Made by a program: the position numbers and the translations under genes
Origin: Erysipelotrichaceae bacterium
GTDB lineage: Bacteria; Bacillota_I; Bacilli_A; Erysipelotrichales; Erysipelotrichaceae
Reading direction: 5' to 3'
NCBI GenBank assembly: GCA_963663995.1
Contig: OY760660.1
Span: forward strand, 900,001 to 932,000
DNA: 32,000 nt
Notes under the pieces: model-generated
The model's input: only the letters and a program-made list of their open reading frames with translations
Database searches by the model: none
What the model was told of the DNA's origin: nothing
Shown here: one piece after another, positions 1 to 32,000 of the stretch
Numbering within the stretch: position 1 is the first letter of the stretch
Layout of the letters: each line of letters begins with the position of its first letter

Positions 1-283
1 CAGCTGTATTACTATTTGTGATTGCTAAATCTGCTTCTGCTTGTTCTAATCTAACTGGATTCCCTTTTGGTGATCCTAGTTCAATTTGAGTGACTGATCC
101 AGGGAACTCATTTTCAATAGCACCCGCTATTGCATTCGCGAGCACAGCATAAGCTGTACCACCTGATCCTTCAATTAATGATAATTGCAGGGGTTCTACG
201 ATCTTTTCCTCACTAACAGAACTTGAACATGCGCCTAAAAAGGTTAATAAAAAAACAATAAAGAATACTTTGATTTTATTCAT
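1..283 (-). CDS. TRAP transporter solute-binding lipoprotein, TAXI family (5' part only; gene continues past the left edge)
   Basis: Not in the ORF track because it is truncated. The reverse complement from the ATG at 283-281 reads MNKIKVFFIVFLLTFLGACSSSVSEEKIVEPLQLSLIEGSGGTAYAVLANAIAGAIENEFPGSVTQIELGSPKGNPVRLEQAEADLAITNSNTA. It has a lipobox (L-G-A-C) followed by the GxGGxxY...G..NP..L..xEADLA pattern I associate with TAXI receptors. Its ATG overlaps the TGA of the upstream permease (ATGA at 280-283). Confidence 0.75.
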   Translation of the reverse strand, partial: MNKIKVFFIVFLLTFLGACSSSVSEEKIVEPLQLSLIEGSGGTAYAVLANAIAGAIENEFPGSVTQIELGSPKGNPVRLEQAEADLAITNSNTA

Positions 284-2136
284 ATTAGAATCTCCTTTTT
301 CTTTAATGAATATAAATAAATAATAATGAATAAACTGATTAATATAAAATAATAATTTGTCGTAAAAAATTGAATAAGTCCAGCACTGAAAACAATACTC
401 TTTTTCAGAAAAATATATTTCTTATACTGAAACTCTAATGCATAAACGAGTAATATCGTCGCAATGATTAGTTTTGATAGAATAAATAAGAAATCTATCG
501 AAAAACTAGGGGCTAAAATTGTAGGTTCTAATATGAAAGAAAAAGGAATTAAATACGCTACAAGGCTTAAAAACATCGCTTTAAAGGATACTTTTAAAAA
601 AGACGCGTCAGCTATACTTGCTGCAGTAAGAGATGTAATGGCAACAGGTGGTGTTATCGAACCTAATGAAGCATAATAGAGAAAAAAGAAGTGGATAGGT
701 AATAATTCATATCCTCTTTGTAATAAAATGGGTCCAAAGAAAATCGCACTAATAATATAGGTTGTTGGTGTATTTAGTGCTGTTCCAATGAATAAAATAA
801 TTAAACCAATAACCGCCAAAGCTAAATAGAGATTCATTTGATAAATAAACGAAAAGTAAACCCCAAATTTAGAAACTAAACCCGTTAGATTTATGACACC
901 AATGAATGTACCAGATGCTGCCATCATCGGTACGATAATCAATGTTCTTTTTATACCTTTAATCAATATTGAAGGTATAGTATTCCATTTAAAATCAGAA
1001 AATATTGTAAAAATAATAATAGTTAAAAGAATAGCCTCAAATGATGACTTCGAAATTGAACGACCACCACTAATTCTAAATACAAAATAGACTATAACGA
1101 CCAAAAAAGGTATTCCATCTTTCAAAATATCAATAAATGAATCCTTATTTTTTTCAATTTTAATATCTGTTTGAATTTTAGTAGCTCTTAAATCAACTGA
1201 AAGAAACAAACTAAAATAAAATAAAAGAGCCGGAATAATTGATGCCATTACGATTATACGATAATCGACTGCTATAAATTCTGACATTAAAAAAGCAACT
1301 GAACCAAGTACAGGTGGAGTAAAAGTACTTGCTGATGAAGCTGTACTTTCTATCGCAGCCGCAAAAACGGGAGAATACCCTTTTTCTATCATCGAAGGAA
1401 TAGTTATTGTTCCGGTTGCTGAAACATTACTTGCTCCACCACCTGTAATCATGCCAAATAAAGCAGAAGCAAGAACAGCTATTTTTCCAAAAGCTGATAT
1501 ACTCGAGTGTACAAAATATTCTAATAATCGAATGATAAATTTATCAAACCCCAAAGATATTAAAAAGGTACTAAACAAAAGAACGAAAACGAGTGTACCC
1601 GTAGCTGTACCCATGGTAACTCCCCAAATTCCATATCGACTAAGGAATAATGAATCAATAAAATCACTTAGCTCAAATCCTAAATGACCAAATCTTCCTG
1701 GAATAAATTGACCTAAAAAAACATACAAAATTGCGATAATATTTAGTGCTGGTAACCACCATCCGCCTTTTATTCTCGCACCTTCATTTATTACAATAAT
1801 CGTTAATAAACCCAATATAATTTGTGACAGAGAAACACTATCAACAAAAACTTCTCGCTCATACGATAGAAATTGAAAGTTTGAACATAAATAGATCGTC
1901 ACAATAATTGAAATAATTGAAAAAAAAATATTTTTATATTTCAATAAATTTTGATTCGATTTTAATTTTGAATTATTGCTGAAAAATATCATCGTAAAAT
2001 ATAAACCAAACATTAGACTTCGATGAAACAGTTTATTAGGATAGAAAAAAACTGTACTTAGCATATAAAGTGCAGTCAATAAAGCAATCTTATCTACTAA
2101 AGATAAATGTTGAATTGTTTGCTGAAGCCTTCTCAT
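280..2136 (-). CDS. TRAP transporter fused permease (4TM/12TM DctQ-DctM fusion, TAXI-associated type)
   Basis: 618-aa ORF that is hydrophobic throughout, with many predicted helices. The core GGGASNVSATGTITIPSMIEKGYSPVFAAAIESTASSASTFTPPVLGSVAFLMSEF resembles the conserved motif of TAXI-type fused TRAP permeases. It is translationally coupled to the receptor gene downstream. Confidence 0.85.
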   Translation of the reverse strand: MRRLQQTIQHLSLVDKIALLTALYMLSTVFFYPNKLFHRSLMFGLYFTMIFFSNNSKLKSNQNLLKYKNIFFSIISIIVTIYLCSNFQFLSYEREVFVDSVSLSQIILGLLTIIVINEGARIKGGWWLPALNIIAILYVFLGQFIPGRFGHLGFELSDFIDSLFLSRYGIWGVTMGTATGTLVFVLLFSTFLISLGFDKFIIRLLEYFVHSSISAFGKIAVLASALFGMITGGGASNVSATGTITIPSMIEKGYSPVFAAAIESTASSASTFTPPVLGSVAFLMSEFIAVDYRIIVMASIIPALLFYFSLFLSVDLRATKIQTDIKIEKNKDSFIDILKDGIPFLVVIVYFVFRISGGRSISKSSFEAILLTIIIFTIFSDFKWNTIPSILIKGIKRTLIIVPMMAASGTFIGVINLTGLVSKFGVYFSFIYQMNLYLALAVIGLIILFIGTALNTPTTYIISAIFFGPILLQRGYELLPIHFFFLYYASLGSITPPVAITSLTAASIADASFLKVSFKAMFLSLVAYLIPFSFILEPTILAPSFSIDFLFILSKLIIATILLVYALEFQYKKYIFLKKSIVFSAGLIQFFTTNYYFILISLFIIIYLYSLKKKEILI

Positions 2137-2262
2137 TTTTATTTATTATGTAATCACATTTTAACATACATGTTATTATAGATTTTTATCTAAAAAACAT
2201 AAATTTATATGTAATATTAAATTAATCTATCAAATGCAAAGTAAATATTATGCAAATTTTCA

Positions 2263-2302
2263 TTAAGTGATCGATGAAATAAAAACAAAGTTAATCACTT
2301 AA
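2263..2302 (-). terminator. Inverted repeat just downstream of the glycan locus (possible weak terminator)
   Basis: TTAAGTGAT (2263-2271) and ATCACTTAA (2294-2302) form a perfect 9-bp inverted repeat with a 22-nt spacer, 12 nt after the stop of the 2314-4371 gene. The loop is long and no clean T-run follows on the minus strand, so confidence is low. Confidence 0.3.
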
Positions 2303-2313
2303 GATCATGTTTA

Positions 2314-4371
2314 TTAATTCCAGTAAAATTGGTATAGAGTATATTTCTCATTTTTATAGACTTCTGAAGCACAGTCTCTAACTCTTATATAGAGTGGAAT
2401 AAATTCCCCGTCTTTGATGTAATATTGTCGATTATCTACAATGACGAAATCTACTTTTTCCTCAATTAAATATTCACAGGTATGTTCATAATCTGCATCT
2501 TCAATAAAAATTGGCTGATTATAATATTCACGCAAAATAAATATATTTAAAAGTTTAGAGTATTCATGTTCATAGTCATATCGATTCACTGCTCTATACT
2601 GTCCATATGAAATAACACTTTTAATATTGGGTACATAACCAACCATTGTTTCAATTTGTGAGATAACTTTCGGTGAATTATGGTCTTCTAAAATCCTTTT
2701 GGTATTCAATACATTTAAAACATCTACTTGGTTTGTTTCCATTTTATAAAGTGGACTAAAATCATCTGAAGGTCTAAAACTTTGATGATAGTAGGATTGA
2801 ATTTGTTGAACACCTAAAGTCGATAAAATAAAAATAATACTAAGCTTAAGAATATTTGAATAATTAAATTTTTCAATATTTGAAGAAATGTAGTTAATCA
2901 TTAGTAAGTAGGTAAAACTATTAAAAACAATTTCAAAACTACGATAATAAACAATTGAGGCTAAATATTTTGAAACAAACAAATATGATATTGGATTAAT
3001 AAAACTAACGATAATAATCCAAAGATATTTCCGATAATTATTTTTATTAAATATCAAAAAATAGATTAATGAACAGAGAATGATAGAATTAATAAATAAG
3101 TGCTTGAAACTAAGTAAATTAAAACTGTCCCAAACCATATCGATTGTTGAATGAGCTGTAAAGAATGACTGGACATTAATAAGTGAATTTACATTCAAGT
3201 ATATGGATATAATTACAATGGATATTGGAATTAAGATTAGAAAGACAATTTTTGAGATATTGATCTTTTTTATCAGAATATAAAAAAAGAAAAGTATAAA
3301 AAGTAATCCTATTGAAATAAAGAAATGATTTAGAATCCAAGTTATTTGAAAGAAAAAGGCAAATTCGATAATAGGAAATACTAGAATTAAAATATCAATA
3401 AATTGAACATCCTTCTTATTATCAATAAGTAGAATTGAAATAAAACTATATATCATCATGAAGGCAATAAAAAATCCTGAAGAACTGACTGCAATTAGAG
3501 ATGAACTTAGAATTGATAAAATGATAAACTTATTTCGATGATATCCACTATTTACTAAATAATGTATATCAATTGAAACAAGAACGACAATAAGTGTTCG
3601 ATATGTATTTCCAAAAAATGCAAAAGCAGTATTGTAATATTGATTTGAAAAGAAAACTAACGTAAGTAAAACAAAAAATAATTTCATTAAAGTATTCTTA
3701 ATTTTTAGATAATCGATAATACTTACAATCACAAAGAAGTTTAATAAAAAATACAAACAAGAGAATAGCCATATATAAATATGAGAACTAATTTTGATAA
3801 AGCTTGGCGAAATTAATACTTGTAACTGATTATATAAATAGACAAAAAATGAAGCAAAAAGATAAAAGACTTGATAATCATAGGTTACATTAAGGTGATC
3901 AATAATCGTTCCACTATTATAATTAAAATAGGCTGACGTGACCGAACTAGCATCATGAATAACAATATTTAAATAATAAATGCTATCAAATCCATTATTT
4001 CCTAAAGTTCGTTGTGATGAAATAATAATCATTATTCCAAGATAGAAAAAGGCAAATAAATAAATTTTATCAATTTTAAAGTCTTTGAAATTCACATATT
4101 TAATGGTAAGAAAAGATAAAAATAGTATTAAAAATATTATTAACAGGTAGAGAAAAAACGTTGGTATTTTAAAATACACAATGAAATAAACTAAAAATTG
4201 AAGTAATCCAAGAAAGATAAAAAAACCTAGCGGTATCTTAATATACTTCGATAGATCTAAATCAAATTTTAAAAGAATGAAATTTCCAATTAAATATGAA
4301 AAAATTATTATTAAAAATAATGATAAGCCAATAAAAATTATGTCAAGCATGATTATCATTTCCTTCAACAT
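2314..4371 (-). CDS. Large polytopic membrane protein with a C-terminal extracytoplasmic domain; putative GT-C-type glycosyltransferase that transfers a lipid-linked sugar to a wall glycan (GacL/YfhO/GtrC-like role)
   Basis: 685 aa. About 530 aa are back-to-back hydrophobic helices, followed by a ~150-aa soluble tail (SYYHQSFRPSDDFSPLYK...YTLYQFYWN). It sits directly downstream of, and overlaps, a GtrB/GacI-like GT2 gene. Function is assigned from architecture and context, not from a recognised catalytic motif. The true start may be the third ATG (~4350), which has GAAGGA 10 nt upstream. Confidence 0.55.
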   Translation of the reverse strand: MLKEMIIMLDIIFIGLSLFLIIIFSYLIGNFILLKFDLDLSKYIKIPLGFFIFLGLLQFLVYFIVYFKIPTFFLYLLIIFLILFLSFLTIKYVNFKDFKIDKIYLFAFFYLGIMIIISSQRTLGNNGFDSIYYLNIVIHDASSVTSAYFNYNSGTIIDHLNVTYDYQVFYLFASFFVYLYNQLQVLISPSFIKISSHIYIWLFSCLYFLLNFFVIVSIIDYLKIKNTLMKLFFVLLTLVFFSNQYYNTAFAFFGNTYRTLIVVLVSIDIHYLVNSGYHRNKFIILSILSSSLIAVSSSGFFIAFMMIYSFISILLIDNKKDVQFIDILILVFPIIEFAFFFQITWILNHFFISIGLLFILFFFYILIKKINISKIVFLILIPISIVIISIYLNVNSLINVQSFFTAHSTIDMVWDSFNLLSFKHLFINSIILCSLIYFLIFNKNNYRKYLWIIIVSFINPISYLFVSKYLASIVYYRSFEIVFNSFTYLLMINYISSNIEKFNYSNILKLSIIFILSTLGVQQIQSYYHQSFRPSDDFSPLYKMETNQVDVLNVLNTKRILEDHNSPKVISQIETMVGYVPNIKSVISYGQYRAVNRYDYEHEYSKLLNIFILREYYNQPIFIEDADYEHTCEYLIEEKVDFVIVDNRQYYIKDGEFIPLYIRVRDCASEVYKNEKYTLYQFYWN

Positions 4372-5074
4372 TAAACTTTGAAAGTCTAATTAGAATCATG
4401 AGCGTACATACATTAATCATGTAATAGAATGTATTCAAATAAGTTATCGACGAAACTCCATTCGATCGCTTATTCATTCTTACTGGAAACTCAACGATCT
4501 TTAAATGATATTTATTCAATAGTACGAGTGATGAAGGTTCAGGATATTCACTTGGATAATGTTGAGCGAATAAATGCATTGATTTTAGATTACAGGCTCT
4601 AAAACCAGATGTAGGATCTGTAACATTTTTATGGATGAGCCATTTCAGTAAACTATGTATGATTTTTATACCAAGTTTACGATTCCATTCAATTTCATAT
4701 GTATCTTGCTTAGACAAAAAACGTGAACCAATACAAATATCAGCATTTTCATTTTCTAAATAATTTAAAATCTCATCGATATAGTCTGCAATATGTTGCC
4801 CATCACCATCAAATTGAACTGCGTATTTATAAGCATTTCTTATGGCATATTTATACCCTGTTTGAACAGCTCCACCAATTCCTAGATTCATTTTTAAATC
4901 TAAAACAGGTATATTATTATCAACACAGATTTGATATGTACTATCGCTCGATCCATCATTAACAACAATATAATCATATGAAATATCTAAATTTCTCAAT
5001 TGATTGACGGTTGCTAGAATATTTTGTGCTTCATTGAAAGCTGGAATGATAATTAATACTTCTGACGCTTTCAT
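4343..5074 (-). CDS. GT2 polyprenyl-phosphate sugar synthase (GacI/GtrB/CsbB/DPM1-like)
   Basis: 243 aa. N-terminus VLIIIPAFNEAQNI, then VVNDGSSDST, QFDGDGQH (DxD-type) and ICIGSRF...DPTSGFRA, as in dolichyl/undecaprenyl-phosphate glycosyltransferases. One C-terminal hydrophobic helix. Its start overlaps the stop of the DUF2304-like gene (ATGA at 5071-5074). Confidence 0.75.
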   Translation of the reverse strand: MKASEVLIIIPAFNEAQNILATVNQLRNLDISYDYIVVNDGSSDSTYQICVDNNIPVLDLKMNLGIGGAVQTGYKYAIRNAYKYAVQFDGDGQHIADYIDEILNYLENENADICIGSRFLSKQDTYEIEWNRKLGIKIIHSLLKWLIHKNVTDPTSGFRACNLKSMHLFAQHYPSEYPEPSSLVLLNKYHLKIVEFPVRMNKRSNGVSSITYLNTFYYMINVCTLMILIRLSKFNVEGNDNHA

Positions 5075-5415
5075 TTTGTATCTTTTATCTCATTTTTTAA
5101 AATAGCTATTTCTTGAGTGAGAATTTTATTTTGTTCTTTTAACTTCGACAAACTAATGGTTAAACTCATACTCATACCAACTAATGTAAATAATAATAAA
5201 GATATAAATAGATTTGAAAGATATTGAAATCCAAGAAATTTCACAAACTTTTGAATAAAAATGGGTGCTGAAATGGTTAATATCACTAAGCTAAAAAATA
5301 GAATCCAAATAATCGCATATTTAATAGACATGTTTCCATGAACAATTGAATAAAAAAGAAAGATAAGTGCTAAAATGCTCACTAATGCGATTTCTAGAAT
5401 TTGTATACTACTCAT
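5071..5415 (-). CDS. Small membrane protein, DUF2304/GacJ-like accessory subunit of the GT2 enzyme
   Basis: 114 aa. Hydrophobic helices are followed by a C-terminal amphipathic/coiled tail (LSKLKEQNKILTQEIAILKNEIKDTK). The central KYAIIWILFFSLVILTISAPIF...LGFQ..SNLFISLLLFTL pattern matches what I recall of DUF2304 proteins. It is translationally coupled to the GT2 gene. Confidence 0.65.
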   Translation of the reverse strand: MSSIQILEIALVSILALIFLFYSIVHGNMSIKYAIIWILFFSLVILTISAPIFIQKFVKFLGFQYLSNLFISLLLFTLVGMSMSLTISLSKLKEQNKILTQEIAILKNEIKDTK

Positions 5416-5430
5416 TTTTGGATCCTTTCT

Positions 5431-6219
5431 TTATTTTAGTTGATTGCTTTTTTCACTAAACTTATAAAAATACAATATTAAGTTGGCGATTGATTTTGGC
5501 CAAAATTTATTCAACACTTGAATATCTTCCTTCTGTCTCACGGATAATTCAATATATTTACTTGTCATTGATTGTTTATGTATGCGATGTGCCATTAAAT
5601 GTTTAGGGATATAGATAAATGAACCTTCTTTTCGTGATAAAGTCTCCCATGCTTTATAATCTAACGAAACACGATAGTTCTTGTCAAATAATGGGGGTTT
5701 AATTTTATCTACAACATAACAGACTGTTGGGCAAGAAATTGAAGATCCAAAAGATATGCTTAGTCGTTTAAAAAATATAATTGAATTTAATAAGCTGAAT
5801 CTTAAGATAAATAATAAAACTTTCTTTATGAAAAGATTTAAATTACATCGAGTTATGATTTTATCTCGTAACTCATCATAATCCGTAAAAAGTATCAGTG
5901 CTTTATTATTCTTTCGATAAGCATTTAATAGATTTTCACTATAAGATTCATAGTAAATATCATCTTGGTGTGCTAATGTAACAAGCCTTGTATGTGCTAG
6001 TGAAAGGGCAAAATTAAAATCATTCGCTAGTCCACTTTTATTATTTACGATAAGCTCTAATCGATATTTTTTAGCCAGTGTATCTATAAATTCATTAGGA
6101 GTTGAAGTCGATATAAAAACTTCAGATTTTATATTTTGTTTAAGCACTGATTTAATACAGTCTTCAAGATATGGTGATTCCTTATAGGCAAGTATTATAA
6201 AAGTATGATTGATATCCAT
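5431..6219 (-). CDS. Glycosyltransferase family 2
   Basis: 262 aa. N-terminal FIILAYKESPYLEDCIKSVLKQ (GT2 Rossmann-like start) and HQDDIY (DxD-like). First gene of the minus-strand sub-operon 6219->2314. Confidence 0.7.
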   Translation of the reverse strand: MDINHTFIILAYKESPYLEDCIKSVLKQNIKSEVFISTSTPNEFIDTLAKKYRLELIVNNKSGLANDFNFALSLAHTRLVTLAHQDDIYYESYSENLLNAYRKNNKALILFTDYDELRDKIITRCNLNLFIKKVLLFILRFSLLNSIIFFKRLSISFGSSISCPTVCYVVDKIKPPLFDKNYRVSLDYKAWETLSRKEGSFIYIPKHLMAHRIHKQSMTSKYIELSVRQKEDIQVLNKFWPKSIANLILYFYKFSEKSNQLK

Positions 6220-6285
6220 ATTTTAAGTGTGACATGAACTTTTCATAAGCGCAATGTTTAAGATGGATTATGCTAAACTACAAGT

Positions 6286-7233
6286 ATGAAACAAGCAAGT
6301 GTTGCCATCTTAATGGCTTGTTATAAGCCAAATATGAGCTATCTAAGACAACAACTCATCTGTATAAAAAATCAAAGTTACAAGAACTTAAAGCTCTTTG
6401 TTTTAGATGATAGTGATGATTTAACAGTTTTCACTTCTATCAAGGATTTGATACAAGAATTGCATTTCGAATTTGATATTTATATTGATCGAAACAAAAG
6501 TAATCTAGGTGCTAACTTAAGCTTTGAAAAACTTACAAAATGGGCAGATGCCAATTTCTTTGCCTACTGTGATCAAGATGATGTTTGGGCACCACATAAA
6601 ATTGAGACCTTATTAAACATATTAGATAAACCCAATAAAACTCTCGCATATTCTGATATGCGAATTATAGATAAAAACAATAATGTGCTGCATCCTTCCT
6701 TTTTCAAAATGTCACGAGTTTTAAAACCTGTAAAAGGCACAAATAGTTTTGCTCATTTATTACTTGAAAACAGTATTACTGGTTGTACACTTATTATCAA
6801 ATCTGATATCGCAAAAGCAGCTATTCCCTTCAATCATAGTTACGTGCATGATCATTGGTTATCATTATTCGCTAGTACAAAAGGTGAACTTATCTTTGTT
6901 GATGAGCCACTAGTTAATTATAGAATGCATGAATCCAATCAAATTGGAAGCGCACACTTACCTCATCTAGAAAATAAAACTCAGTATTATGAGCGAGTAA
7001 TTCTCAAAAATAAACGACGTATATATAACACACTAGACCGATTCGATGACAAAAACAAACTGATTAATCAATTAATTTCATTCTATATCGAGCGAGAAAA
7101 TTGTTATATAGGCAAGAAATCAAGAATATTACAATATTTTTTAAAATATCCAAAAATCATACTTTTTGAATATATACTCTTTAAACTTCCAGAAAAATAT
7201 TCCAACTATATTCTTAACAAATTAACTTCTTAG
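6286..7233 (+). CDS. Glycosyltransferase family 2 (rhamnosyl/hexosyl-transferase-like architecture)
   Basis: 315 aa. VAILMACYKPNMSYLRQQLICIKNQSY, FVLDDSDD and CDQDDVWAPHKIETLL motifs, typical of ~300-aa GT2 enzymes in O-antigen/rhamnan loci. Sugar specificity cannot be read from the sequence. Confidence 0.7.
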   Translation: MKQASVAILMACYKPNMSYLRQQLICIKNQSYKNLKLFVLDDSDDLTVFTSIKDLIQELHFEFDIYIDRNKSNLGANLSFEKLTKWADANFFAYCDQDDVWAPHKIETLLNILDKPNKTLAYSDMRIIDKNNNVLHPSFFKMSRVLKPVKGTNSFAHLLLENSITGCTLIIKSDIAKAAIPFNHSYVHDHWLSLFASTKGELIFVDEPLVNYRMHESNQIGSAHLPHLENKTQYYERVILKNKRRIYNTLDRFDDKNKLINQLISFYIERENCYIGKKSRILQYFLKYPKIILFEYILFKLPEKYSNYILNKLTS

Positions 7234-7236
7234 TCA

Positions 7237-8244
7237 TTACTTATTTAATTCAATATCTGACTGAATCATTTCACTGATTAATTGTTTAAAGCTAATAGTT
7301 GGTTGCCAATTAAGTTCTTGAATAGCTTTTGAATAATCACCTAATAAATCAACAACATCTGCAGGACGATAAAATATTGGATTAATCGAAATTCTTACTT
7401 CTTTTGTATTTTTATCAATACCCACTTCATCTGTTCCTTTTCCAAACCATTCAATCTCAATACCAACTTCTTTAAAAGCAAGTTCAACAAATTCTCTAAC
7501 ACTATGTGATTCGTTGCTTGAAATGACATAATCATTTGGCTTATCTTTTTGCAACATTAAATGCATGGCTAAAACATAATCTTTAGCATGACCCCAGTCG
7601 CGTTTAGCATCTAAATTTCCTAATTCGATTTTATCTTGTAATCCTAAATGTATACGAGCTATAGCTGTGGTAATTTTGCGAGTAACAAACTCTAAACCTC
7701 GTCGCTTTGATTCATGATTAAATAATATTCCACAACTAATAAACATGTTATAGGATTCACGATAATTGACACACATCCAATGAGCATATAATTTTGATAT
7801 ACCATATGGAGATCTTGGATAAAATGGTGTTTGTTCATTTTGAGGAACTTCTTGTACTAAGCCAAAAAGTTCACTCGTAGATGCTTGATATATCTTAATA
7901 TCTCTTTTTGTAAGCCGAACTGCTTCTAATAATTTTGTGACTCCAAAAGCATTCACTTCTGATGTTAACAAAGGTTGTTCCCAACTCGTTCCCACAAATG
8001 ATTGAGCAGCTAAATTATAAACTTCATCAGGTTGAGAAATTTCAAGAGCGCGTGTTAAAGAAACAAAATCAGTTATATCACCATAAATAAAATTGATTTT
8101 ATCTTTAATATGTTCAACATTTCCATAATCTAAATGACTTTTACGTCTCACTAAACCATAGACAAGATAATTCTTCTCTAATAATAATTCAGCTAAATAT
8201 GATCCATCCTGACCTGTAATTCCGGTTATAAGTGCACTTTTCAT
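7237..8244 (-). CDS. gmd: GDP-mannose 4,6-dehydratase
   Basis: 335 aa. The N-terminus ALITGITGQDGSYLAELLLEKNYLVYGLVRRKS is near-canonical for Gmd. YGISKLYAHW carries the catalytic YxxxK, and NHESKRRG is the conserved Gmd loop. Confidence 0.95.
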   Translation of the reverse strand: MKSALITGITGQDGSYLAELLLEKNYLVYGLVRRKSHLDYGNVEHIKDKINFIYGDITDFVSLTRALEISQPDEVYNLAAQSFVGTSWEQPLLTSEVNAFGVTKLLEAVRLTKRDIKIYQASTSELFGLVQEVPQNEQTPFYPRSPYGISKLYAHWMCVNYRESYNMFISCGILFNHESKRRGLEFVTRKITTAIARIHLGLQDKIELGNLDAKRDWGHAKDYVLAMHLMLQKDKPNDYVISSNESHSVREFVELAFKEVGIEIEWFGKGTDEVGIDKNTKEVRISINPIFYRPADVVDLLGDYSKAIQELNWQPTISFKQLISEMIQSDIELNK

Positions 8245-8264
8245 TCGACTTCTCCTTATTAATC

Positions 8265-9308
8265 TTATTTATGATTTTGATCTACTTTATTTAATAAGTC
8301 TTTTAGTTTATAAACTTCATCTTTGCTTGATATAAACAAAGTATCATCTGTATCTACAATAATCATATCTTTTAATCCAATACAGCTGATTAATTTCCTA
8401 TTTCCAAATATCATGCAGTTTTCAGTGTCTAAACTAACGACATTACCATCAATAATGTTACCTTCTTGATCAGGTACTTTTTGCCTTTCAAGGGCTGTCC
8501 AAGTACCCACATCATCCCAGTCGAAACTTGCTAAGATCATTTTAATCTGTGTTTCCTTTTCAAGTAATCCCTTATCAATCGAAAGAGGTTTCAGTTTATT
8601 ATATGCATCGATAATTTCTTCAGATTCTACATTTCTTAATTTATGAACAAGTTTAATGAGTTCACTATGCTGCGGTATTGTTTTTTCAATTTTGTTTAAA
8701 ATCGTAGATGCTTTCCAAATAAATATTCCACTATTCCAAAAATAATGGTTTGATTCTATATATTCATTAGCCAAAATTAAACCTGGTTTTTCTACAAATT
8801 CCTCAACATCATAAATACCATTTTTATTGCTTTGTGCTTTTATATAGCCATAAGCTGTTTCTGGATATTTTGCAGGAATACCAATCGTGACAAGATTATT
8901 ACTCACTGCAGTTTTAAAAGCAACATCCAAAGAATTATGAAAATTATCTGTATCTTTAATTAGATGGTCAGACGGTAAAACACAAATTAAACAATCACCT
9001 ATCTTACTTTTAATAATACTCGTCGCAAGCGTAATACAGGCAGCTGTGTTTTTCCTCATAGGCTCAACTATGATGTTTTTTAGTGGTATTTCAGGGCATT
9101 GTTCACAAATCAATGGAACATAAACTTCCCGAGTCACTATATAGATATCTTCAAATGAAAATTTTGAGATTAGCCTATTCACAGTTAATTGAAGCATGGT
9201 ATACCTTGGATCTATAAGATTAAAGAATTGTTTAGGTTTAATTTCCGTACTTTTCGGCCAAAAACGTTCACCCTTACCACCTGCCATAATAAGTGCAACT
9301 TTTTTCAA
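8265..9308 (-). CDS. manC: Mannose-1-phosphate guanylyltransferase (short form, no C-terminal isomerase/cupin domain)
   Basis: 347 aa. VALIMAGGKGERFWPKSTEIKPKQFFNL is the nucleotidyltransferase signature of ManC/CpsB-type enzymes. Adjacent to gmd. Its start overlaps the stop of the upstream GT4 gene (4-nt overlap, 9305-9308). Confidence 0.85.
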   Translation of the reverse strand: MKKVALIMAGGKGERFWPKSTEIKPKQFFNLIDPRYTMLQLTVNRLISKFSFEDIYIVTREVYVPLICEQCPEIPLKNIIVEPMRKNTAACITLATSIIKSKIGDCLICVLPSDHLIKDTDNFHNSLDVAFKTAVSNNLVTIGIPAKYPETAYGYIKAQSNKNGIYDVEEFVEKPGLILANEYIESNHYFWNSGIFIWKASTILNKIEKTIPQHSELIKLVHKLRNVESEEIIDAYNKLKPLSIDKGLLEKETQIKMILASFDWDDVGTWTALERQKVPDQEGNIIDGNVVSLDTENCMIFGNRKLISCIGLKDMIIVDTDDTLFISSKDEVYKLKDLLNKVDQNHK

Positions 9309-10555
9309 TATGTACTCCTTTCACCATAAATTTCATTTATTCTTTGTTTTATTTCAGAAGACATTACCTGAACATTGTAAAAATCATGAATATATCTTTT
9401 CGCATTACTACTAATCCGATTATAAAATTCTCTATCATCTACGAGTTTTTTCATATAGAATTTTGCAGTTTCAATATTTGCGTCAGCCCATTGATATCCC
9501 TTTTTATAAAAATCACGTGTTTTTGAAACGCCTATCAATTTATAATCAACTAAACACGAATTCTCTGCATTCATAAATTCTGTATTAGCTGAGTAATTGG
9601 TCGCTATTGTAGGTTTGCCTAAATACATGGCTTCAGCGAGAGTTAAACCAAAACCTTCACATCGATGAAGTGATATTAAAGCATCACAACAATCAATTAA
9701 AGAATTCACTTCTATTCGTGATAAAACATCCGTCATTAAAATAATATTGGGATTGTTTAGAGTAAATTCTTCAAGTTTTTTTAAATCTTCTTCTTTCGTG
9801 TGATTCATTTTAATCACAAGTGAAACTGAATCGGTCAACCTAAAACTTTCATTGAATGCCTTTATACTCGCAAAGACATTTTTTCGTTCCATTGAACTAT
9901 TAAAATCAAATAGGGTTATAAAGATAAAATGATCATCTTTTAATGTAAAGTATTTGCGATCCAGATCTTGTTTGACGTTTACTTGTATTGGATAATGAAA
10001 TGTCTTAATTGGCTTATCAGTATATTGTGATAATGTTTCAGTAATAAATTTTGATGGGGTCCAAATCTCATCTACTAAATAAAATGCTTTCTCCCACTCT
10101 TTGGGTAGTTCTTGAAATTCCCATAACCAAAATCCAATATTATATCGTTTATGAAATACTTTCTTGCCATAATAAAATAATGAAAAAAGTAATTCGGGCG
10201 GATTCAAATGAAAAATATTAATATTATAAATAAACTTATTTGAGATTTTATTGATATAGGTCATATCATCTCTATTGATATAATCAATGTAATCGAAGTC
10301 AATGAGTGAAACATCTAGATTTGTATGACTAGCTCCTTTTATTAGTAGTCGTACACTTTCTCCTAAGCCCATTTGTCCTTTTATTAAACCAATTATATTT
10401 AATCCATTAGGAAAAGCATCTTTTTTAAAAATACTTGTATAAGTGAATTTATGATATTGATAAAAAATACTAATTAAAAAAGTCTTTAAATTTCGAATAA
10501 ACTTAAAGTGTGATAATTTTTGATAAATATTCTTAATTAGATTAAGAATATTCAT
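9305..10555 (-). CDS. Glycosyltransferase, GT-B fold (family 4/1)
   Basis: 416 aa. The C-terminal half carries the GT4 signature ISLHRCEGFGLTLAEAMYLGKPTIATNYSANTEFM (E-x7-E motif). The N-terminal GLNIIGLIKGQMGLGESVR resembles mannosyl/rhamnosyl-transferases of polysaccharide loci. Confidence 0.75.
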   Translation of the reverse strand: MNILNLIKNIYQKLSHFKFIRNLKTFLISIFYQYHKFTYTSIFKKDAFPNGLNIIGLIKGQMGLGESVRLLIKGASHTNLDVSLIDFDYIDYINRDDMTYINKISNKFIYNINIFHLNPPELLFSLFYYGKKVFHKRYNIGFWLWEFQELPKEWEKAFYLVDEIWTPSKFITETLSQYTDKPIKTFHYPIQVNVKQDLDRKYFTLKDDHFIFITLFDFNSSMERKNVFASIKAFNESFRLTDSVSLVIKMNHTKEEDLKKLEEFTLNNPNIILMTDVLSRIEVNSLIDCCDALISLHRCEGFGLTLAEAMYLGKPTIATNYSANTEFMNAENSCLVDYKLIGVSKTRDFYKKGYQWADANIETAKFYMKKLVDDREFYNRISSNAKRYIHDFYNVQVMSSEIKQRINEIYGERSTY

Positions 10556-12489
10556 TAAATATCGTTCCTATTCTTCTTAGTAAAAAAATCAAGTAGGGAT
10601 AATATAGTTGATTCTAAATGATATTTTTCAACAAATTTAGTTTTATCATAAAAGCGATTTGAATCCATTACTGGAGTCTTATATTCTTGAAAGTCTATAT
10701 AATTTATTCTTATATTGGTTTTGATTTGTATTTGAATATTTTTTAGTAATTCACTTAGCGTAAAACTTTTTTTAGATCCTAGATTATAGATATTTTCCCA
10801 GTCTTGAGAAGAAGATTTTTCAAATAGTTTAATGGCTCTTGCCCCATCTCTTACATCTAATCGATTAAATATTGAACTGGAATCAATTTTAATATTAATT
10901 TCTTTATTTATTAAAGCTTGCTCAACTAACTTTGAAATTAGATCGACATCCACTAGACCACTTGTTCCACCCATAAGTGTACCTAATCTTAAAGAACTAA
11001 CATGAATATGTTTTACTCTTTCATGAACTGCTTCTAAAAATTTCTCAGTTTGATATTTTGCATGTTCATATAAAGTCATTAATTCAATATCACATTTCTC
11101 ATCACTGACCTTACTTGTTCCATACACAGATTGGGTTGAAATATTAATGATTTTTGGAACCTGAAACTTTTCAAATAGATTAAACAATTGAAAACTAAGA
11201 TTTAAACTACTAAATATTTCTTCATCACCTAGATGAGGTCGAGCAAAAGCACAATGAATAACACTATTCACCAATGATAAATCAACTTTTCCACTAAACA
11301 AATCATGATAACTAAAGTATTTTACATTGTCATGGTTTTTTAATGCATCTTCATTTCGTGTTAACCCCCATATTTCTATTGGGTCGTCCCTATATACGTT
11401 TTCTAGAGCTTGTCCTAAGTAACCGGATATACCAGTAATTAATATAATCTTTTGTTTATGAGTTTGATTTAACGAAATGACTTTATCAGTTGTTTGCCGA
11501 ACACCAACTTTTGACAAACAAACGTTTAAATTTGAGTGAGTTTTCATCTCTAAAAAATTAATAACGCTTGCTTCAACTTCATTAAATCCCATCAATGCTC
11601 TTAATCCAGAAATGCCTGTAAATCTTGCATTTAATTCAAATATTTTAAATCCAAAATCTGTCAATCGTCCTTGAATATTGATTGGGCCAACTACTTTTTC
11701 ATCAATTAGGATTTTTATGAGTGCTTCACATTGTGCCCAAATTTCAAACTCATCTATAGGCGTAATTTCAATTGGAACTCCATTATTCAATTTATTATAA
11801 GTCATCATTTTCCCAAGAATTTGATAATCTTTACTGATGATGTATTGAATAGAGATCTCAGAAATCTGCAAATTAAATCCTTTGTTTATTGATTTTAAGT
11901 ATGCTTCGTAATTTGTATCTTGTGAATGAGGATACGCAATTTCTTGAAAAACAAATTGTTCACCACATCCGTCTAAATCACTAATTTTTTGAATAATTCT
12001 AATATTTTTAGATGCAAAACCATCAAGTGGTTTGGCAATTACAGGAAATAGTTTAGAATTTTTAACGAGTTCTTCCTTTGTATATGATTTTACAAATAAA
12101 TGTGATATCAATGGATACATTGCATGCAGATTACGTTTATCTCTTATTTTAGAAATAAAAGAATAGTCAGCTACAATAATTAAAGTATTATGCTTTTCAA
12201 TGACATCTTTATGCTTTGCTAATAATAAAGCTTCATTGTCTGATCCAGGTATTAATAAATCGATATTAAATTTTTCAATATTTTCTAAAAGAACAGTCAA
12301 ATATTGAGAATCAAAAATGGATGGAATAATAATTGATTCATCACATTCAAACGAGCCAAATGCAAGTGGATTGTTTCCCATTCCAATGCTAAAAAAGTCA
12401 ATTTGACTGAGTCTTAAAGACGCAATAACGGACTGTCCTACTCCACTCCCAATACTCATGATTCCTATACATTTTTTATTTTTGTACAT
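10555..12489 (-). CDS. Fusion protein: N-terminal ATP-grasp amidoligase domain + C-terminal extended-SDR (NAD-dependent epimerase/dehydratase/reductase) domain
   Basis: 644 aa. Residues ~1-330 carry VIAKPLDGFASKNIRII and KIFELNARFTGISGL, which are CPSase/PylC-type ATP-grasp elements. Residues ~345-644 carry KIILITGISGYLGQ (Rossmann GxxGxxG) and YEHAKYQTEK (YxxxK). Its stop overlaps the start of the downstream GT4 gene by 1 nt (TAATG). Confidence 0.7.
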   Translation of the reverse strand: MYKNKKCIGIMSIGSGVGQSVIASLRLSQIDFFSIGMGNNPLAFGSFECDESIIIPSIFDSQYLTVLLENIEKFNIDLLIPGSDNEALLLAKHKDVIEKHNTLIIVADYSFISKIRDKRNLHAMYPLISHLFVKSYTKEELVKNSKLFPVIAKPLDGFASKNIRIIQKISDLDGCGEQFVFQEIAYPHSQDTNYEAYLKSINKGFNLQISEISIQYIISKDYQILGKMMTYNKLNNGVPIEITPIDEFEIWAQCEALIKILIDEKVVGPINIQGRLTDFGFKIFELNARFTGISGLRALMGFNEVEASVINFLEMKTHSNLNVCLSKVGVRQTTDKVISLNQTHKQKIILITGISGYLGQALENVYRDDPIEIWGLTRNEDALKNHDNVKYFSYHDLFSGKVDLSLVNSVIHCAFARPHLGDEEIFSSLNLSFQLFNLFEKFQVPKIINISTQSVYGTSKVSDEKCDIELMTLYEHAKYQTEKFLEAVHERVKHIHVSSLRLGTLMGGTSGLVDVDLISKLVEQALINKEINIKIDSSSIFNRLDVRDGARAIKLFEKSSSQDWENIYNLGSKKSFTLSELLKNIQIQIKTNIRINYIDFQEYKTPVMDSNRFYDKTKFVEKYHLESTILSLLDFFTKKNRNDI

Positions 12490-12611
12490 GTAAATTTAAT
12501 ACCTTTTCATATATTTAAGTAATTTACCTAAATTCTATCATTTATTACTGTATTCATCATGTTTCGTCTTTTTAGTATATTAAGATAAAACCAATATGCT
12601 AGTATTTAACT

Positions 12612-13697
12612 ATGAAAAATACATACAAAGCACAAAATCAAAGGATAATCTATAAAACACTTAAACGAATAGATTCAATGATTAACTTTCTTCGATTTTG
12701 GCTAGTTAATTTAGTTTTTATTAATCATTACAGAAAAAGTAGTATATACATAAAATTCTTAGCAATTCTCAATGGATTCACTCCAAGTCAGTTTATACTC
12801 TTTAATTTGAAAAATAATAATAAAAATGACTATATCAGAGAAATTGATAGATTTAAGATAGATCTGATAAATGGTGAGTTTAGGCATATACTAGAAAATA
12901 AATATCAATTTTACGAGATGTTTAAAGATATTATAAATCTGCCAAAATTAAATTTTTGGATTAACAATGGTGCCATTATTGATTTTCAGTCAAAACAAAA
13001 AGTTGAAACTGAATTTCTAGTAAAAACACTAATGAAATATGGGAAATTGTTAATAAAAGAGAACATGGGTGAAAATGGTCGTAATATATTCTTATTAGAA
13101 TATAAAAACGAACAAATATATTTTGATAATCAGGTGATTGATTTAATTGATTTAGAGAAAATTATTAAAAACTTACCTTCATCTTTAATAGTTGAATATG
13201 TTCTACAAGCAAGCTATTCAAATGAAATATTTTGTGAATCGGTAAACACTATTAGGATAATAACCATTCAAGACATTAGTAGTAACTTTGACACTAAAAT
13301 AGCATTAGCAATGCATCGATTTGGGCGAAACCCAAACAAGGCGATGGATAATGCAAGGGCTGGTGGAATTTATAGTTCCATTGATATTGATACAGGAATT
13401 CTCTCTTATGGATTGTCAAATATTGATAGTAATATTTATTACAAACACCCCATAAGTGAAAAACAGATAGAAGGAATTGTTATCCCACACTGGGACGAAA
13501 TCAAGACACAAGTTATTCATGCACACAAAAATTTTCCATATTTAAAATTTATTGCCTGGGATATTGCTGTTACTGAAACAGGATTAGTTGCACTAGAAGG
13601 AAATCTATCTACAGGATTATATCTTATCCAAGCTCATAAGGGTCAACGAAATTCAGAGCTAGGTGAATTCTATAGATTACAGGGTCTTATAAAGTGA
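12612..13697 (+). CDS. ATP-grasp protein of the sugar-transfer-associated type (ATPgrasp_ST-like), paralog A
   Basis: 361 aa. KLLIKENMGENGRNIFLLEY (ATP-grasp lysine region) and the C-terminal FIAWDIAVTETGLVALEGNLSTG, which I recognise as the WDIA...E-x-N end motif of this family. No strong RBS at the annotated ATG, so the start is uncertain. Confidence 0.6.
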   Translation: MKNTYKAQNQRIIYKTLKRIDSMINFLRFWLVNLVFINHYRKSSIYIKFLAILNGFTPSQFILFNLKNNNKNDYIREIDRFKIDLINGEFRHILENKYQFYEMFKDIINLPKLNFWINNGAIIDFQSKQKVETEFLVKTLMKYGKLLIKENMGENGRNIFLLEYKNEQIYFDNQVIDLIDLEKIIKNLPSSLIVEYVLQASYSNEIFCESVNTIRIITIQDISSNFDTKIALAMHRFGRNPNKAMDNARAGGIYSSIDIDTGILSYGLSNIDSNIYYKHPISEKQIEGIVIPHWDEIKTQVIHAHKNFPYLKFIAWDIAVTETGLVALEGNLSTGLYLIQAHKGQRNSELGEFYRLQGLIK

Positions 13698-13701
13698 AAT
13701 C

Positions 13702-14751
13702 ATGTTAAACAAATTACAATCATTTATACTTTTTTACTTAAGCAATTTTATTAGCAATAAAAGAGCTTTTTTCATGATTAAACTCGTACAAAAAGATCAT
13801 AAAAAAGTAACTTTAAATGAAAATTTAAAATTGATTAAATATGCGAAAGAACAATATGGATCAATACTTTTCATGCCTTGGTTGAAAGTCTATTTCATAA
13901 TTTCTGGAAAATTTCCTTATGATTGTATTCCAGATAACTACATGGATTATTATGTTTTACCTAAAATAAATAAAAATTATCGAATGATTGCAAAAACTAA
14001 AACATTAACGAAAAGAATACTAAATACAGATCTTTTAAATGATGAATTTTTTGTCATTAACAAACATATTTATGATAAAGATATGCAAATGATTAATTTC
14101 GACATTTTAATGGATACATTAATGAGAAACAGAAAGAAGTACATTGTTAAACGCGATGATTCATCAGGTTCACAACACATTTATATTATTAACTTTGAGA
14201 ATTTTGATAAACAAAAATTAATTAATTTTGGTGACTCAGTGATACAAAGAATGATAAATCAAGATGAAGAGTACTTGCCATTAAGTCAAACTATTGCGAC
14301 TACTCTAAGAGTATCGACATTACTTGACGATAAAGGATATGTAAAAGTCATTGGGTCATACGTCAGATTATATTATGATCATTCTGATATTTTTAATCCA
14401 AATAGGAAAATTAGAATTATGGTCAAGTCAAATGGGCAATTAAATGAGATTGGTCATAATGAAAAATATATGGAAATATCGATTAATCCCCTTTCAAATA
14501 CTCCACTAAATCAGTATTGCATACCACATATTAATGAAGCTTATGAAGTTTGCATAAAACTTCATAAACAAATACCACAATTTTCTTATATTGGTTGGGA
14601 TATTGCTTTTGACAAAGATGAAGGCATTAGATTGCTAGAATGGAATACACAATATCCAAACATTACTTATCTAGAGTCAGTTTCTGGACCAATTTTCAAA
14701 GATCAATTGTGGAACAACATCTGGAAGGAAAATGGAAAATTCAGATTTTAA
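13702..14751 (+). CDS. ATP-grasp protein of the sugar-transfer-associated type (ATPgrasp_ST-like), paralog B
   Basis: 349 aa. KYIVKRDDSSGSQHIYIINF and the C-terminal YIGWDIAFDKDEGIRLLEWNTQYPN parallel the motifs of the upstream paralog. It starts 4 nt after the paralog A stop. Its 3' end overlaps the convergent DegT gene by 11 nt. Confidence 0.6.
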   Translation: MLNKLQSFILFYLSNFISNKRAFFMIKLVQKDHKKVTLNENLKLIKYAKEQYGSILFMPWLKVYFIISGKFPYDCIPDNYMDYYVLPKINKNYRMIAKTKTLTKRILNTDLLNDEFFVINKHIYDKDMQMINFDILMDTLMRNRKKYIVKRDDSSGSQHIYIINFENFDKQKLINFGDSVIQRMINQDEEYLPLSQTIATTLRVSTLLDDKGYVKVIGSYVRLYYDHSDIFNPNRKIRIMVKSNGQLNEIGHNEKYMEISINPLSNTPLNQYCIPHINEAYEVCIKLHKQIPQFSYIGWDIAFDKDEGIRLLEWNTQYPNITYLESVSGPIFKDQLWNNIWKENGKFRF

Positions 14752-15832
14752 AATAATTATTTATGCTTTGAATGATAAAATCAATTTCATCATCCTTTAG
14801 TAACGCAAAAATAGGTAAATTTACAATTCGACTTGCCAAATCCATAGATTTTTTTAAATGGTTAGATAAGTACTTATCTTTATAACATGTATACTCGCTT
14901 GCGATTGGGAAAAAATATTTCTTGGTTTCAATTCCTAAATCTAATAAATAGTGGCTTAAATCATCCCTAACCATTTGATTTTCTAAAAGTATTGAAAAAT
15001 ATATATAATTGGGCTCTACATCTTTTTGTGGTTGAAAAAATGTGATGGGTAAATGAGATAAGCCTTTGATATACTTGTTAAAAATAATTTTTCTCATTGT
15101 TACATCATTTTCAATTAAAGGTAATGTTAACAAACCCATAATGGCCTGCATCTCATTCATTTTCAAATTGCTGCCAATATAAGTGACATCACCATTTCGC
15201 ATTCCAAAGTATTTTATTAACTCTAACTTTTCTAAATACTTATTATCTTTGACAGTTACAATTCCACCTTCGATTGTATTAAATACTTTTGTAATATTCA
15301 TACTATACATATTTGCGTCACCAAACGAAGATACATCTTTACTCTTATATTTAACGCCAAAAACATGAGCTGCATCAAAAATTAACTTTAAATCATTCAA
15401 TTTTGCTATTTTTTCCAAAGCTTCAACGTTACATATATTACCTAAAACATGTACCGGTAATATGGCGACAGTTCTATCAGTTATGAGACTCTCAACTTTA
15501 GACTCATCAATTGTTAGATCATCTTTTATGTCACAAAAAACAGGAATACAGCCTTTTCTGACAATTGCATGAATAGTAGAAGGAAATGTGAATGCCGTAG
15601 TAATAATTTCTCCTTTTAAATCAAACACTTCTAATATTGATTCCAATGATAGATGTCCATTAACAAATAAAGAAAGATTATCTGTACCTAAATATTGCTT
15701 AAGTTCTAACTCGAGTTGCTCATGTTGTTTACCTTTATTCGTAAAATGATAGGACTCAAAAACTTCTTTTACTTTTTTATTATATTCATCAACATCAGGT
15801 AATAAGGGTTTTAAAAATGGTATTTTCATCAT
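14741..15832 (-). CDS. DegT/DnrJ/EryC1/StrS-family PLP-dependent sugar aminotransferase (candidate GDP-4-keto-6-deoxymannose aminotransferase / perosamine-synthase-like)
   Basis: 363 aa. IPFLKPLLPD start, FTNKGKQHEQLELELKQYLG, AILPVHVLGNICN, DAAHVFG, and YSMNITKVFNTIEGG with the Schiff-base lysine retained (so an aminotransferase rather than a ColD-type dehydratase). Nucleotide-sugar specificity is inferred only from the neighbouring manC-gmd. Confidence 0.8.
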   Translation of the reverse strand: MMKIPFLKPLLPDVDEYNKKVKEVFESYHFTNKGKQHEQLELELKQYLGTDNLSLFVNGHLSLESILEVFDLKGEIITTAFTFPSTIHAIVRKGCIPVFCDIKDDLTIDESKVESLITDRTVAILPVHVLGNICNVEALEKIAKLNDLKLIFDAAHVFGVKYKSKDVSSFGDANMYSMNITKVFNTIEGGIVTVKDNKYLEKLELIKYFGMRNGDVTYIGSNLKMNEMQAIMGLLTLPLIENDVTMRKIIFNKYIKGLSHLPITFFQPQKDVEPNYIYFSILLENQMVRDDLSHYLLDLGIETKKYFFPIASEYTCYKDKYLSNHLKKSMDLASRIVNLPIFALLKDDEIDFIIQSINNYFKI

Positions 15833-15842
15833 ATGACTTCCT

Positions 15843-16781
15843 TTAATAGAAATATTTGATTAATAAATGTCGGATCAAAGTTGAATATTTCGGTGAGAAA
15901 TATTCAACAATCAAAAATAATCGATGTGTTTTAGTTTTATAATTAATTTTTGAATAATATTCCTTGAATGTCATATCCTTTTTAATATAAGTATCGATAA
16001 ATTCAATGTGTTTTGTAATATAAGAATTAAATTCATACTTTGTTTCAATATTATATTGTTCAAGAAAATCTCTTTTTAGTTGATAAGTTTTATATAAAAT
16101 TTGAGGATCTTTCGCTAATCGATCTGACCAAGAATTTTTAACACCTGTTCTATATACAGACATTACTTCAGCAAGATAATATATTCTACCCAATGTAACA
16201 ACATGATGTGTAATAATTGAATCTGCAGTCCTAAGTTTTATATAAAAATCTGGCATCAACATCACACCTCTTCTTACCATTAAACTATTGAAATGGAAAA
16301 TGGGGTTAAAAGATTTTATAACTGAACTTTGATCTACAAATCCGTTATTTCTTTGATAATAGTGATTTCTTCTAATTTTTGTATTTTGATTAAAACTTTT
16401 ATAAGCATGCGCTACTAACGAAACTTCATTAAACCTTTCAAGAATATCGATTTGTTTTTCGAGTTTATAAATATCTGTCCAATAGTCATCACCTTCACAA
16501 AATGCAATATATTCACCAGAACTTTGTTGAAAATTCAGCATATTCACTGACTTTCCTTTCGAATATTGATTCTCATCCTGCAAAATAACTTTAAATAATT
16601 GAGGGTATTTATTTTGATATTCCCTGATGATATAAGCTGTATTATCAGTTGATGCATCATCATGAATGCAAATTTCAAAATCATATTTTGTTTTTTGCAT
16701 TATAAAACTATCTAACGCTTTTGCAATGTATTTTTCATGATTAAAACAGTGACACAGTATGCTAACTTTTGGCTTATTCAT
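15843..16781 (-). CDS. Glycosyltransferase family 2
   Basis: 312 aa. KVSILCHCFNHEKYIAKALDSFIMQ, ICIHDDASTDNT and FCEGDDYW (DxD) are typical GT2 motifs. First gene after a 430-bp non-coding gap. There is no good RBS within 10 nt of the ATG; AAGGAGAG lies 27 nt upstream. Confidence 0.8.
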   Translation of the reverse strand: MNKPKVSILCHCFNHEKYIAKALDSFIMQKTKYDFEICIHDDASTDNTAYIIREYQNKYPQLFKVILQDENQYSKGKSVNMLNFQQSSGEYIAFCEGDDYWTDIYKLEKQIDILERFNEVSLVAHAYKSFNQNTKIRRNHYYQRNNGFVDQSSVIKSFNPIFHFNSLMVRRGVMLMPDFYIKLRTADSIITHHVVTLGRIYYLAEVMSVYRTGVKNSWSDRLAKDPQILYKTYQLKRDFLEQYNIETKYEFNSYITKHIEFIDTYIKKDMTFKEYYSKINYKTKTHRLFLIVEYFSPKYSTLIRHLLIKYFY

Positions 16782-16891
16782 TTTTTTGTCAAAGAAATAG
16801 ACGACTCTCCTTTATACATTACAAAACATCTTCAGAATTTTCATCATACACAAAAAGCATATCACAATGATTTTAAATGTTGATTTCAATT

Positions 16892-16900
16892 AGTATAGCA
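16892..16900 (-). promoter_or_regulatory. Candidate extended -10 promoter element (TGCTATACT) for the GT2-DegT transcription unit
   Basis: The reverse complement of 16892-16900 reads TGCTATACT (TGnTATAcT), about 110 nt upstream of the GT2 start. Sequence pattern only. Confidence 0.25.
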
Positions 16901-17212
16901 TCACATTTTCTTTAGATAATTATCTCTTATTAGAATTTTTAGATTATTATATATGATTTTTTATCAATATGTTTCTAAAAGTAAGTTTAATTTTAAAATA
17001 AAAATTCGAAAATCAGTTTCTATTGATTTGATTTTAAGTCTGTGTGATTGTCTTTATTTTATTTAGATATTTACTTTGTTACGCTTCAACAATTCTTTCT
17101 ATATTATTAATGGCTCATTATCATGCTTGTGTATTTCAAAATCAATATCATAAATTGCATTAGATAACTATTAATCGCTTAAGTGTTATAGTTTAATTAT
17201 GCAATTAAGGAA

Positions 17213-18661
17213 TTATATAAATTCAAATCTAGCATAAGCTTTTATCTCTTCATAGAATTGATTTCGTTTAACTTTATAACTTGTATGGTAAGGCATTTCT
17301 TCAAGAACGGCTAATACAGTAGGTAATTTAAAAGTTGCAACTTTATTATGTAAAAATGATCGTACTTCATTTAAACTCATTGTTTCATTTTCTTTTAGAG
17401 TCACAGCACATGCGACTTCATCAAATCCGTTTTTGTTTGTATAAGGAAAAACAACCACTTCATTTATTTTACTAAAATGACTAAGTATGGCTTCAATTTC
17501 AAACGGTGATACTTTTTCACCACCACGATTTATCATTTCTTTTTTTCGACCAATCAATATTAAATAACCATTTTCGTCTATGTAGCCTAAATCACCTGTT
17601 AAAAACCATCCATCATTAAAGTTTTCAATAGACTCATGATGCATATATTCACCAATAACAGTCGGACCACTTACACATACTTCCCCATCCTCAATTTTAT
17701 AGGGTAAATAGACTTTTCCTACACTCCCTTTTATCGCTTTACATTGATAAGTTGTTGATATAATTCCAGTCTCTGTTAAACCATATGAATTAACCACTTC
17801 TGCATTTAAACGCTTTGAAAGGTTTGTAAGTATCGCATCATTGATCGCTGAACCAATGGTTAATAGATAACCATTTTGTTGTTCAATAAATATATCTTCT
17901 CGATTCAAATAGTCATTTAAATATGTCCATACAGCTGGTGGACCAGAAATATAGGTGACCGATTTCAGTTTTAAATAGTGAATAATCGCAGATGGATTAA
18001 AATAATTCAATAATATAACTTCCCCCATATTTGCGATGACTCTAATACTTGATGTAATTGTTAAAACACGTGACATTTTAGCGAGTTGAATATATCGTGT
18101 TTGATCATTGAAATCGACAAATTGATCTCTCGCAAGATAAGCCCTATAGTTAACTTCAAATATTTTAGGTTTACTGGTCGTTCCACTTGTTTGAATGACA
18201 TATGAAATTTGTGTCTCACTCTTTTGATACTTACATGTACAGTCTTTAATTTTCTCAAAATGATATCCATTCGCATGAAATAAATAAAAACCTACGTTAG
18301 ACTCATTCACAGCCCTGACAATAGGATGTGTCAATGAATCACATAACACAAAATCAACCTCAGCATTTATTAATGTACTTTTGTATTTTTCTTCAAAAAA
18401 ATCATAGTCTTCAAAAATAAGTGTTTGTCTTTCGACTAAAACAAAACTTAAAATTAAATAATCCAGTGGATTTGCGACACAAAGTAAAAAACGCGTATTC
18501 TGATCAAATGGTTTTAGAAACTTTTCTACGATCTCTATACGCTCATATAATTCTCTATAGTTAATCGATTGACCATTGATAATACTTATCGCATTTTTAT
18601 CTATATAGTAATGATAATTATCCTTAAACTGCTTTAAAAAGCTTTGATTATTTATCTTCAT
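17213..18661 (-). CDS. ANL-superfamily adenylate-forming enzyme (acyl-CoA synthetase / carrier-protein ligase-like)
   Basis: 482 aa. VIQTSGTTSKPKIF (A3/P-loop motif with G->S deviation), NSYGLTETG (A5), TGDLGYIDENGYLILIGRKKEMINRGGEKVSPFEIE (A7-A8) and a C-terminal SYKVKR (A10 lysine). Confidence 0.85.
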   Translation of the reverse strand: MKINNQSFLKQFKDNYHYYIDKNAISIINGQSINYRELYERIEIVEKFLKPFDQNTRFLLCVANPLDYLILSFVLVERQTLIFEDYDFFEEKYKSTLINAEVDFVLCDSLTHPIVRAVNESNVGFYLFHANGYHFEKIKDCTCKYQKSETQISYVIQTSGTTSKPKIFEVNYRAYLARDQFVDFNDQTRYIQLAKMSRVLTITSSIRVIANMGEVILLNYFNPSAIIHYLKLKSVTYISGPPAVWTYLNDYLNREDIFIEQQNGYLLTIGSAINDAILTNLSKRLNAEVVNSYGLTETGIISTTYQCKAIKGSVGKVYLPYKIEDGEVCVSGPTVIGEYMHHESIENFNDGWFLTGDLGYIDENGYLILIGRKKEMINRGGEKVSPFEIEAILSHFSKINEVVVFPYTNKNGFDEVACAVTLKENETMSLNEVRSFLHNKVATFKLPTVLAVLEEMPYHTSYKVKRNQFYEEIKAYARFEFI

Positions 18662-18711
18662 ATCTAAATTTTAACATGTTCTTTTTAATCTTATTAAACG
18701 ACTAAGCTAAA

Positions 18712-18757
18712 TAAAAACCCTATAAAGCAAATCTGATTTAGATCTAACTCTATAGGG
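18712..18757 (-). terminator. Rho-independent terminator after ChW paralog 1
   Basis: CCCTATA (18718-18724) pairs with TATAGGG (18751-18757). On the minus strand the hairpin is followed by TTTTTAT (A-run 18713-18717 on plus). It lies 22 nt after the stop. The loop is long (26 nt). Confidence 0.45.
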
Positions 18758-18778
18758 TACATAAAACTTATAATAAAT

Positions 18779-20188
18779 CTATTGTGGATGACTTGATCCA
18801 ATCTCTAATCTATTAAACTCATTGTAAGTAAAAGTATCATCATTAACGTTGTATGATACATTGCCAATCATCCAATACCAACCTAATTTTTCATCTAATA
18901 AATCATAATCACTAAAGTTTGGTATATCTTGTGCAAGATATACTTTATCATCTAATTCAAAATCACTTCCATAACAGATATATAATTTATCATCAGCCTT
19001 TAATATATTCATCGAAGCACTTAAATCACCAAAATTATTAAAGTAATCAGAGGGTAAATAATAGAAATAGATGAGTGAATCATTAAAGGGTGAATCCTGT
19101 AATCCACTTAAATCTACATTTACTGTGATTTCATTACCCCAATAACCATATGGACTATATGGCGTTTCACTTTCAACTTCTAAACTATAATATACTCCTT
19201 CACCTTCAACATAGATTCTCATATCTTCACTTGGCACATATAAATATATTTGATTAGATAATATACTTGGACAAGTATAAGAACTTACATCCTCAAGAGT
19301 CACATTACTCATACTTGCTTGCACATATAATTTCTGTACAATCTCTACTCTATAAGCTGTTAAGCGTGAACCAATCGATCCAGCTGTTTGACCATCATAG
19401 ACATATCCCCACCATTCACCTTCAACTTGTGGTTGAATTTGAACACTGTATTGAGGTAAATCAATAAGTCTTGCTTCTAAGGCTTCAATCACAGAACCAC
19501 TTGATCCTAGATTTGCTCTATTACGTGCCCAATCAGTCCAGCCCACATTTCTGATGTATGCTCTATATTCAATAGACCCACTATCAGCACTGATTAAATT
19601 CATAGAAACAGAATCTATTGAACCAGTTCCTTGTGTTTCACCATTATGACGAAGTACTTGATTTACTCCTCCCACACTTGATTTATACTCAACACCTATC
19701 TCATCCACTTGTACTCTAAAACCTGTAATTGGATAAGCACTATTTAATTGACCTGAAGTAGAACCATTACTTTGCCACGTACCCCAACCTAATCCTTTTC
19801 GATAGGATTGGTAATAAACATTCGCATTTGGAAAGTCTTTCAGTTGGATTTGTAATCCAAGTAGAGCTTCATTATTATTTGAAGCGGTTTCCCAAGTGCT
19901 TAACCATTCACTCCAACCTGATGTTGTATAAACTCTGTACTCTATGCCTGCATTATACGGACCATCGACGAGATGTAATTCTAAACTGTCTAAAGGTTCA
20001 CCACCTTCAGTTCCTGCTAATGCTCCACCATAAGCAAAATCCCCTAGAACACTTTCATTTCCTGCCTGATAGCCAACATTAACATGATAATAATCTGTTG
20101 CTTGTACAGGTACTAATATGAAAAGAGTCATCAATATGACTAACACTAACATCTTACAAAAATTAAACATGTTTCCCCCTACACTCAT
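18779..20188 (-). CDS. Secreted ChW-repeat protein, paralog 1 (signal peptide + six ChW-like repeats + unique ~180-aa C-terminal domain)
   Basis: Repeats of the form IEYRAYIRNVGWTDWARNRANLGSSGSVIEALEARLIDLP fit the clostridial hydrophobic-W (ChW) pattern (Y-x-x-h-h-x-x-x-GW..W..nG...G..G....hEahxhxL). The signal peptide ends VPVQA/TDYY. The likely true start is the second in-frame ATG (about 20170, Met7). It has AGGGGG about 5 nt upstream and gives a signal peptide of the same length as the two paralogs. Confidence 0.75.
   Translation of the reverse strand: MSVGGNMFNFCKMLVLVILMTLFILVPVQATDYYHVNVGYQAGNESVLGDFAYGGALAGTEGGEPLDSLELHLVDGPYNAGIEYRVYTTSGWSEWLSTWETASNNNEALLGLQIQLKDFPNANVYYQSYRKGLGWGTWQSNGSTSGQLNSAYPITGFRVQVDEIGVEYKSSVGGVNQVLRHNGETQGTGSIDSVSMNLISADSGSIEYRAYIRNVGWTDWARNRANLGSSGSVIEALEARLIDLPQYSVQIQPQVEGEWWGYVYDGQTAGSIGSRLTAYRVEIVQKLYVQASMSNVTLEDVSSYTCPSILSNQIYLYVPSEDMRIYVEGEGVYYSLEVESETPYSPYGYWGNEITVNVDLSGLQDSPFNDSLIYFYYLPSDYFNNFGDLSASMNILKADDKLYICYGSDFELDDKVYLAQDIPNFSDYDLLDEKLGWYWMIGNVSYNVNDDTFTYNEFNRLEIGSSHPQ
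19335..20117 (-). repeat. Dispersed direct repeat copy 1 (~780 bp; ChW-module coding DNA)
   Basis: Aligns base-for-base by eye with 31063-31845 and 28992-29772, roughly 80-90% identical. Exact shared runs with copy 3 include a 34-mer, GCTTCAATCACAGAACCACTTGATCCTAGATTTG (19482-19515 = 31210-31243), and a 29-mer, TCTACTCTATAAGCTGTTAAGCGTGAACC. Confidence 0.85.
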
Positions 20189-20297
20189 TTAAATATATTA
20201 AGTTATTTTTATTTTATAAAAAATAAATAGAATTGGGTAGAAACTGATAGTGTGCATTTTTTGCTTTTGCATCATGTATTTAATTCAATCTAGTGAT

Positions 20298-20325
20298 TAA
20301 AAAACTCATCCTTGCGAATGAGTTC
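20298..20325 (-). terminator. Rho-independent terminator after the aspartate kinase gene
   Basis: On the minus strand: AACTCAT-tcgcaagg-ATGAGTT followed by TTTTT (plus strand 20299-20324), starting 9 nt after the TAA at 20334-20336. Confidence 0.6.
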
Positions 20326-20333
20326 ATAATCAT

Positions 20334-21641
20334 TTATCCAATAAACTGTTCATATAACACATGTAAGCTATCTTCAAAGTCTTTATTATCAACACCGACT
20401 AAAATACTAATTTCATCTGTCCCTTGGGCAATCGATCGAATATTAATATTACTCTCACCAAGTGCACTAAATATTTTTGCTGATACACCAGCTTGAGTTT
20501 TCATTCTTCGACCTACACAGGTAATTAACGCTAATTCATCTTCAATGTTTAAGCGTTCAGGTTGAATCTTATGTTCAATTAACTGAATCAATTTCTCTAA
20601 ATTGTTTTTGAGATTACTGGATTTAACCGTAATCGTAAAACTATCAATCCCTTTAGTGAGCAGTTCAATCGGTAAATGCATATACTCAAAGATCTCTAAG
20701 ACTTCTCTAAAGACTCTTGGTGATTTAGAAATGTATTCTTTGTGAATCGATAAAACTGTAAAATCTTTTAGTCCACTCACCCCAGTAATAAATTGTTGAG
20801 TAACTTCTTCTTGTGGAAGTGTTTCTAAAATAATCGTACCTGGATGATCAGGTTCATTGGTATTACGAATATTTAAAGGGATGTTTTTTCGTTTTACTGG
20901 CATCATTGCTTCTTCATGAATGACATTTGCCCCCATAAAAGCGAGTTCCCTAAGTTCTGCATATGTCATTTTCTCAATCGATTTAGCGTAATGTACAATG
21001 CGCGGATCAGCCATTAAAACACCTGATACATCGGTCCAGTTTTCATAAACATCTGAGTCTAAAGCAGCTGAAACAAGTGCTCCGGTAATATCACTACCCC
21101 CACGACCTAAAACTTTAATTTCACCTTTTAAATTAGATCCATAAAAACCAGGAATCACACAAGGTCCAACTTGATCATAGGTATCTTTAATTAAGTTAAA
21201 GGTTGCTTGTTGATTAATACTACTATCATCATTCAATTTAATAATGTCTTTTGCATCCACAAACGGAATGTTTAAATAACGCGCTAAGATTTGTGCATTT
21301 GTTTTCTCCCCAATAGAAACAAGTTCATCAATCGTTGTATTTTTAGATAAATGTTCTTTAAAGTTCTGTAAATCATCACTCACTTCAAGTGCACACTCAG
21401 TTTGTATTTCTCCAAAGCGTTTAATGATTTCATCAAAACTTTGGCTATAATCTTGATCACTTTGTAAAGCATCATAGGTCATGTATAAAAGATCAGTCAT
21501 CTTTGTTTGATGTAGTGCATCCTTACCAGGCGCACTAACCACAATCACTTTACGATCTTGATTTGATTCAATAATTTTTTTAATTTTATAGTACTGGCTA
21601 GCATTTGCTAAAGATGTACCACCAAATTTACAAACGATCAT
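20334..21641 (-). CDS. Aspartate kinase (monofunctional, with C-terminal ACT-type regulatory region)
   Basis: 435 aa. MIVCKFGGTSLANA (kinase N-terminus), VVSAPGK, GRGGSDITGALVSAALDSDVYENWTDVSGVLMADPRIV. Starts 1 nt after the hom stop. Confidence 0.9.
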   Translation of the reverse strand: MIVCKFGGTSLANASQYYKIKKIIESNQDRKVIVVSAPGKDALHQTKMTDLLYMTYDALQSDQDYSQSFDEIIKRFGEIQTECALEVSDDLQNFKEHLSKNTTIDELVSIGEKTNAQILARYLNIPFVDAKDIIKLNDDSSINQQATFNLIKDTYDQVGPCVIPGFYGSNLKGEIKVLGRGGSDITGALVSAALDSDVYENWTDVSGVLMADPRIVHYAKSIEKMTYAELRELAFMGANVIHEEAMMPVKRKNIPLNIRNTNEPDHPGTIILETLPQEEVTQQFITGVSGLKDFTVLSIHKEYISKSPRVFREVLEIFEYMHLPIELLTKGIDSFTITVKSSNLKNNLEKLIQLIEHKIQPERLNIEDELALITCVGRRMKTQAGVSAKIFSALGESNINIRSIAQGTDEISILVGVDNKDFEDSLHVLYEQFIG

Positions 21642-21642
21642 C

Positions 21643-22800
21643 TTACATTACCCTCGCAAAGAAGAGTTGACCACTCTCTCTTAATAATTGTAGTGCTTTA
21701 TGGACTTCAAAAGAAGAGATAGACTTCGTTAAAAAGTATTGTTTATCTTCAACTTGCCATTTTTTATCAATCCATTCATCATGAGCTAAATCTAAATCAG
21801 CTGATAAACGGATAAAATATTTACCTTCTAATTCTTCATTCTTAGCAGCTTTATGAACGGTTGTCTCTGGCAACATTTCTCTTTGTCCTGCCCGAGTGTA
21901 AAAGAGATCTCTTAAAACATTGGTCGCAGTTGGTTCTCCCCCTGCTCCTTGACCTGATAAATAGACAAGATTACCACGTTCTGGTGTAATCACCGCAATA
22001 TTATAGTTTTGAAGGATATTCGCTTCAGCACTATGTTCTTTCACTAAAGTTGGTTCAACCGTCATATGAAGATGTTTCTTTTGTTTTTCACCTTTGGCAA
22101 TCAATCTTACTCGATAGCCTAATTTCTTAATTTCAGTCACATCTTCTGATTGAATGTGACGAATACCTTCACACAATATACTTTCTTGATCAACCCACGT
22201 ATTTAAACCAACCGCGATTGCTAAACGAATTTTATATAAAGTATCCATTCCATCAATATCACTGCTAGGATCTGCTTCAGCATAACCTAACTTTTGAGCT
22301 TGTTTTAAAGCTTGTTTAAAATCAATTCCATTTGTCTCCATTTCATCCAAAATATAATTACAGGTTCCATTTAAAATACCAGAAATGGCTTGAATCCCTA
22401 AAGGTTTATTTTCTAAAATCGTTGGTTGAATGGGAATACCACCCCCACAAGCTGCAGATAAAAGTAAACCCACTTTTTTCTTACGTGCAAGTGCTGAGAG
22501 TTCATCGCCATAAACATTAAATAAAGCTTTATTCGCTGATATAACATGTTTACCAGAATTTAAGGCTGCTCGAATATACTCATAGGCAGGATGAATCCCA
22601 CCAATCAGTTCAACAACGACATCAATATCATCATTTTCTAATATTTCTTGAGGATCATCGGTCATGAAATCTTTAGTGACTTTCCCTCGACGTCTTAAAA
22701 CACGGACAACATTAATCCCTGATTTTACGTGATCCGTTTTATTTAATAATTTTAATAACGCTCTTGCGACAGTACCGTAGCCTAAAACACCAACATTCAT
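21643..22800 (-). CDS. hom: Homoserine dehydrogenase
   Basis: 385 aa. NVGVLGYGTVARALLKLL (NAD-binding), VVELIGG, HVISANKAL, GILNGTCNYILDEM, LGYAEADPSSDIDGMDT, all classic Hom motifs. The C-terminal tail is short, so a canonical ACT domain is doubtful. Confidence 0.9.
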   Translation of the reverse strand: MNVGVLGYGTVARALLKLLNKTDHVKSGINVVRVLRRRGKVTKDFMTDDPQEILENDDIDVVVELIGGIHPAYEYIRAALNSGKHVISANKALFNVYGDELSALARKKKVGLLLSAACGGGIPIQPTILENKPLGIQAISGILNGTCNYILDEMETNGIDFKQALKQAQKLGYAEADPSSDIDGMDTLYKIRLAIAVGLNTWVDQESILCEGIRHIQSEDVTEIKKLGYRVRLIAKGEKQKKHLHMTVEPTLVKEHSAEANILQNYNIAVITPERGNLVYLSGQGAGGEPTATNVLRDLFYTRAGQREMLPETTVHKAAKNEELEGKYFIRLSADLDLAHDEWIDKKWQVEDKQYFLTKSISSFEVHKALQLLRESGQLFFARVM

Positions 22801-22821
22801 AACTTTTCTCTGTTTCTATTT

Positions 22822-22839
22822 TGAATACACTTGTATTCA
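22822..22839. promoter_or_regulatory. Perfect palindrome in the divergent hom / thrC promoter region (candidate operator)
   Basis: TGAATAC-ACTT-GTATTCA (7-bp arms, 4-bp spacer), centred in the 87-bp hom-thrC intergenic region. No binding factor is known from the sequence. Confidence 0.25.
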
Positions 22840-22887
22840 CATTGAAAACAGTGTAACCTATGTACAAACGAATTTCAAGGTGAACAT

Positions 22888-24309
22888 ATGAACTATTTTA
22901 GTACTCGATCTCAAGATTTACAACTGACATCTAAAGAAGCCATCCATCAAGGTTTATCCAGTGATGGTGGTCTTTTTGTTCCAATACAATTTCCACAGTT
23001 TAAATTAGATGATTTAATTCAAGGAAACTATGCAGATATTCAAAAAAGAATCCTTAAAGCTTTCTTTGATGATTACAGTAATGAAGAACTAGAAAAAGCG
23101 GTTGATCATCAAGTATCGCGCTTTAATCATCCTTTAATTACACCCTTAAAAAAGGTGGGTAAACCTTTTGTCTTAGAACTCTTTCATGGTCCTAGTGCGG
23201 CCTTTAAAGATGTCGCATTACAGATACTTCCTGAACTGCTTAAACCCGCTAAGGCAACCACGATTCTAACAGCTACTTCAGGTGATACAGGTTCAGCGGC
23301 ACTAGAAGGCTTTAGAGATAAAGAAAACATCGATATCATGGTTTATTATCCTACGGTTGGGATTTCCGATATTCAACGCAAACAAATGACTTGTGTTGAT
23401 TCAGCTAATACCCATGTTTATGGAATTAAAGGAAACTTTGACGATGCGCAAAGAGCAGTTAAAGAACTCTTTCAAAGCAATCAAGACAAGTCTTTATCTT
23501 CAGCTAACTCGATTAATATTGGAAGACTCGTACCGCAAATTGCTTATTATGTTTACGCCTATAAACAACTGATTGAACAAAAAGCTCTATCACTGGGTGA
23601 AGAAATGGTTGTATCAGTGCCTACGGGTAACTTTGGTAATATCTTGGCTGCTTATTATGCTAAAAAAATTGGATGTCCAATTAAACACTTTATCTGTGCC
23701 TCAAATGAGAATGATGTATTAACCGAAGTGATTAAAACAGGAACTTATCATTTAAATAGAGACTTCATGACAACCACTTCTCCAAGTATGGATATTTTAA
23801 TATCTTCAAACTTTGAAAGACTCTTATATGACTTCAGTAAAGATACACAACAAGTATCAACCTATATGAGTGATCTAAAAGAAAAAGGTTCATATACTTT
23901 AAAGGATGCTGAGTTTAAAGAACTAAGTAACTTATTTAGTGCTCAATCAATCAATCAAAAAGAAGTAAATCATACCATTGAAGTCACCTATCAAAATACT
24001 AAAGAACTTCTTGATCCGCATACTGCGATTGCGATGCATGCTGGTTATCAATATAATCAAAAAAATCCAAAGGATGTCGTAATTATTGCCGCAACTGCTT
24101 CCCCCTATAAATTCCCAAAAACAGTCCTTAAAGCACTTAAACAAGACATTCCAAATAATGACTTTGAAGCGATGGGAAAACTCTATGATTTAACGCAAGT
24201 TGAAATACCAGCTTTCTTAAAAGAACTTAAAGATAAAAAGGAAATTCATACAACAATCATTGAAACAAGTGACATCAATGATTCCTTTAATAAGGTCTAC
24301 CATGATTAA
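22888..24309 (+). CDS. thrC: Threonine synthase (long form)
   Basis: 473 aa. MNYFSTRS start, LELFHGPSAAFKDVALQ (PLP-lysine motif), TATSGDTGSAA, VPTGNFGNILA. RBS AAGGTGA lies 5 nt upstream. Confidence 0.92.
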   Translation: MNYFSTRSQDLQLTSKEAIHQGLSSDGGLFVPIQFPQFKLDDLIQGNYADIQKRILKAFFDDYSNEELEKAVDHQVSRFNHPLITPLKKVGKPFVLELFHGPSAAFKDVALQILPELLKPAKATTILTATSGDTGSAALEGFRDKENIDIMVYYPTVGISDIQRKQMTCVDSANTHVYGIKGNFDDAQRAVKELFQSNQDKSLSSANSINIGRLVPQIAYYVYAYKQLIEQKALSLGEEMVVSVPTGNFGNILAAYYAKKIGCPIKHFICASNENDVLTEVIKTGTYHLNRDFMTTTSPSMDILISSNFERLLYDFSKDTQQVSTYMSDLKEKGSYTLKDAEFKELSNLFSAQSINQKEVNHTIEVTYQNTKELLDPHTAIAMHAGYQYNQKNPKDVVIIAATASPYKFPKTVLKALKQDIPNNDFEAMGKLYDLTQVEIPAFLKELKDKKEIHTTIIETSDINDSFNKVYHD

Positions 24310-25159
24310 AATTAGAGTCCCTGCTACATCCGCTAATATTGGCTCTGGTTTTGATGAACTCGGTTTAGCTGTACAACTCTATGCTTATGTTTCCTTTGAG
24401 TTTGCCCCAGAATATACTTACGAAGGCTTAGAAGTCCGTTATCAAAAAGATAACCTGATTAAAGAAGCATATGAATATACATGTATTCAAGAAAACTTTG
24501 AAATCAAACCTTTAGCCATTCATTTAAGTTCCGATATACCTATTGCCCGTGGCTTAGGTTCAAGTTCAAGTTTAATCGTAGCCGGTGTATCAGCTGCCTT
24601 TTTACTGAACACTCAAAAACTAGATAAAGACTTAGTCTTAAAACATGCGGTTGCTTTAGAAGGTCATCCCGATAATGTCGCACCTGCCATTTATGGGGGA
24701 CTAATTCACTCCATTAAAGAAAATGGTGAGTATACCATTAAAAATCTAGACTTAAATAAAGATCTATTTTTTACATTCCTAATTCCAGACTTTGAACTAT
24801 CAACTAAACTTGCACGCTCTGTCCTACCTCAAAGCTATTCACAAGCCATACTAGATAGTCATCAATCTAAACTAAATCATTTAATACAAGGCTTAAAAAG
24901 TGGTGATATGAATTTAATTGAAGATGGATGTGATGATGTGATTCATCAACCATACCGTTTTCCTTTAATTAAAGATGTAAGCCTCATTAAAGAAAAACTA
25001 AACCTACAAAAACCATCAGCTCTTTTCTTATCTGGTGCTGGTCCTACTTTAGGCATTATCACTAAAGAAAAACTAAATATTGATTTAAATCAAACTGAAG
25101 CTGATTGGTCAGTAAATCCCTTACTCATCGATCATGAGGGAGTTGTTTTATATGAGTAA
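24302..25159 (+). CDS. thrB: Homoserine kinase
   Basis: MIKIRVPATSANIGSGFDELG (GHMP kinase N-terminus), PIARGLGSSSSLIVAG (motif 2) and HPDNVAPAIYGG. I place the start at ATG 24302, which overlaps the thrC stop (cATGATTAA), rather than at the track's 24260. The extra 14 residues are not ThrB-like. Confidence 0.9.
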   Translation: MIKIRVPATSANIGSGFDELGLAVQLYAYVSFEFAPEYTYEGLEVRYQKDNLIKEAYEYTCIQENFEIKPLAIHLSSDIPIARGLGSSSSLIVAGVSAAFLLNTQKLDKDLVLKHAVALEGHPDNVAPAIYGGLIHSIKENGEYTIKNLDLNKDLFFTFLIPDFELSTKLARSVLPQSYSQAILDSHQSKLNHLIQGLKSGDMNLIEDGCDDVIHQPYRFPLIKDVSLIKEKLNLQKPSALFLSGAGPTLGIITKEKLNIDLNQTEADWSVNPLLIDHEGVVLYE

Positions 25160-25589
25160 GCAATACGTTATCGTTAATAAAAAAATATTGCCTGATAACT
25201 TTGAAAAAGTCATAGAAGCAAAAGCCTTATTGGATTCACATAGTGCTAAAGATGTATCCGATGCCTGTAAAAAAGTAGGTTTGTCCCGTTCTAGTTATTA
25301 CAAACTTAAAGATATGGTCTTTAGTGATGAAGATGAGAAAACGACTCGTAAAGTCGTGATCTCTTGTAGTCTAAATCACACCCAAGGCATATTATCTAAT
25401 CTACTTCATCATATTGCTGCACATCATGCGAATGTCTTAACGATTACCCAAAACTATCCACTACAAAATCATGCCTATGTGGTTATTATGTTAGATATCT
25501 CAGATATGTTAATATCTGTTGAAAATCTGATTCAAGAACTGAGTGGCATTGATAATGTCACAACCGTAAAACTGATATCCATTGAATAA
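25152..25589 (+). CDS. Stand-alone ACT-domain protein (UPF0735/PheB-like)
   Basis: MSKQYVIVNKKILPDNFEKVIEAKALL...LSRSSYYKLKD (N-terminal HTH-like part) followed by an ACT-like beta-alpha-beta-beta-alpha-beta region (VVISCSLNHTQGILSNLLHHIAAHHANVLTITQ). The start is set at ATG 25152 (GAGGGAG about 10 nt upstream), which overlaps the thrB stop. Confidence 0.7.
   Translation: MSKQYVIVNKKILPDNFEKVIEAKALLDSHSAKDVSDACKKVGLSRSSYYKLKDMVFSDEDEKTTRKVVISCSLNHTQGILSNLLHHIAAHHANVLTITQNYPLQNHAYVVIMLDISDMLISVENLIQELSGIDNVTTVKLISIE
25566..25589 (+). repeat. 24-bp perfect direct repeat, copy 1 (last 7 codons + stop of the ACT gene)
   Basis: GTAAAACTGATATCCATTGAATAA is identical to 28357-28380. The flanking bases differ on both sides. 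Confidence 0.95.
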
Positions 25590-25620
25590 AAGAGCCAATC
25601 TTATCGATTCGCTCTTTTTT
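25589..25620 (+). terminator. Hairpin/T-run after the thrC-thrB-ACT operon (overlaps the 3' end of the convergent YjbR-like gene)
   Basis: AAAGAGC (25589-25595), a 15-nt loop, then GCTCTTT (25611-17) followed by TTT. Confidence 0.45.
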
Positions 25621-25969
25621 GTGTTAATCCATAACTCATATCAACTAATGATAATAATTCTTCTTTATCAAAGGAACTATTCAAAATAATACTAATCCAG
25701 TGTTCCTTATTCATGTGATAAGCCGGAAGTACACCTTCTTGTCCTCTTAGAAAATAATTGAGTTCAGGTTCAACCTTTAAATTGATGATTTCAGTGATGC
25801 CTTCGTCATCAAGATTTAAACGATGATTGTTTACATTCATGATTAATGCATACCATTTACCATTTTTATGTCTTAAAACAGCTGAATCAAAATCTTCATC
25901 AAAAGGAAAATCAGCTTTCGTCTCATACTTATTTAAAACATAGTTAAATATTTCTTCACGTGTAATCAC
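25601..25969 (-). CDS. MmcQ/YjbR-family protein (putative DNA-binding)
   Basis: 122 aa. REEIFNYVLNKY...DFPF...AVLRHKNGKWYALIMNV...LKVEPELNYFLRGQEGVLPAYHMNKEHWISIIL...LVDMSYGLT follows the YjbR family pattern closely. Confidence 0.8.
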   Translation of the reverse strand: MITREEIFNYVLNKYETKADFPFDEDFDSAVLRHKNGKWYALIMNVNNHRLNLDDEGITEIINLKVEPELNYFLRGQEGVLPAYHMNKEHWISIILNSSFDKEELLSLVDMSYGLTQKRANR

Positions 25970-25997
25970 AAGTTGTCTCTATTTAATTATAAATGAT

Positions 25998-26585
25998 TTA
26001 ATAGAGTCCACCTAATAATGCAGTAATCAAATCATCATTATCATTTGCATTGATTTTCCAACCACCATCATCAGTCATATAGACATCAAATGTATTAACG
26101 TTTGACTTTGAAGTTTCATTGATCGCTTCATCTAAAAGTTCAACATACTTTTGATTCATCTCATCATCACTCATCTCTTCACCACTTGTCGTGTATTCAA
26201 TTCCAAAGGTCATCCATTTCGTCATCCAAGCACTCATGATTTCACCCAATGAATATGACGTAATCGTAAGTTCTATAGTGGCTTCATTACCGTTTGTTTC
26301 AACATCACCAATGGTATAATCAAAATCTTGCACAAGTCCTAAGATTTTTAGTGTAAATGCATCATCAGTTATATTGCTTGGTGCCATTGCTGATAAATCC
26401 AAGTAAAATGGCAAAGACATATCAAAGTATTCTTCATTATAGAGTGTACTTGCATCAATCGATTCAGCCGATTGTACGGATTGCAGATAAGATTCAAGTG
26501 TTGCTTCAGGTTGTGGACCAGAAGAACATGCAGACAACATAAACATCATATTAAACGCTAATAAACTTTTAATCCATTTCTTCAT
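25998..26585 (-). CDS. Acidic lipoprotein of unknown function (possibly NTF2-like/DUF4878-like)
   Basis: 195 aa. Signal peptide with lipobox MLSAC. The mature part has about 40 D/E against about 5 K and no R. GGAGG lies upstream of the ATG. Confidence 0.6.
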   Translation of the reverse strand: MKKWIKSLLAFNMMFMLSACSSGPQPEATLESYLQSVQSAESIDASTLYNEEYFDMSLPFYLDLSAMAPSNITDDAFTLKILGLVQDFDYTIGDVETNGNEATIELTITSYSLGEIMSAWMTKWMTFGIEYTTSGEEMSDDEMNQKYVELLDEAINETSKSNVNTFDVYMTDDGGWKINANDNDDLITALLGGLY

Positions 26586-26602
26586 ACTATTTACCTCCTT
26601 TC

Positions 26603-27382
26603 TTATTTATTGATTCTATTTAAAGTGTATTCCGTTTGCGTGATATAGGAATAGATCTTAATCGTGTCTAAATCGACAATTAAATACCGATAGCTTAAAT
26701 CCAAAAATTCACTATCTTCCATTAAAATTACGCCATAACTTGCATCTATCCCTGAATTGTCATCTCCATCCAATGTCGCTTGAAAGGATACACGATCAGG
26801 ATTAGCTGAATCAAAAGTTGGTATATTCGTAATCAAACTAGTGTTAAGAGCATATAGAGAAACATCATCATTGTGAAAGACATCAGACCCTAGAATTTGA
26901 GGCAAGAAGACATTTTGAATCAAAACATCATCTTTTATTGTCGAAGGATAGATATCAAAGAAAGCCTGAACATCATAAAACATCGAATAGTCATTTGAAA
27001 TATCAAAATCGATAACTAAACCCCGATCAGGAACAGGAATGGAAACAATCAATTGAATACCATCCAACATGATTTGAATATCATTTGTAAATGTATCAGA
27101 TAAATCTAATGATTGATTAAACTCAAACGATGCGTTTTCTAAGTCACCCAACTCATAGCTTTGCATACCTAAGATATAATGACATTCACTTTCTAAAGTG
27201 ATGATTTCAGGAAATACGTCAGCATCAATTTCATGATCACAAGAGCTAATATTCTCTGAGTCAATCATGCTTCGATAGGTATCAAAAGCACCTTGATCAT
27301 CATAATTTTCTGTTGAACAACTAGAAATAACTAAAGTTAAGCCTATCAACAAAAGCATTATGTTTAATTGTTTATATTTCAT
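26603..27382 (-). CDS. Acidic lipoprotein of unknown function
   Basis: The track ORF extends to 27436, but MKYKQLNIMLLLIGLTLVISSCSTEN (Met19, 27382) is a canonical lipoprotein signal with lipobox VISSC. The mature protein is extremely D/E-rich. I recognised no domain. Confidence 0.55.
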   Translation of the reverse strand: MKYKQLNIMLLLIGLTLVISSCSTENYDDQGAFDTYRSMIDSENISSCDHEIDADVFPEIITLESECHYILGMQSYELGDLENASFEFNQSLDLSDTFTNDIQIMLDGIQLIVSIPVPDRGLVIDFDISNDYSMFYDVQAFFDIYPSTIKDDVLIQNVFLPQILGSDVFHNDDVSLYALNTSLITNIPTFDSANPDRVSFQATLDGDDNSGIDASYGVILMEDSEFLDLSYRYLIVDLDTIKIYSYITQTEYTLNRINK

Positions 27383-27522
27383 ATTAAATACAAGCCCCCT
27401 TTTCTTTAAACTACACCTTTTAAAGCATTGAAACAACTTTGTTAAAAATCATGATTCTTTAATAATATTTTGAATATAAACTTACTTATAATTTGTTGAA
27501 ATAATGCTTTTAATTATGGGAT

Positions 27523-28140
27523 TTATAATTTTAAAAAGACTAAATTCTCGAAATGGGCATTAAATAATTGAACAATGACTCCCACAAATGGCATTAAAAA
27601 GATAAAACTAAATACAATAATTTCACTTTTATTAAGCACTTTATAATATCTGTGAATCAAATAAAACATATAGGCATAATTCAAACCCAGAATAATATTG
27701 CTGAAATAACTAAATTGACTAGCATGGAAAATACCAGTTTGTGTATCAACCACAAAATATAGTGGGGTAAAGAAATTAATGATCAATATAAACAAAGTGA
27801 TAAAACTAGTATATTGGTAAAACTTGCATTTAATAATACGTTGTCTATTTTTATGAATCTTTAAATCAACATAGGATAAAAATAGTCCAGCCATAACAGG
27901 CGCAAGTATAAACAAAATAAAGTTACTGATATATTCAATAAGATATAAATATAAGACTGTATTTCCATCAAAGACCCAAGATACAACTTCACTAATAATA
28001 CCAATACCTGCAATAAAGCTGGTATAACGTAAAATCTGTTTAGTAAAGGTTTCAATCTTTGAAGCTCGTATATACACATAAAAAATGGATAAAATGATTA
28101 GACTGTAAATAGAGACCTGAAATTGTAAAAGAATATTCAT
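27523..28140 (-). CDS. Polytopic membrane protein (about 6 TM), unknown function; possibly the orphaned membrane module of a sensor
   Basis: 205 aa, almost entirely hydrophobic helices, with no soluble domain. It ends abruptly (..FNAHFENLVFLKL) with 86 bp of non-coding DNA downstream. Confidence 0.45.
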   Translation of the reverse strand: MNILLQFQVSIYSLIILSIFYVYIRASKIETFTKQILRYTSFIAGIGIISEVVSWVFDGNTVLYLYLIEYISNFILFILAPVMAGLFLSYVDLKIHKNRQRIIKCKFYQYTSFITLFILIINFFTPLYFVVDTQTGIFHASQFSYFSNIILGLNYAYMFYLIHRYYKVLNKSEIIVFSFIFLMPFVGVIVQLFNAHFENLVFLKL

Positions 28141-28254
28141 AAAACTCCTTGTTAAAATAATCGTAAATTTATCCTTTTATACCAAAATATGATCATATCT
28201 TATGAAAGAGTAATTGAAGAATAGTTCTTAAAATTCTTATTTATGCAAAAAAGG

Positions 28255-28380
28255 ATTGACTACCAATTTTGGATTTCAATCCTGCAAAATTTTAGTACAT
28301 TAGTATCTGTTAAAAATATCTTCCAAGAACTTACTATCATTAAGAGTATGACTCATGTAAAACTGATATCCATTGAATAA
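28255..28380 (+). pseudogene. Decayed fragment of a second copy of the ACT-domain gene 3' end
   Basis: The frame ending at TAA 28378-28380 reads ..IDYQFWISILQNFSTLVSVKNIFQELTIIKSMTHVKLISIE*, against the intact gene's ..ITQNYPLQNHAYVVIMLDISDMLISVENLIQELSGIDNVTTVKLISIE*. About 15 of the last 28 residues are identical and the last 24 nt are identical. An in-frame stop lies upstream at 28222, and there is no start or N-terminal part. Confidence 0.55.
28357..28380 (+). repeat. 24-bp perfect direct repeat, copy 2
   Basis: GTAAAACTGATATCCATTGAATAA is identical to 25566-25589. Confidence 0.95.
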
Positions 28381-28399
28381 TAATGAATATCAGTTTTTT
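28360..28399 (+). terminator. Rho-independent terminator built partly from the ACT gene-end repeat (likely the ancestral terminator of the thr operon)
   Basis: AAACTGATAT (28360-28369) pairs perfectly with ATATCAGTTT (28387-28396) across a 17-nt loop, followed by TTT. The 5' arm lies inside the 24-bp repeat. Copy 1 of the repeat lacks the 3' arm. Confidence 0.55.
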
Positions 28400-28471
28400 G
28401 AGTGTTAATTAAAATACCAAAACAAATCGATACCTCTATTGATACTTATAAATCAGTATTTTAAGAAATTA

Positions 28472-29827
28472 TCATCGTATGATTGCCCAACACACCATTT
28501 GATCTTGAACAGTTAATGTATAGTCACTAGAGTTTTCTGTTGTGGTTATAGTAAATACATGCCACTTACAAGATGGTTGATATAAACTTTCACCCAGATT
28601 ATATTGATTATCTGTTTGATCATCTAAACTTGTATTTTCACTTAATGTAATTGTTCTAATTAATTCATCACCTTGATAAACAGTTACAGTGTCACCGAAA
28701 TTGAATGCAGCTTCTCCTGCAATTGCGGCAATATACTCGTATGTCATTGTGTATTGATTATAATCAGAAACAATTATTGTTTCAGTAAATGGCCGATTTT
28801 CTTCACTGATGCCTAACTCATCACCTTGATGTTCCACATTTAGATAGAGTGTATTTTCAGCATCGATATATACTTGATCACGATATACTCCAAAATCCAT
28901 ATCACCATTTGAAGCCCAAATAAAATGTGACGTAAAAACAGTTGATGTATTTGTTGATGTCACAGTAGGTGCGGGCGCAACATAAACCCTTTGTACAATT
29001 TCTACTCTGTATCCTGTTAAGCGTGAGCCAATAGATCCAGCTGTTTGACCATCATAGACATATCCCCACCACTCACCTTCTACTTGTGGTTGTATTTGTA
29101 CACTATATTGTGGCAAATCAATTAAACGAGCCTCTAACGCTTCTACGATCGAACCACTTGAACCTAAAACTGAACCATTTCTTGCCCAGCTAGTCCAACC
29201 AGTATTTCTTAGATAAGCTCTATATTCTATTGATCCACCATCTCCACTAATAAGATTCATCGATACGGTTTCTAAAGAACCTGTACCCTGTGTTTCTCCA
29301 TTATGTCTTAGTACTTGTGTTATACCACCAATACTTGATTGATAATTAACACCAATTTCATCGACTTGTACTCTAAATCCTGTTATCGGATATGCTACAT
29401 TTAATTGACCTGATGTAGACCCATTAGATTGCCAAGTTCCCCAACCTAAGCCTTTACGATAGGTTTGATAATACACATTCGCATGTTCAAAGTCTTTAAG
29501 CTGTATTTGTAGACCTAGTATCTCTTCATTATTATAACTAGCTCTTTGCCAAGTACTAAACCACTCAGACCAACCTGAAACTGTATACACGCGATACTCT
29601 ACACCTGATGCATACGGACTATCTACTAAATGAATCTCTAGACTATCTAAAGGGTCTCCCCCTTCAGTCCCTGCTAGAGCTCCACCATAGGCAAAGTCTG
29701 TCCATACTCCATCATTTTGCCCTTGATAACCAACATTCACTTTATAGTAGTCAGTGGCTAATACAGGCATTTGCATCATGAAAAAAGCACATGATGCGAC
29801 TATAATCTTTATTATCTTTTTAAGCAT
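28472..29827 (-). CDS. Secreted ChW-repeat protein, paralog 2 (signal peptide + six ChW-like repeats + unique ~165-aa C-terminal domain)
   Basis: 451 aa. GGGAGG RBS 8 nt upstream. The signal peptide ends MPVLA/TDYY. Residues 24-285 are collinear with paralogs 1 and 3 (e.g. IEYRAYLRNTGWTSWARNGSVLGSSGSIVEALEARLIDLP). The C-terminus (APAPTVTSTNTST...QMVCWAIIR) is unrelated to the others. Confidence 0.75.
   Translation of the reverse strand: MLKKIIKIIVASCAFFMMQMPVLATDYYKVNVGYQGQNDGVWTDFAYGGALAGTEGGDPLDSLEIHLVDSPYASGVEYRVYTVSGWSEWFSTWQRASYNNEEILGLQIQLKDFEHANVYYQTYRKGLGWGTWQSNGSTSGQLNVAYPITGFRVQVDEIGVNYQSSIGGITQVLRHNGETQGTGSLETVSMNLISGDGGSIEYRAYLRNTGWTSWARNGSVLGSSGSIVEALEARLIDLPQYSVQIQPQVEGEWWGYVYDGQTAGSIGSRLTGYRVEIVQRVYVAPAPTVTSTNTSTVFTSHFIWASNGDMDFGVYRDQVYIDAENTLYLNVEHQGDELGISEENRPFTETIIVSDYNQYTMTYEYIAAIAGEAAFNFGDTVTVYQGDELIRTITLSENTSLDDQTDNQYNLGESLYQPSCKWHVFTITTTENSSDYTLTVQDQMVCWAIIR
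28992..29772 (-). repeat. Dispersed direct repeat copy 2 (~780 bp; ChW-module coding DNA)
   Basis: Collinear with 19335-20117 and 31063-31845. By eye it is the most diverged of the three copies, but it keeps exact runs such as CCATCATAGACATATCCCCACCA. Confidence 0.8.
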
Positions 29828-29880
29828 TTCAAATGCCTCCCTTTTACTAACATCGTAATGAGATGGTATTCAAAATTAAA

Positions 29881-29906
29881 TAGCACGAAAGTGCTAAATT
29901 ATAACA
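29881..29906 (-). promoter_or_regulatory. Candidate extended -10 promoter TGTTATAAT plus adjacent 6-bp stem-loop upstream of ChW paralog 2
   Basis: The reverse complement of 29898-29906 is TGTTATAAT (a perfect TGnTATAAT). Immediately downstream, TAGCAC-TTTC-GTGCTA (29881-29896) would sit at or near the 5' end of the transcript. The same 9-mer occurs upstream of paralog 3. Confidence 0.35.
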
Positions 29907-30045
29907 AAAATGATTGTATTCGAACTAAAAAGTATATTATCAACAAATACACATGAAACAGCTGTGTTATTATTCAAAACATTAACAAGAGCACAATATC
30001 CAAAACATAATGTGCTAATTAAATATATAAAAAAATAATATTAAA

Positions 30046-30095
30046 ACAAAAAAAAGCAAAGAACTCAGTTTTAAATTAACAAGCTTTGCTTTTTA
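30046..30095 (-). terminator. Bidirectional-type hairpin terminator after ChW paralog 3
   Basis: AGCAAAG (30055-30061) pairs with CTTTGCT (30084-30090), flanked by an A-run on the left and a T-run on the right. The loop is 22 nt. It lies about 40 nt after the stop at 30132. Confidence 0.4.
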
Positions 30096-30131
30096 TAAAT
30101 AATTAATATTCTAAAATTTCTAATTGATATT

Positions 30132-31898
30132 TTAACTAACAGGAGGTGTATATTGTAATATTGCATTTGAAGTTAATGCATCATTTACATTAAAATAAGC
30201 TCCATTTAATATACCTTCAACAACATACCCATTTATATTTCTAGCATATGAATTATCACTTGATTCATAGTCATAGATAATTGCAGTATGTGTAGGACTT
30301 GTACTAGTGACAGTGAATGTGCCTTCAATATAAGTTCCTTGCAACACTACAAATTCTTCATTATTAACTTTTGAATCTAAACTTAAAGTACTATAAGTAC
30401 TTGCAGTTGAAATACCTGTTGCTAAATCAACAACAGTAGTTACAGTCAACCCAGTAAATGTATCACTTTCATCAAATGTTACATCTGCAACCATTTTCGA
30501 ATTAGGATAACCATATGAAGCAACTCCATAATTGTTAAAAACAACAGGAGAATATCTTAATACTCTTGAACCGGTTAATCCATCTACCCACCAATTAATT
30601 TCAACATATTTCCCTGGCACTAAAATACTGCCTAAATAAGCAACCGAACTTGTTGTGTCATTGTCATATAAAATTAATGTATGAGTTCCATTTTCATAAG
30701 GAGATTGAAAACGAGTACCTGTAACAGTAAAAATTGTTGAACTTGAATCATACGTACCTGAGTATACTTCAAATTGATCAGGATCCACCATATCATCGCC
30801 ATAATTATTAAAAGTATCTGGTACAGATATTGTATTTGCAGGTACATATGCAGATAAGTATGCAGTACCTAAAAATCTATCATCAATTGTAATGTTTTTA
30901 TACGCTGGATCATCATCAAAATCGTCATCAGCATCAACACTATTTCTAATATCATATCCAAAACCTGTTACATTAGGTGTTGCATTTAATACAACATCAC
31001 TTACTTGAGGCTCTTCTTCTACAACAACAGTTGGAATAGCAGTTGGCGCAACAAAAACTCGTTGTACAATTTCTACTCTATAAGCTGTTAAGCGTGAACC
31101 CATTGATCCAGCTGTTTGGCCATCATAGACATATCCCCACCATTCTCCTTCTACTTGAGGTTGAATTTGAACACTGTATTGTGGTAAGTCAATCAGTCTT
31201 GCCTCTAATGCTTCAATCACAGAACCACTTGATCCTAGATTTGTACCATTTCGTGCCCAATCAGTCCATCCCTCATTTCTGAGGTATGCTCTATATTCAA
31301 TAGACCCATTATCTGCACTGATTAAACTCATCGATACTGTTTCTAAAGAGCCTGTTCCTTGTGTTTCTCCATTATGTCGTAATACTTGTGTTACTCCACC
31401 CACATTTGATTGATAGTTAACACCAATCTCATCAACTTGTACTCTAAAGCCTGTAATTGGATAAACTGAGTTTAATTGTCCTGAAGTCGCTCCATTACTC
31501 ACCCAGATACCCCAACCTAAACCTTTTCGATAGGATTGATAATAAACATTCGCATTAGGAAAGTCTTTAAGTTGGATTTGTAAACCAAGAATAGCTTCTG
31601 AGTTATTTGTTGCTGTTTCCCAGGTATTAAACCATTTAGACCAACCTGATGTTGTATAAACTCTATACTCAATACCTGATTCATAAGGACTATCAACTAA
31701 ATGAATCTCTAATGAATCAAGAGCAGCTCCGCCTTCAGTACCAGCCAATGCTCCACCATAAGCAAAGTCGCCTAGAACTCCCGCATTACCTGCTTGATAG
31801 CCAACATTAACATTATAATAATCTGTTGCTTGTACAGGTACTAATGCAAATGCTAATAAAAAGAAAGCAATAAACATTTTAAATATTTTATTAATCAT
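30132..31898 (-). CDS. Secreted ChW-repeat protein, paralog 3 (signal peptide + six ChW-like repeats + acidic linker + ~290-aa C-terminal region with an internal duplication)
   Basis: 588 aa. AGGAGG RBS 7 nt upstream. The signal peptide ends VPVQA/TDYY. Residues 24-285 are collinear with the paralogs. These are followed by the linker VVVEEEPQVSD...DADDDFDDD and two related ~75-130-aa units (FNNYG...FEVYSGTY...RYSP / FNNYG...FVVLQGTY...LQYTP). Confidence 0.75.
   Translation of the reverse strand: MINKIFKMFIAFFLLAFALVPVQATDYYNVNVGYQAGNAGVLGDFAYGGALAGTEGGAALDSLEIHLVDSPYESGIEYRVYTTSGWSKWFNTWETATNNSEAILGLQIQLKDFPNANVYYQSYRKGLGWGIWVSNGATSGQLNSVYPITGFRVQVDEIGVNYQSNVGGVTQVLRHNGETQGTGSLETVSMSLISADNGSIEYRAYLRNEGWTDWARNGTNLGSSGSVIEALEARLIDLPQYSVQIQPQVEGEWWGYVYDGQTAGSMGSRLTAYRVEIVQRVFVAPTAIPTVVVEEEPQVSDVVLNATPNVTGFGYDIRNSVDADDDFDDDPAYKNITIDDRFLGTAYLSAYVPANTISVPDTFNNYGDDMVDPDQFEVYSGTYDSSSTIFTVTGTRFQSPYENGTHTLILYDNDTTSSVAYLGSILVPGKYVEINWWVDGLTGSRVLRYSPVVFNNYGVASYGYPNSKMVADVTFDESDTFTGLTVTTVVDLATGISTASTYSTLSLDSKVNNEEFVVLQGTYIEGTFTVTSTSPTHTAIIYDYESSDNSYARNINGYVVEGILNGAYFNVNDALTSNAILQYTPPVS
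31063..31845 (-). repeat. Dispersed direct repeat copy 3 (~780 bp; ChW-module coding DNA)
   Basis: See copy 1. Same orientation as copies 1 and 2. Confidence 0.85.
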
Positions 31899-31937
31899 TA
31901 TTCGTCCTCCTAAAAGACTAATCTATTTACATTAACT

Positions 31938-31946
31938 ATTATAACA
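31938..31946 (-). promoter_or_regulatory. Candidate extended -10 promoter TGTTATAAT upstream of ChW paralog 3
   Basis: The reverse complement of 31938-31946 is TGTTATAAT, about 40 nt upstream of the ATG. The 9-mer is identical to the one upstream of paralog 2. Confidence 0.35.
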
Positions 31947-32000
31947 ATTTATATAATCTATTTTGTATAGAATATTATATTTTTATATTTATATTTATAT

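Follow-up and report, generated by a model that had tools for sequence, protein, structure and literature searches.

A DegT-family aminotransferase, an ATP-grasp/SDR fusion and paired ATP-grasp ligases suggest ATP-driven acylation of an amino sugar in a bacterial glycan locus

The stretch of Erysipelotrichaceae DNA analyzed here (32,000 nt, hereafter the window) carries a cell-envelope glycan locus of a low-GC bacterium, in which ATP-driven ligases probably attach an acid or an amino acid to an amino sugar. In the reading that we favor, with a probability of roughly 45%, the amine of a GDP-4-amino-4,6-dideoxyhexose installed by a DegT-family aminotransferase would be acylated by the ATP-grasp half of a bifunctional ATP-grasp/SDR protein, extended by the ligases ST1 and ST2, and the product moved by a GT2 glycosyltransferase. 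The conserved unit is smaller than the locus: DegT, the fusion and GT2 form a portable and widely conserved cassette. While acylation by ATP-grasp enzymes has precedent, the fusion architecture belongs to a widespread and apparently unstudied family of at least 585 proteins, which we consider the most valuable lead of the analysis.

All open reading frames of at least 80 aa between positions 2314 and 18661 were assigned (Table 1), and ORF calling with Pfam and NCBIfam searches recovered in place every gene and domain that a first-pass annotation of this DNA had listed.

Table 1. Genes of the glycan locus, with positions in the window
Position	Strand	Assignment	Basis
2314–6219	-	Flanking glycan genes: 685-aa polytopic membrane protein, polyprenyl-phosphate-type GT2, DUF2304, second GT2	
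6286–7233	+	GT2 glycosyltransferase inside the glycan locus	Domain search
7237–8244	-	Gmd, GDP-mannose 4,6-dehydratase	TIGR01472, O157 Gmd match, STSE
8265–9308	-	ManC-type mannose-1-phosphate guanylyltransferase, no PMI domain	Pfam NTP_transferase + ManC_GMP_beta-helix
9305–10555	-	GT4/GT1-family glycosyltransferase, translationally coupled to the fusion gene	Pfam Glycos_transf_1
10555–12489	-	Bifunctional ATP-grasp (aa 1–332) + linker + extended SDR (aa 345–644)	Pfam, NCBIfam, AF2
12612–13697	+	ST1, ATPgrasp_ST (PF14397) ligase	130 bits Pfam
13702–14751	+	ST2, divergent ATPgrasp_ST ligase, paired with ST1	78 bits Pfam
14741–15832	-	DegT-family PLP sugar aminotransferase (K182), fusion-linked DesI-like clade	Pfam, tree, bootstraps
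15843–16781	-	GT2 glycosyltransferase, family accompanying the cassette	Pfam Glycos_transf_2
17213–18661	-	AMP-binding acyl-activating enzyme, possible accessory	Pfam/NCBIfam, position

The supply of the sugar would start with ManC (32% identity with O157 ManC) and Gmd, which together are expected to make GDP-4-keto-6-deoxy-D-mannose. The latter scored 462.8 bits in the NCBIfam profile search (TIGR01472, cutoff 415), shares 51% identity with the Gmd of E. coli O157 and keeps its catalytic motif. The ManC and GT4 genes overlap by 4 nt, GT4 and the fusion gene by 1 nt, and ManC and Gmd are spaced by 20 nt; with such junctions, a point absent from the first-pass annotation, the fusion, GT4, ManC and Gmd genes almost certainly form one transcription unit. 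As had been claimed, no Fcl-like GDP-fucose synthase gene was found in the window, and apart from DegT, only the SDR half of the fusion protein is a candidate for consuming a 4-keto sugar.

DegT (257 bits, Pfam) carries its catalytic Lys within the motif NITK and would convert the Gmd product to a perosamine-type GDP-4-amino-4,6-dideoxyhexose. Indeed, ManC, Gmd and a single DegT-family enzyme with catalytic Lys recall the GDP-perosamine pathway of E. coli O157 and Caulobacter (ManC, Gmd, Per/RfbE, PerB), but ManB, Fcl and a PerB-type acetyltransferase are absent from the window and its DegT falls outside the Per clade. The earlier proposal of a Per/RfbE-type GDP-perosamine synthase was rejected, as DegT split from O157 Per in 100/100 bootstraps, with DesI as the nearest characterized reference (92/100), and joined a clade of fusion-adjacent enzymes sharing the motif TKVFNTIEGG that stands apart from all reference enzymes (83/100). 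Its two closest relatives (42–43% identity) lie directly upstream of rmlA-rmlB. Since DegT is neither Per-like nor closest to enzymes from GDP-sugar loci, its presumed use of a GDP sugar is read from gene position only. The clustering with dTDP/UDP-sugar enzymes, which the first-pass annotation had named as adverse to its proposal, was thus observed, albeit an inability to act on a GDP sugar does not follow from it.

The conservation of the cassette was surveyed in 80 fusion loci from 80 genomes of many phyla, with adjacency scored over 79. DegT directly adjoins the fusion gene in 36/79 loci and lies within 10 kb in 50–53 of the 80, and the amine it installs is still the most likely nucleophile, as first suggested. 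Homologues of the GT2 at 15843–16781 were present in 25/80 loci, mostly one to three genes from the fusion; the window protein shares 33% identity with the GT2 of locus L097. The combination of gmd, DegT and the ATP-grasp trio, previously put forward for a co-occurrence search, is not a conserved unit: a true Gmd occurred in 1/80 loci, which has its own Fcl, and ATPgrasp_ST in 2/80. RmlA was found in 15/80 loci and RmlB in 15/80, with compact sets such as Fusion-RmlA-DegT-RmlB (L083), Fusion-LbH-DegT-RmlA-RmlB (L098) and ATP-grasp-DegT-RmlA-RmlB (L097). Elsewhere the cassette is usually fed by RmlA/RmlB with dTDP-4-keto-6-deoxyglucose, and in the window ManC/Gmd stand where L083 and L098 have RmlA/RmlB. 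Two further observations count against the main reading: of 44 loci with complete flanks, 14 have the fusion but no DegT within 10 kb, and in S. meliloti the fusion is encoded as two separate genes next to genes for PAPS synthesis.

The fusion protein (644 aa, AF2 model pLDDT 83.9) has a disordered linker at residues 333–344. Its N-terminal half matched PylC-like_N (34 bits, cutoff 27; Pfam) and NF009402 (136 bits; NCBIfam), the C-terminal half is an extended SDR (Epimerase, 67.6 bits; Pfam), and Foldseek and profile matches included Rmd, 4-epimerases and 2pn1. Residues invariant in the family include K153, E285, N287, G353, G356, Y474 and K478. The ATP-grasp half would activate a free carboxylic acid (an amino, 2-oxo or hydroxy acid) as acyl-phosphate and ligate it to the sugar amine, by analogy with Pyl in UDP-yelosamine synthesis, whereas the SDR half might use NADPH to reduce a keto group on the freshly attached acyl moiety or, in parallel, to convert the 4-keto sugar to a 6-deoxyhexose. 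In layout the protein resembles E. coli ArnA of the L-Ara4N pathway, which has about 650 aa, joins an N-acylating domain at the N-terminus to an extended SDR at the C-terminus, and is likewise accompanied by a DegT-family aminotransferase and a GT2 (ArnB, ArnC). However, the acylating domain of ArnA is a formyltransferase rather than an ATP-grasp, and its SDR is a UDP-GlcA oxidative decarboxylase with T-S-E, where the fusion has S-Q-S and an NADP-type Arg; the ArnA C-terminal domain reached a profile match of only 1e-10.

The SDR half possesses GxxGxxG and Y-x3-K (Y474/K478), lacks the dehydratase acid and, like the NADP(H) enzymes Fcl and Gmd, has an Arg following beta2. Judged from sequence and model, it likely belongs to the Rmd/Preq class of NADPH-dependent reductases or epimerases, which makes a second fate for the Gmd product plausible, with the SDR half as its possible second consumer. 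Its best match in both sequence and fold was the GDP-4-keto-6-deoxymannose reductase 2pk3 (Rmd; E 2e-5), and Preq, an NADPH 4-reductase, shares 33% identity with Rmd. The likeness to these 4-reductases lies in Y-x3-K, the Arg and the missing acid and is read from sequence and fold at about 18% identity; unlike them, the SDR half is fused to an ATP-grasp domain and stands out by an HxGFARPH segment with five residues deleted. These features would also suit two separate pathways, with ManC, Gmd and the SDR half making GDP-D-rhamnose or GDP-6-deoxy-D-talose for GT4, and DegT with the ATP-grasp half acting on dTDP-4-keto-6-deoxyglucose from rmlA/rmlB elsewhere in the genome. We regard such a division as possible but rather unlikely. 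It agrees with the rmlA-rmlB neighborhood of the closest DegT relatives, and among the 23 fully flanked loci where DegT adjoins the fusion, 10 lacked a dehydratase within 10 kb, so that reliance on distant rmlAB is common. However, the similarity to Rmd is weak, the family profile favors 4-epimerase-like enzymes over Rmd, and the position of ManC/Gmd in the RmlA/RmlB slot speaks for a single pathway. Moreover, loci that lack Gmd conserve the SDR half just as well, and a GDP-specific role is therefore not the general function of this domain.

A very improbable alternative is a carboxylate-to-amine conversion, in which the ATP-grasp half would form an acyl-phosphate, the SDR half reduce it to an aldehyde and DegT transaminate the latter. 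This logic resembles that of LysX/LysZ/LysY/LysJ, a DegT-family enzyme aminating a sugar aldehyde exists (8-amino-Kdo transaminase, 5k8b), and the thioester-reductase profile TIGR01746 matched weakly (E 2.7e-5), but no thioester reductase was among the top 50–60 Foldseek and profile matches of the SDR half, which groups with nucleotide-sugar epimerases and reductases. In addition, a DesI-like DegT implies a ring-ketone substrate, and the RmlA/RmlB linkage points to 4-keto-6-deoxy sugars.

Acylation of the DegT amine by ATP-grasp ligases, the favored reading, is consistent with the absence of the usual enzymes. No GNAT, hexapeptide acyltransferase or formyltransferase was present among the ORFs of at least 80 aa at 2314–18661, and tblastn queries with PerB/WbdR, WecD and the ArnA formyltransferase domain gave no match in the window, which upholds the claimed lack of an N-acyltransferase, its place being occupied by the ligases. 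Two precedents are comparable at the level of the reaction described. In Bacillus cereus, the ATP-grasp Pyl is reported to couple a UDP-4-amino sugar with 2-oxoglutarate (Hwang et al., 2014, JBC, as cited in PMC11626204 and PMC8987622). The UDP-yelosamine pathway of strain ATCC 14579 is outlined there as a 4,6-dehydratase, the aminotransferase Pat and Pyl, such that a 4-keto-6-deoxy nucleotide sugar is aminated at C4 and N-acylated with ATP and a free acid, without an acetyltransferase. As presented in those accounts, the Pyl substrate derives from UDP-HexNAc, compared with a feed from GDP-mannose in the window and from dTDP-glucose in its relatives; the window ligase further differs in its SDR fusion and in the two accompanying ligases of another family. 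In Neisseria meningitidis PglB2, an ATP-grasp domain replaces the acetyltransferase domain, and the 4-amine of 2,4-diamino-2,4,6-trideoxyhexose bears a glyceramido instead of an acetyl group (PMC11130364, PMC6959607). The evidence there is genetic and mass-spectrometric, and the domain is fused to a phosphoglycosyltransferase, not an SDR, with a UDP sugar as substrate. Known glycans that contain N-aminoacyl Qui4N provide a further precedent.

ST1 and ST2 share 24% identity and both exceed the ATPgrasp_ST cutoff of 31.4 bits. All three ATP-grasp domains of the locus retained the family-invariant ATP/Mg residues (Lys, Thr/Arg, Asp, E-x-N), as the proposal demands. ST1 kept every invariant residue of its family, while in ST2 the Gly loop is degenerate and QR replaces EE. 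ST1 was modeled as an ATP-grasp fold (AF2 pLDDT 89.6) with PsnB, LysX and RimK as the nearest, distant solved folds; no solved homologue of it was found by sequence. Many ST family members have two ST domains per chain, mirroring the ST1-ST2 gene pair. The two enzymes would add further amide-linked residue(s), probably from a free carboxylate in the RimK/LysX manner, before GT2 passes the modified sugar on; the substituent might be a di- or tripeptide.

The pair is a local insertion, and a role outside the sugar pathway, with ST1/ST2 modifying peptides, proteins or some other wall polymer like RimK or graspetide ligases, is improbable. The folds, a weak match to the RimK-related TIGR02291, the strand opposite to the rest of the locus and the co-occurrence of ST with the fusion in only 2/80 loci fit such a role, but the insertion falls precisely between DegT and the fusion gene, which would otherwise adjoin, the vicinity shows no obvious gene for a precursor peptide or a target, and all PF14397 relatives whose neighborhoods were examined belong to polysaccharide or teichoic-acid loci. 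Some of those loci lack an aminotransferase, which counts against the main reading and would suit the reverse polarity, where the ATP-grasp(s) activate a carboxylate of the sugar or glycan (a uronic acid or acidic substituent) for a small-molecule amine, possibly made by DegT. PsnB, LysX and RimK all activate a carboxylate of a macromolecule, and the TupA-like ATP-grasp Cj1438C of Campylobacter jejuni uses serinol-P or ethanolamine-P to amidate GlcA at its C6-carboxylate (PMC11800379), in a surface-polysaccharide locus whose cluster also holds PLP enzymes. However, Cj1438C belongs to a different Pfam family (neither ST1 nor ST2 had a TupA-like Pfam match at E ≤ 0.01), the window has no uronic-acid supply genes of the Ugd or WecC type, found in only 6/80 related loci, and DegT groups with nucleotide-sugar 4-aminotransferases such as DesI (122–128 bits against sugar aminotransferases) rather than with the Cj1436/1437-like chain 7kz3 (85 bits). 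We hold this polarity to be equally improbable. With Cj1438C and Pyl, the statement that no substrate is defined for any such enzyme no longer holds; of the first interpretation overall, the ligases in place of an acyltransferase and the DegT amine endure, but not the Per-type DegT, the conserved trio or this statement.

The AMP-binding acyl-activating gene, absent from the first-pass annotation, is set apart by a 431-nt gap with no carrier protein gene nearby, and its product is a possible accessory of the pathway.

The ORF map of the window agreed exactly with the coordinates of the first-pass annotation, and each of its domain calls was confirmed by Pfam and NCBIfam.

Features of the glycan locus and its surroundings (window-relative positions)
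Position	Strand	Feature	Assignment	Source
280-2136	-	618-aa membrane protein	TRAP-transporter DctM type, left edge of the locus	
2314-5415	-	three-part set	243-aa GT2, small DUF2304 membrane protein, 685-aa polytopic membrane protein	
7237-8244	-	Gmd	GDP-mannose 4,6-dehydratase	NCBIfam
8265-9308	-	ManC	ManC-type guanylyltransferase, without PMI domain	Pfam/NCBIfam
9305-10555	-	GT4	glycosyltransferase, between fusion and ManC	Pfam/NCBIfam
10555-12489	-	fusion, 644 aa	N-terminal ATP-grasp (PylC-like_N; NF009402 'carbamoyl-phosphate-synthase-like'), C-terminal extended SDR	
12612-13697	+	ST1	ATPgrasp_ST protein, neighbour of ST2	Pfam
13702-14751	+	ST2	ATPgrasp_ST protein, neighbour of ST1	Pfam
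14741-15832	-	DegT	PLP sugar aminotransferase	
15843-16781	-	GT2	glycosyltransferase	Pfam/NCBIfam
17213-18661	-	AMP-binding protein	acyl-activating enzyme (acyl-CoA ligase or MenE-like)	
18779-20188	-	ChW protein	weak ChW (clostridial hydrophobic W) repeat match	
28472-29827	-	ChW protein	weak ChW repeat match	
30132-31898	-	ChW protein	weak ChW repeat match	

Gmd exceeded the cutoff of the TIGR01472 equivalog (462.8 bits against 415) and kept the catalytic STSE motif. The proposed absence of an N-acyltransferase was borne out: Pfam searches of every ORF between 2.3 and 18.7 kb found no GNAT, hexapeptide or formyl transferase, and tblastn with PerB, WecD and the ArnA formyltransferase domain gave no match in the window. 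As read from gene spacing, the minus strand carries two transcription units, GT2-DegT and, almost certainly, fusion-GT4-ManC-Gmd; in the latter, neighbouring genes overlap by 1 nt and 4 nt at the first two junctions and are 20 nt apart at the third. The ST1-ST2 pair lies between both units, diverging from the fusion over 122 nt and overlapping convergently with DegT by 11 nt. A promoter/terminator scan of this AT-rich DNA returned 110 sites against 125 expected. The GC content of the glycan locus (2314-18661) was 27.9%, compared with 33.1% in the threonine-biosynthesis and other housekeeping genes to its right (19000-32000), a difference that would fit a surface-glycan region that is variable or has been exchanged horizontally. 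The window's glycosyltransferases showed generic GT2 similarity only to the transferases of the O157 perosamine cluster. Our main reading, to which we give a probability of about 0.45, is that the locus makes, from GDP-mannose, a 4-amino-4,6-dideoxyhexose that is N-acylated and may be extended further.

All three ATP-grasp domains are intact, with the invariant ATP/Mg residues retained in alignments of 24 members of the fusion family and of 27 ST proteins. In the former, the ATP-binding K153, E285-x-N287, the SDR glycine loop and Y474/K478 were all invariant. The N-terminal half of the fusion belongs to the PylC-like ATP-grasp proteins (PF21360, 34.1 bits against a threshold of 27) and scored 136 bits with NF009402, under the equivalog cutoff of 218. 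ST1 and ST2 exceeded the PF14397 gathering threshold of 31.4 with 130.4 and 78 bits, respectively, and both retained all 10 non-initiator invariant columns (Lys, the NTIR Thr/Arg, the WDIA Asp and E-x-N). ST2 departs from the family at several near-invariant positions: its glycine loop is degenerate, and Q-R stands where E-E is usual. Confident AlphaFold models were obtained for ST1 (pLDDT 89.6) and for the fusion (pLDDT 83.9), the linker of the latter (333-344) being disordered. The fusion and ST types are, judged by sequence, related only remotely, hhalign aligning the Lys region alone at 77% probability. A sequence search of solved structures with ST1 found no homologue, and the modelled fold is distantly similar to PsnB, LysX/ArgX, RimK and Ddl. 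The ATPgrasp_ST family counts 15,178 cluster representatives (50% identity) at E <= 1e-3, none with a solved structure, and we know of no characterised member. Many of these proteins have two ST domains per chain or are very long, up to ~2,100 aa (including P0185 and P0181), and the two-domain chains fit ST1 and ST2 acting as a pair. No sugar-transferase domain was present in the ~520-aa members examined. That ST1 and ST2 act on a target other than the sugar is, in our estimate, improbable. In L008/L009 (8282-10996), loci from a Bacillota MAG, an ATPgrasp_ST gene comes immediately after genes for an HpcH/HpaI aldolase and a 2-hydroxyacid dehydrogenase, with a PglF-like dehydratase and a small phosphoglycosyltransferase encoded alongside; such an arrangement suggests that the locus itself supplies a hydroxy acid for ligation to a sugar.

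The aminotransferase has the fold-type I PLP/Lys signature expected of Per/RfbE (PF01041, 257 bits; catalytic K182 in 'NITK') and is encoded in the same locus as manC/gmd, about 6.5 kb away; these two genes share a predicted unit with the fusion, the usual partner of DegT. Its expected grouping with Per/RfbE nevertheless failed: in a neighbour-joining tree of ~30%-identical sequences, comprising all DegTs of 80 related loci together with E. coli ArnB, WecE and O157 Per (ECs_2841) and the PDB sequences of PseC, DesI, QdtB and 3uwc, it was split from O157 Per in 100/100 bootstraps and had DesI, which aminates a 4-keto-6-deoxyhexose at C-4, as its nearest reference (92/100). Among solved structures, it was roughly equidistant from QdtB, PseC, DesI, WlaRG-type enzymes and Per, with 110 bits to Caulobacter Per 3bn1 and 122-128 bits to DesI, PseC and QdtB. 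Fusion-adjacent DegTs formed one clade, except that of L054, which paired with DesI; the window protein joined the clade at its base and shared its motif TKVFNTIEGG, and the clade including it was split from all references in 83/100 bootstraps. The two closest relatives (42.5-43% identity), from loci L097 and L098, are encoded directly upstream of rmlA-rmlB. From this clade, the proximity to DesI, the shared motif and the rmlA-rmlB-linked relatives, DegT is predicted, by every indirect criterion, to be a 4-keto-6-deoxyhexose C-4 aminotransferase and not a Per/RfbE orthologue. Its use of a GDP-sugar we infer solely from ManC/Gmd standing in the position held elsewhere by RmlA/RmlB. A colitose route (ColD plus ColC) was rejected, as DegT retains its Lys and matched ColD only at E 5e-12.

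The C-terminal half of the fusion is an extended SDR of the 4-ketoreductase/epimerase type with a nucleotide-sugar fold, its residues G353/G356, S451, Y474 and K478 being invariant in the family. Foldseek gave 2pk3, a GDP-4-keto-6-deoxymannose reductase, as the best match (E 4e-18), alongside GalE-type enzymes, with UDP-hexose and UDP-uronate 4-epimerases and RmlB next in rank, while the family profile favoured 3m2p, a CDP-glucitol-forming reductase and UDP-GlcA 4-epimerase. In alignment with E. coli ArnA, Gmd, Fcl, Gne and RmlB, S-Q-S replaces the T-D-E or T-S-E of dehydratases and decarboxylases. The roles of an ArnA-like oxidative decarboxylase and of a 4,6-dehydratase (RmlB, Gmd, UXS) were thus discarded because the catalytic acid is missing. 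An Arg follows beta2, a feature shared with Fcl and Gmd, which are NADP(H) enzymes, and the segment 'HxGFARPH', which carries a 5-residue deletion, is unusual. Taken together, the fold and profile matches, S-Q-S and the NADP-type Arg point to an NADPH-dependent reductase, or else an epimerase, as the most likely identity of this half, and predict that this half does not make the keto sugar. A conversion of carboxylate to amine, in which ATP-grasp, the SDR as acyl-phosphate reductase and DegT would act together, is very improbable, since the SDR matches are nucleotide-sugar epimerases and reductases, and no thioester reductase was among the top 50-60 Foldseek and profile matches. The SDR half may act on the acyl chain, reducing a keto group there. 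Alternatively, it may stand at a branch point as a 4-reductase of the Rmd or Preq kind, and the window would then also turn the Gmd product into a 6-deoxyhexose. A further, rather doubtful but appreciable alternative is that ManC/Gmd and the SDR half yield a GDP-6-deoxyhexose, with DegT and the ATP-grasp half using a dTDP sugar supplied from elsewhere.

The distribution of the fusion was examined in 80 loci from species-representative genomes, in which ORFs were clustered and 44 loci were fully flanked. The family (~670 aa) has at least 585 homologues, with 35-48% identity among members, spread over Bacteroidota, Chlorobi, Bacillota, Izimaplasma, Acidobacteriota, Pseudomonadota and others. A conserved unit of gmd, DegT and the ATP-grasp trio, as suggested before, was not found: ATPgrasp_ST accompanied the fusion in two loci, both Mariniphaga, and a true Gmd occurred once, in L024, with its own Fcl. 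DegT lay within 10 kb of the fusion in 50-53 of the 80 loci (immediately upstream in 31, immediately downstream in 5), and a GT2 of the window's type in 25. The linkage between fusion and DegT is not strict, 14 of the 44 fully flanked loci having no DegT within 10 kb. RmlA and RmlB were the commonest sugar-activation partners (15/80 each), followed by PglF/PseB-type dehydratases (13/44 fully flanked loci). Recurrent compact gene orders included Fusion-RmlA-DegT-RmlB in L083 (Peribacillus glennii), Fusion-LbH-DegT-RmlA-RmlB in L098, a stand-alone ATP-grasp followed by DegT-RmlA-RmlB in L097, and DegT-Fusion in both L005 (Chloroherpeton) and L091 (Chengkuizengella), the latter having no other sugar genes nearby. 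Algoriphagus is another carrier of the cassette.

Several variants of the surroundings were seen. In L099 (Sinorhizobium meliloti pSymB, 8884-10922) the ATP-grasp and SDR halves are separate genes overlapping by 4 nt; the pair comes after CysD-, CysNC- and CysQ-like (PAPS-synthesis) genes plus one with a PHP domain, and DegT is missing from its vicinity. Matches to its ATP-grasp gene occurred in 64 Sinorhizobium plasmids. In five other loci the gene just 3' of the fusion belongs to a P-loop family resembling sulfotransferases by eye. The ATP-grasp and SDR pair may have some connection with sulfation. A WbqC-like protein (PF08889) directly adjoins the fusion gene in L097 (9250-9978) and L024 (12197-12901). 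WbqC takes its name from the O-antigen cluster making N-acetylglycyl-Qui4N, and the WbqC-like protein may be another component of aminoacyl-sugar synthesis.

Bacterial surface amino sugars often bear non-acetyl groups on the amine (alanyl, glycyl, hydroxybutyryl-alanyl, glyceroyl, oxoglutaryl), which shape the antigenicity of surface glycans; for most of them we know of no attaching enzyme. The compact cassette of DegT, ATP-grasp/SDR fusion and GT2 defined here, which spans Bacteroidota, Chlorobi, Bacillota and Pseudomonadota with 35-48% identity, is a candidate for this missing chemistry and is directly testable in vitro. The window itself represents a natural experiment in which the RmlA/RmlB feed is swapped for ManC/Gmd and two extra ligases are gained. 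A more far-reaching proposal, which we consider unlikely, is that the cassette is the long-missing installer of aminoacyl or hydroxyacyl groups on 4-amino-6-deoxyhexoses of O-antigens, capsules and wall glycans in many phyla; in the GDP-mannose-fed version with two ST ligases, three ATP-grasp steps would then build an oligo-amide chain, di- or tripeptidyl or acyl-aminoacyl, on a perosamine-type sugar. In the part of the literature searched, we found no characterisation of the cassette, nor a description of the fusion family, its close coupling to a DegT clade of its own and a GT2, the GDP-mannose-fed version or the combination with two ST-family ligases.

The first-pass statement that no ATP-grasp member in such a context has a defined substrate does not stand, the activities of Cj1438C and Pyl being defined. 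According to PMC11626204 (section 13) and PMC8987622 (title of reference 100), the ATP-grasp enzyme Pyl of B. cereus UDP-yelosamine synthesis, which operates with the aminotransferase Pat, acylates the 4-amine of a UDP-4-amino sugar with 2-oxoglutarate. The window resembles this setting, its ligases having a sugar 4-aminotransferase and a 4,6-dehydratase nearby and no acyltransferase. Preq was dismissed as part of the Pyl operon, since Pdeg/Preq form a separate two-gene operon. In Neisseria PglB2, an ATP-grasp domain replaces the acetyltransferase domain of PglB, and the product is a 4-glyceramido sugar (PMC11130364, PMC6959607). With these precedents, systems in which an ATP-grasp enzyme, in place of an acyltransferase, acts on an amine installed by DegT are of a known kind. 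Amino sugars with aminoacyl groups are likewise established products, as Qui4N occurs in glycans with N-acetylglycyl, N-(3-hydroxybutyryl)-L-alanyl and N-acetyl-D-alanyl groups (PMC3210612). Like E. coli ArnA, which works with ArnB and ArnC, the fusion joins an acylating domain and an SDR in one protein; however, its SDR chemistry differs. The TupA-like C. jejuni Cj1438C has a polarity opposite to the proposed acylation, with the carboxylate belonging to the sugar: it activates the C6-carboxylate of capsule glucuronate and adds serinol-P or ethanolamine-P (PMC11800379). A reverse-polarity amidation of this sort in the window has little probability, and its uronic-acid form is weak because Ugd/WecC genes are absent from the window and rare in related loci (uronic-acid dehydrogenases in 6/80); no TupA-like Pfam match was obtained at E <= 0.01.

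Apart from the cassette, the AMP-binding gene, absent from the first-pass annotation, lies 431 nt from GT2 without a nearby carrier protein or acyltransferase; its product, below all equivalog cutoffs, could prepare a glycan acyl group or be unrelated. The genes of the three-part set overlap by 4 and 29 nt. The GT2 of this set is closest to the polyprenyl-phosphate glycosyltransferases PpgS, AglJ and ArnC, and the 685-aa protein has a soluble C-terminal domain and no Pfam or NCBIfam match. Such a combination is typical of extracytoplasmic glycosylation, and it could provide a wall polymer with a lipid-linked sugar, which might be the decorated one. The DctM-type protein is longer than usual and is probably a fused DctQM. 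The three proteins with ChW matches, of which the first (18779-20188) has a signal-peptide-like start, are probably wall-associated surface proteins, indicating a Bacillota-type envelope. The same locus was present on a 10.6-kb metagenome contig (L001; ENA ERZ21862665 ctg3678l) with identical ST1 and fusion proteins, while its GT4, ST2 and AMP-binding genes were called shorter or split, probably owing to long-read sequencing errors.

Follow-up and report, generated by a model that had tools for sequence, protein, structure and literature searches.

ChW repeats are, to our knowledge, among the last common Gram-positive wall-associated repeats with neither a solved structure nor a generally accepted ligand, and we know of an established ligand only for a few lysin binding domains, the Pfam assignments of which are weak. 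The ChW family is found in Clostridium acetobutylicum and other Firmicutes (Nolling 2001; Sullivan 2007); according to PMC5817068, its repeats are proposed to act in triplets and the ligand of most ChW proteins is not established. In phage lysins, binding domains of the ChW type attach to cell surfaces and to peptidoglycan (PMC10610939, PMC6700490), over a broad range of species (PMC10610939), and autolysins composed of a signal peptide, ChW repeats and an enzyme have been described, e.g. in Enterococcus (PMC8051824). An earlier note on the present DNA had called ChW repeats functionally poorly understood, which is partly outdated in view of the wall binding of lysin domains (PMC10610939, PMC6700490).

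The window, i.e. the whole stretch of 32,000 nucleotides that was analysed, holds exactly three copies of a six-repeat ChW module (tblastn, E 1e-146 to 1e-174), each within one of the genes p1, p2 and p3 (Table 1). The proteins p1 and p2 are identical to the database proteins P0017 and P0002, respectively. Shine-Dalgarno sequences precede the three genes (AGGGGGA for p1, AAGGGAGG, a good one, for p2, and AGGAGG for p3). Translation of p1 probably begins at the second ATG, at 20170 (463 aa); AGGGGGA lies before that ATG, and the signal peptide then has 24 aa as in p2 and p3. The signal-peptide-like N-terminus ends in PVQA↓TDYY in p1 and p3 and in PVLA↓TDYY in p2. Sequence inspection of the three proteins revealed no hydrophobic segment beyond the signal peptide, no LPXTG motif, no C-terminal hydrophobic tail and no convincing lipobox; a lipobox-like VASC lies inside the p2 signal peptide. 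In addition, SLH, LysM, CWB2 and choline-binding anchors were not found, Pfam at E<=10 listing ChW alone. Both the signal peptides ending in ..A/TDYY and the lack of LPXTG, SLH, LysM and CWB2 anchors had been recognized in the earlier note. The proteins are acidic (D+E 12-13%, K+R about 4.5%), which favours neither side on wall anchoring.

Table 1. Features of the three genes and their surroundings (positions within the window).
Feature	Position	Strand	Description or basis
Gene p1	18779..20188	-	ORF; 469 aa as longest ORF; signal peptide, six-ChW module, X-type head
Gene p2	28472..29827	-	ORF; 451 aa; signal peptide, six-ChW module, Y-type head
Gene p3	30132..31898	-	ORF; 588 aa; signal peptide, six-ChW module, two Z-type domains
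p1 six-ChW module, 259 aa, two triplets	19322..20098	-	tblastn, 86% identity to p3 module
p2 six-ChW module, 259 aa	28979..29755	-	tblastn, 84% identity to p3 module
p3 six-ChW module, 259 aa	31050..31826	-	Module alignment and tblastn
p1 linker and X-type head, 180 aa	18782..19321	-	Homologous C-termini in relatives
p2 linker and Y-type head, 168 aa	28475..28978	-	Matches in MAG only
p3 first Z domain, about residues 303-453	30540..30992	-	Aligns with family Z heads and RTX proteins
p3 second Z domain core, about residues 475-586	30141..30476	-	hhalign and BLAST
Extended -10 promoter-like element TGTTATAAT upstream of p2	29898..29906	-	Read from sequence
Extended -10 promoter-like element TGTTATAAT, same 9-mer, upstream of p3	31938..31946	-	Read from sequence
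Terminator-like hairpin and U-run downstream of p1	18717..18758	-	RNA fold about -20 kcal/mol; z -3.3 for 124-nt stretch
Weaker terminator-like hairpin, then U8, downstream of p3	30044..30095	-	RNA fold -10.9 kcal/mol; z -1.8

The locus lies in a chromosomal context with conserved synteny: the thr operon adjoins it in the window and in the related locus L008 alike, and further neighbours are glycan-synthesis genes in the window and an LCP gene in L008. The genes p1, p2 and p3 have separate transcription signals, a Shine-Dalgarno sequence and promoter-like elements belonging to each of them. A consensus promoter scan yielded 55 sites against 73 expected from shuffles, i.e. no excess, and the promoter elements were therefore taken straight from the sequence. 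RNA folding found no terminator-like hairpin downstream of p2.

The module is exactly 259 aa long and free of indels in all three proteins, and the copies share 82.6, 86.1 and 83.8% identity at the protein level and 77-84% at the DNA level. The values are slightly below the 85-90% claimed earlier, while the high conservation itself stands. In Pfam, the module scores 28 (p1), 27.5 (p2) and 30.6 bits (p3) against PF07538 (ChW), the gathering cut-off of which is 22, with matches to three or four repeat stretches per protein, and the relatives likewise exceed the cut-off; the earlier assignment to ChW was thus correct. The AlphaFold model of the module (pLDDT mostly >90) is all-beta and consists of six mutually alignable units of 40-44 aa (about 42 aa), with first strands at mature residues 7, 51, 92, 135, 175 and 217, in agreement with the six repeats of about 40 aa parsed previously. 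Repeats 2, 3, 5 and 6 carry the GW..W motif. Repeats 1 and 4 lack it; they are degenerate yet alignable and keep the strand pattern of the others. Therefore, the repeats follow a (poor, rich, rich) pattern twice over, and not the strict alternation of W-rich and W-poor forms that had been reported. An hhalign self-match of residues 6-131 to residues 134-253 (E 1e-9) reveals a 3+3 internal duplication, which together with rigidity over about 140 columns in Foldseek gives the module the triplet organisation of the ChW family. Meanwhile, a single-repeat HMM derived from the family gave two to six copies in distant ChW proteins and no clean multiple-of-three signal; the result was discarded, its lack of signal being attributed to too low a sensitivity.

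No PDB structure matched the module model at E<=1e-3 in Foldseek, and no propeller occurred among the top 50 matches; PDB sequence and profile searches returned nothing for the whole of p3, the ChW profile or the profile of its head domain Z. The model resembles predicted phage lysins and endolysins (Foldseek probability 1.0) over one triplet of about 140 residues: alignments over 137-153 columns are tight (rmsd 1.9-2.4 A, identity 13-23%), and those over 190-254 columns break down (rmsd 12-22 A). The single closed six-unit propeller or barrel, which the earlier note had deduced from the N-terminal position and the repeat count, is not favoured in view of the 3+3 duplication, the missing propeller match and the breakdown of the long lysin alignments. 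N-terminal placement is moreover ordinary. It is shared by 20 of 86 more distant ChW proteins, which consist of a signal peptide, an N-terminal ChW block (usually about 275-325 residues) and, at the C-terminus, a head of 124-294 aa that in most cases is a peptidoglycan hydrolase or a related enzyme. The fusion partners of ChW in distant relatives comprise lysozyme, M23, CHAP, NlpC/P60, GH25, Amidase_2/3/5 and YkuD. A novel closed arrangement of the six units is conceivable.

The similarity between the paralogs ends a few residues past RVEIVQ, leaving tails of 180 aa in p1, 168 aa in p2 and 305 aa in p3; lengths of 180, 165 and 300 aa had been given earlier. BLASTP and profile-profile comparison detected no significant similarity between the tails, and the heads had no match in Pfam (E<=10), NCBIfam or PDB (Foldseek E > 0.05), in keeping with the previous description of unrelated heads of unrecognised fold. 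As far as sequence comparison can tell, the C-terminal regions belong to three separate types of domain (X in p1, Y in p2 and Z in p3) without detectable mutual homology. The X head, an orphan domain, contains invariant C..P, Y-x-C-[FY]-G and W-x-W motifs, with two invariant cysteines and one invariant aspartate; its AlphaFold model has a pLDDT of 55-93. It is homologous to the C-termini of nine other proteins (P0007, P0019, P0005, P0001, P0003, P0004, P0006, P0008 and P0127), and an exhaustive search of 1.84 billion representatives with the X profile gave only 3 real matches. P0128, also matched in that search, was rejected as a translated tandem repeat and is no relative. In the case of Y, a nearly unique domain, only two relatives were found, i.e. 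the ortholog P0018 (MAG OY781039.1; 45% identity, E 1e-39) and, in a 758-aa MAG paralog, the terminal domain (E 5e-5), and a metagenome scan found none in JGI metagenomes.

The tail of p3, previously taken as one domain, comprises two copies of Z. The first (pLDDT 75-93) can be aligned to the head of 17 other family members, which have only one head each, and to the RTX proteins P0015 and P0016 (E 3.7e-16 and 6e-11, respectively, in a database of 5.8 billion). The second (pLDDT 50-83) matches the Z profile in hhalign (E 6e-15, probability 98%), and BLAST aligns it with the Z heads of the MAG, in the same region. In addition, tblastn located Z in L013, L017 and L018 (1e-26 to 4e-15), with HemolysinCabind, Cadherin_4 and Big_9 among their Pfam domains. 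L013, an RTX protein of at least 1159 aa, also contains cadherin-like (Cadherin_4) and Ig-like (Big_9) domains, and another Z-bearing RTX protein reaches at least 2955 aa. The best Foldseek PDB matches of the Z model are cadherins, though weak ones (E 0.08-0.9, TM about 0.1), and Pfam gave no cadherin match in Z. The D-rich motifs DDNPAG and LYDND of Z are at most suggestive of a cadherin-like or Ig-like fold.

The family comprises 29 full-length sequence clusters according to a profile search; it had looked rarer in a search with a single module sequence, which gave 12 matches. Close relatives among 185,579 species genomes were confined to one Erysipelotrichaceae MAG. Every one of the 29 clusters has a signal peptide, the 259-aa module and one head of 150-195 aa. 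Together with two further MAG paralogs, they display Z, X, Y, W and FG-GAP heads and one Z+Y combination, which bears out the constant N-terminal module with swappable heads proposed earlier. Between the paralogs, dN/dS of the module is 0.10-0.17 at a dS of 0.56-1.2 (0.11 for p2 versus p1 and p3), and in the ortholog pair p2/P0018 the head has a dN of 0.52 versus 0.08 for the module, a difference of about six-fold. The module is under strong purifying selection, and the heads evolve fast. Among Gram-positive surface proteins, the family represents a rare branch of a type already known.

On balance, we favour the reading that p1, p2 and p3 are Sec-exported, non-covalently wall-bound surface proteins displaying adhesin-like heads; their host would be a low-GC Firmicute and, going by the sole related genome, probably belongs to the Erysipelotrichaceae. 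Signal peptidase I would cleave at PV(Q/L)A↓TDYY, the N-terminal double ChW triplet would bind the wall (peptidoglycan or a wall-linked glycopolymer), and a short VAP..VVEEE-type linker would project an interchangeable, non-enzymatic, beta-rich head outward, which most likely would bind external ligands in adhesion or aggregation. By analogy, the six-repeat module is probably a cell-wall anchor: ChW blocks are fused to wall enzymes in relatives, and the module model is similar to phage lysins. The missing GW motif in repeats 1 and 4 and the lipobox-like VASC of p2 speak against the favoured reading. The co-occurrence of Z with RTX/HemolysinCabind, and in one protein with Cadherin_4 and Big_9, points to an adhesin role; because the heads have no recognisable fold, the label adhesin is drawn solely from this co-occurrence. 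For the family as a whole we infer wall binding, surface display and adhesin function.

Enzymes occupy the same head position in other ChW proteins, so the heads may possess an enzymatic activity that escaped detection. The three proteins could then be secreted wall-active enzymes or antibacterial effectors, whose ChW repeats target peptidoglycan, either that of the producer or that of competitors, and whose X, Y and Z heads are unrecognised catalytic domains. Distant ChW proteins with enzymatic heads indeed share the layout (about six repeats and a head of about 125-180 aa), the module is structurally related to phage lysins, and X has its two invariant cysteines and invariant aspartate. However, the heads lack Pfam, NCBIfam and PDB matches even at E<=10, X has no invariant histidine and Z no conserved nucleophile-histidine pattern, and Z lies in giant RTX proteins alongside cadherin-like and Ig-like domains, a context typical of adhesins and not of wall hydrolases. 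One MAG paralog carries FG-GAP repeats, a binding fold, and the fast divergence of the heads is unusual for catalytic domains, so that an enzymatic role appears unlikely. Searches of Pfam, NCBIfam and PDB sequences found no peptidoglycan hydrolase profile (M23, NlpC/P60, CHAP, GH25, amidases) in the heads, and the X and Z alignments contain no invariant Cys-His or His-rich metal site.

Alternatively, the module might be lectin-like and recognise foreign glycans, for example those of other bacteria, of host mucin or of dietary polymers; p1, p2 and p3 would in that case be released as binding or aggregation factors. The absence of a second anchor from p1, p2 and p3, the broad species range bound by phage-lysin ChW domains (PMC10610939) and the statement in PMC5817068 that most ChW ligands are not established agree with such a role. 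We nevertheless hold it to be improbable, since purifying selection on the module against fast evolution of the heads fits a constant self-ligand better and wall-glycan and LCP genes adjoin the loci. Derivation from prophage or phage lysis or receptor-binding genes was rejected as highly improbable: although phage lysins are the sole significant structural matches, signal peptides are present and a lysin catalytic domain is absent, the neighbours are housekeeping genes (the thr operon and genes of glycan synthesis), the position is kept in another genome, a search of 2.9 million viral contigs found no family member, and 50,697 phage records gave only two distant ChW matches.

Wall-anchored display of adhesin-like heads can be extended to a combined proposal, which we put forward as tentative. 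It would be a cassette-like display, in which a double-triplet anchor with no solved fold carries rapidly exchanged and evolving ligand-binding heads; Z would be an undescribed adhesin module common to Gram-positive ChW-anchored proteins and giant Gram-negative RTX adhesins, probably through horizontal transfer, and X and Y would be lineage-restricted new folds. The six-repeat block is compact, extremely conserved and confidently modelled, and so lends itself well to structure determination and to assays of wall binding. With the heads come two or three domain families not described before, and Z connects Firmicute surface proteins with RTX adhesins, which hints in a testable way at an adhesin function in an uncultured Erysipelotrichaceae lineage of the gut or the environment.

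A wall-binding repeat block joined to a variable functional domain is an ordinary overall architecture. Like the ChW family (PF07538/IPR006637) in general, the present proteins are secreted and combine tandem GW repeats of about 40-50 aa with diverse partner domains and presumed wall or surface attachment. They differ in the fixed, highly conserved six-repeat block directly behind the signal peptide, in the first repeat of each triplet, which lacks the GW motif, and in the partner domains X, Y and Z, which have no Pfam, NCBIfam or PDB match. The ChW autolysins and lysins agree with them in domain order, sizes and length of the ChW block (about 275-325 aa), but carry a recognisable peptidoglycan-active enzyme where the present proteins have non-enzymatic-looking orphan beta domains. 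Since this layout is common in distant ChW proteins, the architecture was already known and only the heads are new. The ChW domains of phage endolysins (Lactobacillus casei phage lysins/CL1 and lactococcal phage AM12; PMC10610939, PMC6700490) share the predicted fold over one triplet; however, they are C-terminal, have fewer repeats and no signal peptide, and act on target cells from outside. In the case of the giant RTX adhesins secreted by type I systems, a domain lying between the RTX repeats is a homologue of the Z head of p3, but Z has no significant match to solved domains such as the ligand-binding regions of Marinomonas MpIBP and Vibrio FrhA (Foldseek E about 0.6). Moreover, where the RTX adhesins use a type I secretion system and an outer-membrane plug, the present proteins combine the Sec pathway with ChW repeats.

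The three paralogous secreted-protein genes of the window, p1, p2 and p3, share an N-terminal module of 259 residues that aligns without any indel, at 82.6-86.1% identity in protein and 76.7-84.0% in DNA, the differences lying mostly at third codon positions. By tblastn, exactly three copies of the module and no fragments are present in the window. The Pfam ChW profile (PF07538), a search asked for in the earlier note, matches p1, p2 and p3 at 28, 27.5 and 30.6 bits, respectively, above the gathering score of 22 and in three to four stretches of each protein; Pfam at E<=10 gives nothing besides ChW, and NCBIfam gives nothing. Every property of ChW proteins that can be judged from sequence is found in p1-p3. 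The three-way alignment also confirms that their similarity ends a few residues past RVEIVQ.

The six repeat units share the pattern h-x-Y-x-x-h...GW..W...G...G..G..h-x-x-h-x-h-x-L, with GW..W missing in units 1 and 4. Because a profile self-comparison aligns residues 6-131 of the module with residues 134-253 (E 1e-9), the module is a three-repeat unit that has been duplicated in tandem. This two-triplet make-up agrees with the suggestion, relayed in PMC5817068 (citing Sullivan 2007), that ChW repeats act as triplets. In the AlphaFold2 model of mature p1, built from a 55-sequence alignment, the module has pLDDT mostly >90, and its six units, all of beta structure, begin at residues 7, 51, 92, 135, 175 and 217. 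Foldseek found no PDB structure matching it at E<=1e-3, and profile searches of PDB sequences gave no ChW relative; in a survey of repeat families from 2021, ChW is also listed without a structural match (PMC8078820). Among predicted viral structures, five matched the module model with E <=5e-4 and a probability of 1.0 each (a lysin, a PlyB-like endolysin, a lysozyme, a "putative cytoplasmic protein" and one unnamed protein). Three of these span 137-153 columns with rmsd of 1.9-2.4 A, whereas the other two span 191-254 columns at 12-22 A, which argues for the triplet as the rigid unit and, probably, against a locking of both triplets in one closed six-fold body. The closed propeller or barrel proposed earlier is therefore unsupported, by the 3+3 self-alignment as well as by the long viral matches.

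Between paralogs, dN/dS of the module is 0.11-0.17 and dS is 0.56-1.2. The modules of p1-p3 are old duplicates kept nearly unchanged under purifying selection, and recent gene conversion as the cause of their likeness was rejected on these values. Between p2 and its ortholog P0018 in the metagenome-assembled genome (MAG) OY781039.1, the module has dN of 0.08 (88% identity) and the head has dN of 0.52 (46% identity); the pair of p3 and the Z protein of this MAG shows the same trend. Fast-evolving heads sit on a constant anchor.

A single-sequence search returned 12 matches, by which the family seemed tiny; the profile search returned 185 ChW proteins, among which 29 clusters have the full module, the three window proteins included. 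All 29 have a leader (the module starting at residue 13-33), a module of 259-263 aa and one C-terminal region, which is 149-195 aa long with p3 (305 aa) as the sole exception. Among 185,579 species at one genome each, relatives occur in one genome only, the Erysipelotrichaceae bacterium MAG OY781039.1 (1.96 Mb). Its four members are the p2 ortholog, one p3-like protein, which has a single Z head, a protein of 758 aa that combines Z, further sequence and a Y-like terminal domain, and a 631-aa protein whose head consists of FG-GAP repeats (58 bits in Pfam).

When the C-terminal regions of full-length members were clustered by BLAST, head classes emerged such as X (six members, p1 included, plus four fragments), Y (p2 and its MAG ortholog), W (P0021 and P0030) and a singleton, P0025, with a weak likeness to X (hhalign E 4e-4, probability 37%). 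With one plan and several head classes documented across genomes, the modular family with swappable heads postulated in the earlier note proved right. The heads of p1-p3 have no match in Pfam, NCBIfam or PDB sequences. In head X, positions with C, D, C, G, W, W, N and P are invariant, and HMMER, run exhaustively against 1.84 billion representatives, recovered only three real proteins for it, all of this ChW family. The fourth match to the X profile, P0128 (E 1e-14), is a false relative, its 907 aa being about 15 identical 57-aa repeats translated from a tandem DNA repeat. No relatives of head Y were found in JGI metagenomes. Judged by eye, the VDLELY strand pattern of head W is reminiscent of PPC (pre-peptidase C-terminal) domains; Pfam gives nothing significant for this head.

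Head Z, present in two copies in p3 (the second matching the Z profile at E 6e-15), has the conserved motifs PDTF..GD..V...QFEVY.GTY...FTV and THT.ILYDN, and both copies match a common region of the MAG heads. D-rich motifs, DDNPAG and LYDND, are present in Z as well. RTX proteins that lack ChW also have Z, namely P0015 (E 4e-16) and P0016 (E 6e-11) in a database of 5.8 billion proteins, both with HemolysinCabind repeats. Three metagenomic ORFs with Z (L013, L017 and L018) are at least 1159, at least 2955 and at least 791 aa long; two of them are rich in RTX repeats, the third having one weak RTX match; the ORF of at least 1159 aa also carries Cadherin_4 (bacterial cadherin-like) and Big_9 domains. 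The model of Z (pLDDT 75-93 in the first copy) has no significant match in the PDB, the weak best ones being cadherin tandem domains (E 0.08-0.9). A 565-aa family member (L019) has an insertion of ~100 aa in its Z head after THTLILYDND, which shows that this head tolerates large internal insertions.

The genes of the family lie in the chromosome, in syntenic positions. In the window, p1-p3 flank a cluster of aspartate kinase, homoserine dehydrogenase, threonine synthase and homoserine kinase genes, and on a 364-kb metagenome contig (L008) a tandem ChW pair adjoins the same thr cluster, directly after a LytR-CpsA-Psr gene. A neighbouring pair of putative lipoproteins is encoded between this cluster and p2; their leaders end in the lipoboxes LSAC and ISSC, and one has a weak DUF5105 match, the other no family. 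On its other side, p1 adjoins a ~16-kb surface-glycan biosynthesis locus, which encodes four GT2 and one GT1 enzymes, a GDP-mannose 4,6-dehydratase, a mannose-1-P guanylyltransferase (ManC), a DegT aminotransferase, two "sugar-transfer associated" ATP-grasp enzymes, a fused ATP-grasp/epimerase, an AMP-binding enzyme and a polytopic membrane protein of 685 aa that has no match in Pfam. The glycan of this locus may be a ligand of ChW. Among 2.9 million viral contigs there was no family member, and phage genomes gave only two distant ChW matches. Mobile-element remnants recur beside family members: in the MAG, the p3-like and p2-like genes have a transposase-like ORF fragment between them, and a Transposase_mut fragment lies 5' of the P0005 gene in L001-L004.

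Features of the p1-p3 region and of related sequences (window positions unless another sequence is named)
Feature	Position	Strand	Remark
p1	18779-20188	-	ORF, 469 aa
p2	28472-29827	-	ORF, 451 aa
p3	30132-31898	-	ORF, 588 aa
Z head of p3	30141-30992	-	~150-180 aa domain, no Pfam/NCBIfam model
Extended -10 element TGTTATAAT	29898-29906	-	5' of p2 Shine-Dalgarno; identical in p3
Extended -10 element TGTTATAAT	31938-31946	-	5' of p3 Shine-Dalgarno; identical in p2
Small hairpin	29881-29896		p2 5' leader; labelled terminator by scanner
VASC	29788-29799	-	p2 leader, residues 10-13
Two putative lipoproteins	25998-27436	-
Surface-glycan locus	2314-18661
Transposase-like ORF fragment	L005 6900-7394		MAG OY781039.1
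Member with Z insertion	L019 2869-4563

The leaders of p1-p3 are hydrophobic and variable and, in the three-way alignment, end in PVQA or PVLA before TDYY. Outside the leader, sequence inspection found no transmembrane segment, LPXTG-like motif or convincing lipobox, and the mature proteins are acidic. The second ATG of p1 (20170), not the longest-ORF ATG at 20188, is the most likely translation start, because an AGGGGGA Shine-Dalgarno sequence precedes it and the leader then has 24 aa, as in p2 and p3; the identical public protein P0017 is annotated in the longer form. The short lipobox-like VASC of p2, kept in the MAG ortholog, is probably not used, since the PVLA-TDYY site is conserved across paralogs; lipidation is a possible but less probable outcome. 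Good Shine-Dalgarno sequences precede p2 and p3. Strong hairpins with U-runs flank p1 on both sides (z -5.3 upstream, z -3.3 downstream), a weaker one lies downstream of p3, and no terminator was found downstream of p2. Therefore, p1, p2 and p3 appear to have their own expression signals.

In distant relatives, the fusion partners of the ChW blocks are lysozyme, M23, CHAP, NlpC/P60, GH25, amidase and L,D-transpeptidase domains. Published work has found that ChW-type binding domains of lysins bind lactic-acid-bacterial surfaces and peptidoglycan (PMC10610939), and that a ChW-containing anchor displays passenger proteins on Lactococcus (PMC6700490). Because of these fusions and precedents, the best reading would be that p1-p3 are wall-held proteins whose double-triplet module would bind the wall non-covalently and anchor the protein with its head on display; we infer for them wall binding, a place on the surface and a role as adhesins. 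The alternative that the heads are enzymes deserves respect, as 20 of 86 distant ChW proteins have the identical signal peptide-ChW block-head layout with an enzyme as the head; the weight that had been put on the N-terminal placement of the module is likewise unsupported, given these 20. The heads of p1-p3 carry no catalytic signatures, and this, together with the sharing of Z with RTX adhesin-like giants and the FG-GAP repeats of another head, suggests that the heads bind ligands, in adhesion or aggregation, and are not catalytic. In architecture, p1-p3 are of an already known kind; the novelty lies in a narrow and highly conserved ChW sub-family, its orphan heads, and the link between head Z and RTX proteins.
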